From NCBI RefSeq assembly GCF_036588685.1, contig NW_026963309.1, forward strand, positions 620,001 through 684,000: 64,000 nt of DNA. Reading direction: 5' to 3'. A program made the translations under genes and the position numbers. Of the stretch, positions 1 through 64,000 are shown piece after piece. The stretch is from Mytilus trossulus. Lineage: Eukaryota. The notes beneath the pieces are model-generated. The model was not told the origin of the DNA. It did no database searches and worked only from the letters and a program-made list of their open reading frames with translations. Positions within the stretch are counted from its first letter, which is position 1. Each line of letters starts with the position of its first letter.

Positions 1-852
1 ACTGAAACCTCTACCACACACATCACAATCATGAGGTTTATCTCTAGTATGTGTTCTCTCGTTTATTTTTAGGTGATTACCTCCAGAAAATTCTCTAGGA
101 CAAAAATCCCATTTGCGAGGTTTTTCACCAGTATGTGTTTTCGTGTGTCTCTTTAAGGAACTACTGTGACTAAATTCTCTAGCACAAACATCACATTTAT
201 GTAGTTTATTACTATCCTGTGTTCTTATTTGTTCCTGTTGAGTACCATTAATTGTGACTAAATCCTCTGTTCTTATTTGTCCCTGTTGAGTACAATTAAT
301 TGTGACTAAATCCTCTGTTCTTATTTGTCCCTGTTGAGTACCATAAATTGTGACTAAATCTTGTGTTCTTATTTGTCCCTGTTGAGTTCCATTAATTGTG
401 ACTAAATCCTCTGTTCTTATTTGTCCCTGTTGAGTATCAATAATTGTGACTAAATCCTCTGTTCCTATTTGTCCCTGCTGAGTATCATTAATTGTGACTA
501 AATCCTCTGTTCGTATTTGTCCCTGTTGAGTACCATTAATTGTGACTAAATCTTCTGTTCTTATTTGTCCCTGTTGAGTACCATTAATTGTGACTAAATC
601 CTCTGTTCTTATTTGTCCCTGTTGAGTACCATTAATTGTGACTAAATCCTCTGTTCTTATTTGTCCCTGTTGAGTACCATTTATTGTGACTAAACCCTCT
701 GTTCTTATTTGTCCCTGTTGAGTGCCATTAATTGTGACTAAATCTTCTACCTCGTACATCCTATTAATAAGGTTTACCTCCAGCATATGTGTTTGTTCGT
801 GTATGTCTCTGTAAGGAAAAAATGAAGACTTAAATATATGTTTTGTAGACAT
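1..852 (-). CDS. C2H2 zinc-finger protein, paralogue 1 (5' part; continues off the window's left edge)
   Basis: Near-identical to 12960-13763: ATG at 852, 11 copies of the 48-bp repeat, then fingers CDVCAREFSHSSSLKRH, WDFC..., CDVCGRGF. Missing from the ORF track because its stop lies outside the window. Confidence 0.85.
   Translation of the reverse strand, partial: MSTKHIFKSSFFPYRDIHEQTHMLEVNLINRMYEVEDLVTINGTQQGQIRTEGLVTINGTQQGQIRTEDLVTINGTQQGQIRTEDLVTINGTQQGQIRTEDLVTINGTQQGQIRTEDLVTINDTQQGQIGTEDLVTIIDTQQGQIRTEDLVTINGTQQGQIRTQDLVTIYGTQQGQIRTEDLVTINCTQQGQIRTEDLVTINGTQQEQIRTQDSNKLHKCDVCAREFSHSSSLKRHTKTHTGEKPRKWDFCPREFSGGNHLKINERTHTRDKPHDCDVCGRGFS
218..748 (-). repeat. 48-bp coding minisatellite, 11 copies (EDLVTINGTQQGQIRT)
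   Basis: Unit (plus strand) tgttcttatttgtccctgttgagtaccattaattgtgactaaatcctc, counted directly. Confidence 0.9.
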
Positions 853-2627
853 TGTTTAGGTGCAAAAATAAAGAGATCTTCAGGTTCTAGACGCTGTATG
901 AATGTAAGTAAGTAAGTAAGTAAATTTTATTTAGAGTCGGCATATATATTCCTTTTTTATACATGATAACAGAGAAAACGTGAGCTCTGGTGAGCTCTTT
1001 ATTAACCGACTATATGTGTACAAATTAAACTATAATGCGGCTGAGTTGTTATCTAATGTTTCGTAGCATTTTGTTCCTGTAAGACCCAAACATGCAGTTA
1101 ATAAAAAAAGAATCTAGACTTTATGTTCGTTTCGTGTATCTAACTTTGAAATTGTTTTGGTAAATTATAAATTACTTATTGAAATGTCAGGTTACAAACC
1201 CGCATTAATAGCTTGGACAAAATGGCTACCGCTTGAAAAAAACGACTGTGTAGAGATGGTTTTATAAAAGCTACATTTTTTGAACTCACGAACAATGAGG
1301 CAAATGTTTGTTCTTTCGGTAGATGTTATTATTTTGTAAATAAACTCATAGATAAATAAGAGTCCACCTGGAAAATCAAAAAAAGTGTTGTAAATATGGA
1401 CTTAGAATGAAAAATTGAGTTGTAACTTTGTCGTCAAAAATGTTATAGAAATGAACTTGCGCAAAGATATGAAGAGGTACATGACAACAAAATATCATTT
1501 CATCATCAAAACAGAAAAGTCCTAAAATAAAACCAAAAGAACTGAATATAAAGAATGATATTTGTCATGTGCAACAAAGAAGGCTGTTGGTGCTTGATTG
1601 AGTCCTTAAAGTTTTATTTTTAAAATCATAAAAAAACTATTTAAGTCTTAAAGACACCAAAGACAGGAACAGGTTGTTGCTTTAAACGAAGATTCAACAC
1701 ACTTACGTTTTATCATTTAATTCCAAGCAGACAAAGAATAATTATGCATTATGAGTTTCTCCTTCAATCGGAGGAATATTCGTTTTAATTACAATTAAAA
1801 TGATGACTCCTGCCATGTGTCTGTATGTCATTTTATTAATATGATAGCCATTCCAAGCTGGCAAAGAATAATACATTATGAGGTACTCCTTCGTTGGAGG
1901 AATATTCGTGTTAAATTTACAATTATGACTCCTACCTGCAAACTGTATCTATGTGTTTGTTGTATGTGTTTTTTACTAACATCCATAGCTTTATTTATAC
2001 TGTATGTTGAAAACTAACAAAACTCAATAGCATGACAAATTTTTAGCAATACTCTAACTAAAACACATGTATAACCCGTAGTCATAATTGAAAATCACAT
2101 CATTAATTAACATGAAATTGTATTACTCATATTGTTTCATTCTTGCATTTCCCTTTAACTTTTTTTTCACACCTTTTATATAAATTAAAAATTGGATACC
2201 GTGTTTTTATTCCAAATAAATAGATCACATCTTTGATTATTATTATAGTCTGAATTATATCCCCGTAAGCATTATATCTGAAGCTATAGGAATATTAAAA
2301 AAAACATATAGACAATTGTACAAACACATTAACAATACATGGTTATGGCATACACGCATACACCATTGAGATAATAAACTGACAATTATTAAATTTACTG
2401 TTAAATGAGAGTGACATGCATGCAGTGGTAGTCACACGAAAAAAAGACTATCAATGTTCATGAACAAAATGATAAACAAAAAAATAGTATACATATTAAA
2501 AAAATATAAATTATACAGATTTCTTAATAAAAAACTACTATTCAGAAGTGTGGTTATATGCCTCTGTGTTATATATATCTTAATGCAATATAATAGAATT
2601 GAAATTAAGATAAATATTAATATTTTG

Positions 2628-2852
2628 TTAATAGGTATCCCCCAATGTTAAATAGCATGAACAGACTGGGAAGAAATGGTATTCATCCTCAATTTCTTGT
2701 CTGTTACAGAATAAGCACTCTTGATTTCTTTCAATGTTGGTACATAGTTCCCCCTTTCTGAATTGCAAGGGAATGGGCATTAGGTTTAAACTAACTGAGA
2801 ACTGATCTGTCAGTTTTATTTTTACATATATCAATATAGGGGCCTTTTCCAA
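2628..2852 (-). mobile_element. Decayed LINE ORF2 C-terminal fragment (second copy at ~45720-45935)
   Basis: NIERNQECLFCNRQEIEDEYHFFPVC matches the C-terminal CxxC...EDExHF..C motif of non-LTR ORF2. Confidence 0.7.
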
Positions 2853-3049
2853 TTATTTTAGTCTTACACAAGAAATTTCGTTTTACATATTTATGGATAG
2901 GACAGTTCCTGGTCAAAGATTCTTTTTAGGATAGTATTTATATAATATTTTAAATTAATGACCAGACGTCAAATATAAGATGGCTAACACCTAAATCATT
3001 TAACCAGTCATTTACAATGTTGACTAATAAGTGATCATCCTCTCGCTAA

Positions 3050-3866
3050 AGCCTCTGTCACACCTTATCGGATAGCTCGAACGGACGCCTAACGGATAAC
3101 TTTTTATCAATCCGTTCATGTCCGTTAGACGTCCGTGCTTATCCGTTAGGCGTACGTCCATATCCGTTAAGCGTCCGTTAAGCGACCGTTTTATCCGTTG
3201 ACATCCGTTTTGTCCGATGGAAAATTTTGAGCATGTTCACCGGATAGAACGGATGTCAACGGATAAAACGGACGCTTAACGGACGCCTAACGGATATGGA
3301 CGGACGCCTAACGGATAAGAACGGACGTCCAACGGATAAAATGTCCGTTGAACGCCCGTTAGGCGTCCGTTTTGTACGGTACTCGTCCGTTTTATATCCG
3401 TTACGTGTCCGTTATGCATCCGTTGGAGATCCGGTAGACCAATTCACCAACGGACGTCTACCGGACTCCTAACGGATAAAACGGATGTGAAACGAACATT
3501 AACGGAAGGATAACGGATAAAACGGATGCCTACCGGATGTAAAACGGACAAATGCCAATTGAAATTTCTCATGGTTTATTGCCTTTAATTTTCAGAATAT
3601 TTTGTTCATCCGTTTTATCCGTTTTGCTTCCGTTAGGTGTCCGTTTTATCCGGTACTCGTCCGTTGGATGTACGTTCGAAGTCTTTCTTTCCGGTACGTA
3701 TCCGGGTCACGTACGTTCAATGTCCGTTGTGTGTCCGTTAGGCATTCGTTACATGTCCGTTAGTACACCAACGGACTCCCAACGGATGAAAAATTTGTCA
3801 ACGAATAACTTTTTTTTTATCCGTTAGGCGTCCGTTCGAGCTATCCGGTAAGGTGTGACCGAGGCC
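3050..3866. mobile_element. PIF/Harbinger-type non-autonomous element
   Basis: TIRs AGCCTCTGTCACACCTTATCGGATAGCTCGAACGGACGCCTAACGGATA / TATCCGTTAGGCGTCCGTTCGAGCTATCCGGTAAGGTGTGACCGAGGCC, TAA on both flanks, interior rich in AACGGA/TCCGTT. Confidence 0.8.
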
Positions 3867-4789
3867 TAATGAAACCGATAGCTTCAAATAGACTCCACTC
3901 ATCAAACACTATGAGACAACAAGAAAAAGTTAAAAGTTCTGGATGATGAATCCCGTTTCTTTATATTTTGTAAAATATACAAGTGTGGACACAGATGAGT
4001 GTGGATAGTATATATTTCGGACACTGTCTTATGACAAAAGGAGTTCTATGTTTTTCCTATATGGTGTTATTAACTGTGTTGCACGATGACAACCAATCTC
4101 AGCATTAGAAGTGTTATTTATAAAAAAAATATATATGTTATAGACGGGCATGTAGGAGACAGTAATTACATTAGTTACCAAATGATGATGATATAATATG
4201 TTTTACATCTTTGGTTTTGAATACATTTTGTAGCTAGGAGAGCAACACATAATAGGTTCATTTTTCACGTGTTTTTATTTCTAAATGGGAGATGATATCT
4301 AGTAAAATATATAATTATATAAGACATGTCTCCGTGTTAAAACCCCAACTTCGACTTTGAGATGAAGAACAGCAATAGAATGGCTGTTCCTTTGGTTTGA
4401 GTGTGTTTGTGTGTGTGTGTGTGGATTTTTTGTTTTGCTTCTCTACTGATGATGTGTCATGGATAGATACCACATATCCTTTTTTTCTATCAGTTGATGT
4501 TACAATCTTATTAAAATATCGATCTCTTTGTTTTAACAACAAAGTTTGAACCCGACACATACTTCTTTAAACAGGTACCATCTGGTCAGATTCTGACAAT
4601 GTGAAGAGAGAGAGAAAGCCAAGTAAAGATCATAATCAGCCATATACATGTATATAGTAGCTACTTTATTAAGAATCAGTATCACAAAACTTCACTGGTC
4701 AGCAAAACGTAGAATAAGAAAATATTGTCCTTACCGGACTCCACATTTTTTGTTCGCCACCGCTTCGGGGTACCTATATCAATTATGTT

Positions 4790-4832
4790 CACCTGATGCG
4801 CGTTTAATTTACAAAAGTTTCATCAGTGATGC
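4790..4832 (-). ncRNA. Degenerate type I hammerhead ribozyme motif
   Basis: Minus strand GCATCA-CTGATGA-...-TAAA-C-GCGC-A-TC-AGGTG. GAAA is mutated and stem II disrupted, so likely inactive. Confidence 0.5.
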
Positions 4833-5001
4833 TACAATAAACAAAAGTTAAAAAGACTAAATATGAAATGACTACTTAGTCTAAGCAATTGAAAACTTTG
4901 ATAGATTGAAGAAACGGTGATTGCCGGAACAAATTATAAGCTGTAGGGAGCGCAAACATATAAACCCCTTTAGAAAAGCCAGTTGGGGAATAAAAAGACA
5001 A

Positions 5002-5990
5002 TAAACGGGAATGTGTTCATGAGACACAGATGATGCCCCGCTTGCATATCATTTAAAGTTATAAAAGAACTTACTGAAGAACGGTTAAAGTGATGCAGCT
5101 CAAATATGTACTGCATCATAGTTTTGTATGTGTATAAGTTTCATAACATTTGGTTAAGGCAAACTTAAGTTAAAGAACGGAAACGAAAAATTCAGCAATT
5201 TGTCCATGTGTAAAGGGGCATAACTCTAAAACAGTAAAAGTGACGCCAACAAAATTCAAACTTGATCTGTATGTTGTGGAAATAAGCATTATGTATAAGT
5301 TTAATAACATTTGGTTGAGGCTTACTTAAGTTAGAGAATTGAAACGAAAAACTCAGCATTTTTTTCATTTGTAAAGGAGCATAACTCTAGAAGAGTTATC
5401 GTAACAACACCATCGAAATTGATCCGTGTTTTGTGGTAATAAGCATTTTGTACAAATTTCATAACATTTGGTTGAGGCTAACTTAAGTTAGAGAACGAAA
5501 ACGAAAAATTCAGCAATTTGTATACGACCGCAAAAATTTAAAAAAAAATGGTCGTATATTAGTATCACGTAGTCGTCGTCGTCGGCGTCAGCGTCGTCCG
5601 AAGACAGATGGTTTCCGGATAATAACTTTAGTATAAGGCAATAGAAACCAATAAGTTTTAACGCAAGGTTTGTAACCACTAAAGAAAGATTTGGATTGAT
5701 TTTAGGGGTTATGGTCCTAACAGTTTAGGAACTATTGGCCAAAAAGAGGCCCGAATAGGCATTTTTCTAGTTTGCAGACAATAACGTGTGTTAAAGTGTA
5801 TGGATCTCTCTGAAATTATACCACAAGTTTCCATACCACAAAGGGATGGTTAGGAATGGCTTTCGGGGTTATGGTTCAATCCATTTAGGAATTAGGGTAA
5901 AAAAAAAGGAAAAAAAGGGGGAAACAAGGGTTTCTTGGTTAATGGACAATTAAGACAATTTGAAAGCAGTGTTAGGGAGGTAATCTAAAA
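5002..5990. mobile_element. Two nested Helentron/Helitron-associated non-autonomous elements with ~160-bp internal tandem units
   Basis: Repeated units (aagtttcataacatttggttgaggc...aaaggggcataactct), a (GTC)n tract and a terminal hairpin tatacgacc...ggtcgtata. Related sequence at 47497-48286. Confidence 0.6.
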
Positions 5991-6327
5991 GTAATCCAAA
6001 CATAATATATTGAGTTACCTCCCTTATACTGCTCTAAAAATTAAGTATAAAGAAATATTAAAATTGAGAATGGAAATGGGGAATGGTTCAAAAAGACAAC
6101 AATCCGACCATAGAGCAGACAACAGCAAAAGGTCACTTTTCTTGAGATGGTTAGCAGTCAATTTTTATTTTACGAAAATACTACTAATTTTCTATTATAA
6201 GACTTTTACATTATAAGATGTATTTAAATGGGAAATTATGGTTGCATCTCCAAAGGAAATTTGAAGTGTAATTATGACCAGAACTTGAGGGTAAGATTTA
6301 CAAGTTAGTAACTTACAAGTTAGCTAA

Positions 6328-7720
6328 GGCCGTGTTCACACCAAACGCCGTGTAGAGTAAACATGTTTACAATTAGTTTAGTGTAGACTAAGTGTACACT
6401 GGTTTCACATTACATTTGTTCACATCTATACACCTTGTTTAGCTACCTGTACATAAGATGTGTTCCAACTTGTAAACTATATGTCATTTAAATGTTCATT
6501 ACGTAAAACTGAATTCATTTTGGAAATTTTTTCTAGCGGTAAGGGAACACCATTTGACTTCAAAAGGGGGGTGGGGGATGGGAATGGAAGAATTCCGATC
6601 CCCAATTTGATAAAAAAAAAAAAAATGATCATACAGATGATAAAAAAAATATTTTGAATCAAGAGTTTCCCCATACATTATGGTGTTAAATATTGAAAAA
6701 AAGTATTTGATCACCAGCATCGAAAAAAAGGAATAAAAACGTACGCGCGAAAAAAAACTGAATCAGATAAAAAAAAAAAATCCCCCTTTTTTTAAGTTAA
6801 GTGGTGGCTACTTTATGAAAGCCATTTTTATAATTTGCAGTATTTTGAATAAACTAGAGATGTCTCGATAACGCATTAGAAAACGATAGCTGCAACAGCG
6901 TGCTTGCAGCCGAAAAAAAAGGATTGAGATATTAGGATTACTACATTTTTATCTTTTCTGTTCGTTTCAAATGGTATTTCTTCTCCAAGGAGTATTTGGT
7001 AAAGGAATAGGGTAACGTTTTTTTTAAATTTATTTTACGTGTTATTTAACGGATCTGAGATTCTAGACAAACATACCATTTACCTCACACTTTTTTAAGT
7101 CATGCATGTATGCGTGAATCGTTTTTTGAGTAAAGACCAGTGGTGAATATTTCTGTGTACGTCAAGTCGGTAAGACCTTTTCAAATGAATTAGGCAGCAA
7201 CAATTTACTTCATTTTTTGTGGAGGGGGATGGGGGCGTGAGCTATTGATTTTTCAAAAACAAAATCCATAGCTCACCACCGCACCCCTTTGCCTTTATGT
7301 TTTATACTCAACTATAATAGCCCCCCCCCCCCCCCCCCGAAAATCAATTGGTTGCTGCCTTTTGGGTTCGGCAATGATGCTGCTTTGAGTCTTGATTAGG
7401 GGTTAATAAAGTACGTTATTTTTTTTTAACAAAAAAAAATCTGTAAAATTTAGACAACTAATAATGATCAAAAATATCAATTTTACTCAAAAATAGTTTC
7501 CTCCTTAAATATATACACGATAAAACTAATTTCCTAAATGCCTAGTATTGTGTACACTTAACCTACACAAGGCCTACATTGACTATCGACTGTGTGTAGG
7601 TAAAACAGGATTTAAACTACATGTAAACATTGAGTTTTATCAATGGGAACGCAATTGTGTTTAGTTTACGTGTGAGTTACACTAACACAACACCGAATTT
7701 AGGTCAATGTGAACACGGCC
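6328..7720. mobile_element. PIF/Harbinger-type non-autonomous element with nested insertions
   Basis: TIR GGCCGTGTTCACA / TGTGAACACGGCC, TAA TSD on both sides. Confidence 0.8.
7193..7359. mobile_element. Small MITE (same family as 49211-49511)
   Basis: GGCAGCAACAATT ... AATTGGTTGCTGCC terminal inverted repeats. Confidence 0.6.
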
Positions 7721-8415
7721 TAACTTGTTTAAACTACTTATAGCTAACTTGTTTAAACGACATAGCTAACTTGTTATAACGACTAAGCTTATTTAACTCG
7801 ATATAACAAGTTAGAAAATCTAACCTAATGTTTATGCTCTTACAATACAATAACATAAATCTTTAATGAATGAATCCAATAAAGTCTTTAGAAGAAAAAA
7901 AATCTTGTCTTTGTAATTTATCTCTAGTAGCATTCGTCTCAACTTGGCCGATTCCGTACCCTCATCTAAGATAGAAGCCGGAAAGTAACGGATTCTACCG
8001 AGGATAGCCGAATGTCATCAGTAGTTATTCTAATATGTTTCTTTATAAGATGATTCACCACTTTCAATAAATCCTTTACCACATACATCACAGTCAGGAG
8101 GTTTAATCGTATGTATGTGTTCTCATTTTTGACTCCTAGGAGTCGATATTAAGAATTGAACGATGGACACTTAGGAAGTGAATTTTTCTTGCGACCTGAT
8201 TGGAAGATATCACGAGACGTGAATAATCAAAATTTATTGATCGGTTAGGACAATCCAAACCTAGTAAATGTCCTTCAATCCCTAGAGTGTCGGATTTGTC
8301 GTCTCTATTTTAGCGATAAGATTTTTTTCCATTTTCATCAGCTAAGAGTCGAATATAGCACTTTTTGAAAGGCTATCGCTTGTGTGAATTTGTGAATAAC
8401 GCAGAGTTAACCTTA

Positions 8416-11400
8416 TTTATCCTGCAATTGGGTGTCCTACTATACAGATACAGCCCTACAGATATCTATGGAACGCCATAGCTGTCTTATGTGTCTTTTT
8501 TATTGCTTTTCTATTATAAGATGGTGCTTTTCTATTATAAGATGGTGGTTTTCTATTATAAGATGATGGTTTTCTATTATAAGATGGTGCTTTTCTATTA
8601 TAAGATGATGGTTTTCTATTATAAGATGGTGCTTTTCTATTATAAGATGGTGGTTTTCTATTATAAGATGATGGTTTTCTATTATAAGATGGTGCTTTTC
8701 TATTATAAGATGATGGTTTTCTATTATAAGATGGTGCTTTTCTATTATAAGATGGTGCTTTTCTATTATAAGATGGTGCTTTTCTATTTTAAGATGAAGG
8801 TTTTCTATTATAAGATGGTGCTTTTCTATTATAAGATGGTGGTTTTCTGTTAAACTTATAAGGTGCTTTTCTATTATAAGGTGCTTTTCTATTATAAGGT
8901 GCTTTTTTATTATAAGGTGGTTTTCTATTATAAGGTGGTTTTCTATTATAAGGTGCTTTTCTATTATAAGGTGCTTTTTTATTATAAGGTGCTTTTCTAT
9001 TATAAGGTGCTTTTCTATTATAAGGTGCTTTTTTATTAACCCCCAGGGGTATAAATGTGCATTTCATTAATAAATAAATAAATAAAATAAATTAATAAAA
9101 ACTTTGAGCTCAAAATATTGACTTGAGTAAGTTCACCAGCACACTATTAGACCTGATATATACAAATTCAAATTCTTTATTAACTTTGAGCCTTACGGCT
9201 CATCAGTATAATCAATTACATGTACAATGTATACATATGGCATATTACAAACAATATAAACAATACGCATAATAAACAATAGATGACGTCAGAAGTTTCA
9301 GCAATACAAACTATCTTTTATTACAATAAACTGTTTCTTAATTTAAAAGAGAAATGTATATATTTTCCCAAGTTATACAAATATAAAACATTTATTACAT
9401 GTATTTAATTAGATTACAGTTACTATCTAATTTTGACACCTGTCGTAATCACTAATCAAGCAAATAATCATGTCATTTAAGTTTTCACACCTGAGACATC
9501 AAATACATTTACTAAAAAAAAAAAGTAATTGAATTAACTTATATAATCAGATGGCAATCAGAATCCAAACAAAGATAACAGTGAATTGAACTTTTTATTA
9601 AAGAATGCCAAAACTGGCTCTCTCTTTTTTTTAAAGATAAAACTAGATAGCTGACATGGATTAAATTAAAGTGAGACCACCAATATGCCGGTATCAAATC
9701 ATTTGAAAAAACAACAACAATGTATTCCAATATGACCTTTAACATCGAAGAAGTAAACTTGCATTCAGTCGTGTTCAGACACTTTACAATAGAAAATAAA
9801 GGACGGGCATCGAACACAAAGTTACTTTTGTATAATACTGCACTGTCACTAACTAGTCTGTCACTATATTTAAATTTAAAATTGAGGCAAAATATATTCA
9901 CCATTCGGTGAGGGGTCTGGCGGTAGCTCAAGACCCCCAGAAGCCTTGAAAAAAAATACGCAAAATCGTGCATCCCGAGAGCTTCTCGGACTCTTAGGAG
10001 GCACATTATTTGAGTGTCCTTTCCCTTGGAACCTCAGTCTCCAAAAACAACAAAACACCAGCCAGGTTAAAGACATCAGCCAAGTTGAAAACACCAGCCA
10101 AGTTAAAAAATACCTCAGTCAAAACAGAAAGGTTGTATAAACACCGAAATCTACTAAGATTGAGGTATGCTGATAATGGCAGTCAAGATCATCAGATACT
10201 TCTTACTGACAGTCAAACCTTCTGTGAAGAAAGACAATCCTGTTAATATATTTAAAACCAAAGACCTAAAATACAATTATAGATGTGCGAATCTCTTCAT
10301 GTATCATACATGTCTCTGTTAAACACATCGGCGAATGTGAATTCAGTCCGGTCAACTTTTTTAGCAGAAACATATTTTTTTTTACTATAAATTTATATTT
10401 TCGTATAATTTGTTTTTAAATCTCACAGATTCCTGAATTACTTGGACAAATATTGTCAAAGATATTAACACTTGTTGTCGACAAGTTGAATATATGTACA
10501 GCGTATAACGACGAGTGTGAATACCGTCCGGTCAACTTTATTTGCTCAAAAATATTTTTTTTTTCACTTATTTTGTTTGATTTTCATAAAATATATTTTA
10601 ATATCTTTAAGGTCTACAAATATTAAACCAATCTACCGAATAACAAAAAAGTTATTACTATTTATATCTCGTCCGGTAAACCGTCCTGTCACTATCCGGA
10701 CAATCGTCTTGTCATTAGTGGTTCCCCACACTCCCGGTTAATCACGGGAACCACCATCACATAATAAAAAAGCACCTTATAATAGAAAAGCACCTTATAA
10801 TAGAAAACCACCTTATAATAAAAAAGCACCTTATAATAGAAAACCACCATCTTATAATAGAAAAGCACCATCTTATAATAGAAAAGCACCATCTTATAAT
10901 AGAAAAGCACCATCTTATAATAGAAAAGCACCATCTTATAATAGAAAACCATCATCTTATAATAGAAAAGCACCATCTTATAATAGAAAACCATCATCTT
11001 ATAATAGAAAAGCACCATCTTATAATAGAAAAGCACCATCTTATAATAGAAAAGCAATAAAAAAGACACATAAGACAGCTATGGCGTTCCATAGATATCG
11101 CTATGCTGTATCTGTATACTATACAGATATCGCTTTAAAGCTCCGCCCACTGCCGGATTGAGTATTGTTTGAACCTGTGTGACCTCAGAATGTGTATTCC
11201 CGTTGCATTCCAATGAGCGATGACAATTGTCGATTTCAAAACTTGAATGTGTATGATTGTGTTACAAAATCAACCATGTCAATTTCAGCATGCATGTATA
11301 GTGAAATTCCGTGTCAAGTCTGAAGCATAGGACAACTTGTACACTTCAAATTCAAATTGGACAATGTTTTGTTATTTGTTTTTACTATTGAAATTAGTTG

Positions 11401-11760
11401 TTATGTTAAAATAGATAATTATTCACATTGCGATGTATTATTACTGACCATTCGAGATTATTTTTTTGCGAACCCTTCTTCAGCGTAATGTGTGATTTTG
11501 ATATTACTACGCGGGCCTCAAGGGTTCAAAAAATCGAAAATAAATGCTAAATATGTTAGTTTTTGTGTCTTTCAAAACTGAAACAATATACAGAATTAAT
11601 TGCAGGATAAAGACAATAACTGTTTAGTGTCTTTAAATATCAGCTGTATATGTACTCGGCTCGAAACAGGTGTAGTAGCTCGCTAAAAGCTCGCATACAC
11701 CTTGTTTCCTAGCCTCGTACAAATACAGCTGATATTGAAAGACACTAAACAGTTATTGTC
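8416..11760. mobile_element. Asymmetric hairpin-ended non-autonomous element (Crypton-like) inserted at the ZNF2 stop codon
   Basis: Absent at the equivalent site in paralogues 3 and 4. TTTATCCTGCAATT at 8416 is inverted at 11598-11611, followed by a ~150-bp hairpin at 11612-11760. Confidence 0.65.
8466..11094. mobile_element. Foldback-type DNA element with long TIRs built from 21-bp and 18-bp tandem repeats
   Basis: CTATGGAACGCCATAGCTGTCTTATGTGTC at 8466, exact reverse complement ending at 11094. Arms of (TTTTCTATTATAAGATGGTGC)n then (TTTTCTATTATAAGGTGC)n. Flanks are consistent with an ATAT or TA TSD. Confidence 0.85.
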
Positions 11761-13763
11761 TATATATCCCAGTCACGTGGTTTATCAGTATTATCATCAA
11801 CTGTATGTGTTCTCATGTGAACCTGTAAAATGTCAGGCCGACTAAAAATTTTACCACATACATCACAGTCATAAGGATTATCACCTGTATGTATTCTCTT
11901 GTGAGTCTTTAAATTACCTTGCACACTAAATCCTTTACCACATACATCACAGTCATAAGGTTTATCACCTGTATGTATTATCATGTGTCTTTGTAAATTT
12001 TGATGGCCACTCAATCCTTTACCACATATATCACAATAATGAAGTGAAGCACCTGAATGTGTTCTGGCGTGTCTCAGTAAAGTATAATGATGACCAAACC
12101 CTTTACCACATACATCACATTTATGACGTTTTTCGCCAGTGTGTGTTACCATGTGCCTCTTTACGTCACCAGCCGCACTAAACCTTTTACCACATACATC
12201 ACAGTCATAAGGTTTATCACCTTTATGTATTCTCATGTGTGTCTTTAAATTATCTTGCGCACTAAATCCTTTACCACATACATCACATCCATAAGGTTTG
12301 TCACCTGTATGTGTTCTCATGTGTCGCTGTAAATTACTAGACGTATTAAACCCTTTCTCACATACATCACATTTATGACGTTTTTCGCCAATGTGTGTTG
12401 CCATGTGTCTCTTCACGTCATTACCATGCCTAAACCTTTTACCACATACATCACAGTCATAAGGTTTATCATCTGTATGTATTCTCATGTGTGTCTTTAA
12501 ATTACCTTGCTCAATAAATCCTTTACCACATACATCACAGTTATGAGGTTTGTCGCCTGTATGTGTTCTCATGTGTCTACGTAAATGACTGAGTCGGCTA
12601 AACCCTTTACCACATACATCACAATCATGAGGTTTATCTTTAGTATGTGTTCTCTCGTGTATATCACCATTATGTATTCTCATGTGTTTCTTAAAATAAC
12701 CTTGATCACTAAATCCTTTACCACATACATCACAGTCATAAGGTTTGTCACCTGTATGTGTTCGCATGTGTCTCTTTAAAGTACCAAGCTGACTAAACTG
12801 TTTACCACATACATCGCAGTCATAAGGTTTATCACCTGTATGTGTTCTCATGTGTCTCATTAAACTACCATGATGACTAAACCCTTTACCACATACATCA
12901 CAGTCATGAGGTTTGTCGCCTGTATGTATTCTCATGTGTCTACGTAAATGACTAAGCAGACTAAAACCTCTACCACACACATCACAATCATGAGGTTTAT
13001 CTTTAGTATGTGTTCTCTCGTTTATTTTTAGGTGATTACCTCCAGAAAATTCTCTAGGACAAAAATCCCATTTGCGAGGTTTTTCACCAGTATGTGTTTT
13101 CGTGTGTCTCTTTAAGGAACTACTGTGACTAAATTCTCTAGCACAAACATCACATTTATGCAGTTTATTACTATCCTCTGTTCCTATTTGTCCCTGTTGA
13201 GTACCATAAATTGTGACTAAATCCTCTGTTCTTATTTGTCCTTGTTGAGTACCATTAATTGTGACTAAATCCTCTGTTCCTATTTGTCCCTGGTGAGTAC
13301 CATTAATTGTGACTAAATCCTCTGTTCCTATTTGTCCCTGTTGAGTACCATAAATTGTGACTAAATCCTCTGTTCTTATTTGTCCTTGTTGAGTACCATT
13401 AATTGTGACTAAATCCTCTGTTCCTATTTGTCCCTGGTGAGTACCATTAATTGTGACTAAATTCTCTGTTCTTATTTGTCCCTGTTGAGTACCATTAATT
13501 GCGACTAAATCCTCTGTTCTTATTTGTCCCTGTTGAGTACCATTAATTGTGACTAAATCCTCTGTTCTTATTTGTCCCTGTTGAGTACCATTAATTGTGA
13601 CTAAACCCTCTGTTCTTATTTGTCCCTGTTGAGTACCATTAATTGTGACTAAATCTTCTACCTCGTACATCCTATTAATAAGGTTTACCTCCAGTATATC
13701 TGTTTGTTCGTGTATGTCTCTGTAAGGAAAAAATGAAGACTTAAATATATGTTTTGTAGACAT
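11760..13763 (-). CDS. Tandem C2H2 zinc-finger protein, paralogue 2 (10 x 16-aa repeat + 16 finger units, the second degenerate)
   Basis: 667-aa ORF with repeated CxxC-x12-HxxxH and TGDKPY-type linkers. Probably a terminal exon with acceptor TTTTTTCCTTACAG (AG at 13721-13720). Confidence 0.93.
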   Translation of the reverse strand: MSTKHIFKSSFFPYRDIHEQTDILEVNLINRMYEVEDLVTINGTQQGQIRTEGLVTINGTQQGQIRTEDLVTINGTQQGQIRTEDLVAINGTQQGQIRTENLVTINGTHQGQIGTEDLVTINGTQQGQIRTEDLVTIYGTQQGQIGTEDLVTINGTHQGQIGTEDLVTINGTQQGQIRTEDLVTIYGTQQGQIGTEDSNKLHKCDVCAREFSHSSSLKRHTKTHTGEKPRKWDFCPREFSGGNHLKINERTHTKDKPHDCDVCGRGFSLLSHLRRHMRIHTGDKPHDCDVCGKGFSHHGSLMRHMRTHTGDKPYDCDVCGKQFSQLGTLKRHMRTHTGDKPYDCDVCGKGFSDQGYFKKHMRIHNGDIHERTHTKDKPHDCDVCGKGFSRLSHLRRHMRTHTGDKPHNCDVCGKGFIEQGNLKTHMRIHTDDKPYDCDVCGKRFRHGNDVKRHMATHIGEKRHKCDVCEKGFNTSSNLQRHMRTHTGDKPYGCDVCGKGFSAQDNLKTHMRIHKGDKPYDCDVCGKRFSAAGDVKRHMVTHTGEKRHKCDVCGKGFGHHYTLLRHARTHSGASLHYCDICGKGLSGHQNLQRHMIIHTGDKPYDCDVCGKGFSVQGNLKTHKRIHTGDNPYDCDVCGKIFSRPDILQVHMRTHTVDDNTDKPRDWDI
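13178..13657 (-). repeat. 48-bp coding minisatellite, 10 copies
   Basis: Ten 16-aa units in the ORF translation; units 5-7 and 8-10 form a duplicated triplet. Confidence 0.9.
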
Positions 13764-15436
13764 TGTTTAGGTGCAAAAATAAAGAGATCTTCAGGTTCTA
13801 GACGTTGTATGAATGTAAGTAAGTAAGTAAGTAAATTTTATTTAGAGTCGGCATATTAATTCATTTTTTATACATGATAACAGAGAAAACGTGAGCTCTG
13901 GTGAGCTCTTTATTAACCGACTATATGTGTACAAATTAAACTATAATGCGGCTGAGTTGTTATCTAATGTTTCGTAGCAGTTTGTTCCTGTAAGACCCAA
14001 ACATGCAGTTAATAAAAAAAGAATCTAGACTTTATTTTCGTTTCGTGTATCTAACTTTTGTTTTGGTAAATTATAAATTACTTATTGAAATATCAGGTTA
14101 CAAACCCGCATTAATAGCTTGGACAAAATGGCTACCGCTTGAAAAAACGACTGTGTAGAGATGGTTTTATAAAAGCTACATTTTTTGAACTCACGAACAA
14201 TGAGGCAAATGTTTGTTCTTTCGGTAGATGTTATTATTTTGTAAATAAACTCATAGATAAATAAGAGTCCACCTGGAAAATCAAAATAAGTGTTGTAAAT
14301 ATGGACTTAGAATGTAAAATTGAATTGTAACTTTGTCGTCAAAAATGTTATAACAATGTTGAACTTGCGCAAAGATATGAAGAGGTACATGACAACAAAA
14401 TAGCATTTCATCATCAAAACAGAAAAGTCCTAAAATAAAACCAAAAGAACTGAATATAAAAAATGACATTTGTCATGTGCAACAAAGAAGGCTGTTGGTG
14501 CTTGATTGAGTCCTTAAAGTTTTATTTTTAAAATCATAAAAAAAACTATTTAAGTCTTAAAGACACCAAAGACAGGAACAGGTTGTTGCTTTAAACGAAG
14601 ATTCAACACACTTACGTTTTATCATTTAATTCCAAGCAGACAAAGAATAATTATACTTTATGAGTTTCTCCTTCAATCGGAGGAATAATCGTTTTTTAAT
14701 TACAATTAAAATGATGACTCCTGCCATGTGTCTGTATGTCTTTATTAATATGATAGCCATTCCAAGCTGGCAAAGAATAATACATTATGAGGTACTCCTT
14801 CGTTGGAGGAATATTCGTGTTAAATTTACAATTATGACTCCTACCTGCCAACTGTATCTATGTGTTTGTTGTATGTGTTTTTTACTAACATCCATAGCTT
14901 TATTTATACTGTATGTTGAAAACTAACAAAACTCAATAACATGACAATTTTTTTAGCAATACTCTAACTAAAACACATGTATAATTCGTAATCATAATTG
15001 AAAATCACATCATTAATTAATATGAAATTGTATTACTCATATTGTTTCATTCTTGCATATTTCCCTTTAACTTATTTTTCACACCTTGTATATGGATTAA
15101 AAATTGGATATCGTGTTTTTGTTTCAGATAAATAGATCACATCTTTGATTATTATTATAATTATAGTCTGAATTATATCCCCGTAAGCATTATATCTGAA
15201 GCTATAGGAATATTTAAAAAAAAAAAAAACATATAGACAATAGACAGAGATATTTGTACAAACACATTTACAATACATGGTTATGGCATACACCATTGAG
15301 ATAATAAACTGGCAATTATTAAATTTACTGTTATTAAAGATCATTAAATGAGAGTGACATGCATGTAGTGGTAGTCACACGAAAAAACAAGAGACTATAA
15401 AAACATGTGTGTATCTAGAGTTAACTCACCACCAAT

Positions 15437-15640
15437 GAGGGTCTGGATGGGGGGGTCTGTTTATCTGTCAACATTCAATTTTTACCCATCTAATCTTTAA
15501 AAAAAAAATAACCACTTTTTTCTCTTTTATTCAACAAATTAACCCCCTTTTTCTCTAATCTTCATTTTGTTTGGCCGTTATTCTGTAATCTTCATTTTTA
15601 AGGCATTATTCTTTAATCATTTAACCCCATCCAAACCCTC
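15437..15640. mobile_element. MITE with GAGGG termini and 6-bp TSD
   Basis: GAGGGTCTGGATGGGG / CCCCATCCAAACCCTC, flanked by ACCAAT/ATCAAT. Confidence 0.75.
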
Positions 15641-16248
15641 ATCAATGTTCATGAACAAAATAATTAACTAAAAAAAATAGTATACATATTAAAAATTCTC
15701 ACTAAGTAGAGGGGTATCTAAAAGCTATACTTAAGGTACGGTCATTGTTTATCAGCTGAAAAGCTGAAGGGTATGTTCAAATTTTTCACCACATAATGAC
15801 CCCCCCCCCCCCCCTCTTCTCCTTTACACATATTAGCTTCAAAACTTTGACCCCCAAACAAAAATCTCTATCGATTGTAAGAAGAAATTCTCAATTTAGT
15901 AGGATTTTCCCAGATCCCAGATAACATGGATAAGGGGTCTGTAGAAGCTAAACTTAATATAATTAACTTAGTATATGTTCTAAAGAGCAACAAAAACGGT
16001 GTGCAAGAGTATTAGATCTGAGTACAGAGGTAGTACATATAGGTATAAAGTTGAAAGGAAAGGGGGTTATTCTTTGATTTTTCGGGATGATGATTTTGAA
16101 AATGAATATCATATCCACATGTCCACTGAATAAAATAAGCATAACAGATGAAAATGAATATTGAATTTGGAAAATATTACTTCTGGTTCCCCAAATTATC
16201 AAATGGTCATCTAAGCCAAATTATTATGACGTCTTGACCATGTTGAAA

Positions 16249-16470
16249 GGCCAAATAAAAAAGTATGTGTGGTTCCAGTTATATCTGAAAAAAGTTAGGG
16301 TAGGTAGGTATAGGGATTTTTTTTTTTACATTGAGTCTATGGGAGCAACATTCTGACTTAAACAGTGCTTAATGAAAAATGACAATAAAATCTTTAGGGA
16401 AGGCTGTTTTTAAGCCAAAACAGTAGGGACGGTAGGGTTACTGGAACCACACATATATTTTTATTTGGCC
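16249..16470. mobile_element. MITE (GGCCAAATAAAAAA TIR, Zator-like)
   Basis: About 30-bp TIRs; absent from the duplicated site at ~34960. Confidence 0.75.
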
Positions 16471-18212
16471 AAAGGCTATCTTATTTTTTTCCTGTGACAC
16501 GTTCCTTTGGACTAACGGTTATCTTATTATTTTTCAATTTGTAAGCTATCTTATTTTTTTCTGCAACACCTTGCTTTCAAGCGGCACTAATGGTCATCTA
16601 ATTATTTGTCAATTTGTTATACTTTACATAAATAGGGAGACCTGCAATTACTTCACAATTTATAGGCTGTTTTGAAACATTTCACAGTACTTGCATTTGT
16701 TGAATCAGATGAATTACTACATTTTTACTAGGCATAATTTTAGTTGTACATGAGTACTGTCACCAGACTTTGACTCTATAAAAGAAAACTGGGAGAGTTA
16801 AATAGATTAGCTTCTGCATCTGACATGTCTGATACATCCATTTCATTTGAATGTCTTTTTTTCGAGAGTAAAATACATAAAACTCTGTATAAAATCATCA
16901 ATACCTCTCTCTATCTTCATATATCTAGATTTTTTGTGCATCCACGCAAGTGTGTCCACACCAGCCTCGTGTATATACATGCACCACAGAGAGTCAAATC
17001 GTTAACAAGCATACCACTGCCACTGCCCAGCTTAAAGCATCTTCCGAACATTTAAAAGTCCCTACCATGTACTGGTTACCGAAATTACACAAAAAAACAT
17101 TTAAATTCCGTTTCATCTCCGCTTCGAGTAAGTGTTCTACTACTAATCTATCAGTGCTTCTAACCACCTCCCTTACTACTATCAAAGAACTGGTTATTAA
17201 CTTTTGTAATAAAGCTTATGAAACTAATGGTATTAATTGTTTTTGGAGTGTTAAAAATTCTTTAGAGGTTTTAGATAAAATACATGCTTTCAATGGTCCT
17301 TACAATTCTGTTGACAGTTATGATTTTTCTACTCTGTAAACTACACTTCCACACAATCTTATAAAGAAAAAGTTTTTGTATTTGATAAAATGGTCTTTCG
17401 AAAAATCTCATTGTAATTTTATTTGCTGTAACTCGTTTAAGGCCTTTTTCTGTAACGAAAAAGGAAAGTATGCTAGATACACTTACTGGAAATGTGAGGA
17501 TATGATTGAAGCTTTAAACTTTCTGCTTGATAACATTTATGTACGTTTCGGCGATAAAGTGTATCGTCAGGTAGTAGGTATTCCTATGGGCACCAACTGT
17601 GCCCCTTTAATAGCAGATTTATTTCTATATTGCTATGAATCTCAGTTTATGACTAAACTCAGTAAAGACCCATCATTGTTACATTTGGTTGATACATTCA
17701 AAAATACCTACCGTTATCTGGATGATATTTTTTCGTTGAATAATCCAGAGTTCTCTAAATATACTTCAGAAATTTACCCAAACGAACTTACTTTAACTAA
17801 ATCTAACATAAACAGCAGCAGTTGTCCTTTTCTAGATTTAGACATTTCAATTTCAAACGGGAAACTTCACACTAAAATTTACGACAAAAGAGACGATTTT
17901 TCATTTCCTATTGTTAATTTTCCTTTTTTAGACGGCGATGTGCCTTTGGTTCCATCATACGGTGTTTATATATCGCAACTCGTTCGGTTTGCCCGTGTGT
18001 GTTCTGATGTCATAGATTTTAACGAACGTAATCAATGCATCACTGGTAAATTGTTGTGTCCCATAAATTACTTAAAACTTTTACTAAATTCTTTCATAGA
18101 TACAAAGATTTGATTAGTAAATTTGGCTATACCTGTAGAAAGCTTATTAAAAATGGTATTTCACATCCTAAATTTTATGGTAATATTGTACTTAAAGCGA
18201 GGAAATCACTAT

Positions 18213-21200
18213 TAGTCCATCAGCTGGTAGGGCAAAAATTCAGTTCTGTGTTAGACCCCAGGGTACCGCAATTTTTTTGTATAAATTTAAAGAGTAATAT
18301 CTGAAGAATATTTTAAGAGGTGTTAGACTTTTGAAAAAATGTCCAAAAGGGGTTAAAAGGGGGCTTATTTCAGGGTATATCAAAAATTTTGTTTTGCACA
18401 TTATTACAGAAAAATGTAAAAAATAACTAATTATTCAGTACTATACTTTTTATTAAATGGAACACATCATATCATATTAAAACCCAGGCTAATTTTTATA
18501 TCGTAGAGGACCAAGACAAAAGGGGGAGGGTCAATTTCCAAAAGTCATGATTTTGAATGAAAAGAAGCATACGTACTAATTTTCTTGAAAAAAATGTATA
18601 TTCTTTTCACATTGAAACATACAGCATACAGTATATAAAGGCTGGTGAAAAAAAACTTAAAGGTAAGAAACAAAAACATAGAATCAACGACAAACACAAA
18701 CATAGGCAACCAGAAATGCACGATTCTGTCACAAATGTTTAAATCGCATTCATGAAATAACTCGCATATTAAAACACACAAAACTGTCAGGGTTTCTAGA
18801 TTTCTATTTTTTTTTTTAAATTTAACAACCGCATCACCACATTTAAGGTCACACAGAAGGTCAATCAATAAAATCATCATCAGTTTGGTCACCGGCATCT
18901 ACCGAATTATCATTATCATCTTTTCCATCATCTGTGTCGTCATCGTTAGCAATATCAACGATTCGATAATGCCTATATCTACAAGCTTTCGAGCATTAAC
19001 ATACAGCTATCTGTTCAGGATAAACCTTGTTGAACACACGAACATATTTTTTGGCACAACCAGCTTTACATGAACAGCACATCAGAATTACCAAAGCATC
19101 TATCGCTGGTGGTTGGTCTAGAAAATTGATACTGATCAAAGCGCTCTAAACAATCCAACCATAGTTGTTTGGCAACAGACCAGTGTTGTGTTTAAGAGTA
19201 GATTTCCAAATCGTCGTCTGAAAGTTGGCTTGTTTAATGTGCTTTAACCTTGCATCTTTTGCATTTCAAAACGTTCTGATCTTTATTTATCGATATTTTT
19301 AATTTCGTAGCCATATATAGAACACGAAAACCTCTCAAGTGCTTTGATAACTCCTCGCCAACCTCTTCCAAGGCTTCACCAAGATGGAATAAACCTTCTG
19401 AAAACTCCACATAACGTGTCAAAAAGCCGAAAGCTTTACTTTTTTTCTTTACCAGACAAAACACTTACTGAATCACAACCTGTATTAGCGCGAAATCCCT
19501 TTAGTTTTCGACAAACATTCTCACCAAATTTGCACAACTGATTGCACATTTAATAATCTGCATTTGGGGGATGTATTTGTCAGACTTACAATGTTAGAAT
19601 TGATATGCAACTGTGAAAATAGTAAGCCAATACTTCCACAACAGTGTCAGAAGGTTTTTTAACAATGGAGTCGTAAACTTTGTCAGCTGCATGTTTTTGC
19701 ATTTTATTAAGAACATTTTTTTATCGGCTTCTTCCTGTTTGATCATAAACTAAAACCATTCTACGCTATTTCATTTTCAACATATATTTTGTGGCACATA
19801 CTTCCATGTGATACAAATAATTCCATACATTCAAGTGTAAATCTATAGGATTGTTTACTCTTTTAAAAACAAAAGAATTCAACAAAAGCAACTTTGTTTC
19901 CCCCAACTAACAAACATTTCTTCCATTCACAAGAACACGATTGGTTTAGAACTTATCGTAATGATTTGCCCTCCCAAGGACCTGCCGTTCTAATTTCGTT
20001 ATGAATATTGTGCGATACTATTCAGTGACAAAATTAATGCGTGACCACTTTTCAAAACTAAAAGGATGGTTTTTAAAATAACAATTTTTGCCAAATCGAA
20101 AAAAGTGCTTGGTATCCTAGTAATGGTTTGAATAACTGCCATGTCATCAAATATCCACATGATTTCCTTAGGAAAGAGCCTTTTCTAAAAAGACCACCCA
20201 GGACAGGTTTTAATTTTTAGTTACATGTGTACATTCAAAGTTTGTAATAGACATTGGAAAAGGACCTAATTCAACTGGAGAACCTATAGCATAACCAACT
20301 ATCTTGTCTGGGCTATGACAAGCAGGCGACATTTTGTTTTCATCTGCTTTCAATGTTTTGTTGTTCTTATCAGCCATTAACTGCTTGCCTTTTATTTCCC
20401 TTTTTTTTAAATGTAAGCAATGATTTTCTTTTTTGAAGATATCGGTTGACTTTTGAATAAGCCCTTCCGTAATGAAAATTTCTGAAGCAAATTTTCCCTT
20501 TTCATACGCGTTTAGAAGGTCACCCATTAATTTCGAAGAAGCAACAGAATCCGAGAACAAGCCATATAACTGCTCACATGTTATAATGGAATTGGCCAGC
20601 TTTGAAGTGTCTAAAACAATTTTCAAACATCAGAAACTGACTCGCTTTATTCGAGTTTTTCTGATTTCTTTTTGGGAGGATGTTTCAGGGTTAACAATTC
20701 CTACCAAGTCTCGACATTTTAATGATATTAAAGCTCTTTCATGTGCATTTAGCAACCAACGTTTATCAGAATCTTTATTTAAACTGAAACCAACAAAGCC
20801 ATTTTTGTTTGTATATCTAAGAATCCTGAGAAAGTAAAAAGTATTGCCAAACACCACAAATGACTATTTGACGTTCGTTCAAAGCGATGTCTGTCGATTG
20901 AATGACTAAACAATCTTAAATCAATAACTTCATAGCTAAAACACAAAATGTTATCAAGCACACCTTTATTGAGTTCGATAGAGTGCACCTTTTCTGAACG
21001 CCAAAAAATCACCTTAATTTGTAATTTGTTCATCATAATTTCGTTACACATTAATTTTATAAAATAATTTGTCTCACAAAAACATCATAAATCGACAATT
21101 AAATGTTTATTTTCAGTTGCAAATTGATAATGCTTATGTGTGAATATATTGTACATGTTGTATACTGAATCAAAGACGGTAATTTGATGAATTCCGGTAT

Positions 21201-21737
21201 TTTACGAGTATTTGAAAGTACATATATTTTATTAAATAATTCATATTTTAGACGATATATAAATACTGCAAATGATTTAAACATTACATGATGATTAATT
21301 CTCAAGTTTATTTAACTAAAACGGGTAATTGTTTAACGAATTTCTTTGTGAAAGGAGAAAAAATGCCTTTATTTGCACCCAAAAAATCGGATTGTTTGTA
21401 ATGTAAAAAACATTTTTTTAAAACAAAAAATCTTCCGAGTTACATTTAATATGATAAGTTTTGTATCTGTTTTAGTTGTTTAAACCTTTACTTTATTTTT
21501 TTTAATCGCTTGATATTAAAAAAAAATAATTAAAAATTACTTAGTTGTGATTGCTAAATGAGTGGACCATTGAAGGGACGTTTTTAATCCTCTTTTGGAC
21601 ACTTTCTTTTTCGTCTAACACCTTGTATTTTATCAATAAGATAATGAAGTTGAATTCTATCAAAAAAAATCGCGGTACCCTGGGGTGTAACACAAACTCC
21701 TTAACTAGAGCTCTTTTGAGAACTAGCTGATGGACTA
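18213..21737 (-). mobile_element. Academ-like DNA transposon with decayed transposase
   Basis: TIR TAGTCCATCAGCT / AGCTGATGGACTA plus subterminal IR (ACCCCAGGGTACCGC), 3-bp TSD TAT confirmed by the empty site at ~36724. Minus-strand fragments GFVGFSLNKDSDKRWLLNAHERA, ELGPFPMSI and GCDSVSVLSGK resemble Academ transposases as I recall them. Confidence 0.75.
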
Positions 21738-22566
21738 TATGTGATCCTTGTAAACTCATCGAACCTTTAAACAAACTTATAAGTAAGGGTTATCGTACCA
21801 ATATTGTAATTAGATCTCTGAATATATTTCACATTGGCACTAATATTGATTTTGTCATTAGCAAATTAAAACATAACTAAATTTCATTATCTTTTGAAGC
21901 GAGATGTATAGAGACACAGACACGTTAACTTTTATTTCTATAGAAGTCGCTCTTCACTATACTACTACCTTTCGATACATTTATTTTTGGCATTGCACAA
22001 GTCATGTCTTCTTTGACTATTAATGACGTTAAAATACTAAATCCCTGTGATGTGTTTTAGTCGATTTTAGTCTATGATGCATGATTTTTTATTATTAATT
22101 GGTTTTGGCTTTTAACTAGCTGTCAGTAACTGCGAGTACTCTCAAGTCGTATTTTCTTGTTAATTCGACCTGTTGATACTGTTTTATAATGCTTTTTTGT
22201 TATTTTTTTATTTATATGGATCTTGTCTGTACACCAGCTTTGATTATTTGTAATATCTTCAATTTTTCACTTATTCTTACAACATTTGTATAAACTTCAA
22301 GATTATAAAAAAACGGTTTTTTTCTAAAGTGAACTTTGATTGGTTAAATATTTCTCAGTTTTGTCCTGTGTTTGAATTTGTTTGTTAGCTTTTTGGTCAT
22401 GAATGTTTGTCTCTAATATTTAATTAACTGTGCATTTGTATTCAGATATCGCAGATCAAATTTATTCGTTCATTGTGTAATCATACGTTTTTTGATTGAG
22501 TTAAGTCTGCCAATTGATATTTTATCGTATGTTTTTCTATGTTGTGATGTTATGCTATTGTTTCAG

Positions 22567-23887
22567 AACTAGAGGCTCCAAAGAGCCTGTGTCGCTCACC
22601 TTGGTCTATGTGAATATTAAACAAAGGACGCATTTGAATTCATGACAAAATTGTGTTTTGGTGATGGTGATGTGTTTGTATATCTTACTTTACTGAACAT
22701 TATTGCTGCTTACAATCATTCTATCTATATTGAACTTGGCCTAAGAGCTTCAGTGGAAAATGTTAGTTAAAATTTACAAATTTTATGAAAATTGTTAAAA
22801 ATTGACTATAAAGGGCAATAACTCCTTATGGGGTCAATTGACCATTTAGGTCATGTTGACTTATTTTTAGGTGTTACTTTGCTGTACATTGTTTCCCTTT
22901 ACAGTTTATCTCTATCTATAATAATATTCAAGATAATAACAAAAAACGGCAAAATTTCCTTAAAATGCCTAATTCAGGGGCAGCAACCTAACAGCAGTTT
23001 GTCCAATCCATCTGAAAATTTCATGGCAAATAGATCTTGACCTGATTAACAATTTTACTCCCTGTTAGATTTGCTCTAAATGCTTTGGTTTTTGAGTTAT
23101 AAGCAAAAAACTGCATTTTACCCCTATGTTCTATTTTTAGCCATGGCGGCCATCTTTGTTGGTTGGCCGGTCACGCCACACAATTTTTAAACTAGATACC
23201 CCAATGATGATTACGGCCAAGTTTGATTAAATTTGGCCTGGTAGTTTCAGAGGAGAAGATTTTTGTAAAAGATTACCAAGATTTACGAAAAATGGTTAAA
23301 AATTGACTATAAAGGACAATAACTCCTAAAGTGGTCAACTGACCATTTTGGTTATGTTGACTTATTTGTAGATTTTACTTTGCTGAACATTATTGCTGTT
23401 TACAGTTTATCTCTATCTATAATAATATTCAAGATAGAAACAAAAAACCTCAAAATTTCCCTAAAATTACCAATTCAGGGGCAGCAACCCAACAACAGGT
23501 TGTCTGATTCATCTGAAAATTTCAGGGCAGTTAGATCTTGACCTGATGAACATTTTTACCCCATGTCAGATTTCTCTAAATGCTTTGGTTTTTGAGTTAT
23601 AAGCCAAAAACTGCATTTTACCCCTATGTTCTATTTTTAGCCGTGGTGGCCATCTTGGTTGGTTGGCGGGGTCACCGGACACAATTTTTAAACTAGATAC
23701 CCCAATGATGATTATGGCCAAGTTTGGATTAATTTGGCCCAGCAGTTTCAGAGGAGAAGATTTTTGTAAAAGTTAACGACGCCGGACGCAGGACGACGGA
23801 CAACGACGGACGACGACGGACGACGACGGACGCCGGACGCCAAGTGATGAGAAAAGCTCACTTGGCCCTTCGGGCCAGGTGAGCTAA
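22567..23887 (+). mobile_element. Helentron-associated non-autonomous element with ~480-bp internal dimer and (GAC/GGAC) microsatellite
   Basis: Absent at the duplicated site ~37272. Duplicated internal unit (22800 vs 23301), GACGACGGAC tract, 3' hairpin AGCTCACTTGGCCC-TTC-GGGCCAGGTGAGCT. Confidence 0.8.
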
Positions 23888-24714
23888 AAAGGGAGAAGGT
23901 TTGGATCCATTAAAACGTTTAATCCCGCTGCAAATGTTTGCACCTGTCCTAAGTCAGGAATCTGATGTACAATAGTTGTCGTTTGTTTATGTAATATATA
24001 CGTGTTTCTCGTTTCTCGTTTTGTTTGTATAGATTAGACCGTTGGTTTCCCCGTTTGAATGGTTTTACACTAGTAATTTTTTGGGACCCTTTATAGCTTG
24101 TTGTTCGGTGTGAGCCAAGGCTCCGTGTTGAAGGCCGTACTTTAACCTTTAATGGTTTACTTTTTAAATTGTTATTTGGATGAAGAGTTGTCTCATTGGC
24201 ACTCACACCACATCTTCCTTTATCTTTATATTTATCAAAATTGCATAGATGTAGTCCATTCGTCCACACCACCCTTGTGTAATCGTGTAAACTGTATATA
24301 TTTGAGTTTTATATACATGTACATAGACATTTCATTTACATATTATGTAATTAATTTACATCATACATGTCTATTTTCAGGACCTCCGATCCGTGCAGTT
24401 AGGCATGTTTTTCTTTGGTGTTCAAGAAGTATATCACTGTTCTGAGCTCTCTGTCTAAGTGTATTATTAAAGTGCTTTGCATTAAGCTCAGTTCATTGTT
24501 ATGCCAATGCATTCTTCTTAATATAAACAACTAAGGGAAGATTATTGAAATTGTCATCACCAGGAATTATTGAAGCAGCATCCACTGAGCATGAATAGTT
24601 TAAGATACACGTAAATTAAATTATTTTAGATGCATTTGAAACAAATACTTTGCATCTAGATAGCCAAATAAAAAAAGTACATTGAAATATACCAAACATT
24701 GCTACCTGGAATAT

Positions 24715-24929
24715 GAGGGGGATGACAGGGGTAAGGGAGACAGGGAGAAAGAGGGTAGGAGAAAGGAGAGGAAGGCTGGGAGAAAGGAGAAAAAGTTGGA
24801 GAAAAGAGATTTTTTTTTAATTTATCTCAAAAGGAGATGTTTCATTTTAATGAGAGAAAGGAGAACGGGGATAGGAGAAAGGAGAAGAGGGGTGGGAGAA
24901 GGGAGAAGGGTACCCCCTGTCCCCCCCTC
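24715..24929. mobile_element. Purine-rich MITE with GAGGG termini and 6-bp TSD GAATAT
   Basis: GAGGGGGATGACAGGGG / CCCCTGTCCCCCCCTC; GAATAT at 24709-24714 and 24930-24935. Truncated copy at ~38114-38306. Confidence 0.7.
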
Positions 24930-25659
24930 GAATATGATACTAGGTGGTTTTGTCACCTTCATAAACATTTGCAATATCTACTGAAGAGTCCCGAGTACAA
25001 CTGGTTATTCATTCATACATAAAATTATGGACGAAACGCATAAGGCTAACTAGACCATACCCGCGACATGTCGCGGATCCTTGACTGAATTAAAGAACCT
25101 ACCCCTTAGTTTTAGCCTGGATTTTTAGAATTCGTATTTTCATTTGGTAAAGTCACGCTGATTATAAGATGCATAGATATTCCCTGTATAATGACGAATT
25201 TCAGGTGTGATTATTACCCGTGTTTATAGCAATTCTTCAATACACAATTTGGTTGTGAGCCTGACAGAGGCGGAATGTACAGATCATGTACAGGGATCAG
25301 GTAATTTTGTGAAATATACTATTGGAATCGGTATCTGATTCGACCCGCGACTTTTTAATTATTGGTAATGTTAATTATGTGGAAAACAAAAGGGCCTGAA
25401 ATGGTGTAATTTTTAATCTACACCATTGTCATATATTATTTATATATAAAGTTAAATTCTTCGTTCAGTACGTCGACTGAGCATGCGAAAGGCTATAAGA
25501 CACGGATCGATAACGGTCTCCGAATTTAGATATTTTCTCAAAAATTGTCATTTTCTGTGGGAAAAAAGACTGTTTCAAAAACAAATTTAGGAATTACAAA
25601 ACATTACATTTATACGTCATATCACAAATATTTCTGACTTTGTATGGTTTCAGAGGAGT

Positions 25660-26290
25660 TTTTAGATAATAAGGACATACTATGTAGATGTGCATATTGA
25701 CAGGAAATTATGATTCAATTTTGTTTAGGAGTTGCGCCCACTTGAACTTATTTGCCCCAATATACTATTGCAACAGTTTGTCATCGCAACTCCTCAGAAA
25801 CCACACAACAGAATTTCATGAAACCTCTTTAGACATTAAGGACATACTATGTAGATGTGCATATGGACAGGAAATTATGATTAAATGTTTTTTCTAGGAG
25901 TTATGCCCCTTTGAACTTATTTGCACCAATATACTACTGCAACAGTTTGTCATCTCAACTCCTCTGAAATCACACAACAGAATTTCATGAAACTTTGTAG
26001 ATAATAAGGACATACTATGTAGATGAACATATCGACAGGGAATTATGATTCCAATTTTTTTTCTATGAGTTTTTCCCCTTTGAACTTATTTGCCTCAATA
26101 TACTAATGCAATAGTTTGTCATCAAAATTCCTCTGAAACATCACAACAGAATTTCATGAAACTTTTTAGATAATATGGACATACTATGTGGATGTGCTTA
26201 TTGACAGGAAATTATGATTCATTTTTTTATTTGTCCAGTGACAATGTAGGGGCGTGGGGTATGTGAGCGCGCTCACTAAGGTTCTTTAAT
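25660..26290. repeat. ~165-bp tandem satellite-like units of a Helentron-type element fragment
   Basis: Four recurrences of aggacatactatgtagatg...acaggaaattatgatt; terminal palindrome GTGAGCGCGCTCAC. Confidence 0.65.
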
Positions 26291-28085
26291 TTGTGTTGAT
26301 GTTAATTGACGGATTACAGAACCGTTTGTTTTTATACCATGACCAAAACAAAACTGCATCCTACAAGTTTCATTTATATTTCAATCCATATAACAAAAAC
26401 ATTGAAACAAGAATAATTCTGCAAAGCCTTTTCAAATTTTTTTATAGTCTGCACAATTTGTAATAATCTATTTAGAGAAATTAAGAATCATAACAAATAA
26501 ATTTGATATACCATGTTATTAAAATTATTTCATTCTGGTAAATGTGTCTTTTATCATGTTTATATAACTTCAATCAGGCCATGGAGAATCTAAGATAAAG
26601 ACAATTTCAAAGAAAGAATTAAAACAATCTAATTAAAATATTGATCTCTGATTACAATATTTTAATTAGATTGGAATTAAAATATATGTGAGATAAAACA
26701 GAAGTGTACTTTCTTGCTCTGACATCTAGCCCCATGTGCATGCCAGGTATTATCATCACTTTTAACTATTAGACATTTAAGAAACAATGTCGAACATGTA
26801 TAGGGAATCTTTCACTAATAATACTGGGATGATCCTTGACGAGTGTTCCAAGTAAGAAATGCACACCACAATGGACATAATTAGAACCATACGAGAAGAA
26901 CATACATACAGGTTCTTATAAACCATCTTGCATATCAAAATTACTTATAATTTAGAAATGCAGCTTATGTGTTCCTCTACAAATTTTAGTATTTTTGTTG
27001 CAAAGAAGTGGATCTCATTTTAACAGAATCATTTGGTAATCCATATATTGTGTACAAAAAGTGTCTCCTCCAACTCAAAGATAATCTTGAACATAAAACC
27101 CAATTGACATACAATTTATTTTCACACAATATCAACTATTGTCATTATCCGGAAAAAACTCTAATCCGAAGGATTTGGTTAACTTTTATAAAAAGTCAAA
27201 ATTTTATTAACAAAAATATAACTTATTTACAGAAAATACACGAAAGAAATACTATACATATTCAAATCACTCAAAAATAAATTAACGTCTCTTACAAAAT
27301 CTACATAATCACATCGAAACTATCAAATTGATTGTGAAGGAAAAAATAAATGGTGGAGCTGATTGACGGATAGGAAATTTCCGTAATTTAAAAAAGGTAC
27401 AAATGATGTTTTTATTTCAGAGTTTTTGACAAAATAGTTTTGAATTTGCCCAACAAACTTTGCATGCAGTATCGCAATGATATGTTTTGTCATCTCAAAT
27501 GTCGAATACAGTTTTTGATTCATATGTTTTCTCGTTTTCAAAGAAAAACGCGTTAAATTTCTATCTAAAAAAAACAGCCAACTTCATGTTCTTTCATGTC
27601 TTACTTTGATATGGTATATTTCTGTCTTCATTATTCCGATGATCCTTAATGATATGTGCATAGAAAATATTTACGAAAATAGCGGGAAATTTAACCAAAA
27701 AAAAAATGTTTGGATTTTAAGGTAACTCAGTACCCAAAACCGTAAATTGAGAGGTACCCCATTAAAGGAATAAAATACAAAAATGTGACCATAGAAACTT
27801 TTTACGACCCGACGGAAATTAAAATATAGATATAATTTTTTCATTTAAAACAATTTGCAGTCGTATGTTATTCCGGACCATTAAACTCGTTAACTAAGCG
27901 TCTTTTTCGATGTCAGTTGCAGTACTATGTCCTCAAAAATAGTTAACACACGATATAAAAATTATGACATTTATAATTAGTATGTGTTCTCGTGAGTCTA
28001 TTTTAATTACAAAATTTAGAATGAACCTTTTCAAAGGGATATTTTTCTGCTAATGCAAGAGTATCACAAAATGCAGTAAATTATA

Positions 28086-29135
28086 CATTTTGTGATACTC
28101 TTGCATTAGCAGAAAAATGTCCGTTTGAAAAGGTTCATTCTAAATTTTGTAAAGCAGTATTAGGACTGAGAAAGACAGCCACTAACATAGGTGCTAGATC
28201 AGAACTAGGTAGATTTACTTTGGACTCCTATATATAAAAACTCAAACACTCAAGTATTTTTATAGAATAAAGTGTAATGATATAAATCCCCTGGTTAAAG
28301 AATCTCTACAAACAAACATAAATTTACATTCAGAAGGAATTTATTCTTGGTACTCATTTGCAGATAAAATTTTTAAAGAAATGAAAATAAACCCAGAAAA
28401 TTACTCTAATAATAATGTACCTTTTAAACAATCAAAAAACATGTTAAAATGTTATATAAAACAGTGTGTTTCAGAGGAATATGAAAAAAAATACTTTAAT
28501 TAAACTTTCAAAAATGGATTCCTCATCCAAACTTTGTCTTTATGGGAAATTAAAAAATAATTGTCAGTCTGATGAATATTTAAATTGCAATAATTTTATA
28601 CATAGGCAGTTACTCTCTACATTTAGACTAAGTGATCATTCCCTAGACATTGAATTAGGAAGGTACAGAAACATTCCAAGAGCACAAAGATTATGTAAAA
28701 AATGTGAAGTCCTAGATGATAAATTTCATTTCTTTTTGTATTGTGACATTAACATATCTTTGCGTTCTAATCTGTTTGCTTATCTAACAGACTATGTACC
28801 ATTATTTCAACATCTTGATGCATTCAATAAACTTAAACACATTCTAAACCCCATCCCTGAACTTGTTTGTCATATTGGAGTCTTCATTAAACCGAGTCTT
28901 TAGAACTGGGGGAGTCAGACGGCCGTGTCAGGCAAGGTTATGATGGTGTTGTTTTTTTACATACATTTATAATTGAACTCTAATGTTCTATTATTCTATA
29001 TATTGTATTGTATTATTTTGTATTTCATTGTATTACATTGTATTTTATTGTATTGCATTGTATAGTATAAAATTATTGTTTGATTGTATTGCTTGACCCT
29101 CATGGGTGTAGTTTTGCAATAAAGATTACATTATT
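28086..29135 (+). mobile_element. 5'-truncated LINE (ORF2 C-terminus) with (ATTGT)n-like 3' region
   Basis: FEKVHSKFCKAVLGL...GARSELGR, FRLSDHSLDIELGRY...RLCKKCEVLDDKFHFFLYC, with frameshifts. Confidence 0.8.
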
Positions 29136-29677
29136 TTAATTACAACTCTTACTCTCTTACTGGACTCTTAACCAAATGCAAGTCCAGTATATATATTTAT
29201 GCTCTTACAATAACACAATCTTTAATGGATGAATATATAAAAAGTCTTATGTCTTCAGATGAAAACAATCCTGTTTTTGTGGTTTATCCCTAGTACTAGC
29301 ATTCGTCTCAACTCGGCCGATTCCGTATCCTCATCTAAGATAGAAGCCGGAAAGTAACGGATTCTACCGAGGATAGCCGAATGTCACCAGTAGTTATTCT
29401 ACTATGTTTCTTTTTAAGATGATTCACCACTTTCAATAAATCCTTTACCACATACATCACATTCAGGAGGTTTAATCGTATGTATGTGTTCTCATTTTTG
29501 ACTCCTAGGAGTCGATATTAAGAATTGAACGATGGACACTTAGGAAGTGAATTTTTCTTGCGACCTGATTGGAAGATATCACGAGACGTGCATAATCAAA
29601 ATTTATTGATTGGTTAGGACAATCCAAACCTAGTAAATGTTCTTCAATCCCGTAGAGTGTCGGATTTGTCTATTTTA

Positions 29678-29995
29678 TAGTCCGAGTTTACTCTGACGTC
29701 CGACGGCTGTTTAGCCAGATAAGCTGGGGCTCCTTAAAAAATGTTAAAATATAGAAAATTAAAGGTTTGGCAGGTAGGTGAAACTTACATAAATGAAGAG
29801 ATAAATGAAAACTGAAGAGATTGATGACAGATTTATATAATTCCAAGGCCCTCAGTCGGCTCCAGAAACAAGGAAGTAGCGCATCTATTTTGGGTGGGCA
29901 AATATCCACTTTTTGATATGGGACAAGCTCTGACGTCCCACGGCCCCAGCTTGTCTGGCTAAACAGCCGTAGGACGTCAGAGTAATCTCGGACTA
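29678..29995. mobile_element. hAT-like MITE with 8-bp TSD
   Basis: About 50-bp TIR TAGTCCGAGTTTACTCTGACGTCC / GGACGTCAGAGTAATCTCGGACTA; TSD CTATTTTA; absent at ~8305 and ~41395. Confidence 0.8.
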
Positions 29996-30104
29996 CTATT
30001 TTAGCGATTAGATTTTTTTTCCATTTTCATCAGCTAAGAGTCGAATATAGCACTTTTTGAAAGGCTATCGCTTGTGTGAATTTGTGAATAACGCAGAGTT
30101 AACC

Positions 30105-31832
30105 TTATAAATCCCAGTCACGTGGTTTATCAGTATTATCATCAACTGTATGTGTTCTCATGTGAACCTGTAAAATGTCAGGCCGACTAAAAACTTTACC
30201 ACATACATCACAGTCATAAGGATTATCACCTGTATGTATTCTCTTGTGAGTCTTTAAATTACCTTGCACACTAAATCCTTTACCACATACATCACAGACA
30301 TAAGGTTTATCACCTGTATGTATTATCATGTGTCTTTGTAAATTATGATGGCTTCTCAATCCTTTACCACATATATCACAATAATGAAGTGAAGCACCTG
30401 AATGGGTTCTGGCGTGTCTCAGTAAAGTATAATGATGACCAAACCCTTTACCACATACATCACATTTATGAAGTTTTTCGCCAGTGTGTGTTACCATGTG
30501 TCTCTTTACGTCACCAGCCGCACTAAACCTTTTACCACATACATCACAGTCATAAGGTTTATCACCTTTATGTATTCTCTTGTGTGTCTTTAAATTATCT
30601 TGCGCACTAAATCCTTTACCACATACATCACAGTCATAAGGTTTGTCACCTGTATGTGTTCTCATGTGTCGCTGTAAATTACTAGACGTATTAAACCCTT
30701 TCTCACACACATCACATTTATGGCGTTTTTCGCTAGTGTGTGATGCCATGTGTCTCTTCACGTCATTACCATGCTTAAACCTTTTACCACATACATCACA
30801 GTCATAGAGTTTATCACCTGTATGTATTCTCATGTGTGTCTTTAAATTACCTTGCTCAATAAATCCTTTACCACATACATCACAGCCATGAGGTTTGTCG
30901 CCTGTATGTGTTCTCATGTGTCTACGTAAATGACTGAGTCGGCTAAACCCTTTACCACATACATCACAATCATGAGGTTTATCTTTAGTATGTGCTCTCT
31001 CGTTTATATCACTCTTATGTATTCTCATGTGAGTCTTTAAATAACCTTGTTCACTAAATCCTTTACCACATACACCACAGTCATAAGGTTTGTCGCCTGT
31101 GTGTGTTCTCATGTGTCTCTGCAAACTACTAAGCCGACTAAAACCTCTACCACATACATCACAGCCATGAGGTTTGTCGCCTGTATGTGTTCTCATGTGT
31201 CTACGTAAATGACTGAGTCGGCTAAACCCTTTTCCACATACATCACAATCATGAGGTTTATCTTTAGTATGTGTTCTCTCGTGTATTTTTAGGTTATAAC
31301 CTCGAAAAAATTCTCTATGACAAAAATCACATTTGTGACGTTTTCCATCAGTATGTGTTTTCATGTGTCTCTGTAAGTAGCCACTGTGACTAAATTCTCG
31401 AGCACAAACATCACATTTATGAAGCCTATTACCATCCTCTGTTCTTATTTGTCCCTGTTGAGTACCATTAATTGTGACTAAATCCTCTGTTCTTATTTGT
31501 CCCTGTTGAGTACCATTAATTGTGACTAAATCATCTGTTCTTATTTGTCCCTGTTGAGTACCATTGATTGTGACTAAATCCTCTGTTCTTATTTGTCCCT
31601 GTTGAGTACCATTAATTGTGACTAAATCCTCTGTTCTTATTTGTCCCTGTTGAGTACCATTAGTTGTGACTAAATCATCTGTTCTTATTTGTCCCTGTTG
31701 AGTATCATTAATTGGGACTAAATCATCTACCTCGTACATCCTATTAATAAGGTTGACCTCTAGTAAATGTGTTTGTTCTTGTACGTCTCTGTAAGTAAAA
31801 AATGAAGACTTAAGTATATGTTTTGTAGACAT
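30105..31832 (-). CDS. Tandem C2H2 zinc-finger protein, paralogue 3 (6 x 16-aa repeat + 15 fingers)
   Basis: 575-aa intact ORF, same architecture as paralogue 2. Confidence 0.93.
   Translation of the reverse strand: MSTKHILKSSFFTYRDVQEQTHLLEVNLINRMYEVDDLVPINDTQQGQIRTDDLVTTNGTQQGQIRTEDLVTINGTQQGQIRTEDLVTINGTQQGQIRTDDLVTINGTQQGQIRTEDLVTINGTQQGQIRTEDGNRLHKCDVCAREFSHSGYLQRHMKTHTDGKRHKCDFCHREFFRGYNLKIHERTHTKDKPHDCDVCGKGFSRLSHLRRHMRTHTGDKPHGCDVCGRGFSRLSSLQRHMRTHTGDKPYDCGVCGKGFSEQGYLKTHMRIHKSDINERAHTKDKPHDCDVCGKGFSRLSHLRRHMRTHTGDKPHGCDVCGKGFIEQGNLKTHMRIHTGDKLYDCDVCGKRFKHGNDVKRHMASHTSEKRHKCDVCEKGFNTSSNLQRHMRTHTGDKPYDCDVCGKGFSAQDNLKTHKRIHKGDKPYDCDVCGKRFSAAGDVKRHMVTHTGEKLHKCDVCGKGFGHHYTLLRHARTHSGASLHYCDICGKGLRSHHNLQRHMIIHTGDKPYVCDVCGKGFSVQGNLKTHKRIHTGDNPYDCDVCGKVFSRPDILQVHMRTHTVDDNTDKPRDWDL
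31440..31727 (-). repeat. 48-bp coding minisatellite, 6 copies
   Basis: Six 16-aa units in the translation. Confidence 0.9.
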
Positions 31833-34224
31833 TGTTTAGGTGCAAAAATAAAGAGATCTTCATGTTCTAGACGCTGTATGAATGTAAATAAGTAAGTAAG
31901 TAAATTTTATTTAGAGTCGGCATATATATTCATTTTTTATACATGATAACAGTGAAAACATGAGCTCTGGTGAGCTCTTTATTAACCGACTATATGTGTA
32001 CAAATTAAACTATTATAATGCGGCTGAGTTGTTATCTAATGTTTCGTAGCATTTTGTTCCTGTAAGACCCAAAAATGCAGTTAATAAAAAAGAATCTAGA
32101 CTTTATGTTCTTTTCGTGTATCTAACTTTTGTTTTGGTAAATTATAAATTACTTATTGAAATATCAGGTAACAAACCCGCATTAATTGCTTGGACAAATG
32201 AAATATCAACTTGGACAAAATGGCTACCGCTTGAAAAACGATTGTGTAGAGATGGTTTTATAGAATCTACAATTTTTGAACTCACGGACAATGAGGCAAA
32301 TGTGTGTTCTTTCGGTAAATGTTATAAATATCTCACATTTTTAGGCATTTTTAGTTATGTCTACTTATAAAACTACCTTTTAGCCGTTAAATCAACGAAA
32401 AACGTCATTAGACATTTTTCTTATTCCAGCTTAATATGAAACCATGCACCGAGTCAAACGAAATTCGACGAAAGAACGACTTTAAATCAACCAAGAACTG
32501 CCACACTGCATTGCTTCTGTTAAGTTACGGGAAGATCAGAGAAATAGGATCACTATACATAAGAGTAAAAACAGTTGATAAAAAATGTAACGTTGGACGT
32601 ACGTTTTTTTTTATAAAGCTTTGTTGTTTTAATCTTCAAATATACTAGATATTATTAAGCATATGACCAAGAGCTATAAGAACATAAAGGAAAACATATA
32701 CTGAATTAGTTTTACTAGTGGTTAGTGTTTGTTAACATTTTCTTTTGTTTTGCAGAGGAAATTTCGAAGAAGTTCTGTTTTTAAATCATAGGGGCTGTGT
32801 CAACGTATATTTGTTCCACCTAACAGAAGTTCCAGTGGAAACTTTATTATAAACAATGTCATAATACCTGTACCTGATGAAACAAATATTCCATACTATG
32901 TATTCAGTTAGGAACATCTACTGTAATATTTATTCCGGTGGAAGTAATATTCCAGAATATTTTTTTTCCATTTGGAACTTACTTTATGAAGGAACTCTAT
33001 TCCGTGACAGTTGTAGGAACAGCGTGCGTTAGAGCAAGAAAGAATTCTTCTTTTGTTAATTATACTCAATTTTGTAAATTAACTCATAGATAAATAAGAG
33101 TCCACCTGACCTGGAAAAGCAAAATAAGTGTTGTAGATATGGACTTAGAATTAAGAATTGAATTGTTTCTTTGTCGTAAAAAATGTTATAACAATGAATT
33201 TGCGCAAAGATATGAAGAGGTACATGACAACAAAATATCATTTCATCATCAAAACAGAAAAGTCCTAAAATAAAACCAAAAGAACTGAATATAAAGAATG
33301 ATATTTGTCATGTGCAACAAAGAAGGCTGTTGGTGCTTGATTTGGTCCTCAAAGTTTATCTTTAAAATCATAAGAAAAACATTTAAGTCTTAATTAAAGA
33401 CACCAATCACAGGAACTGGTTGTTGTTTTAAACGTAGATTCAATACACTTACGTTTTATCATTTAAAGTGAGTTTCTCGTGCAATATTCGTTTTACAGTT
33501 AAAATGACTCCTCCGTGTGTCTGTGTGTCATTTTATTAATATGATAGCCATTCCAAGCTGACAAAGAATAATACATTATGAGGTACTCCTTCGTTGGAGG
33601 AATATTCGTGTTAAATTTACAATTATGACTCCTACCTGCCAACTGTATCTATGTGTTTGTTGAATGTGTTTTTTACTAACATCCATAGCTTTATTTATAC
33701 TGTATGTTGAAAACTAACAAAACTCAATAGCATGACAAATTTTTAGCAATACTCTAACTAAAACACATGTATAACCCGTAGTCATAATTGAAAATCACAT
33801 CATTAATTAATATGAAATTGTATTACTCATATTGTTTCATTCTTGCATATTTCCCTTTAACTTATTTTTCACACCTTGTATATGAATTAAAAATTGGATA
33901 TCGTGTTTTTATTCCAGATAAATAGATCACATCTTTGATTATTATTATAATTATAGTCTGAATTATATCCCCGTAAGCATTATATCTGAAGCTATAGGAA
34001 TATTTAAAAAAATATCTATAGACAATAGACAATAATTATTTGTACAAAAACATTTACAATGGTTATGGCATACACGCATACACCATTGAGATAATAAACT
34101 GGCAATCATTAGATTTACTGTAATTAAAGATCATTAAATGAGAGTGACATGCATGTAGAGGTAGTCACACAGAAAAAAGAGACTATAAAAACATGTGTGT
34201 ATCTAGAGTTAACTCACCATCAAT

Positions 34225-34430
34225 GAGGGTCTGGATGGGGGGGGGGGGGGGGTGTTTATCTGTAAACATTTAATTTTCACCCCTTTTTTCTCTACTCATG
34301 GAAAAAATTAACCACTTTTTTCTCTACTATTTAACAAATTAACCCCCTTTTTCTCGAATCTTCATTTTTTTTTGGCCGTTATTCTGTAATCTTCATTATT
34401 CTTTAATCATTTAACCCCATCCAAACCCTC
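34225..34430. mobile_element. Duplicate of the 15437 MITE, perfect 6-bp TSD ATCAAT
   Basis: Same TIRs; ATCAAT at 34219-34224 and 34431-34436. Confidence 0.75.
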
Positions 34431-35459
34431 ATCAATGTTCATGAACAAAATAATAAACTAAAAAAATAGTATACATATCAAAAATTCTCACTAAGTAGAG
34501 GCCCCCTTAAGGTACGGTCATTGTTTATCAGCTGAAAATGTTCATTTTTTCACACATAATGACCCCCCCCCCCCCCCTTCTTACCCTTTACACATATTAG
34601 TTTCAAAACTTTGACCCCCAAACAAAAATCTCTGTCGATTGTAAGAAGAAATTCTCACTTTAGTAGGATATTTCCCAGATCCCAGATAACATGGATAAGG
34701 GGTATGTAGAAGCTAAACTTGAAATAATTAACTTATATATGTTCTAAAGAGCAACAAAAACGGTGTGCAAGAGGATATTAAGATCTTTTGATTTTTCCGG
34801 AGGATGATTTTGAAAATGAATATCATATCCACATGTCCACTGAATAAAATAAGCATAACAGATGAAAATGAATATTCAATTTGGAAAATATTACTTCTGG
34901 TCCCCCATATTATCGAATGGTCATCTAAGCCAAATAATTATGACGTCTTGACCATGTTGAATTAAGGCTATCTTACTTTTTTCCTGTGACACGTTCCTTT
35001 GGACTAACGGTTATCTTATTATTTTTCAATTTGTAAGCTATCTTATTTTTTTCTGCAACACCTTGCTTTCAAGCGGCACTAATGGTCATCTAATTATTTG
35101 TCAATTTGTTATACCTTACATAAATGGGGAGACCTGCAATTACTTCACAATTTATAGGCTGTTTTGAAACATTTCACAGTACTTGCATTTGTTGAATCAG
35201 ATGAATTACTACATTTTTACTAGGCATAATTTTAGTTGTACATGAGTACTGTCACCAGACTTTGACTCTATAAAAGAAAACTGGGAGAGTTAAATAGATT
35301 AGCTTCTGCATCTGACATGTCTGATACATCCATTTCATTTGAATGTCTTTTTTTCGAGAGTAAAATACATAAAACTCTGTATAAAATCATCAATACCTCT
35401 CTCTCTCTCTATCTTCATATATCTAGATTTTTTGTGCATCCACGCAAGTGTGTCCACAC

Positions 35460-37605
35460 CAGCCTCGTGTATATACATGCACCACAGAGAGTCAAATCGT
35501 TAACAAGCATACCACTGCCACTGCCCCGCTTAAAGCATCTTCCGAACATTTAAAAGTCCCTACCATGTACTGGTTACCGAAATTACACAAAAAAACATTT
35601 AAATTCCGTTTCATCTCCGCTTCGAGTAAGTGTTCTACTACTAATCTATCATTGCTTCTAACCACCTCCCTTACTACTATCAAAGAACTGGTTATTAACT
35701 TTTGTAATAAAGCTTATGAAAATAATGGTATTAATTATTTTTGGAGTGTAAAAAATTCTTTAGAGGTTTTAGATAAAATACATGCTTTCAATGGTCCTTA
35801 CAATTCTGTTGACAGTTATGATTTTTCTTCTCTGTAAACTACACTTCCACACAATCTTAATATAAAAAAAAAGTTTTTGTGTTTGATAAAATGGTTTTTC
35901 GAAAAATCTCATTGTAATTTTATTTGCTGTAACTCGTTTAAGGCCTTTTTCTGTAACGAAAAAGGAAAGTATGCTAGATACACTTACTGGAAATGTGAGG
36001 ATATGATTGAAGCTTTAAACTTTCTGCTTGATAACATTTATGTACGTTTCGGCGATAAAGTGTATCGTCAGGTAGTATGTATTCCTATGGGCACCAACGG
36101 TGCCCCTTTAATAGCAGATTTATTTCTATATTGCTATGAATCTCAGTTTATGACCAAACTCAGTAAAGACCCATCATTGTTACATTTGGTTGATACATTC
36201 AAAAATACCTACCGTTATCTGGATGATATTTTTTCGTTGAATAATCCAGAGTTCTCTAAATATACTTCAGAAATTTACCCAAACGAACTTACTTTAACTA
36301 AATCTAACATAAACAGCAGCAGTTGTCCTTTTCTAGATTTAGACATTTCAATTTCAAACGGGAAACTTCACACTAAAATTTACGACAAAAGAGACGATTT
36401 TTCATTTCCTTTTGTTAATTTTCCTTTTTTAGACGGCGATGTGCCTTTGGTTCCATCATACGGTGTTTATATATCGCAACTCGTTCGGTTTGCCCGTGTG
36501 TGTTCTGATGTCATAGATTTTAACGAACGTAATGAATGCATCACTGGTAAATTGTTGTGTCAGGGATTTCGATACCATAAATTACTTAAAACTTTTACTA
36601 AATTCTTTCATAGATACAAAGATTTGATTAGTAAATTTGGCTATACCTGTAGAAAGCTTATTAAAAATGGTATTTCACATCCTAAATTTTATGGTAATAT
36701 TGTACTTAAAGCGAGGAAATCACTATGTGATCCTTGTAAACTCATCGAACCTTTAAACAAACTTATAAGTAAGGGTTATCGTACCAATATTGTAATTAGA
36801 TCTCTGAATATATTTCACAGTATATGTCAGTAACTGCGAGTACTCTCAAATCGTATTTTCTTGTTAATTCGACCTGTTGATACTGTTTTATAATGCTTTT
36901 TTGTTATTTTTTCTATTTATATGGATCTTGTCTGTACACCAGCTTTGATTATTTGTAATATCTTCAATTTTTCACTTATTCTTACAACATTTGTAAAAAC
37001 TTCAAGATTATAAAAAAACGGTTTTTTTTCTAAAGTGAACTTTGATTGGTTAAATATTTCTCAGTTTTGTCCTGTGTTTGAATTTGTTTGTTAGCGTTTT
37101 GGTCATGAATGTTTGTCTCTAATATTTAATTAACTGTGCATTTGTATTCAGATATCGCAGATCAAATTTATTCGTTCATTGTGTAATCATACGTTTTTTT
37201 ATTGAGTTAAGTCTGCCAATTGATATTTTATCGTATGTTTTTCTATGTTGTGATGTTATGCTATTGTTTCAGAAAGAGGGAGAAGGTTTGGATCCATTAA
37301 AACGTTTAATCCCGCTGCAAATGTTTGCACCTGTCCTAAGTCAGGAATCTGATGTACAATAGTTGTCGTTTGTTTATGTAATATATACGTGTTTCTCGTT
37401 TCTCGTTTTGTTTATATAGATTAGACCGTTGGTTTCCCCGTTTGAATGGTTTTACACTAGTAATTTTTGGGGCCCTTTATAGCTTGTTGTTCGGTGTGAG
37501 CCAAGGCTCCGTGTTGAAGGCCGTACTTTAACCTTTAATGGTTTACTTTTTAAATTGTTATTTGGATGGAGAGTTGTCTCATTGGCACTCACACCACATC
37601 TTCCT
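35460..37605 (+). mobile_element. Duplicate 5'-truncated Penelope-like retroelement (RT pseudogene)
   Basis: ORFs 35448-35837 and 35877-36833 carry the same RT motifs and the same TAA nonsense codon. Confidence 0.85.
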
Positions 37606-39807
37606 TTATCTTTATATTTATCAAAATTGCATAGACCTTATGTCTAGATGTAGTCCATTCGTCCACACCACCCTTGTGTAATCGTGTAAACTGTATATAT
37701 TTGAGTTTTATATACATGTACATAGACATTTCATTTACATATTATGTAATTAATTTACATCATACATGTCTATTTTCAGGACCTGCGATCCGTGCAGTTA
37801 GGCATGTTTTTCTTTGGTGTTCAAGAGGTATATCACTGGATTGAGCTCTCTGTCTAAGTGTATTATTAAAGTGCTTTGCATTAAGCTCAGTTCATTGTTA
37901 TGCCAATGCATTCTTCTTAATATAAACAACTAAGGTAAGATTATTGAAATTGTCATCACCAGGAATCATTGAAGCAGCATCCACTGAGCATGAATAGTTT
38001 AAGATACACGTGAATTAAATTATTTTAGATGAATTTGAAACAAATACTTTGCATCTAGATAGCCAAATAAAAAAAGTACATTGTAATATACCAAACATTG
38101 CTACCTGGAATATGAGAAGATGACAGGGGTAAGGGAGACAGGGAGAAAGGGGGTAGGAGAAAGGAGAGGAAGGCTGGGAGAAAGGAGAAAAAGTTGGAGA
38201 AAGGAGATTTTTTTTTAATTTATCTCAAAAGGAGATGTTTCATTTTAATGGGAGAAAGGAGAACGGGGGTATGAGAAAGGAGAAGAGGGGTGGGAGAAGG
38301 GAGAAGAATTAAAACAATCTAATTAAAATATTGATCTCTGATTACGTTATACTACATATATGTAGTATAACGTAATCAGAGATCAATATTCTAATTAGAT
38401 TGGAATTAAAATATATGTGAGATAAAACAGAAGTGTACTTTCTTGCTCTGACATCTAGCCCCATGTGCATGCCAGGTATTATCATCACTTTTAACTATTA
38501 GACATTTAAGAAACACTGTCAAACATGTATAGTGAATCTTTCACTAATAATACTGGGATGATCCTTGACTAGTGTTCCAAGTAAGAAATGCACACCACAA
38601 TGGACATAATTAGAACCATACGAGAAGAACATACATACAGGTTCTTATAAACCATCTTGCATATCAAAATTACTTATAATTAAGAAATGCAGCTTATGTG
38701 TTCCTCTACAAATTTAATATTTTTGTTGCAAGGAAGTGGATCTCATTTTAACAGAATCGTTTGATAATCCATATATTGTGTACAAAAAGTGTCTCCTCCA
38801 ACTCAAAGATAATCTTGAACATAAAACCTAATTGACATACAATTTATTTTCACACAATATCAACTATTGTCATTATCCGGAAAAAAATCTAATCCGAAGG
38901 ATTTGGTTAACTTTTATAAAAAGTCAAAATTTTATTAACAAAAATATAACTTATTTACAGAAAATACACGAAAGAAATACTATACATATTCAAATCACTC
39001 AAAAATAAATTAACGTCTCTTACAAAATCTACATAATCACATCGAAACTATCAAATTGATTGTGAAGGAAAAAATAAATGGTGAGGCTGATTGACGGATA
39101 GGAAATTTCCGTAATTAAAAAAGGTACAAATGATGTTTTTATTTCAGAGTTTTTGACAAAATAGTTTGGAATTTGCTCAACAAAATTTGCATGCAGTATC
39201 GCAATGATATCTTTTGTCATCTCAAATGTCGAATACAGTTTTTGATTCATATGTGTTCTCGTTTTCAAAGAAAAACGCGTTAAATTTCTATCTAAAAAAA
39301 CAGCCAACTTCATGTTTGAAAGTCTTACTTTGATATGGTATTACATTTCTGTCTTCATTATTCCGATGATCCTTAATGATATGTGCATAGAAAATATTTA
39401 CGAAAATAGCGGGAAATTTAACCAAAAAAAATATGTTTGGATTTTAAGGTAACTACCCAAAACCGTAAATTGAGAGGTACCCCATTAAAGGAATAAAATA
39501 CAAAAATGTGACCATAGAAACTTTTTACGACCCGACGGAAATTAAAATATAGATATAATTCTATCATTTAAAACAATTTGCAGTCGTATGTTATTCCGGA
39601 CCATTAAACTCGTTAACTAAGCGTCTTTTTCGATGTCAGTTGCAGTACTATGTCCTCAAAAATATTTAACACACGATATAAAAATTATGACATTTATAAT
39701 TAGTATGTGTTCTCGTAAGTCTATTTTAATTACAAAATTTAGAATGAACCTTTTCAAAGGGATATTTTTCTGCTAATGCAAGAGTATCACAAAATGCAGT
39801 AAATAAT

Positions 39808-40858
39808 ACATTTTGTGATACTCTTGCATTAGCAGAAAAATATCCCTTTGAAAAGGTTCATTCTAAATTTTGTAAAGCAGTATTAGGACTGAGAAAGACA
39901 GCCACTAACATAGGTGCTAGATCAGAACTAGGTAGATTTACTTTGGACTCCTATATATAAAAACTCAAACACTCAAGTATTTTTATAGAATAAAGTGTAA
40001 TGATATAAATCCCCTGGTTAAAGAATCTCTACAAACAAACATAAATTTACATTCAGAAGGAATTTATTCTTGGTACTCATTTGCAGATAAAAATTTTAAA
40101 GAAATGAAAATAAAACCAGAAAATTACTCTAATAATAATGTACCTTTTAAACAATCAAAAAACATGTTAAAATGTAATATAAAACAGTGTGTTTCAGAGG
40201 AATATGAAAAAAATACTTTAATTATACTTTCAAAAATGGATTCCTCATCCAAACTTTGTCTTTATGGGAAATTAAAAAATAATTGTCAGTCGGATGAATA
40301 TTTAAATTGCAATAATTTTATACATAGGCAGTTACTCTCTAAATTTAGACTAAGTGATCATTCCCTAGACATTGAATTAGGAAGGTACAGAAACATTCCA
40401 AGAGCACAAAGATTATGTAAAAAATGTGAAGTCCTAGATGATAAATTTCATTTCTTTTTGTATTGTGACATTAACATATCTTTGCGTTCTAATCTGTTTG
40501 CTTATCTAACAGACTATGTACCATTATTTCAACATCTTGATGCATTCAATAAACTTAAACACATTCTAAACCCCATCCCTGATCTTGTTTGTCATATTGG
40601 AGTCTTCATTAAACCGAGTCTTTAGAACTGGGGGAGTCAGACGGCCGTGTCGGGCAAGGTTATGATGGTGTTGTTTTTTTACATACATTTATAATTGAAC
40701 TCTAATGTTCTATTATTCTATAAATTGTATTGTATTATTTTGTATTTCATTGTATTACATTGTATTTTATTGTATTGCATTGTATAGTATAAAATTATTG
40801 TTTGATGGTATTGCTTGACCCTCATGGGTGTAGTTTTGCAATAAAGATTACATTATTT
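39808..40858 (+). mobile_element. Duplicate 5'-truncated LINE
   Basis: Near-identical to 28086-29135; includes ORF 40104-40625. Confidence 0.8.
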
Positions 40859-41503
40859 TAATTACAACTCTTACTCTCTTACTGGACTCTTAACCAAATG
40901 CATCTTCAGTATATATATTTATGCTCTTACAATAACACAATCTTTAATGGATGAATATATTAAAAAGTCTTATGTCTTCAGATGAAAAAAATCCTGTCTT
41001 TGTAATTTATCCCTAGTAGCATTCATCTCAACTCGGCCGATTCCGTACCCTCATCTAAGATAGAAGCCGGAGAGTAGCGGATTTTACCGAGGATAGCCGA
41101 ATGTCACCAGTAGTTATTCTAATATGTCTCTTTTAAAGTTAATTCACCACTTTCAATAAATCCTTTACCACATACATCACAGTCAGGAGGTTTAATCGTA
41201 TGTATGTGTTCTCATTTTTGACTCCTAGGAGTCGATATTAAGAATTGAACGATGGACACTTAGGAAGTGAATTTTTCTTGCGACCTGATTGGAAGATATC
41301 ACAAGACGTGCATAATCAAAATTTATTGATTGGTTAGGACAATCCAAACCTAGTAAATGTTCTTCAATCCCGTAGAGTGTCGGATTTGTCGTCTCTATTT
41401 TAGCGATTAGATTTTTTTTCCATTTTCATCAGCTAAGAGTCGAATATAGCACTTTTTGAAAGGCTATCGCTTGTGTGAATTTGTGAATAACGTAGAGTTA
41501 ACC

Positions 41504-43148
41504 TTATAAATCCCAGTCACGTGGTTTATCAGTATTATCATCAACTGTATGTGTTCTCATGTGAACCTGTAAAATGTCAGGCCGACTAAAAACTTTACCA
41601 CATACATCACAGTCATAAGGATTATCACCTGTATGTATTCTCTTGTGAGTCTTTAAATTACCTTGCACACTAAATCCTTTACCACATACATCACAGTCAT
41701 AAGGTTTATCACCTGTATGTATTATCATGTGTCTTTGTAAATTATGATGGCTTCTCAATCCTTTACCACATATATCACAATAATGAAGTGAAGCACCTGA
41801 ATGGGTTCTGGCGTGTCTCAGTAAAGTATAATGATGACCAAACCCTTTACCACATACATCACATTTATGAAGTTTTTCGCCAGTGTGTGTTACCATGTGT
41901 CTCTTTACGTCACCAGCCGCACTAAACCTTTTACCACATACATCACAGTCATAAGGTTTATCACCCTTTATGTATTCTCATGTGTGTCTTTAAATTATCT
42001 TGCGCACTAAATCCTTTACCACATACATCACAGTCATAAGGTTTGTCACCTGTATGTGTTCTCATGTGTCGCTGTAAATTACTAGACGTATTAAACCCTT
42101 TCTCACATACATCACATTTATGACGTTTTTCGCCAGTGTGTGTTATCATGTGTCTCTTCACGTCATTACCATGCTTAAACCTTTTACCACATACATCACA
42201 GTCATAGAGTTTATCACCCTTATGTGTTCTCATGTGAGTCATTAAATTACCTTGCTCAATAAATCCTTTACCACATACATCACAGCCATGAGGTTTGTCG
42301 CCTGTATGTGTTCTCATGTGTCTACGTAAATGACTGAGTCGGCTAAACCCTTTACCACATACATCACAATCATGAGGTTTATCTTTAGTATGTATTCTCT
42401 CGTGTATATCACTCTTATGTATTCTCATGTGAGTCTTTAAATAACCTTGCTCACTAAATCCTTTACCACATACACCACAGTCATAAGGTTTGTCGCCTGT
42501 GTGTGTTCTCATGTGTCTCTGCAAACTACTAAGCCGACTAAAACCTCTACCACATACATCACAATCATGAGGTTTATCTCCAGTATGTGTTCTCTCGTTT
42601 ATTTTTAGGTTATAACCTCGAAAAAATTCTCTATGACAAAAATCACATTTGTGACGTTTTCCATCAGTATGTGTTTTCATGTGTCTCTGTAAGTAGCCAC
42701 TGTGACTAAATTCTCGAGCACAAACATCACATTTATGAAGCCTATTACCATCCTCTGTTCTTATTTGTCCCTGTTGAGTACCATTAATTGTGACTAAATC
42801 CTCTGTTCTTATTTGTCCCTGTTGAGTACCATTAATTGTGACTAAATCATCTGTTCTTATTTGTCCCTGTTGAGTACCATTGATTGTGACTAAATCCTCT
42901 GTTCTTATTTGTCCCTGTTGAGTACCATTAATTGTGACTAAATCCTCTGTTCTTATTTGTCCCTGTTGAGTACCATTAGTTGTGACTAAATCATCTGTTC
43001 TTATTTGTCCCTGTTGAGTATCATTAATTGGGACTAAATCATCTACCTCGTACATCCTATTAATAAGGTTGACCTCTAGTAAATGTGTTTGTTCTTGTAC
43101 GTCTCTGTAAGTAAAAAATGAAGACTTAAGTATATGTTTTGTAGACAT
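41504..43148 (-). pseudogene. C2H2 zinc-finger paralogue 4 with a +1 frameshift after finger 9 (14 finger units in total)
   Basis: ORFs 41961-43148 and 41504-41896 together match paralogue 3. TCACCCTTTA at 41961-41970 versus TCACCTTTA in paralogues 2/3 shows one extra C, which could be a sequencing error. Confidence 0.75.
42756..43043 (-). repeat. 48-bp coding minisatellite, 6 copies
   Basis: Six 16-aa units, same as paralogue 3. Confidence 0.9.
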
Positions 43149-46100
43149 TGTTTAGGTGCAAAAATAAAGAGATCTTCATGTTCTAGACGCTGTATGAATG
43201 TAAATAAGTAAGTAAGTAAATTTTATTTAGAGTCGGCATATATATTCATTTTTTATACATGATAACAGTGAAAACATGAGCTCTGGTGAGCTCTTTATTA
43301 ACCGACTATATGTGTACAAATTAAACTATTATAATGCGGCTGAGTTGTTATCTAATGTTTCGTAGCATTTTGTTCCTGTAAGACCCAAAAATGCAGTTAA
43401 TAAAAAAGAATCTAGACTTTATGTTCTTTTCGTGTATCTAACTTTTGTTTTGGTAAATTATAAATTACTTATTGAAATATCAGGTAACAAACCCGCATTA
43501 ATTGCTGGGACAAATGAAATATCAACTTGGACAAAATGGCTACCGCTTGAAAAACGATTGTGTAGAGATGGTTTTATAGAATCTACAATTTTTGAACTCA
43601 CGGACAATGAGGCAAATGTGTGTTCTTTCGGTAAATGTTATAAATATCTCACATTTTTAGGCATTTTTAGTTATGTCTACTTATAAAACTACCTTTTAGC
43701 CGTTAATTCAACGAAAAACGTCATTAGACATTTTTCTTATTCCAGCTTAATATGAAACCATGCACCGAGTCAAACGAAATTCGACGAAAGAACGACTTTA
43801 AATCAACCAAGAACTGCCACACTGCATTGCTTCTGTCAAGTTACGGGAAGATCAGAGAAATAGGATCACTATACATAAGAGTAAAAACAGTTGATAAAAA
43901 ATGTAACGTTGGACGTACGTTTTTTTTATATAGCTTTGTTGTTTTAATCTTCAAATATACTAGATATTACTAAGCATATGACCAAGAGCTATAAGAACAT
44001 AAAGGAAAACATATACTGAATTAGTTTTACTAGTGGTTAGTGTTTGTTAACATTTTCTTTTGTTTTGCAGAAGAAATTTCGAAGAAGTTCTGTTTTTAAA
44101 TCATAGGGGCTGTGTCAACGTATATTTGTTCCACCTAACAGAAGTTCCAGTGGAAACTTTATTATAAACAATGTCATAATACCTGTACCTGATGAAACAA
44201 ATATTCCATACTATGTATTCAGTTAGGAACATCTACTGTAATATTTATTCCGGTGGAAGTAATATTCCAGAATATTTTTTTCCATTTGGAACTTACATTA
44301 TGAAGGAACTCTATTCCGTGACAGTTGTAGGAACAGCGTGCGTTAGAGCAAGAAAGAATTCTTCTTTTGTTAATTATACTCAATTTTGTAAATTAACTCA
44401 TAGATAAATAAGAGTCCACCTGGAAAAGCAAAATAAGTGTTGTAGATATGGACTTTGAATTAAGAATTGAATTGTTTCTTTGTCGTAAAAAATGTTATAA
44501 AAATGAATTTGCGCAAAGATATGAAGAGGTACATGACAACAAAATATCATTTCATCATCAAAACAGAAAAGTCCTAAAATAAAACCAAAAGAACTGAATA
44601 TAAAGAATGATATTTGTCATGTGCAACAAAGAAGGCTGTTGGTGCTTGATTTGGTCCTCAAAGTTTATCTTTAAAATCATAAGAAACTTAATTAAAGACA
44701 CCAATCACAGGAACTGGTTGTTGTTTTAAACGTAGATTCAATACACTTACGTTTTATCATTTAAAGTGAGTTTCTCGTGCAATATTCGTTTTACAGTTAA
44801 AATGACTCCTCCGTGTGTCTGTATGTCATTTTATTAATATGATAGCCATTCCAAGCTGACAAAGAATAATACATTATGAGGTACTCCTTCGTTGGAGGAA
44901 TATTCGTGTTAAATTTACAATTATGACTCCTACCTGCCAACTGTATCTATGTGTTTAATGTATGTGTTTTTTACTAACATCCATAGCTTTATTTATACTG
45001 TATGTTGAAAACTAACAAAACTCAATAGCATGACAAATTTTTAGCAATACTCTAACTAAAACACATGTATAACCCGTAGTCATAATTGAAAATCACATCA
45101 TTAATTAATATGAAATTGTATTACTCATATTGTTTCATTCTTGCATATTTCCCTTTAACTTATTTCTAACACCTTGTATATGAATTAAAAATTGGATTTC
45201 GTGTTTTTATTCCAGATAAATAGATCACATCTTTGATTATTATTATAATTATAGTCTGAATTATATCCCCGTAAGCATCAGTATATCTGTAGTTATAGGA
45301 ATATCTAAAAAAAAAAAAAATATATAGACAATAGACAATAGTTATTTGTACAAAAACATTTACAATAAATGGTTATGGCATACACCATTGAGATAATAAA
45401 CTGACAATTATTAAATTTACTGTAATTAAAGATCATTATAGAGAGTGACATGCATGTAATGGTAGTCACACGGAAAAAAAAAGACTAAAAAAACATATGT
45501 GTATCTAGAGTTAACTCACTATCAATGATCATCAATGTTCATGAACAAAATAATAAACTAAAAAAATTGTATACATATTAAACAAATATATAAATTATAC
45601 AGATTTTCTTGATAAAAACTGCTATTCAAAAGTGTGGTTATATGCCTATGTGTTATATATATTCTGAATGCAATTTGATAGAATTGAAATTAAGATAAGT
45701 ATTAATATTTTGTAAATAGGTATCCCCCAATGATAAATAGCATGGACAGACTGGGAAGAATTGGTATTCATCCTCAATTTCTTCTTCTGTTACAGGATAA
45801 GTAAATGCGTCGATTTCTTTCAATGTTGGTACATTCCGCCCTCTTTCTGAATTGCAAGGGAATGGGCATTAGGTTTTTTACTTAGAACTGATCTGTCAGT
45901 TTTATTTTTACATATATCAATATAGGGGCCTTTTCCAATTATTTTAGTCTTACAAAAGAAATTTCGTTTTACATATTTATGGATAGGACAGTTCATAATT
46001 TGATAAGCCTGGTCAAAGATTCTTTTTATGATAGTATTTATATAATATTTTAAATAAACGACCAGATGTCAAATATAAGATGGCTCACACCGAAATCGGT

Positions 46101-46486
46101 GACATCCCATTAGTCCGAAAACCATTATTCCGACAGCCCATTATTCTAGAGTAGCTACTATATATACAGATCTAACATTGTTGGGTTGATGTTTAGACGA
46201 GTTATAATAAATTCTTATATCAGTACCGTTGTGCAAATCTTTAGATATATATCAGTCTAAAGATTTGCACAACGGTACTGATATAAGAAGTTATTATACG
46301 AAAATGTTGTTATTAAATCGTGTTGACAAATATTTCGGCTCAACACATGGCCTTCTTCAAGTGTTGACAAATATTTCGGCTCAACACATGGCCTTCTTCA
46401 AGTGTGGAGGACTTGAAGAAGGCCATTTGTTGAGCCGAAATATTTGTCAACACGATTTAATAACAACATTTTCGTATAATAACTTC

Positions 46487-47253
46487 TTTTATCATATACT
46501 TACACTAAATAACATAAGATTTTTACCGTATGATAATAGCCTTAAATTCAAGTATTTTCCATATTTTTCGAATTGGTGCTTAGCGGGCTGATATGAAAAG
46601 TTTATCACATGCTTTGAATGTTAACACATGCCTTTCCGTAACGTTATCACATGGCGTTCCGGTGATACTCGGCAAATTCCGGAAAATACACCTCAATAAA
46701 AAACATTGAAAAACATAACAAAGTAGTGTACAAAACAATTATTTGAATACTGGAATGTGTATGTGTAAAATAATTAAATTAGATTAAATTTAAAAAAAAA
46801 GTAAATTAAATAAATGCATTTTTTTATAGTTTTTCTGAAACATGATTTAGAAAGTTACTTTAAAAAAGTTGACTTTTCCATACAATGTTCATTATGTATA
46901 TTGTTGAATTATTTTTTTGTCGATTCGTCCATATAAAAATATGGGTTTTTTTTCTGTTGGGGAATATGATAGAAAGATTTTATACTGAATGTATCAAATT
47001 TTGGGTCCAACGTCCGTGAACTTTTTACTCTTTCAACTTCTTTTCGGGAACCACGTAAAAGGATCAATATATGAATCTGTTATTTTTCTCTACTGTTGAA
47101 GCATATGATAAAAAGATCATAACATGTCATTTTTCATATCGCATGTATTATCAGCCCTCGGTCAATATCAGCCCTCGAGCCATGCTGCTCTTGGGCTGAT
47201 ATTGACCCTAGGGCTGATAATATATGCGATATGAAAAATGACATGTAATAATC
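46487..47253. mobile_element. Asymmetric hairpin-ended non-autonomous element (Crypton-like)
   Basis: TTTTATCATATACTT at 46487 is inverted at 47099-47113, followed by a ~140-bp hairpin at 47114-47253. It interrupts one arm of a palindrome. Confidence 0.6.
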
Positions 47254-47496
47254 TGATAATATCAGTACCGTTGTGCAAATCTTTAGACTGATATAATTTT
47301 TTCCTTATCTGCATAGTATCGCCTATTCTAGACGTTCCGGTACATAGTAAATTTGCTGGTTGGTCTTTTTTATAGACTTTTATATATATATATATGGCTG
47401 ATTAAGATCCTTACTAGGCTTTCTCTCTCTCTTCGAATTGTCAGAATCGGACCAGGTGGTACCTGTTTAAAGAAGCATGTGTCGGGTTCAAACTTG

Positions 47497-48286
47497 TTCA
47501 TTTGTAAAGGAGCAGAACTCTAGAAGAGTTATCGTAACAACACTTAAATTCGAAACTGATCCGTGTTTTGTGGTTATACGACCGCAAAAAATAGAAAGAA
47601 ATTGGTCGTATATTGGTATCACGTCGTCGTCGTCGTCGTCAGTGTCGTCCGAAGACAGATGGTTTCCGGATAATAACTTTAGTATAGGTCAATAGAAATC
47701 AATAAATTTTAACACAAGGTTCAGGGTTGGACCTCTGCGGTCGTACCAACTGCGCTGGGCAAAGCAATTTATTCTATTTGTTAAGGGGCATATTTACTCT
47801 AAAACAGTTAAAGTGACGACACTAAAACTCAAACTTGATATGTGTTTTGTGGTAATAAGCATAGTGTATAAATTTTCATAATATTTTGTAGAGGCTTACA
47901 ATAGTTAGAGAACGGAAACGAAAAATTCAGCAATTTTTCCATTTGTAAAGGGGCATAACTCTAGAACGACCGAAGTGAAGCCACCAAAATTCAACCTTGA
48001 TCTGTATTTTGTAGTAATAAGCATCGTGTATACGTTTCAATCATTTGGTTGAGGCAAACTAAAGTTAGAGAACGGAAACCAAAAATTAAGCATTTTTTTT
48101 CCATTTGTAGAGGGGCATTACTCTAGAATGGTTAAAGTGACGCCACCAAAATTCAAACTTGATCTGTATTTTAGGGTATTGTGTATAAGTTTCATAATTA
48201 AAGTTAGAGAACGGAAACCAAGTTGGGACGTACGGACGGACAAGGGTACAACTTAAATGCTCCCTACGCTACGACGGGGGCATAAA
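47497..48286 (+). mobile_element. Helentron-type non-autonomous element(s)
   Basis: ~160-bp units, GGAC tract, 3' hairpin ATGCTCCC...GGGGCAT; related to 5002-5990. Confidence 0.6.
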
Positions 48287-49210
48287 GAGACTGACAACTA
48301 TGCAGATCACTACTAGGCCGAACAAACAAAAAAGGAGGGACAAACATCTTATAAACGGTTTTGAATATTGACGAGGGTTGAAGATTATTCACAATGATAA
48401 TTTGTCTAGGCCGTACGGTGACCTATAGTTGTTCATTTCCGTGTCATTTGGTTATTTGTGGACAGTTCACAGTTGTCTCGTTGGCAATTTACCACATCTT
48501 CTTTCTTATATTCACAATACGCTAAAATACTTATTTTAGAAAGTAACAACGTGTTGAACATACAAGTATTCACCTCAGAATCATGAAGTCTTTTCTAATC
48601 CGCTGCATTTGTCTATTCAATTGTGTTCATGAAATACTTTTTCTCTCCACTAATTTCGATCGATTTTGAACAACTGCTTCCACGACTTTGGGGATAAAAT
48701 CAAAAGGGATCTCCTATTATGTTACCATATACATGCAGGTTTTATTATAATTCCATGTTAAGTTAAAGAGTTGTTATCCGGAGAGTCAAACGCCTTTTCT
48801 TTGTGAACTTATTTCGATGTGCAACTTTGTACATAGTGATCTCGAAATGTATATGGACTTTGCTCATTGTTGAAGTGACCTATAGTTGTTAATGTCTGTG
48901 TCATTTTGGTCTTTTGTGGATAGTTGTCTCATTAGCAATCATACCACATCTTCTTTTTTATACTTCCATTTATGTTATGTGGTCATATACAAGATTGTTT
49001 CCAATCCATTACAAGGTTCTAGACTTATAATCTGTTAACTCCTTTCTTGTACTGCTTTGTTTATTTGTAGTAACTGTGACCTTAACCCTCAAACGAAGTG
49101 ACCTTATAGAACTATTGATATTCATTATGTTTGACCATAGGTTGTATATGGACTGGACTACAGTGGCAACTTGCTGGAATTAAGTAGACAGTGACTGGAC
49201 ACAGAACTAA

Positions 49211-49511
49211 GACAGCAACCATTTGATTTTCTGGGCCCCCCCCCCCCCCCAGAAAATCAAATATGTTTTTTTTTGGAAAAAAGTTTGTTTCCAGGTTTTT
49301 GGTGAAAAAATAATTTGTTTTGGACCCTGAGAAAAAAAAAATGTTTGTTTCACCCTGAGCTGCCACTATATAATGCTAAAATTGAAAGAAAAAATTGTTT
49401 TTGGTTTGTCGCTACAAAAATAGATTGTTCTTCGCCGAAGGCGAAAAAAAAAGTTTGCACAGAAAAAAAAAACCATACCCCCCCCCCCCAGAAAATCAAA
49501 TGGTTGCTGCC
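49211..49511. mobile_element. MITE with ~25-bp TIRs and TAA flanks
   Basis: GACAGCAACCATTTGATTTTCTGGG / CCCAGAAAATCAAATGGTTGCTGCC. Confidence 0.75.
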
Positions 49512-50878
49512 TAATTATCAATCAATCAATGGTACTAGACATACACGTCAAGTCGTATTTTTAAACGTGCTAGTTGGCAAGGTAAACGTCAATCCTATAG
49601 AAACTTCACCCAACCAGGACAGAATATGCTGACTCCAGAGACCATCAGTCTTTGTTCTTATTCCTAAATGCGTGCAAAGCGGAAAAGCTGAAAATACCAA
49701 TTTGAAAATAAATACCGAGTTTGGACCCGACCGGGATGGTCGAACCCACGACCTGACGCACTCCCCGAGTCGTGCAGGCTCCTTTGAGCCAAGAGACAAA
49801 AAATAAGTGGTTTGTGATAAGGAAAGATAGAAATACACCGTAAACATCAACTATACATTTATTTTTATTTCTACATGCATAAATCTAGTGTCATATATCA
49901 GACACCATTTTGTATTCCTTCACAAATGACGACAAAAATATATTATGTACAAATTTATTGTTTTTAATGCTTCCTTTTTCTGCTGTTAAAATACTTTTTA
50001 TAGCAAAAGTTTCTATTGTCAATCTTGGTCATTAATATTTATAGTTTTTTTTTCGTTCTATTCTCGGTCATTATCTACCAATTCGACATCATTTTTCTCT
50101 CTCTTTCATATAAACTAAACAATTCAATAAATTTAATGAAAACCACTTTCTGTAACTACAATACCAAACTAGCATATATTCAATTCATTTGAGAAAGTAA
50201 AGTTGTTTTCTTTTTTTATTTCTCTTTATTCTTTATTTACATCATATATTGAGAAAGCTTTGAAAAAGCTTTCTTTTATTTTTTTCTCTTTGTCATTTAT
50301 TTACAACATTACTAAGTTTTATTTTCGTATAAAGTAAAAAAATAAACTAAAAAATATAAAGGTTCTCTTTTCAGTATTTGGCCTAACAATACTCGAGACA
50401 TGCATGTACATACTTCAATACATTATAAGAAAGAAACGCTACAAACTTGCAAAAGCAGAATTAGCCAATATGTTCACTTCTTCTTAAAACAAAATAAAAA
50501 TGTAAAAAAAAAAAAAATCTTCAAGACATCTTTTTTCCGTTTATCATATATGAAACTACGAAATAATTCTGTCTTTTTCTATAGCAAGCCGTTTAACTAT
50601 TTATTCTAAACTTCAAGATATCTAATAAAACTTGATGTTAAGATATCTCATATAGTTTATAAGATATCTTGTATATAAAATTGAGAATGGAAATGGGGAA
50701 TGTGCCAAAGAGAAAACAACCCGACCATAGAGCAGAGACAATAAATATGTCTTCTGAAATTTTCAAGCTATATATATATATCCAGAGACATATATTGTTT
50801 GGCACAACTTTTTGGAATTTTGGATCCTCAATGCTCTTCAACTTTGTATTTATTTGGCTTTTTACTATTTTGATCTGA

Positions 50879-50922
50879 GCGTCACTGATGAGTCTTATGT
50901 AGACGAAACGCGCGTCTGGCGT
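50879..50922 (+). ncRNA. Minimal type I hammerhead ribozyme
   Basis: GCGTCA (stem I) CTGATGA GTCT-TATGT-AGAC (stem II) GAAA C-GCGC-G TC^ TGGCGT (stem I). All core nucleotides present; predicted cleavage after 50916. Confidence 0.85.
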
Positions 50923-52608
50923 ATAAAACTATAATCCTGGTACTTTTGATAACTATATAATAAAATATCACTATGTCTCTGGTATATCTTATGCAAACTT
51001 GATTATACAAGTTATCTTTGGTATCTTGAAGTTAGAATAAATAACGAAACTATTTGTCATTCTTTTTGATAATTACATTACCGTACTAGGGAGACTTGGA
51101 ATACACGTTTATCATCAAATATATTTTTTGTTCTTTTAAAAAACAAAATTATAAAAAAATAAATGAACTTTTTTTTCTCTATTTGCATAACATAAAACAA
51201 CATATACAATATAAAGGTTCTCTCTTTTCACATTAAAGCATGCATTACTAGTATAGCATACACTTTAAGTCATTTAAGAAGGCAAAACTACAAATTTGCA
51301 AAAGCTATGAAAACTCATTTTCAATATAAATCGAGGTATATTGTGCTGTTTATAAAACAAATTGTTAAAAAAATTAAATGCAAACGTCATCATTTTTTTT
51401 TCTCCTTTAAAATGTAAAGGGGGGGTTTAAAATTTTGTCAGCAACTTTACTAGAACTTTAAAATACAAATCTTAAAACTAACCAAACACAGAATATATCT
51501 TAAAACTATAAAAATAAAACATAATTTGGTAATCAAGTTTGAACCAGACCATCTTTTAAAATGCTTGAAAATCGTCAAATCATGATTATATTTTTTCCTA
51601 ATACAACTATAGTTAAAAACGATACACTAAAAAAGCATGTAACTCATAAGCTTGAACCATGCTGAATTGTTAAAAATCTTCAAGAATATATGATGTGCAA
51701 AATAAAATTTTAAATTTTCAAAATTATTAAAATAACCATAATACTGTTTTAGATTAAAAACTATCTAAAATCTATGAAAATCATCGAAATGGTATAAACT
51801 CGTTAAAATATTCAACTTTTATACGTAGATAAAGAAGTTAAATCAGAAGTTTTAAAATTCGCAATTGCAGCTAGCTTCAAAATTGTAAAAAGAACACTTG
51901 TAAAACTTGTGATAAAAGACCTAGTTATAAATATGAAGATTCAAAAGCACACATGGGGGTCATTTAAGGTACATGTATTACAATGCAGGGGCAACCAGAG
52001 GAACTCCTGTATTGTCAGTGTAAAAAGTGCGTAAAAATTACGAGCTTTGAAGACGAGTCTTGATCATTATAAAACTTGTTTTAAAAGTCGACAAAAAAAG
52101 TACAATTCTAAAATGTTATTATTTGCAAGTTTGTGAGATAAAAAAGAAATCGGTGAACTTGTTTTAAAATTCTATGATTATCTATAACAAAATAAATAAA
52201 ATTCAAATCTAATTAGATATACTGGGGTCCAAGCAGGGATATTTAAAAAATACATTTTTAAAATCTGTTTTTAAAACTCTAGGGTATCTCAAATAGCAAA
52301 CAACATCGATAAAAATTTAAAATTTAAAAAGCACCAATTTGACATTTAAAGAAAAATATAGAAATTTAAAATGTTATTAAACGTTTTCGATATTTAAAAT
52401 TGAATTAGACTCTCGCAATCTTGTTATCAAAACGCATTTAAAAGATTTAAAGAATATTTCACAAATTAAAAGTATTAACAAAAAGTTTAAAAAATATATC
52501 GTTTCATCTTGAATAAAATATTGTCTTCCATTCAAATTTGGCCATCTTTTCACGTCATATACTAAAGGCGATCTTCTTTCGTCAATAAGGCGATCTTCTT
52601 CCATCAAA

Positions 52609-53322
52609 TTAGGCTATCTTCTTTCTTCGTCTTCCACAGCTACTTCTTAGGGTGTAACATGTCTCCGTAGTGGACGACCCCTGGGCATCAGAGAACGGAC
52701 AATGGCGGAGTGTATGGGCGTTATCCCCTGTGGCTTTACACTTCGGGCAAACGTACTTGCGGAGTACTGGGCATATTACTTTTCCCCTATTGTCTTTCAA
52801 CACATGTGTAGTGTAATATTCTCTGGTTTCACCGTTCCGTTTACAAAGAATGCAGTATTTCTCTTCGGAAGCGGGTTTAGCTGGCATTATCTGGTATTGT
52901 AGCGGAGCTTGTAGCATATTATCAGAGCTACCGTTCAATTGTCTTAGAAAAGCTGATAAAAGGTAATCACTGGAATATCCTTCATCTGAAAAGCTGTTTT
53001 CTCCGGAAGATGCGGTCTCACCGGACGAAAGAGAGTCCGACCGACACAACTGATCCTGATCATTGTTATATATTTGTACAGCCATCATGTTGTCGTCTGT
53101 TGCGTCTGGCATATTTTCAAATACATCAAGGTCTTCATCCGAAAAAGAATCAGAAGTAAACGGCTCCGATGATAAAATATCTTCAATTGAGCTAATCGAG
53201 TTTGCCCAATAATCAACCTCTGTTTCAGATAACAATTCTGTAGTCTTCTCGACATGTTCTTCTCTTTCTTTAAATAAAAGAGAACTGAAATTCAAATAAT
53301 CTTTGAACGGACTGTAATCCAT
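52609..53322 (-). CDS. nanos: Nanos homologue (CCHC-CCHC RNA-binding zinc fingers)
   Basis: YCILCKRNGETREYYTTHVLKDNRGKVICPVLRKYVCPKCKATGDNAHTLRHCP is the zf-nanos signature. N-terminal YSPFKDYLNFSSLL resembles the NOT1-interacting motif. First ATG is at 53322 (the track start at 53349 is TTG). Confidence 0.96.
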   Translation of the reverse strand: MDYSPFKDYLNFSSLLFKEREEHVEKTTELLSETEVDYWANSISSIEDILSSEPFTSDSFSDEDLDVFENMPDATDDNMMAVQIYNNDQDQLCRSDSLSSGETASSGENSFSDEGYSSDYLLSAFLRQLNGSSDNMLQAPLQYQIMPAKPASEEKYCILCKRNGETREYYTTHVLKDNRGKVICPVLRKYVCPKCKATGDNAHTLRHCPFSDAQGSSTTETCYTLRSSCGRRRKKIA

Positions 53323-53408
53323 CTTGTCGAGTCTGCAAGTTTGTAACAAATGACGCTGGGTAAGATTTTTCGATGTCGGCGAGATGCTTTTTTCCCAGGC
53401 TCATTAAA

Positions 53409-53416
53409 ATTTGCAT
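53409..53416. promoter_or_regulatory. Octamer (POU) motif upstream of nanos; GC-box-like GGGGCGG at ~53550
   Basis: Exact ATTTGCAT about 90 bp upstream of the ATG; function is not shown. Confidence 0.3.
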
Positions 53417-53899
53417 AATAAAACTGCGTAGACATCAAACGGTTTATGGCTTTTGATCTTTTTGATTGACAGGAATATCGCACGGAACAGTGGTCAGTCT
53501 AATAGGTAAGGGAATGGGTTAGGAAGGGTTATACTTATTTTGTAGAATAGGGGCGGTGATCTGCGTTTCTGTTATAATGTTTCAGAATGGGAAAGTTTTA
53601 AAATTAAAAATTAAATTTTTAAAAAATGCTTAATTATTTTAGCAGTTTACAAAAATTAAAACCAACATTCAGCATCTTTTTTTTTTCGTAATGAAAGTAT
53701 CAAAATAGTTTGAAACTTTAAACATCGAAAGTTTTACCAGTAGAAACTAATTTAAAGAGATTTCGAGATTGTGTAAAAGTTTTGGAATTAAATTTGAAAT
53801 ATTTACAGTTATAATTGAAGTAGAGTTTTTCTTAGAAATCGAAATAAATGTAAATGTGTTCTAGTTGAAGTTCGAATGTTTGAGAAGCAGTTTAACTTC

Positions 53900-54283
53900 A
53901 ATAACATTAACGGTACCAATTTTTCGGCACCAGATGCGCATTTCGAAAATACATGTCTCTTCAGTGATGCTCGTGTTAAAAATATGTAAAATCCAAAGCT
54001 AATATAAAAGATGAAGAGCTATAATCCAAAAGTTCCAAGAAGTATAGCCAAATCCGTGAAAAGGAATCAGAGCTTTGCCTAAGGGAGATACATTCCTTAA
54101 TTTATATTTTTTATATCATTTTGTAACAGCAAATTTAATAACACAAAAAATCCGTATTTTCATGCCAGTACCGGAGTACTGGCTACTGGGCGGATGATAC
54201 CCTCGGGGAGTAACAGTCCACCAGCAGAGGCATTGACCCAGTGGTAGTAATAACATTAACGGTACCAATTTTTCTGTACCAGA
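53900..54283 (-). mobile_element. Non-LTR retrozyme-like element (349-nt monomer + terminal redundancy)
   Basis: Direct repeat AATAACATTAACGGTACCAATTTTTC..ACCAGA at 53900-53934 and 54249-54283; contains a hammerhead motif. Confidence 0.75.
53927..53970 (-). ncRNA. Minimal type I hammerhead ribozyme
   Basis: Minus strand GCATCA CTGAAGA GAC-ATGTATT-TTC GAAA T-GCGC-A TC^ TGGTGC. Core intact; one mismatch in stem II. Confidence 0.75.
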
Positions 54284-56268
54284 AACGTTTGAAACAATGT
54301 ATCAGAGAATTGATAAACAGTTTGCGATCGGGTTGGAGTTCTATTCTAAAACCGAGCTATGGTTACAGAATAGAGACTAGTTAAAAATCGAGAACAATAA
54401 ATAAAAATAAAAATAGTCAAAAATGCATATGGTTAAAAAAAAATGCAGAATAATTGGGTGGCGGTGCTTAGATATAAATAATAGATAAATTGGAGGGAAA
54501 AATTGAAGGACACAGAACAGTTCATACCATAACTTTTAGTTATAGTTGACAGTCGAGTTCACGAAAAAAAGAGAAGTACGTAGAAGATCATAGAACATAT
54601 CAAGTCATACAATGGTCCGGTAACACAGTTATCGTTCTTAGATTATAGGCCCTATAGTGATGGAGCAGTGTGTTACTTACCAATTTTTTGTATACCCCTT
54701 CCAAATTTATTTCTTCATGTTTTATGCTTCAAATATCAAGTTTGGGAATGAAATTGCACTGAAAAAAAATGGGTAAATGAATTTTTCAGTAAAGAAGTAA
54801 TTTGGTTCAACTGAAAAAGGTTAAAATTTAGCATTTCGGAAGCTGTCAAAAGATTTCAAGACCCCGTTTATGACATGTCCATATTTTGAGTTACAGCCGA
54901 TGAAGTTTTCTAAATTTTGATATAATTTGTCCCAAAAGTAGCACAACACTATAAAAGTAGACTCTGGTGTGACTTTTTTCATTTTAATTTATTGTCTAAA
55001 TGAAATGCACTTCGAAATAACTGTGTTGTCGGACCATACATTGAAATGGTCTACGGTATTTGATGTCTGGTGGACACATATATATAGGATGATGTGGTAT
55101 GAGTGCCAATGAGACAACTCTCCATCCAAGACTGAAGTCACAATATATTCAAGTAAACCTTTATAGGTCAAGGTACGGCCTTCAACACGGTGCATAGGTT
55201 CATACCTAACAGCAATCTATTATTAAAAGGGCCCCCAAAATTACTAGTGTAAAGCCTTTCAAACGGGAAAACCAACATGTTGTATAAACAATAAAACAAC
55301 ACCTTTTTATTTTTCGACTATCTGTGAAAAGATAAGTTTTGTTAAGCCTTTTAGTTTTGATGTGCATGTTTTTTCTTTATTTTGAAGAATAATAATATAT
55401 TCAAACATTACAATATAAGGAAGTCTGCTCCTCGCGTTTTTGAATTTTTGTCAGATGTGCGGAATCCTCTGGTTTTATCCATGTAGTGCCATTAAAATAA
55501 TGCCCACTTACCCCTACTTTTTTGTCCTTTATTTGATTAAACATTGTTTAAAATATCTTCTTTGAAAATCTTATTAATCCTTGTTATTTTTTCATTGTTA
55601 TTTGAAAGAAAAAAGGTGTCAATGATAAATATGTGAAAAGCCTAAAGAGAATTATTTCCCGCCATCAAAATATTATTGTCTTTTTAATAGCTCGTTTTTA
55701 AACAGAGTAGCGAACGTCCTTGACTTCAACGTTCGGGTTATGTTTTTTTCCTAAACTGACTTTTCTTCTTCCGCAAGACAACTTCTACAACCTGAATACT
55801 TTGGAAATGTTCATCTGAAATCATTTTGAAAATGTTGAAATATTTACCACTAAGCATTGGGCAAATATCAATCCATCATTCAATAAATGACAGTTACTTG
55901 TGGTCATCTGCATGTGGATAGATGTTACCGTGATGAGGAACATGAGAGTACTTAAGGAATGAGGTTTGGGGCGCTTTATTTTTAATCCAGTTTCCAGACC
56001 GACGTTTATGCAGTGTTGAATCCAGGGGGTTGGGACCCAAACATTTTTTGACGATCAATGAATTTGAATTGATTGGGACAAAAAGTTTGAACCACCACCC
56101 CCTTTATTATTGGTAAGGAAACCCCCTTTTATAAATAGCTGGATCCGCCCGTGCTTACTGGATGTGTAAACTCTTTGAACACTCATAAGCTGAATAAAGA
56201 TCAAAAGGATTGCTTCATTGGATGCAATGCATCTTCAAATATTCTAAAGATATAATGTATACTATAAT

Positions 56269-56600
56269 AAACAAGAATAAGTCCATAGTACTCGGATGCT
56301 CCACTCGCACTATCATTTTCTACGTTCAGTGGACCGTAAAATTGGGATAAAAACTGTAATTTGGCAATTTAGAAAGATCATATCATAGGGAACATGTATA
56401 CTAAGTTTCAAGTTGATTGAACCAACTTCTTCAAAAACTACCTTGACCAAAAACTTAACCCGAAGCAGAACAGGCGGGCGAACGGATTGTACAACATACG
56501 AACGGACAAACTGACGTGCGGACGAACGAGTAGACGAACTGGCCAACAGACCAGTCAGAAAACAAAATGCCCCTCTACTATCGTTGGTGGGGGATAAAAA
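56269..56600 (+). mobile_element. Short Helentron-associated element
   Basis: AAACAAGAAT start, GGAC/GAAC microsatellite, 3' hairpin ATGCCCCTCTAC...GGTGGGGGAT. Confidence 0.55.
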
Positions 56601-57094
56601 TACCTGAAAAATCCTTCTTACTCTATGTCAGGATCTTACAATGATATTACATGTATTAGACGAGTTATGTCCAAAAAATGTATATTGATATTGAATAGAA
56701 ATTACATTTCTCTACTGAAAGGGAGATAACAATGGGATTTGTTAGCGTACCATTATGAACAAATACCTAAGAACATGGGCTTGATTTAATAATTACTTCA
56801 TATGGGGGGAAATCTCGTTCAAGCTACGTTTTTACTTACAAGTAGGACATACCCCAAGAATTATATGTAAACATTTGTGATTTGATTTGATTTTGACCCT
56901 CGCTTTTGATTCATGGAATTAGAGCCTGAATATGTGAAGATGTGTTCTTCAATATCATGAATATAGTCAAGTATAATTTAAAGTGAGTCTCAATCTCTGC
57001 AGAAAGAACTATACTTACTGTCGTCTCGCTTAATAATTAGGGAATAACAAGGGTGCTCATTTCCCAAAAACTTCTTTTTCCCCACTTTTTCTCT

Positions 57095-57410
57095 ATCCGT
57101 TTTCCCCTGTACCCCACACCGCTACTTGTTTTATCCGTTTCCCCCTGTACTCAACATCGCTACTTCTTTTATCCGTTTCCCCCTGTACCCCACATCGCTA
57201 CTTGTTTTAACCGTTTCCCCCTGTACCCCTCATTGCTACTTGTTTTATCCGTTTCCCCCTGTACCCCACATCGCTACTTGTTTTAACCGTTTCCCCCTGT
57301 ACCCCTCATCGCTACTTGTTTTAACTGTTTCCCCCTGTACCCCTCATCGCTACTTGTTTTATCCGTTTCCCCCTGTACCCCACATCGCTACTTATTTTAT
57401 CCGTTTTACC
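57095..57410. repeat. 38-bp minisatellite, ~8.3 copies
   Basis: Unit ATCCGTTTCCCCCTGTACCCCACATCGCTACTTGTTTT. Confidence 0.92.
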
Positions 57411-57511
57411 CTTCTTCATCCCACATTCCAAAAAACGTGTCAACCCCTTCTAAAATTAATGAGTCAAACTAAAAATTGAATTTGTACTAAAACTAAACTA
57501 AAATGTTTTTC

Positions 57512-58140
57512 TCTGGCTGTTTATGACGTCTTTACACTAAATCCATTGTATGTTGGATGTGTACGGATTGATTGCTTAGTCTTATAATTAGAGGCATGAT
57601 TTTTTATTAGTTGTTAATGGCTTTGAACTAGCTGTCAGATAAATGCGAGTACTCTCAGATATGTTCATTGTGTCTTTTTGTGTCGGGATGTATAAGTACC
57701 CGGCCACGTCCACTTTAATTTTTTGTCTATCTGATGAGTTAAGCTTTTTTCAACTGATTTTTATAGTTCGTTTTTATGTTGTACTGTTAAACCACTGTCC
57801 CAGGTTAGGGGGAGGGTTGGGATCCCGCTAACATGTTTAACCCCGCCACATTATTTATGTATGTGCCTGTCCCAAGTCAGGAGCCTGTAATTCAGTGGAT
57901 GTTGTTTGTTTATGTGAACCATATTTTTTTTTTCGTTCATTTTTTTTACATAAATAAGGCCGTTAGTTTTCTCGCTTGAATTGTTTTACATTGTCTTATC
58001 GGGGCCTTTTATAGCTGACTATATGCGGTATGGGCTTTGCTCATTGTTGAAGGCCGTACGGTGACCTATAATTGTTAATGTTTGTGTCATTTTGGTCTTT
58101 TGTGGATAGTTGTCTCATTGGCAATCATACCACATCTACT
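57512..58140 (+). mobile_element. Non-coding repeat homologous to the PLE 3' region (shorter relatives at ~48410, ~48860, ~55085-55275 minus)
   Basis: Shares AACTAGCTGTCAG..TGCGAGTACTCTC, CCTGTCC(C/T)AAGTCAGGA, GAAGGCCGTAC and GTTGTCTCATTGGCA..CACATCT blocks in the same order as 22015-24215. Confidence 0.7.
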
Positions 58141-58297
58141 TTTTTTTTTTATATTGAACTAAAAGCTTCAATTAGTCTGCTCTCTTTACGGGGTGTTTAT
58201 TTCCAAAATCCCTCTATTTTGTATTTGTTTTTGCATTTTCCACTTTCTTATTCTTCTTTTTCCCAGACTTAAAACTCCACATCGCCACTTTTTTACA

Positions 58298-58329
<32 letters not shown>

Positions 58330-58598
58330 AACAACCAAAAAACCAAAAAAAATCCCCCACCACAACCACCACCACGTACCACCTTTTTATATCATATATT
58401 ATAACCCAAAAGCGTATATCACCCCCTCTTAATATTTGAATATCATGAATATAACTTATAAGTCAATCTGTATAAGAACTACGTTATGTCGTCTCGCTCT
58501 ATTAATGTTTACATTATATATAAATTACTGTACTTCCTGGATCCGGAATCAATTTTTCGTCTTCGGATTTCCAATGTCAATTTCTGTAAACAAACGAT

Positions 58599-58614
58599 GG
58601 AAAATTTCCCGTAA
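58599..58614. promoter_or_regulatory. Overlapping NF-kB/Rel-like (GGAAAATTTCCC) and STAT-like (TTCCCGTAA) motifs
   Basis: Consensus matches about 100 bp upstream of the ATG at 58711; function is not shown. Confidence 0.35.
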
Positions 58615-58710
58615 GCTAGTTCATTTAGTAGGATCTTCCGCAATTCTTGTTAAGAGATATGCGAGAAAGGCATAATTCGACCAGATAGTGAAAAAAGGTG
58701 TGGAATCATA

Positions 58711-59460
58711 ATGAAACAATTGTATCAGATATTATTCGGGTTTTTTATTTGTGTCTGCGTATATTTGATGTACGTGAACGTATACCCGGATGTGAAAAGA
58801 CACAAGACCGTAAAAATAGACAAGATAGATGAATTAGGGAATTACGTGCCGTTTCTCGCTTATTCGATCATATCTATGTGCGATACAACACCGAAACTAA
58901 TAGAATTGTATAAAGTATTCAATTCATCATCTATTTCAAAGTACTATAAACCACTAAACTATACCACGTATCATATGACAATCTATAATTTGTGGAATCA
59001 GAGAGAGAAATTATATCCATACCAGGTCGACCAGAGCGGGCGAGCACCAAAAAGCCGAGATTCAAGCACATTGAATCGTGTTATGAAACCTGCTCTCTTC
59101 AAGATGGCAAACAAAATCAAAGAATTTAAAGATCTGAACGAAATACATGTTTCTTTTTCAAAAATTAAAAGAACTTCTACGGGAATTGTTATGGATGTTC
59201 AATTAATGTCTTCAGTACAAATAGGTCAAATAAAAAGTCTTAGATCGTGGTGTGTAGATAACTTTTATAATAGTGATGCAAAATTGAAATTCCACATTTC
59301 TTTTGGATACTTGTACAAAAAAGTTGAAGAAGACCTCACTCAACCAATATATAAACTTGAAGAATGGATAAAAGAAAACATTCCAGTAATAGTGGTCAGG
59401 CGACCTTCACCAACTATTTTTCTGTCTATGGAGAACTTCCACTCGGCAATCCTCGGGTAA
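58711..59460 (+). CDS. 2H phosphoesterase (DUF1868-like) with N-terminal hydrophobic helix
   Basis: 249-aa intact ORF in AT-rich DNA; two Hx(T/S) motifs YHMTI (H88) and FHISFGY (H195). KIDELGNYVPFLAYSIIS resembles the DUF1868 N-terminus as I recall it. Residues ~4-24 are hydrophobic. Confidence 0.8.
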   Translation: MKQLYQILFGFFICVCVYLMYVNVYPDVKRHKTVKIDKIDELGNYVPFLAYSIISMCDTTPKLIELYKVFNSSSISKYYKPLNYTTYHMTIYNLWNQREKLYPYQVDQSGRAPKSRDSSTLNRVMKPALFKMANKIKEFKDLNEIHVSFSKIKRTSTGIVMDVQLMSSVQIGQIKSLRSWCVDNFYNSDAKLKFHISFGYLYKKVEEDLTQPIYKLEEWIKENIPVIVVRRPSPTIFLSMENFHSAILG

Positions 59461-59588
59461 TTCCGCTACTCATCAGACGGAGGAACAGAATTGGACGAGT
59501 TTGGACGAGTGATCGAGGACACTTCGTTACGTTTGCATAATCTAATGATCATTTAAAATAGAGGACAGGGGATCCATTAATTAATGTG

Positions 59589-60741
59589 TATATATATATA
59601 TATATTGCGAAAGCAAATTTACAGATTTAACATTGTTGGGTTGATGTTTAGACGAGTTGTATATATATATATATATATATTCATAAGTACGTCTGAGTCA
59701 GTGACAACCCTACAACAGATGTATCCATCGGATCGCCATCAATGATGGTGATACATGGCTGTGTACATAATGTATATACAACTCGTCTAAACATCAACCC
59801 AACAATGTTAGATCTGTAAATTTGCTTTCGCAAATTTTTGGTTCTTCCCTCGCCGGGATTCGAACCCATGCTACTGTGATATCGTGACACCAAATCGCCT
59901 GCACTGCAGCCGTCCCGCTAGACCACACGACCACCTGGGCTCTCAAAAAAAGAGCTTTCGGTGGCCATATGTTACCTTTCCACGTCAGTTTTAATCTAGC
60001 GGCGTACTACAGTACATGATATATAAAGCATGAAGATGTTATTGTTACAGATCAGCTAAATTATCTATAGTAAAGGATCCTACAAATTAATGTAAGATAC
60101 AGTCACAGAAAATAATTATATTCATAAGTACGTCTGAGTCAGTGACAACCCTACAACAGATGTATCCATCGGATCGCCATCAATGATGGTGATACATGGC
60201 TGTGTACATAATGTATATACAACTCGTCTAAACATCAACCCAACAATGTTAGATCTGTAAATTTGCTTTCGCAAATTTTTGGTTCTTCCCTCGCCGGGAT
60301 TCGAACCCATGCTACTGTGATATCGTGACACCAAAACATCTGTTGTAGGGTTGTCACTGACTCAGACGTACTTATGAATATAATTATTTTCTGTGACTGT
60401 ATCTTACATTAATTTGTAGGATCCTTTACTATAGATAATTTAGCTGATCTGTAACAATAACATCTTCATGCCTTATATATCATGTACTGTAGTACGCCGC
60501 TAGATTAAAACTGACGTGGAAAGGTAACATATGGCCACCGAAAGCTCTTTTTTTGAGAGCCCAGGTGGTCGTGTGGTCTAGCGGGACGGCTGCAGTGCAG
60601 GCGATTTGGTGTCACGATATCACAGTAGCATGGGTTCGAATCCCGGCGAGGGAAGAACCAAAAATTTGCGAAAGCAAATTTACAGATCTAACATTGTTGG
60701 GTTGATGTTTAGACGAGTTGTATATATATATATATATATAT
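59589..60741. mobile_element. tRNA-headed 441-bp repeat in tandem and inverted arrangement within (TA)n
   Basis: A-box-like TGGTCGTGTGG (60566) and B-box GGTTCGAATCC (60633). 59681 and 60122 are direct repeats; 60336-60720 is the inverse of part of the left array. Confidence 0.75.
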
Positions 60742-61350
60742 AGAGTTACTAAGTTATTGTCTTTATTTGTTTTTGTCAGTGTTGTTATATGTCACAAACT
60801 GTAAAGTTTATATGACAATAAAACTTTATTTTGATTTAATAATAGGTATTGCAGCGCATCGAGGAAATGCTACATTAGATATTCGAATTCAGAGTCTTTA
60901 AAGTTTAAACTAAGGCACTGGGCTTTTATTTTTGTTTTGTTCAAGAAAGGATGTGGGATTTTTTTCAGAAAAGAATCCATCATCAATGAAAAACATGTTT
61001 TTAACATTTACATAAAAATATTATAAAGTAAGTATCAGGTAGATATGAAAAAACGATACGCATCTGACCCTTGTCTTTGTGAAAAGGTGGGATTTCATTT
61101 TAGTCTGAGTATATAGAACCAATTAAACACATATAATTATATATCGCGGTCAGTTGTTATCAAAATTTATAGTAAGTAATAATTCCCTAGGTATAAGAGT
61201 ACTAGGTGTATTTACATGAACATACAAAGACTAGCTGACTTTGCGGTATACTTAGCCTTAGCCTTTATTAACCTTTGAGAAATTAATCATACCACATCTT
61301 CTTATTTTTATATCGTCCTGACCATATGTTTATTGTATGTTCTTATGTTA

Positions 61351-63772
61351 AGCTAGGTTCCCACTGCCGATCAGATCAACTCGATCAAGCCCGATCAAGA
61401 CAAATTACGTGATCAGGAGACTGGTCTGAATCAATCGACAAGCATGCTTGGGATAGTCTACCCTACTCGTCATCGAACTGACTATCTACCCGAGAGTTTT
61501 TGACATGTCAAAAACAATCGAGTAAGGACCGAGAAGCAAGTCACTCGAGAAGAGATCGAGAATTCGTCGAGTAGCGGTCGAATTGATCGGAGAAGGATCG
61601 TGACACTGTATAGATCGAGTTAGGTCGGAATACAACAAAATTTACGATCAGTACTCGATCATTTCGACCTTTGCTCGACTAATGTTCGATCATTTCCAGA
61701 TTAACTCGACCAATGTCCGATCGCTTCAAGATCACTGCGACTTCTATATTTATTTTATCCCAGACCAACTCGACCAATACCCGATCCCTTCGCAACAACA
61801 TTCGACCACTCTTCGATCTCTACTCGCCCATACACGAGAACACATGACTGCTACACGATTCTCTAAACGTTTGTGCAGATCTGATTAACTCTCATAACTC
61901 TGTCTCCACAAAAATATATTGGCAACATCATATTTAACTGTACAAAAAAAACCTATGTACAGTACGTGTCTTTACTTTTGCAAGGAGAGGTAACATTTTA
62001 AAAGAGAGGCAAAAGACACCAACGGAACCATCAAACTCAAAGGTCGAAAACAACGTGACACAGCCATAGCAAAAAACGAAAACCGACGAGAAGACAAACA
62101 GTAGTTCACATAACATGGAAAACTAAAAACTTAGCAACACATAACCCAACAAAAACCTGGGATGAACTCAGTTGTTCCGGAAGGGAAGAATATTCTGCAA
62201 TGTTGGCACCGGTTGATTTTTCAAATATGAAAGTAATTGTGCAATAATATTCATTATTAGACTGCTGACGACTAAGTTATCTTTCGAAGTTGGTTTATAA
62301 GAACATCGATCAAGATTATATTTACCTGATTTATAGGCTATTTTCTGTTTTGTCTGTCCGTATTTTTCGTTTGTCCAGAAATGTTTGTACTAGTATAAAC
62401 AAACAAGATGTAGTACAATTGCCAACGAGACAGTTCTTAACAGAACACCAAAATGACATAGAAATGATTAATAACAACTATAGGTCAAATAACTGTCATT
62501 TTTTTTCTCATTCGAACCTTTTTTACGTTATTTCACACAAGAAGGAGACACATTTTATTTTTATTTGGAGCGAATTTCGTTCTTACACAAATGATACAAA
62601 CAGTTCAGCGTGCACACGTTTTGGTAATTTGTTTCTAACATACTTTTGCAAAGTTTGCATAAACTTTGACAAACTATACACTCGCTGCTAATTCTTCTTC
62701 TGTTTGTCGTTTTGCTAGTTCAAACGATGCATTTCTTTCTAACTTTAACATAACATCAATTATCTAAACGTGTTCTTGCTTGTCATAACTCAAAATATTG
62801 TCTAAAATTCCTAAAAAAAGACCAATACACTATGAGGAAGCTTTTGTAAGCATTGTGTTCCTCTTTGTTAAGTTAATGCAAGTCTCTCATACTGCCCACA
62901 TGTGGTCGGCGTGTCAGTCACTGCCTCACTTAGATTTCTCGGCGCCCGTTGCTGTCTTCACCTGCTTGTTTGTCTTCTTTTCACTCTCCAAGCCCCGTTA
63001 CAGCCATTTTCGTGTCTCTCTGAGCTCTTACAACCTCGCCCACAAATCCAATTGCTTTATTTCTATATAGATATTTTAAATTTATGATTTTATTCGGACC
63101 TTCTACTGAATATAACCATGTATACGAAATGGCAAAAAAAACCAAAGGACAATAGAGCTACGTTTTCGCAGATAACCCCAGCTAGGATATTAACATTATA
63201 AAGTGTCATTACTCAAGAACGGCCACCCAAATTTGCATTTGAACTGTGTTTTATGGAAATAAGCATAGTGTATACGGCGTTTCATAAAACTTGGTTGAGG
63301 CAATATAAAATTAGAGAACGGAAACTAATATTGTTGGGACGTAGTCACATACGTACGGACGGACAAGGGTAACACGTAATGCCCACTCCAAAGCGACGGG
63401 GAATAAAAGTTTCGGACGTTTTTATACTTAAATTGTGCATACCCGATTATCCCTACTACCCATATACGATCAGGTCGATCTGGTCTGGTCAAGATCAGAC
63501 TAAGATGGTGAAAACATTAATTTGGTCTAGCTAGTCGAGTTAAGATCGTGTAAATATTGTGAATTGATCGGAATTATCGAATAAGTATTCATTTTGTTGT
63601 CGGGATTGAGTCCTGATGGGGTCGTGAATTGTCGAGTTAAGCTCGCGTACAGTCGGATGACGGTCGGGTAGAAGTCGTAAACAGGCTCGATCAAGAATTT
63701 GGTTGAGTTTGGTTGTGGAAATTTAGACAATCGGGTCATCGAGTTGATCTGATCGGCACTGTGAACCTAGCT
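61351..63772 (-). mobile_element. Decayed PIF/Harbinger element with transposase remnant and nested repeats
   Basis: TIR AGCTAGGTTCCCACTGCCGATCAGATCAACTCGAT / ATCGAGTTGATCTGATCGGCACTGTGAACCTAGCT; flanks TTA/TCA. Minus strand ~62825-62950 gives broken GRREI*VRQ*LTRRPH / GQYERL / EEHNAYKSFL, like Harbinger transposase N-termini. Confidence 0.7.
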
Positions 63773-64000
63773 TCACACCACTGTTCTAGGTTAGGAACAA
63801 CAAAAATCTTACTGCAAAACAGGCTTTGATAGAAATGCTTGCTTCCACTTGAAATGTTGTATGCGATATTTAACAGTTTTGTGAATGGCTGTGAAATAAA
63901 AAAAAATGTCTGCATCTTTGCATATTTACATTTTCATAGATTAAATTTTTTCGTTCAGTGTTATATGTTAACTTTGTTATATTATACGACAATTTTCAAG

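What the first reader, a model, noticed from the sequence alone, without database searches (positions are those of the whole stretch)
13120..13660. New 16-aa repeat domain apparently born from a frameshifted zinc-finger helix
Seen: the repeat's coding strand is GA GGA TTT AGT CAC aatt AAT GGT ACT CAA CAG GGA CAA ATA AGA ACA. The gene's own fingers read AGA GAA TTT AGT CAC AGT... (REFSH) and AAA GGG TTT AGT CAT CAT GGT AGT TTA ATG AGA CAC ATG AGA ACA (KGFSHHGSLMRHMRT). The 48-mer therefore aligns to the GFSH.xGTLxRHMRT half of a finger with about 4 extra nt. Its first part is read out of frame (EDLVTI) and its second in frame (NGTQQGQIRT). Inference: a dead finger fragment was amplified into a lineage-specific N-terminal repeat module and has stayed stop-free in all four paralogues.
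Basis: partly seen in the sequence, partly recalled or inferred. Interest (0 to 1): 0.8.

Follow-up and report, generated by a model that had tools for sequence, protein, structure and literature searches.

The report
Mussel zinc-finger gene repeat born by frameshift
A mussel zinc-finger gene begins with a run of 16-residue repeats whose DNA is a decayed zinc finger, half of it read in a shifted frame, giving a traceable example of new protein sequence made from old coding DNA.

Summary
A minus-strand open frame (11760-13763) holds ten 48-bp units (EDLVTINGTQQGQIRT) followed in frame by at least 15 C2H2 fingers. Three more such arrays lie in the window and a fifth elsewhere in the genome.

The 49 bases before the array, the start ATG and the first unit align collinearly with finger DNA: helix end, HTGDKPY linker, DVCGKGFSH hairpin, a 4-nt insertion, then the next helix. 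Eleven paralogues score 9.9-34.7 bits against at most 8.1 bits for 2200 shuffles. The interior 48-mer alone gives only modest, method-dependent support.

At least 30 paralogous loci carry the same module once (M-LEGGEDLVT-NGTLQRHINT...HKCDVC), so the single copy is the older state. It was amplified separately with units of 42, 48, 60 and 84 nt. The conserved ATG lies inside GATGT of the old Asp-Val codons.

Stranded RNA reads cover the array in sense, at low depth. Translation, fold and function are unproven. Unit variants look neutral (pN/pS about 1). AlphaFold2 and Pfam (Bactofilin) suggest a beta-solenoid, but such predictions for perfect repeats are unreliable.

The parts
11760..13670 (-). 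Proposed coding sequence from the conserved ATG (MYEVEDLV...) to the stop: 636 aa, made of ten 16-aa units followed by C2H2 fingers
   Evidence: ORF list, translations. Pfam zf-C2H2 matches with 15 stretches.
13668..13670 (-). Conserved ATG, the likely start codon. It lies inside GATGT, the old Asp-Val codons of CDVC, one base out of the old frame.
   Evidence: The ATG column is invariant in 10 of 10 aligned paralogues. The nhmmer alignment puts it on the profile's gatgta. An intact finger of the same gene read from the same ATG gives MYVVKGLV.
13179..13658 (-). Ten 48-nt units (EDLVTINGTQQGQIRT). In each unit the first half is the old hairpin GFSH read +1 and the second half is the old helix read in frame.
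13640..13643 (-). The 4 extra bases (placement uncertain by a few bases) between ..AGTCACA and ATGG.. that bring the shifted frame back into the old helix frame. They are repeated at the same offset in every unit.
   Evidence: A 4-nt insert state falls at this point in all five nhmmer alignments printed and in the local alignment.
13671..13719 (-). 49-nt leader between the putative splice acceptor and the ATG. It is the remnant of a finger helix end plus linker (old frame: RHTRTNRYTGGKPY**).
   Evidence: Its length varies from 45 to 60 nt (mod 3 = 0 or 1) among paralogues, and 3 of 10 have in-frame stops here.
13720..13735 (-). Putative 3' splice site (polypyrimidine run plus CAG). Finger homology ends here.
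   Evidence: YAG is conserved in 10 of 10 paralogues. There is no finger homology in the 1500 nt upstream. RNA depth is 0 in 13782-13978. No splice joint was observed.
11763..13160 (-). C2H2 finger array: 15 strict fingers plus degenerate ones
214..748 (-). Sister array of 11 units. The fingers of this gene run off the window start.
30105..31832 (-). Paralogue with 6 units (array 31434-31728), open frame of 575 aa
41961..43148 (-). Paralogue with 6 units (array 42750-43044). Its open frame ends early at 395 aa, inside the fingers.

Best explanation
The 16-aa repeat is the tandemly amplified N-terminal module of a mussel-specific family of C2H2 zinc-finger genes, and that module was made from a dead finger.

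In the family's founder, 4 bases were inserted between the hairpin (..GFSHN) and the helix (G-T-L-Q-R-H..) of a finger. In most paralogues the site reads CAATCAAT, which suggests a 4-bp tandem duplication. The insertion put everything upstream out of frame. The two zinc-binding cysteine codons decayed to a stop and an arginine codon. An ATG that lies one base out of frame inside GAT-GT (the Asp-Val of C-D-V-C) now opens a frame. That frame reads the old hairpin as M-x-E-(G-G)-E-D-L-V-T-I-N and then, thanks to the 4 bases, runs on in the old frame through the helix, the linker and all later fingers.

This roughly 25-residue module is single-copy in most family members. In several members it was amplified by slippage or unequal exchange, with different unit boundaries (42, 48, 60 and 84 nt in frame; 91 and 93 nt not open). 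In the window's gene a 48-nt piece bounded by GARGAT microhomology was amplified to 10 copies, with 6, 6, 11 and 27 copies in sister genes.

Shown: the homology, the indel, the single-copy relatives, the open frames and sense-strand RNA over the array.

Inferred: translation from that ATG (about 65% likely); that the array acts as an N-terminal protein-protein or self-association module, possibly a beta-solenoid, in the way KRAB, SCAN, BTB or ZAD domains serve other finger families (about 25% likely). Otherwise it is a tolerated, nearly neutral coding minisatellite.
For: - Collinear homology: a DNA profile built from nine two-finger stretches of the window's own gene matches the -75..+66 region around the ATG in 11 of 11 paralogues tested, at 9.9-34.7 bits. 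The best of 2200 dinucleotide shuffles reached 8.1 bits.
- Shared indel: all five alignments printed run helix, linker, hairpin, 4-nt insert, helix.
- Other-frame reading: it gives HTGDKPY.*DVRGRRGFSHNQ in all 11 loci.
- Single or double-unit genes: they read ..NGTLQRHINTQADKTRHKCDVC and ..LQRHINTHTGD.., the same length as a canonical helix plus linker.
- Intact finger in the shifted frame: it gives MYVVKGLV, against the gene's MYEVEDLV.
- ATG as start: the ATG is invariant; the acceptor-to-ATG distance is 45-60 nt with mixed phase; 3 of 10 paralogues have in-frame stops there; after the ATG the only indels are 3 nt.
- Family size: 144 matches at more than 40 places in the genome; 26 loci have the module followed by 6-17 fingers in one open frame, and 6 more appear.
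- RNA: in stranded run X21, depth is 2-6 over 12600-13781 with the first mate on + only (so RNA of the minus strand), including array bins, and 0 in 13782-13978.
- Other species: contigs of a run labelled as another organism (X5) hold array and array-finger junction pieces with 2-5 differences. The only database relative is a partial Mytilus galloprovincialis protein.
Against: - The interior 48-mer alone is not separable from shuffles by nhmmer: -2.1 bits, and 41 of 1000 shuffles were as good or better.
- There is no sign of amino-acid-level selection. Inside the arrays, 75 unique variants split into 15 synonymous, 60 non-synonymous and 0 stop, against 18.1, 52.9 and 3.9 expected, with codon positions 25/24/26. 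The lack of stops (P = 0.018) is partly circular, because the arrays were picked as the frame with the most units.
- Between paralogues, pN/pS of module codons 2-21 is 0.98. The module is conserved at nucleotide level, which fits an RNA or translation-start element or gene conversion as well as it fits a peptide.
- RNA depth is low, reads cannot be assigned among near-identical paralogues, and no splice joint or transcript start was resolved.
- No protein evidence exists. No annotated protein with this N-terminus was found.
- Some family members carry stops in the module or broken finger frames (L036, L037, L055, L063, L034, L061), and the window's fourth copy ends early.
Confidence: 0.8

Rival explanations
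1. The array is a non-coding minisatellite (5' UTR or intron) that happens to be open. The real protein starts elsewhere or the genes are decaying. The finger origin still holds, but no new protein domain exists.
For: Variants inside arrays and between paralogues look neutral at the amino-acid level. On the opposite strand one frame of the 60-nt arrays is open as well, which shows that openness comes cheaply in repeats. Several relatives are broken. No matching protein is in the databases. RNA depth is low.
Against: There is no Met between the array and the third finger in the window's gene, so any protein containing the first fingers must read through the array or enter by splicing. In every array-bearing locus with units of 42, 48, 60 or 84 nt listed, the array is in frame with the fingers that follow it; one of those loci (L034) is broken further on, in its fingers. 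The one length variant inside the arrays counted is 3 nt. The ATG is invariant, while the leader before it takes indels of 4, 7 and 9 nt and stops. Sense-strand RNA runs from the fingers through the array.
Confidence: 0.3
2. The likeness of the 48-mer to finger DNA is chance or shared composition, and the repeat comes from an unrelated element.
For: nhmmer on the interior unit alone is no better than shuffles. The local-alignment margin is narrow, 17 against a shuffle maximum of 16.
Against: Flank plus first unit scores 34.5 bits against a shuffle maximum of 8.1, and 11 of 11 paralogues beat all 2200 shuffles. The alignment is collinear over about 110 profile positions with the same 4-nt insert. 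Single-unit relatives keep LQRHINTHTGD in frame. The reverse-complement control scores 8.
Confidence: 0.03
3. The array is a true bactofilin-type domain, homologous to the bacterial polymer-forming family and acquired from bacteria.
For: Pfam Bactofilin PF04519 scores 48 bits (window) and 95.9 bits (27-unit copy, 7 stretches, profile positions 10-92 of 98), against a cut-off of 27.9. The AF2 model aligns to BacA (2n3d) with Z 11.1 and rmsd 2.0 over 95 residues.
Against: The unit's DNA is traceable base by base to a zinc finger of the same gene family, which excludes common descent with bactofilins. The sister 20-aa arrays of the same origin do not hit the family, and repeats in them give chance hits above the cut-offs of unrelated families. 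A sequence search of all solved structures finds no bactofilin. Foldseek puts the bactofilin chain at E = 0.45.
Confidence: 0.01

Closest known systems
Frameshift-derived coding sequence in tandem-repeat proteins (Kajava group, FEBS J 2025, PMC12871928; passages read), including human ZNF781, where one frame reads as fingers and the annotated frame as a predicted solenoid
   Same: Finger-coding repeat DNA is read in a shifted frame and gives a different, repeat-like polypeptide. A solenoid-type structure is predicted for the shifted reading.
   Different: Here only half of one finger is shifted. A 4-nt insertion returns to the old frame within the same finger, so each unit is a chimera of shifted hairpin and in-frame helix. 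The start codon itself arises from the shifted CDVC codons. The chimera was then amplified as a new unit of 48 nt (elsewhere 42, 60 or 84 nt), not the 84-nt finger period. It heads a whole gene family.
Coding minisatellites / VNTRs and the unequal-exchange dynamics of C2H2 finger arrays (general knowledge, recalled; PRDM9-type arrays are the textbook case)
   Same: Head-to-tail units are kept in frame. Copy number differs between close copies (6, 6, 10, 11, 27). Higher-order variant patterns recur along the arrays.
   Different: The unit is not a finger and binds no zinc: both cysteines and, in the 48-nt lineage, the histidine are gone.
N-terminal partner domains of finger families (KRAB, SCAN, BTB, ZAD)
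   Same: Position and logic are alike: a lineage-restricted module at the N-terminus of a clustered, rapidly duplicating finger family.
   Different: There is no sequence match to any of them (Pfam). Its function is untested, and its origin is from the finger array itself.
Bactofilin (PF04519) and other beta-solenoids such as the Marinomonas Ca-dependent antifreeze repeat (3p4g)
   Same: The Pfam score is above the cut-off. The AF2 model aligns to 3p4g with Z 17.3 and rmsd 2.8 over 186 residues, and to BacA with Z 11.1.
   Different: This is analogy at most, because the ancestry is a zinc finger. The model comes from one sequence of near-perfect repeats, a case in which AF2 is reported to give confident but unrealistic beta-solenoids (PMC11795689; listing and start of abstract seen).

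Membership tests
C2H2 (Krueppel-type) zinc-finger protein | Tandem C-x2-C-x12-H-x3-H units joined by TGEKP-like linkers | tested here: met
   15 strict motifs with HTGDKP linkers. Pfam zf-C2H2 E = 5e-86 with 15 stretches, and zf-H2C2_2 E = 3e-130.
Frameshift-derived (out-of-frame remodelled) coding sequence | Significant DNA homology to a known coding sequence that is read in another frame | tested here: met
   nhmmer gives 9.9-34.7 bits in 11 of 11 paralogues against at most 8.1 bits in 2200 shuffles. The other-frame reading is HTGDKPY.*DVRGRRGFSH.
Frameshift-derived (out-of-frame remodelled) coding sequence | An identifiable indel, not a multiple of 3, at the frame change | tested here: met
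   A 4-nt insert between AGTCAC(A) and (A)TGG appears in all five printed alignments and in the local alignment.
Frameshift-derived (out-of-frame remodelled) coding sequence | The new frame is actually translated | tested here: inconclusive
   There is sense-strand RNA at depth 2-6, an invariant ATG and frame-preserving indels. But pN/pS is about 1 and there are no protein data.
Coding minisatellite (VNTR) | Head-to-tail units of 10-100 bp whose copy number varies between close copies | tested here: met
   48-bp units at 94-96% matches. Copy numbers are 11, 10, 6 and 6 in the window and 27 at C5:61.035 Mb.
Bactofilin (PF04519) | Profile score above Pfam's gathering cut-off | tested here: met
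   48 and 95.9 bits against a cut-off of 27.9.
Bactofilin (PF04519) | Common descent with the bacterial family | tested here: not met
   The unit DNA derives from a finger of the same family. Sister 20-aa arrays do not hit. There is no bactofilin in the PDB sequence search.
KRAB / SCAN / BTB / ZAD N-terminal domains | Profile match to the domain | tested here: not met
   None is listed among the Pfam hits at E <= 0.01 for the full protein or for the N-terminal 202 aa.

The most novel reading that the evidence does not exclude
A peptide that arose by reading half a zinc finger out of frame, once amplified to 16-residue units, has become a genuinely folded bactofilin-like beta-solenoid. It serves as a new self-association or effector domain of a Mytilus-specific transcription-factor family. 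That would be a dated, step-by-step traceable birth of a protein fold from the DNA of a different fold, with the single-copy intermediate still present in dozens of paralogues.
Probability: 0.15. Interest if true: 0.85.

Novelty: new variant of a known kind. Interest (0 to 1): 0.6.

Why it matters
Clear cases where the origin of a new protein segment can be followed base by base are rare. Here every stage survives in one genome. Intact fingers are present. A single-copy chimeric module (shifted hairpin plus in-frame helix) has its start codon borrowed from the old Asp-Val codons. Several independent amplifications of that module exist, with different unit lengths and up to 36 copies.

The family is therefore a natural series for asking three questions:
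- how fast frameshift-born sequence becomes constrained;
- whether repeat amplification by itself can create a foldable solenoid;
- how finger families acquire N-terminal partner domains.

The case also shows that a Pfam match above threshold (Bactofilin) can arise by convergence in repeats. That is a practical warning for annotation.

Tried and rejected
Searches for an annotated protein with this N-terminus all came up empty or nearly so.
- A word-indexed search scored on residues 1-200 found no hit at E <= 0.001 among 8000 candidates.
- A search with the first 40 residues of a single-unit paralogue found no candidate at all.
- An exact look-up of six versions of the window's proteins found none in the collection.
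- The exhaustive representative search gave 94 hits at E <= 0.001. I fetched and read seven. One (P0005, 104 aa, 65% identity) is a real relative. Of the other six, five are unrelated repeat proteins; the sixth (P0094, 61 aa) I did not assess. The remaining 87 were not inspected.

Other tests that gave nothing or were set aside:
- nhmmer on the interior unit alone was negative.
- The first variant count mis-registered one 57-nt unit and produced a false stop. It was replaced.
- A test for finger homology upstream of the putative acceptor found none in the window gene's 1500 nt or in the single-unit genes. The only hits lay where the 'upstream' stretch itself held more units.
- Foldseek against the PDB gave no hit at E <= 0.001, and a PDB sequence search gave nothing relevant.
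- Earlier notes of this scan held nothing near this place. A word search gave only the species lead.
- Literature: four searches found no description of this mussel module. I looked at listings and starts of abstracts only, except PMC12871928, where I read three passages.

What I could not do:
- I did not resolve the transcript's 5' end or any splice joint.
- I did not search for a pre-insertion ancestor, because that would need a changed query.
Full report
WHAT IS THERE. The window is G000:C34:620001-684000 of a 1.3-Gb animal genome. Earlier notes of this scan call the genome a Mytilus mussel. That is an unchecked lead, but it fits the only database relative found here. Tandem Repeats Finder reports a 48-bp array at 13173-13659 (10.1 copies, 94% matches) and three sister arrays at 214-748, 31434-31728 and 42750-43044.

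On the minus strand the array lies inside one open frame, 11760..13763 (667 aa). That frame reads ten EDLVTINGTQQGQIRT-type units and continues without a break into EDSNKLHKCDVCAREFSH... and 15 strict C2H2 fingers with HTGDKP linkers. Pfam confirms the fingers. All four arrays are open in this frame and closed in the other two sense frames.

IS THE UNIT FINGER-DERIVED? The 48-mer alone gives a mixed answer.
The score is 17, against a mean of 10.1 and a maximum of 16 in 2000 dinucleotide shuffles, so 0 of 2000 reach it. For the mean score over all fingers, 6 of 2000 reach it. The reverse complement scores 8.
- An nhmmer profile built from nine two-finger stretches of the same gene does not separate three tandem consensus units from shuffles: -2.1 bits, and 41 of 1000 shuffles are as good or better.

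The context is what decides the matter. In the frame that is not the open one, the flank and first unit read LQRHTRTNRYTGGKPY**DVRGRRFSHN. That is a helix end, a linker and a C-D-V-C-G-K-G-F-S-H hairpin whose cysteine codons have become a stop and an arginine.

The same profile matches the -75..+66 region around the ATG in 11 of 11 copies tested, at 9.9-34.7 bits. The best of 2200 shuffles reaches 8.1 bits. The record labelled W_A2 in that call is in fact the window's first array copy. The five alignments printed are collinear over up to 110 profile positions: helix of finger n, linker, hairpin of finger n+1, a 4-nt insert right after AGTCAC(A), then the helix of finger n+1.

The frame arithmetic fits. 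The open frame starts one base inside GAT-GT, and 4 inserted bases (equivalent to +1) bring it into the old frame of the helix. An intact finger of the same gene read from the equivalent ATG gives MYVVKGLV, and the gene starts MYEVEDLV.

THE WIDER FAMILY. Searching the window's own genome with the flank plus two units found a fifth 48-nt array at C5:61.035 Mb. It also found weaker matches that turned out to be related arrays with other periods. A search with the N-terminal exon start of a single-unit paralogue gave 144 matches at more than 40 places, on C5 (60.3-61.04 Mb), C34, C3, C8, C10 and C11.

I fetched 41 loci. Of these, 26 show the module followed by 6-17 fingers in one open frame, and 6 more show the same. 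Many are near-identical C34/C5 pairs, so the number of distinct genes is lower.

Most loci carry the module once: M-[LS]-E-G-G-E-D-L-V-T-x-N-G-T-L-Q-R-H-I-N-T-Q-A-[DG]-K-T-x-H-K-C-D-V-C. From L-Q-R-H onward this has exactly the length and many residues of a canonical helix plus linker plus next hairpin. One gene with two units even reads L-Q-R-H-I-N-T-H-T-G-D. The single copy is therefore the older state.

The module was amplified separately with different boundaries:
- 42 nt (L035/L034);
- 48 nt (the window's genes and L044, 27 units);
- 60 nt (L030 with 6 units, L028 with 14, L032 with 27, L031 with 36; the unit includes the ATG and 6 leader bases);
- 84 nt (L043, 2 units);
- 91 and 93 nt. 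These approximate a whole finger period plus the insertions, are out of frame or contain a stop, and occur in genes that look broken.

The closest single-unit relative of the 48-nt lineage (L038) reads ...EDLVTINDTLPRHIRTETDNIRHKCEVC and still has the histidine.

WHERE DOES TRANSLATION START? Ten paralogues were aligned. All share a polypyrimidine run plus YAG about 45-60 nt before an invariant ATG. Between the two, the sequence takes indels of 3, 4, 7, 9 and 18 nt. The distance is 0 or 1 modulo 3, and 3 of 10 copies have stops in the ATG frame. After the ATG the only length differences are multiples of 3.

Finger homology stops at the YAG. RNA depth falls to zero just beyond it. The simplest reading is an exon that starts at 13719, with a 49-nt leader and a start at 13670. 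No splice joint was seen, so this is inference.

IS IT EXPRESSED AND CONSTRAINED? In stranded RNA run X21, reads cover 12600-13781 at mean depth 2-6 with the first mate on the + strand only. In the usual library type that means RNA of the minus strand. Coverage includes array bins (13388-13584 at 6.0; 13585-13781 at 2.25). One bin (13191-13387) is empty, as expected where reads fit several units. Depth is 0 in 13782-13978. A second RNA run (X24) is weaker. The two contig runs (X1, X5) look like DNA. Reads cannot be assigned among paralogues that are 93-99% alike.

Selection tests give little.
- In six arrays, 75 unique variants split into 15 synonymous, 60 non-synonymous and 0 stop, against 18.1, 52.9 and 3.9 expected. 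Codon positions are 25/24/26.
- The lack of stops (P = 0.018) is partly built in, because I took the frame with the most units.
- Between 19 paralogues (twins above 97% identity removed), module codons 2-21 have pN 0.133 and pS 0.135, a ratio of 0.98. The first two fingers have pN/pS 0.58 and pS 0.333 (n = 16), and the 45-nt leader differs by 0.323.
- A sliding comparison of 13 single-unit genes shows a block from about -30 to +90 that differs by only 0.07-0.15 per site. I had dropped the array-bearing genes, one pseudogene and two twins from that comparison.

So the module is conserved as nucleotides, not visibly as amino acids. I cannot explain this. A translation-start or RNA element, gene conversion, or too few sites are all possible.

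STRUCTURE. AlphaFold2 on the N-terminal 202 residues, with a single sequence, gives pLDDT 96-98 over the repeats and an all-beta solenoid. The finger part is below 50. Foldseek finds nothing at E <= 0.001, and its weak hits are beta-helices. The exhaustive aligner gives Z 17.3 (rmsd 2.8, 186 residues) to a bacterial beta-helical antifreeze repeat (3p4g) and Z 11.1 (rmsd 2.0, 95 residues) to bactofilin BacA.

Pfam's Bactofilin model scores 48 bits on the window's array and 95.9 bits on the 27-unit copy, against a cut-off of 27.9. The 20-aa arrays do not hit it, and they collect chance hits above other families' cut-offs. AF2 is reported to give confident but unrealistic beta-solenoids for perfect repeats (PMC11795689; listing and start of abstract). 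Because of that, and because the ancestry is a finger, I treat this as a hypothesis of convergent beta-solenoid propensity, not as membership.

COMPARISON AND NOVELTY. Frameshifted readings of tandem-repeat genes, including a human finger gene (ZNF781), are in print (PMC12871928; passages read). Coding minisatellites and unequal exchange in finger arrays are general knowledge.

What is new here is the particular path: a half-finger chimera, a start codon recruited from the shifted CDVC codons, family-wide retention of the single-copy module, and repeated amplification with different units. My four literature searches found no description of it. The protein databases hold only one partial Mytilus galloprovincialis model that mixes both frames. 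I rate it a new variant of a known kind.

VERDICT. The finger origin is about 90-95% secure. Translation of the array is about 65% likely. A specific function is open.

Noticed in passing
whole window and contig C34 versus C5:60.33-61.04 Mb: Family loci on the 710-kb contig C34 pair one-to-one, in the same order and at a nearly constant offset (about 60.33-60.43 Mb), with near-identical loci on C5. C34 may therefore be an alternative haplotype or a recent segmental copy. If so, the 48-nt genes differ between the two: four genes with 11, 10, 6 and 6 units on C34 against one gene with 27 units on C5.
   Followed up: partly
window 35877-36833 (+): A 318-aa open frame lies between the third and fourth paralogue and contains a YRYLDDIF stretch. 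It looks like a fragment of a retroelement reverse transcriptase. It was not searched.
   Followed up: no
window 8504-9038 and 10752-11056: Two 21-bp minisatellite arrays (26.6 and 15.1 copies) have consensus units that are reverse complements of each other, lying about 1.7 kb apart just 3' of the gene. They may be the ends of a mobile element.
   Followed up: no
window 15555-15751 and 16146-16539: RNA reads on both strands reach much higher depth here (up to 33) than over the gene. Many have loose ends and fixed differences. The likely cause is a dispersed repeat expressed from elsewhere.
   Followed up: no
window 13124-13595: Four reads of run X21 give a joint 'goes back 472' between 13595 and 13124. 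They also carry 4 other differences. They probably come from a paralogue or from a structural variant that uses the residual likeness between the repeat and the first finger's EFSH codons. This was not resolved.
   Followed up: partly
window 41961-43148 (-): The open frame of the fourth paralogue ends at 395 aa, inside the finger array. Its near-identical neighbour (30105-31832) runs to 575 aa. The fourth copy may be a young pseudogene or a shortened protein.
   Followed up: no
L031 (C8:5646500-5653500), L032 (C11:13143500-13149500) and L028 (C5:60362550-60365732): The 60-nt arrays are also open on the opposite strand for 301-618 codons (RVPLSVTKSSPPSNILLCPC...). This is a reminder that open frames come cheaply in repeats.
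   Followed up: no
protein P0005 (NCBI VDI06060.1, Mytilus galloprovincialis, partial, 104 aa): This is the only database relative of the array. Its sequence alternates between the open-frame reading (MYEVEDLVTINGTQQGQI) and the old-frame reading (YVRGREFSH, GTNKK). That suggests a gene model stitched across frames, or a copy with frame-breaking indels.
   Followed up: partly
window 5131-5521, 25659-26228, 47762-48172: Tandem repeats with periods of 161-169 bp are present, and two of them have related consensus units. This is probably a satellite or the internal repeat of a mobile element.
   Followed up: no

Follow-up and report, generated by a model that had tools for sequence, protein, structure and literature searches.

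The retrozyme copy at positions 53900-54283 of the window (the whole 64,000-nt stretch of Mytilus trossulus DNA that was analysed) ends at the edge of an RNA domain, and this domain is common to mussel retrozymes and to a Naiad element of the same genome. From sequence comparison and from analogy with another PLE, we think it likely that the Naiad protein binds the shared domain, starts target-primed reverse transcription just upstream of it and copies round the RNA circle. In the accessible text of PMC7229834, PMC7761336 and a 2026 preprint (bioRxiv 10.64898/2026.07.22.740005), the enzyme that copies animal retrozyme circles and the priming of an endless circle are left open. Our analysis offers a named candidate enzyme in the same genome, a cis element of about 70 nt with a covarying structure, and a candidate start site to within a few bases.

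Structure and ends of the retrozyme copy

The features are listed in Table 1. On the minus strand, TC at 54283-54282 precedes the 349-nt unit (54281-53933). The hammerhead is predicted to cut after C53933, and the following 33 nt (53932-53900) repeat the start of the unit with two differences. Thus, the layout described in the sequence-only reading, an element of about 350 nt with a hammerhead that continues about 33 nt past the cut into the same sequence, is confirmed. The unit (349 nt, 37% GC) falls within the 150-450 bp head-to-tail units with GC under 45-50% that characterize retrozymes. As in metazoan non-LTR retrozymes, the hammerhead is of type I, with the core and stems I and III present: stem I is GCAUCA/UGGUGC and the core consists of CUGAAGA (53964-53958) and GAAA (53944-53941). 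The stem II mismatch, which had been noted earlier, is C.U, and stem II did not fold when it was folded alone. This stem II variant was absent from the sampled family hammerheads (0 of 54), and the common paired form was present in 42 of the 54 sampled family-1 hammerheads. Stem II is also paired in the counterpart copy on contig C5, and the mismatch is private to the copy at 53900. Rfam did not score the hammerhead of this copy at E ≤ 1; it scored the family-2 hammerhead (50879-50922, plus strand) at 33 bits.

Table 1 Positions of the retrozyme copy, its parts, its neighbours and related arrays. Positions are those of the window unless a contig is given.
Feature	Position	Strand	Remarks
Retrozyme insertion, family 1, 1.1 units, 384 nt	53900..54283	-	No target-site duplication found
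349-nt unit, from cut site to cut site; predicted circle	53933..54281	-	37% GC
Structured domain common to the Naiad 5′ end, unit +34 to +101	54181..54248	-	Predicted docking site setting the start of reverse transcription
Type I hammerhead	53927..53970	-	Cut after 53933; stem II 53957-53945 with private C.U mismatch
33-nt overhang past the cut	53900..53932	-	3′ terminus common to the whole family at 53900; putative first copied base
nanos ORF, 237 aa	52609..53322	-	Neighbour only
Retrozyme family 2, 5′-truncated copy, 157 nt	50799..50955	+	Hammerhead 50879-50922; end about 40 nt past its cut; missing from the C5 counterpart
Mini-Naiad array L266, 131 nt x 7	G000:C12:27544288-27545099		No hammerhead
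Mini-Naiad array L267, 140 nt x about 2.4	G000:C10:46617708-46617873		No hammerhead

Upstream of the first cut site only two bases (TC) match. Therefore, this site is not a second hammerhead. The copy at 53900, which we regard as 5′-truncated, has a single hammerhead; other family-1 copies hold several. The tandem of two hammerheads, by which active copies of metazoan non-LTR retrozymes are recognized, is absent here. Because the copy has one hammerhead, we predict that it cannot release a monomer unaided. In the available text of PMC7229834 and PMC7761336, invertebrate hammerhead motifs are reported to cut as monomers, and for this reason a double-hammerhead requirement for cutting was set aside.

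The 24-nt tail of the element has 2,768 exact matches in the 1.3-Gb assembly searched, versus 0 for the reversed control. Therefore, the element is not a chance sequence. The number of family-1 loci is estimated at about 2,000 genome-wide (the first 100 tail matches form 78 clusters over 49.6 Mb, counted by hand). The copy at 53900 is one ordinary member of an abundant mussel repeat with thousands of copies. For the family-2 hammerhead, 11,014 exact genome matches were found (reversed control, 0).

Family-1 arrays reach about 14.6 units and have a single fixed 3′ end and scattered 5′ ends. This polarity is the one expected when target-primed reverse transcription stops short of the 5′ end. The same truncation and fixed-3′-end polarity are described for PLEs in the available part of PMC8557442. 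In a sample of 60 family-1 loci, the 3′ end lies at +33 to +38 past the cut in 57 of the 59 non-edge loci, and only two of 60 last tails run on into the domain; the loci, which include two duplicate pairs, were taken in order along C1 and selected by the exact +10 to +33 word, so that earlier ends are invisible. Their lengths range from 32 to 1,673 nt with a median near 245. When arrays were selected by whole-unit score, 34 of 35 ended at +31 to +37. Loose contig ends at 53900 were present in 78, 140 and 121 contigs of three DNA runs. No target-site duplication was detected at the copy at 53900, and none was consistent across the 60 family-1 loci. Thus, the one fixed 3′ end and the scattered 5′ ends of the arrays support the earlier suggestion that the copy at 53900 derives from a circular or multimeric RNA by reverse transcription. 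The same overhang of 33 nt recurs across the family, and the boundary of the Naiad-type RNA domain lies at its end.

The sequence-only reading had also treated the start of this copy at its own cleavage site as meaningful. Starts within 3 nt of the cut numbered 45 of 3,180, versus 10 of 2,718 at one control site (p = 2e-5, raw). Once arrays and false hits had been roughly removed, the excess was 1.5-1.9-fold with p = 0.1-0.3. We rejected the cut-site start as a mechanism because the enrichment is non-significant once corrected. Forty of the 45 matches were fetched: 22 were stubs of about 34 nt, eight were 1.1-unit copies like that at 53900, four were multimers, one was of another kind and five were scored with element sequence upstream. 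In most of the cut-site-start copies, C, TC or ATC is still present ahead of the cut. These bases could not come from a cleaved linear template and, therefore, the template ran through the cut. Among 18 long arrays, four start within -12 to +5 of the cut (p = 0.01), and this slight cut-proximal excess is not explained by pure random truncation. The cut-site start of the copy at 53900 is likely incidental.

The RNA domain common to retrozymes and Naiad elements

In a GIY-YIG search, 150 of 615 candidates were scored and 20 loci were fetched, which gave several PLE families. One of them, the putative partner (L149), has an apparently intact open frame of 1,056 residues that is present in many copies. 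A GIY-YIG domain at residues 183-273 is N-terminal, ahead of the reverse transcriptase, and YIDD lies near residue 900; Pfam RVT_1 gave no score on this frame at E ≤ 0.01. The diagnostic Naiad motifs were taken from the available text of PMC8557442, and the translation shows a Zn-finger-like motif, the KR block, CxC, GPKF (GxKF) and DKA. The element is near identical to Naiad_Mgal/Naiad_Mcor in the part of the PMC8557442 supplement that was available, and belongs to the same family. Its tandem units of 4,277 nt have pLTR junctions, and a hammerhead pattern scan of the Naiad loci found none. Thus, L149 has the N-terminal GIY-YIG, the motif set and the partial tandems with a pLTR and without a canonical hammerhead that define Naiads. 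In its pLTR, a weak twister-P1 match was seen (L149:3423-3471, 18.5 bits, E = 0.39, gathering score 67). The window itself contains two reverse transcriptase fragments on the plus strand (17340-18110 and 35838-36830), which by eye resemble the Naiad protein but belong to a more distant family.

Retrozyme positions +34 to +101 (about 68 nt) align with a stretch at the beginning of the Naiad body that immediately precedes the first ATG. The best alignment of family 1 covers Naiad positions 1-88, downstream of the pLTR. The alignment scores of 46 and 43 beat 200 of 200 shuffles; other AT-rich windows of the units reach up to 38-40.5 against Naiad, and plain alignment thus gives the shared domain modest support. 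The best alignment of family 2 to Naiad was a gappy AT-rich match and was not accepted. The predicted fold consists of three stacked helices and an invariant bulged core, to which a side hairpin is added in some Naiads. The core GCUGGUGGA/UCCCCG is invariant in all nine aligned sequences (9/9). Pairing was found in 93% of 131 cells, versus 37-55% in slid controls (six sequences). In this set of six related sequences, from whose alignment the structure itself was derived, two-sided compensatory change occurs in six of 22 pairs, a number also reached by 40 of 500 shuffles, and the covariation score was reached by one of 500 shuffles. The covariance model gave 72.7 bits for the copy at 53900, which stood outside the alignment of the model. 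Rfam had no match over the domain, in the window or in L149, and no known self-cleaving ribozyme class was found there. One viral contig matched the domain pattern; it did not match the covariance model and was rejected.

The domain also occurs in other Naiads. In the available part of the PMC8557442 supplement, the core words stand at the 5′ end of at least 15 of the 54 published Naiad consensus sequences (14 and Naiad_Olur, in which the word is split between lines), namely those of three corals, eight bivalves, three hemichordate families and a toadfish. The exact core words were not found in the other 39 of these 54. The flanking helices differ in sequence among the published Naiads and still pair by eye. 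Two Naiads from metagenome contigs (72% and 68% protein identity), both of which are in the alignment of the model, also carry the domain.

Insertion ends of several element types lie at the same boundary. All 13 Naiad termini lie no more than about 2 nt from the last base ahead of the domain, and the remaining 17 of the 30 Naiad matches are pLTR junctions that continue into the domain (some loci overlap, giving 12 distinct junctions). The genome holds 6,720 exact Naiad 3′ ends versus at most 112 Naiad-type domains. In retrozyme family 2 (354 nt), seven ends lie at +40 to +45, before the domain, and two more do so after small deletions. Family 3 (364 nt) also has the domain, and three ends are at the same boundary. 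The upstream tails of families 1, 2 and 3 and Naiad differ in sequence, and their distance to the domain is constant. Moreover, two hammerhead-less mini-Naiad arrays (Table 1), whose units join the domain and the few bases that follow it to 20-27 nt of the Naiad end, stop at the domain boundary; their junctions differ from each other.

Several other elements were seen during these searches. L243 and L259 represent a fourth related repeat, in which the domain is accompanied by another hammerhead-like motif (CUGAUGA...GAAA); L243 also contains a repeated internal unit of 167 nt that lacks this motif. A family-2 tail near Naiad 5′ ends was rejected as a Naiad end, because it is an inserted 28-nt stub. 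In one Naiad subfamily, at least three copies (L126, L127 and L131) carry this stub along in their repeat region, about 950 nt ahead of the GIY-YIG match. The C-terminal-endonuclease PLE families were rejected as partners: they had no tail or domain match, and their copies end in (TA)n. The domain model matched 0 of 11 of their loci (L151-153, 157-159 and 163-167), the pLTR-ORF junction being covered for one of the four families checked. One such family (L164 and L137), which inserts in (TA)n, has a full type I hammerhead about 100 nt past the stop codon.

Proposed copying of the RNA circle

We propose the following pathway. Tandem copies would be transcribed, cut by their hammerheads and ligated into circles of about 350 nt. 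Such circles are reported for the repeats of M. galloprovincialis in the available text of PMC7229834. Each unit carries, from +34, the same folded domain that opens the body of the Naiad transcript, as shown by sequence, covariation and position. The Naiad protein would bind this domain, nick AT-rich DNA and prime at the U-rich sequence that borders the domain on its 5′ side; we infer the nicking and priming step from the insertion ends and from analogy with the anole Poseidon element. The enzyme would then pass the ligated cut, circle on and fall off at a roughly random point, which for the copy at 53900 would have been after 384 nt. Since 150 of the 615 GIY-YIG candidates were scored, the retrozymes could instead be mobilised by a further Naiad family that has this domain. 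The proposal also suggests an origin for the thousands of short Naiad 3′ fragments.

The Poseidon element, PAc, is the closest support for internal initiation. According to the available text of PMC11167929 (Frangieh et al. 2024), PAc starts reverse transcription inside the RNA near the pLTR-ORF junction, its genomic ends map to the start sites, its targets are AT-rich and hammerhead cleavage is unneeded. Initiation occurs there upstream of an inferred protein-binding region, in which the motif is only bracketed. PAc is from a different clade than Naiad, and the assays described in that text were performed without non-autonomous or circular templates.

Retrozymes of 350-390 bp repeats were described in M. 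galloprovincialis by Cervera and de la Pena (2020), who proposed PLEs as mobilisers (PMC7229834, available text). They resemble the elements analysed here in the type I hammerhead, the tandem low-GC units of about 350 nt, the thousands of copies and the presence of at least two related hammerhead families. In contrast, the fixed 3′ end, the shared domain and a named partner are features of the present elements that do not appear in the accessible text of that account. According to the available text of a 2020 review (PMC7761336), animal retrozymes lack any conserved motif by which their autonomous element could be recognized. In the accessible part of the 2026 preprint, Xenopus retrozymes are derivatives of PLE pLTRs, and animal retrozymes are considered non-autonomous and PLE-dependent; that part deals with no mollusc, relies on homology to hammerhead-bearing pLTRs and leaves the mechanism open. 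In the mussel, homology of the retrozyme to the partner pLTR was not found. Unlike in Xenopus, what the mussel retrozyme shares with its putative partner is the beginning of the Naiad body, which follows the pLTR, and the clade is hammerhead-less. The retrozyme shares with Naiad PLEs (Craig et al. 2021, PMC8557442, available text) the 5′ truncation, partial tandems, fixed 3′ end and 5′ domain, but differs in lacking an ORF and in carrying a hammerhead, a motif absent from Naiads. The accessible text of that paper does not mention a conserved RNA structure at the 5′ end of Naiads. Thus, the retrozyme family, the PLE link (proposed in 2020 and supported in the Xenopus preprint of 2026) and internal initiation are already known; Naiad as the candidate partner, the putative cis domain and the shared boundary appear to be new. 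In the open-access literature searched, we found no report of Naiad as a retrozyme partner, of the fixed end or of the domain structure.

We also consider a broader idea to be slightly more probable than not: Naiads from corals to fish may carry an ancient docking RNA for their telomerase-related reverse transcriptase, which fixes the start of copying at its own upstream edge, and mussel retrozymes may be chimeric circular parasites in which this domain of about 70 nt is combined with a hammerhead, so that Naiad can roll round the circle. The domain would then be a portable insertion signal for any RNA circle.

Two other explanations of the domain were weighed against copying by Naiad. The domain may have been inherited and kept as an internal promoter or as an element for translation or stability, with the end set by the upstream U-rich tail or by a different reverse transcriptase. 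Its place directly before the first ATG in Naiads and the U-rich sequence at all ends fit this explanation. In addition, PLE promoters span the pLTR-body boundary (PMC8557442, available text) and retrozymes yield abundant RNA with no known promoter (PMC7761336, available text). However, the tails of families 1, 2, 3 and Naiad differ in sequence at a constant distance to the domain, and in the C-terminal-endonuclease PLEs 0 of 11 loci match the model and the copies end in (TA)n. We therefore regard this explanation as improbable. A promoter role of the domain can coexist with copying by Naiad.

A still less probable explanation makes the domain an undescribed second ribozyme with its self-cleavage site at its 5′ edge. 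Tandem transcripts of Naiad would then be split there and retrozyme circles opened at +33, and the RNA end so formed would be where Naiad begins to copy; the predicted insertion ends are the same. The invariant core is compatible with this, as are the lack of canonical hammerheads in Naiads (PMC8557442, available text) and the 5′ ribozymes of R2 and RTE elements (PMC7761336, available text). However, the domain has no Rfam family match, its fold is a bulged stem without a recognized catalytic core, and the ends are spread over several bases. Moreover, the available text of PMC7229834 reports that a mussel dimer construct gave the full monomer and that circles dominate in vivo. Copying by Naiad from just upstream of the putative docking domain remains our preferred explanation.

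The nanos neighbourhood

The nanos ORF (53322-52609, minus strand, 237 aa, zf-nanos E = 2.8e-23) begins about 580 nt downstream of the retrozyme end at 53900, on the same strand. C5 holds a counterpart of this region with 98% identity, which is either the other haplotype or a duplicate. The sequence-only reading had proposed presence/absence polymorphism as a check, and the two elements gave different results. The family-1 insertion is present in the C5 counterpart as in the window, and it is at least 7% diverged from the next best copies. In contrast, the family-2 copy at 50879 is replaced by other sequence on C5 (by the C5 comparison alone). In one contig of run X5, which is labelled as another organism, the downstream flank is joined to the insertion by about 36 letters. 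No empty allele at nanos was seen in the contigs of the DNA runs; X1 and X7 had no cover on both flanks and are uninformative. In run X10, perhaps RNA, the nanos contig stops at 53304 with no cover up to the element, and such contigs cannot show transcript ends.

It had been suggested that the copy cuts transcripts reading through into nanos, and that nanos is bracketed by inward-facing hammerheads. The probability of a same-strand family-1 copy within 600 nt of one given gene is about 0.05% (p about 0.0005). However, 14-28 genes are expected to have such a copy by chance, assuming 30,000-60,000 genes, and nothing points to regulation of nanos by the copy. The bracketing does not hold, because the 50879 element is absent on C5. 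The assembly has seven zf-nanos matches: besides the window locus and its counterpart on C5 there are five more, of which one is interrupted by a stop. No hammerhead was found within 1.5 kb of the zinc finger at these five (0/5), a span that catches the one in the window. Co-option of the copy at 53900, with the 50879 hammerhead guarding the other side, is very unlikely: the strand, the distance of about 580 nt, the low chance for one given gene, the insertion in the C5 counterpart with stem II paired and the X5 contig that bridges the downstream junction are in its favour, but stem II is broken in the copy at 53900, C5 lacks the 50879 element, the five other nanos-like loci have no nearby hammerhead, and there are about 2,000 family-1 loci and 11,014 family-2 hammerhead matches. 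Co-option would concern the later fate of the copy and is compatible with copying by Naiad. The position beside nanos is likely due to chance and is itself of little weight.

Elsewhere in the window, a C2H2 zinc-finger gene is present in four copies on the minus strand (855-1, 13766-11763, 31835-30108 and 43151-41964), with 84-nt finger repeats and a 48-nt (16-residue) repeat, within large segmental repeats. An inverted repeat at 59770-60729 has 394-nt arms that are 99% complementary and 172 nt apart.

What the first reader, a model, noticed from the sequence alone, without database searches (positions are those of the whole stretch)
58711..59460. Intronless membrane-anchored 2H phosphoesterase of a mainly microbial/viral-type family next to nanos
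Seen: intact 249-aa ORF with both catalytic Hx(T/S) motifs and a signal-anchor-like N-terminus, embedded among animal repeats. Known: 2H enzymes cleave cyclic phosphates, 2'-5' oligoadenylates (AKAP7, coronavirus ns2, rotavirus VP3) or cyclic oligonucleotides (phage Acb1), and bivalves have expanded cGAS-like/STING signalling. As I recall, DUF1868-type proteins are mostly bacterial or large-virus. Inference: a horizontally acquired, secretory-pathway or extracellular nucleotide second-messenger phosphodiesterase, i.e. a candidate undescribed immune regulator.
Basis: partly seen in the sequence, partly recalled or inferred. Interest (0 to 1): 0.8.

Follow-up and report, generated by a model that had tools for sequence, protein, structure and literature searches.

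The report
Virus-related phosphoesterase gene in mussels
A mussel genome keeps several working copies of an unstudied two-histidine phosphoesterase whose nearest non-animal relatives are giant-virus proteins, and the genes beside its bacterial and viral relatives suggest it opens cyclic sugar or inositol phosphates rather than immune messengers.

Summary
The 249-aa intronless ORF is real: both HxT/S motifs (H88, H195), an N-terminal hydrophobic helix, a confident 2H fold whose best solved match is the DUF1868 protein Atu0111 (Z 17.7). The host is a Mytilus mussel; 5 matches in the genome, under purifying selection (dN/dS 0.13-0.29). Relatives occur patchily in gastropods, an annelid, a brittle star and insects, and widely in giant viruses and iridoviruses. 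Rooted on bacterial DUF1868, all animal sequences nest among viral ones, so viral origin is likely, but one old capture with losses is not rejected (AU p 0.06-0.42). The immune-messenger reading is the weaker one: bacterial relatives lie beside ABC importers in 8 of 11 records opened, with inositol monophosphatase, phosphomannomutase or glycerophosphodiesterase, and viral ones beside a phosphodiester-glycosidase gene in 5 of 12 contigs. Best guess: a luminal or cell-surface hydrolase of sugar/inositol 1,2-cyclic phosphates (about 45%); cyclic-dinucleotide or 2-5A enzyme about 20%. No activity is shown. Adjacency to nanos is real and probably incidental. The scan noted an iridovirus-type relative before, in an arthropod genome.

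The parts
58711..59460 (+). Single-exon coding sequence, 249 aa, DUF1868-like 2H phosphoesterase
   Evidence: model pLDDT 90.9; best solved match 2fsq, Z 17.7, rmsd 3.0, 200 aligned
58726..58776 (+). N-terminal hydrophobic helix (residues 6-22), probable uncleaved signal anchor; orientation weakly favours catalytic domain in the lumen
   Evidence: hydropathy; helix 2-23; flank charge difference only -1 for this copy, so orientation is inferred
58822..59445 (+). 2H catalytic domain (residues 38-245)
58972..58980 (+). First catalytic motif H88-M-T90
   Evidence: His in 134 of 134, Thr/Ser in 134 of 134 rows of A2
59293..59301 (+). Second catalytic motif H195-I-S197
   Evidence: His in 132 of 134 rows (2 gaps), Thr/Ser in 131 of 134
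52609..53349 (-). nanos gene: neighbour only, not part of the enzyme
   Evidence: PF05741 E 3e-23; same arrangement on C5; the other three paralogous loci have no nanos match near them

Best explanation
A domesticated host gene for a metal-independent two-histidine phosphoesterase of the DUF1868-like clade, most likely taken from a large DNA virus (Nucleocytoviricota) at or before the origin of mytilid mussels, then duplicated; this subfamily carries an N-terminal signal anchor. Mechanism (established 2H chemistry, inferred for this protein): the two Thr/Ser hydroxyls hold the phosphate, one His activates water for in-line attack, the other protonates the leaving hydroxyl, opening a five-membered cyclic phosphodiester to a monoester. 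Most likely substrate (inferred from gene context): a sugar or inositol 1,2-cyclic phosphate, or a similar small sugar phosphodiester, met in the secretory lumen or outside the cell, for instance from breakdown of nucleotide sugars, phosphoinositide or GPI head groups, or dietary and microbial phosphodiesters; the monoester is then salvaged. Shown: ORF, motifs, fold, paralogues, purifying selection, viral relatives, neighbourhoods of relatives. Inferred: topology (about 65%), viral origin (about 65%), substrate class (about 50%).
For: Fold: 2fsq Atu0111 is first by Foldseek (E 5.8e-8), VIA-align (Z 17.7 against 12.8 for the next) and profile search (E 2.6e-16). Bacterial context: of 20 plasmid records with a DUF1868 match 11 were opened; 8 of 11 have a full ABC importer cluster next to the gene (annotated; 120 and 127), 4 of 11 an adjacent inositol monophosphatase, 1 an adjacent phosphomannomutase, 2 a glycerophosphodiester phosphodiesterase. 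Viral context: 5 of 12 distinct virus contigs have an adjacent gene with a NAGPA phosphodiester-glycosidase domain, in two subclades and two orientations; 8 of 24 distinct virus-like metagenome loci likewise (partly the same genomes). Targeting: 15 of 23 animal or presumed-animal sequences have an N-terminal hydrophobic segment against 0 of 12 viral ones, with flank charges favouring a luminal domain in 12 of 15; one mytilid-like relative (P0174) has a short signal-like start and a C-terminal hydrophobic segment. Origin: best viral structures are iridovirus, ascovirus and Terrestrivirus DUF1868 proteins; top Atlas cluster 81% viral; animals nest in a 50-row clade with viral sequences (SH-aLRT 96); insect members nest among iridovirus-type sequences (100/97). 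Function kept: dN/dS 0.13-0.29 in the 6 pairs with unsaturated dS, of 10.
Against: No activity was measured and no DUF1868 protein with a known substrate was found. The operon evidence comes from bacterial proteins that form a separate clade on a long branch; 2H enzymes change substrate readily. The four inositol-monophosphatase operons are all alphaproteobacterial and probably not independent; 3 of 11 records lack the full importer, one standing alone near a PemIK toxin-antitoxin pair, which would suit RNA 2',3'-cyclic phosphate repair. 7 of 12 virus contigs lack the NAGPA neighbour, 4 having an uncharacterised gene instead. The flank charge difference of this copy is only -1, and the C10 paralogue has no anchor. 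The best non-mytilid BLAST hit is an animal (Owenia, 99 bits against 85), and AU tests do not reject one clade for molluscs (p 0.29), non-insect animals (p 0.42) or all animals (p 0.06). The position of the mytilid clade moved between trees.
Confidence: 0.45

Rival explanations
1. Immune second-messenger phosphodiesterase: a captured viral anti-immune enzyme that degrades cyclic dinucleotides (2'3'-cGAMP, 2'3'-cUA) or 2-5A, tuning cGLR-STING signalling, possibly outside the cell as ENPP1 does in mammals (ENPP1 role recalled).
For: Viral 2H enzymes do this: poxvirus and T4 enzymes cleave cGAMP (PMC11410667, section read). Bivalves have large cGLR families and oyster cGLRs make 2'3'-cUA (bioRxiv 2023.02.22.529553, passages). 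The family is kept by many large DNA viruses and iridoviruses infect bivalves, with one genome from a mytilid data set (PMC12452177, passages). Paralogue expansion in mussels and a 19-member cluster in one unnamed assembly fit an immune gene.
Against: Structurally more distant from Acb1 (Z 7.9), penguinpox PDE (7.5), VP3 (8.1-8.2), ns2 (9.6) and AKAP18 (11.5) than from Atu0111 (17.7). Neighbourhoods of relatives show sugar-phosphate genes, not defence genes. In PMC11410667 source data the 'Iridovirus', 'Marseille' and 'Pitho' LigT-like enzymes did not lower the 2'3'-cGAMP signal; whether any of these is a DUF1868 protein is not established and the iridovirus one is probably another gene. Purifying, not positive, selection overall.
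Confidence: 0.2
2. General cyclic-nucleotide or RNA-end phosphodiesterase (2',3'-cNMP, RNA 2',3'-cyclic phosphate, ADP-ribose 1'',2''-cyclic phosphate), scavenging nucleotides from digested RNA at the cell surface or in the gut lumen, or doing RNA repair when cytosolic.
For: This is the commonest activity of 2H enzymes (PMC9503650, passages); next-best structural matches are LigT/ThpR-type, Usb1 and CPDase; one E. coli plasmid copy lies near pemIK. ABC importers plus a monophosphatase could also serve 2',3'-cNMP uptake.
Against: An adjacent phosphomannomutase, sugar-type regulators and the NAGPA neighbour fit sugar phosphates better; no RNA ligase or KptA neighbour was seen among the virus-locus genes scanned (not every ORF was scanned).
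Confidence: 0.25
3. On origin only: an old animal (bilaterian or lophotrochozoan) gene, vertically inherited and lost many times; iridoviruses and related viruses took it from, or swapped it with, animals.
For: AU tests do not reject animal monophyly; best non-mytilid hit is Owenia; anchors in five animal lineages could be ancestral; bivalve iridoviruses carry host-like genes.
Against: With a bacterial outgroup the viral sequences surround the animal ones; insects nest in the iridovirus-type clade with full support; molluscs are not grouped in any of the five free trees; coding region has no intron in any of 5 copies; of 30 hits looked up, the 7 with a species name include no oyster, scallop, cephalopod or vertebrate.
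Confidence: 0.3
4. Contaminant, recent endogenous virus fragment or pseudogene.
For: Intronless; the window contig looks like a second haplotype of C5; last six codons differ from paralogues.
Against: Same gene on chromosome-scale contigs C5 and C10 among host genes and repeats; orthologues in three named Mytilus species; GC 0.34 equals the window's 0.33; dN/dS 0.13-0.29; no virus-like ORF of 150 aa or more in 10 flanking stretches.
Confidence: 0.02

Closest known systems
DUF1868 / PF08975 (2H-phosphodiest), Agrobacterium Atu0111, PDB 2FSQ
   Same: Fold (Z 17.7, 200 residues), both HxT/S motifs, the N-terminal K-x4-G strand and C-terminal F-x2-M-x2-F strand; 98 of 134 aligned relatives hit PF08975 at E<=0.001.
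   Different: 14-16% identity; this protein does not reach the Pfam cut-off itself; it has a membrane anchor; animal host; Atu0111 is listed as of unknown function (PMC3290555 table passage).
DUF1868 proteins of invertebrate iridoviruses, ascovirus and other Nucleocytoviricota
   Same: Best viral structure match (Armadillidium vulgare iridescent virus, E 8e-14, TM 0.71); same clade in trees.
   Different: Under about 31% identity; viral forms have no anchor (0 of 12) and often sit beside a NAGPA-domain gene, not found in the mussel genome with the one query tried.
AKAP7, coronavirus ns2/NS4b, rotavirus VP3 (2-5A phosphodiesterases)
   Same: 2H fold and catalytic motifs.
   Different: Z 8-11.5, 11-14% identity, different Pfam family, cytosolic or nuclear (recalled), substrate known.
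Phage Acb1 and avian poxvirus cGAMP PDE
   Same: 2H fold; precedent for viral use against nucleotide signals.
   Different: Lowest-scoring of the 2H matches (Z 7.5-9.6); no shared neighbourhood.
Agrobacterium acc (agrocinopine) operon logic: importer + phosphodiesterase + inositol-monophosphatase-like enzyme (recalled, no call)
   Same: Same operon layout as the bacterial DUF1868 clusters seen here.
   Different: AccF is a glycerophosphodiesterase-type enzyme, not 2H (recalled); analogy only.

Membership tests
2H phosphoesterase superfamily | Two HxT/S motifs | tested here: met
   H88-M-T, H195-I-S; conserved columns
2H phosphoesterase superfamily | Two-lobed 2H fold | tested here: met
   pLDDT 90.9; top 21 VIA-align rows all 2H proteins
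2H phosphoesterase superfamily | Metal-independent phosphodiester hydrolysis | not testable with these tools
   needs assay
Pfam PF08975 (DUF1868) | Reaches the curated cut-off of 21 bits | tested here: not met
   No hit for this protein; so it is filed as DUF1868-like, not as a formal Pfam member
DUF1868-like clade (by homology) | Transitive sequence homology to PF08975 members and to 2FSQ | tested here: met
   Relative P0172 (48% identical) scores 23.9 bits; 98 of 134 hit; profile finds 2fsq at E 2.6e-16
DUF1868-like clade (by homology) | Closest structure is the DUF1868 representative | tested here: met
   2fsq first Z units above the next
AKAP7/ns2/VP3 2-5A phosphodiesterases | Sequence family (AKAP7_NLS) match | tested here: not met
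   No hit for this protein; 1 of 134 relatives weakly
AKAP7/ns2/VP3 2-5A phosphodiesterases | Cleaves 2-5A | not testable with these tools
   needs assay
Acb1 / poxvirus cGAMP PDE | Close structural likeness including the substrate lid | tested here: inconclusive
   Only general 2H likeness, Z 7.5-9.6; pocket and lid not examined, model coordinates not available
Acb1 / poxvirus cGAMP PDE | Cleaves cyclic dinucleotides | not testable with these tools
   needs assay
Endogenous viral element (multi-gene insertion) | Flanking viral genes | tested here: not met
   Window ORFs are nanos, zinc fingers and retroelement pieces; flanks of 5 copies show only nanos and a B-box gene at 150 aa or more
Type II membrane / secretory enzyme | Single N-terminal anchor with luminal C-terminus | tested here: inconclusive
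   Anchor present; charge difference -1 here, negative in 12 of 15 anchored relatives; no topology predictor or experiment

The most novel reading that the evidence does not exclude
Several animal lineages (mytilids, heterobranch snails, an annelid, a brittle star, sciarid flies) independently captured the same giant-virus 2H enzyme and each moved it into the secretory pathway, where it destroys extracellular or luminal cyclic dinucleotides such as 2'3'-cGAMP and 2'3'-cUA: a virus-derived invertebrate counterpart of ENPP1 and the first function for DUF1868.
Probability: 0.12. Interest if true: 0.85.

Novelty: new variant of a known kind. Interest (0 to 1): 0.52.

Why it matters
DUF1868 has a solved structure but no function that I could find in print, and no description of animal members. 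The neighbourhood evidence gives a concrete, cheap assay (sugar and inositol 1,2-cyclic phosphates against nucleotide messengers) that would name the activity for bacteria, giant viruses and animals at once. The repeated gain of secretory anchors in animal copies of a viral-type enzyme is an unusual pattern of domestication; if the substrate proved to be cyclic dinucleotides it would add a new brake on invertebrate cGLR-STING signalling in a farmed shellfish.

Tried and rejected
Direct Pfam, PHROGs, NCBIfam and PDB sequence searches with the protein found nothing significant. Viral and metagenome scans with mytilid sequences found no relative and phages none, so the context of P0011, a close relative (50%) from metagenome assemblies, is unknown: it may be host DNA of another mytilid or a bivalve virus gene. 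Search for fused longer forms found none, weak evidence. Expression: no RNA holder listed on record; contigs of 4 of 4 runs laid (three guessed to be RNA) span the ORF, 58534-59550, and most bins of unique flank had little or no cover, which fits transcription but does not show it. A 5' UTR intron, suspected because one contig ends right after an AG at 58631, was dropped: three other contigs run through that point. The GTDB scan gave one locus, which carries virus-like genes, so no chromosome-wide bacterial operon count was obtained; operon counts rest on plasmid records. The viral NAGPA-domain partner was not found with one query in the mussel genome, uninformative without a control. The second viral neighbour family has no Pfam or NCBIfam match and only a weak PAP2 lead at 0.84. 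I could not fix which iridovirus gene PMC11410667 tested (supplement file 2 unreadable, file 4 cut). A functional link to nanos was rejected: other paralogues lie elsewhere and nothing but position joins them. Literature blanks: 'DUF1868' 0 papers, 'mlr3352' 0, Atu0111/2FSQ/PF08975 terms 12 listed, one opened, a table row only; searches listed nothing on this gene by title or abstract start. The 2002 classification of the 2H superfamily was not held.

Full report
Observation. The ORF is as described: 58711-59460 on the + strand, 249 aa, no stop, with H88-M-T and H195-I-S and a hydrophobic stretch at residues 6-22. Shuffled windows gave at most 181 open codons in 30 tries. The nearest named proteins are from Mytilus edulis (94%), M. 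coruscus and M. galloprovincialis, two of them labelled DUF1868 by UniRef, so the window is from a Mytilus mussel and the gene is already in databases as an uncharacterised prediction.

Copies and selection. The genome holds 5 matches, each one open frame: the window copy on the 710-kb contig C34, a 97% copy on C5, a tandem pair 0.38 Mb further on C5 (66-70%), and a 48% copy on C10. Window 47.7-59.5 kb is colinear with C5 at 84-98% and nanos lies beside both copies, so the window is probably a second haplotype of that C5 locus and there are about four loci. Four copies have the N-terminal anchor; the C10 copy has none. dN/dS over the domain is 0.13 between window and C5 copy and 0.28-0.29 among C5 paralogues; dS to C10 is saturated in 4 of 10 pairs. 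GC (0.34) matches the window (0.33). No virus-like ORF lies in the window or in 10 flanking stretches. This is an old, working host gene, not contamination or a recent insertion. Transcription is plausible but not shown (see Tried and rejected).

Fold and family. The protein has no Pfam hit alone. A profile of 12 mytilid rows found 218 representatives at E<=0.001, 150 listed; 98 of 134 aligned members hit PF08975 and their profile finds PDB 2fsq, Atu0111, at E 2.6e-16. The model (pLDDT 90.9) matches 2fsq first by Foldseek and VIA-align (Z 17.7, rmsd 3.0, 200 aligned), ahead of LigT-type (12.8), Usb1 (12.0), AKAP18 (11.5), ns2 (9.6), VP3 (8.2), Acb1 (7.9) and the penguinpox cGAMP enzyme (7.5). 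It is a 2H phosphoesterase of the DUF1868-like clade, although it misses the formal Pfam cut-off.

Distribution and origin. Best viral structures are DUF1868 proteins of Armadillidium vulgare iridescent virus, Terrestrivirus and an ascovirus; the top Atlas cluster is 81% viral; scans gave 12 distinct virus contigs, 6 named as giant-virus MAGs. Named animal members are Owenia (2), Plakobranchus, Lymnaea, Aplysia, Physella, two Elysia species, Amphiura, the firefly Aquatica and three sciarid flies; only 30 of the 150 listed hits were looked up and 7 of those carried species names. In the careful 54-row tree insects nest inside the iridovirus-type clade (100/97) and mytilids sit on a long stem beside one unnamed protein (93/87); 54 of about 200 sequences were chosen by me to span the clades. 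Rooted on 8 bacterial DUF1868 proteins, all animal rows fall in a 50-row clade (SH-aLRT 96) whose members of known context are otherwise viral (quick tree). Against this, the mytilid position changed between trees, the best non-mytilid BLAST hit is Owenia, and AU tests reject neither mollusc (p 0.29), non-insect animal (p 0.42) nor all-animal monophyly (p 0.06); these groups were named after earlier trees had been seen and include unnamed rows that I presumed animal. I put ultimate viral origin at about 65%; whether the mytilid capture was separate is open. Iridoviruses of bivalves exist, one from a mytilid data set, and carry host-like genes; no DUF1868 term was found in that paper's text or supplement (PMC12452177, passages, section 20, supplement search).

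What it probably acts on. Gene neighbours are the only functional evidence. Of 20 plasmid records matched I opened 11. Eight have a complete ABC importer cluster beside DUF1868, mostly with a ROK or LacI regulator (120 and 127 unannotated, read through); one has an ABC ATPase only, one an MFS transporter and LacI, one stands alone near pemIK. Inositol monophosphatase follows the gene in 4 (all alphaproteobacteria), phosphomannomutase is adjacent in 1, glycerophosphodiesterase is in 2. That is the layout of an uptake-and-breakdown route for a small sugar or inositol phosphodiester: DUF1868 opens it, a monophosphatase or mutase takes the monoester. In viruses, 5 of 12 contigs have an adjacent 950-1090 aa gene (a 454-aa piece on one short contig) ending in a NAGPA phosphodiester-glycosidase domain, its N-terminal part kinase-like by eye only, convergent in one subclade and co-directional in another; 4 of 12 have an uncharacterised family instead. 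Among 35 metagenome loci, 26 looked virus-like and 24 were distinct: 8 with the NAGPA gene, 9 with the second family, 4 with neither, 3 too short; about six repeat the virus contigs. 2H enzymes are established openers of five-membered cyclic phosphates on vicinal diols, ADP-ribose 1'',2''-cyclic phosphate among them (PMC9503650, passages), so a sugar or inositol 1,2-cyclic phosphate suits the chemistry. That nucleotide sugars and phospholipase C reactions yield such cyclic phosphates is recalled, not from a call.

Where it acts. 15 of 23 animal or presumed-animal sequences carry an N-terminal hydrophobic segment, against 0 of 12 viral; flank charges favour a luminal domain in 12 of 15, but only by one unit in this copy. 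Since the sciarid members nest among anchor-less viral proteins, at least their leader was gained separately (inference). A luminal or surface site fits glycan or phospholipid breakdown products and dietary scavenging better than cytosolic 2-5A or cGAMP, though extracellular cyclic dinucleotides remain possible.

The immune rival. Viral 2H enzymes do cleave cGAMP (PMC11410667, section 10 read whole) and bivalves have many cGLRs (bioRxiv 2023.02.22.529553, passages). But in that paper's source data the 'Iridovirus' enzyme left the 2'3'-cGAMP signal at 208-234 thousand counts against 114-248 thousand for the non-coding control and 11-22 thousand for pigeonpox; 'Marseille' and 'Pitho' likewise. 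The figure's accession YP_009021100 would be gene gp023 by sequential numbering, while an earlier, unchecked note of this scan names gp015 as that virus's DUF1868 protein, so the DUF1868 clade is probably still untested. I give the immune reading 20% and a general cyclic-nucleotide or RNA-end role 25%.

Novelty and verdict. Real, functional, correctly called a 2H enzyme, probably virus-derived, substrate unproven. No paper in the library holds 'DUF1868'; related terms gave one table row calling Atu0111 unknown; subscription papers, closed preprint supplements and the 2002 classification were not seen. The scan noted an iridovirus-type member in an arthropod before. New here: membrane-anchored animal forms across several phyla, and two separate neighbourhood signals for a sugar-phosphoester substrate. 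New variant of a known kind; interest 0.52.

Noticed in passing
L026, L027, L032, L035, L037, L065, L078 (gene next to the 2H gene): Conserved linkage in large DNA viruses between the DUF1868 gene and a ~1000-aa gene with a C-terminal NAGPA phosphodiester-glycosidase domain and a kinase-like N-terminal part; no solved-structure match by sequence.
   Followed up: partly
L022:404-2128, L023:6756-8519, L024:3268-7054, L025:2602-5565, L062:2539-4398, L071:5720-7453: An uncharacterised ~550-620 aa giant-virus family that takes the place of the NAGPA gene beside DUF1868 in one subclade; no Pfam or NCBIfam match, weak PAP2-phosphatase lead only.
   Followed up: partly
L042 (GTDB contig titled Spirochaetia bacterium): Dense AT-rich genes homologous to those of virus contigs L028 and L037: probably a large-DNA-virus contig binned into a bacterial genome.
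   Followed up: partly
window 59440-59460: The last six codons differ from the paralogues' conserved end and the DNA after them is unrelated; M. coruscus P0003 has the same new end, and the M. edulis protein P0002 has yet another, frame-shifted-looking tail.
   Followed up: partly
window 47741-59485 against G000:C5:61042360-61062923: Colinear at 84-98%: contig C34 is probably an uncollapsed haplotype of C5, which also explains two near-identical nanos copies.
   Followed up: yes
window 11760-13763, 30105-31832, 41504-43148 (-): Three near-identical C2H2 zinc-finger genes with flanking retroelement pieces, in tandem segmental repeats; the third is split.
   Followed up: no
window 59575-60740: Nested inverted copies of a high-copy repeat with a tRNA-like part just downstream of the gene; absent from the C5 copy's alignment.
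   Followed up: no
L018:4188-5210: Intronless B-box (TRIM-like) gene 4 kb from the tandem C5 paralogues.
   Followed up: no
P0063 cluster: 19 near-identical DUF1868-like proteins on a few megabase contigs of an unnamed assembly: a large tandem expansion.
   Followed up: no
G000: Seven nanos-like zinc-finger matches in the genome, on five contigs.
   Followed up: no
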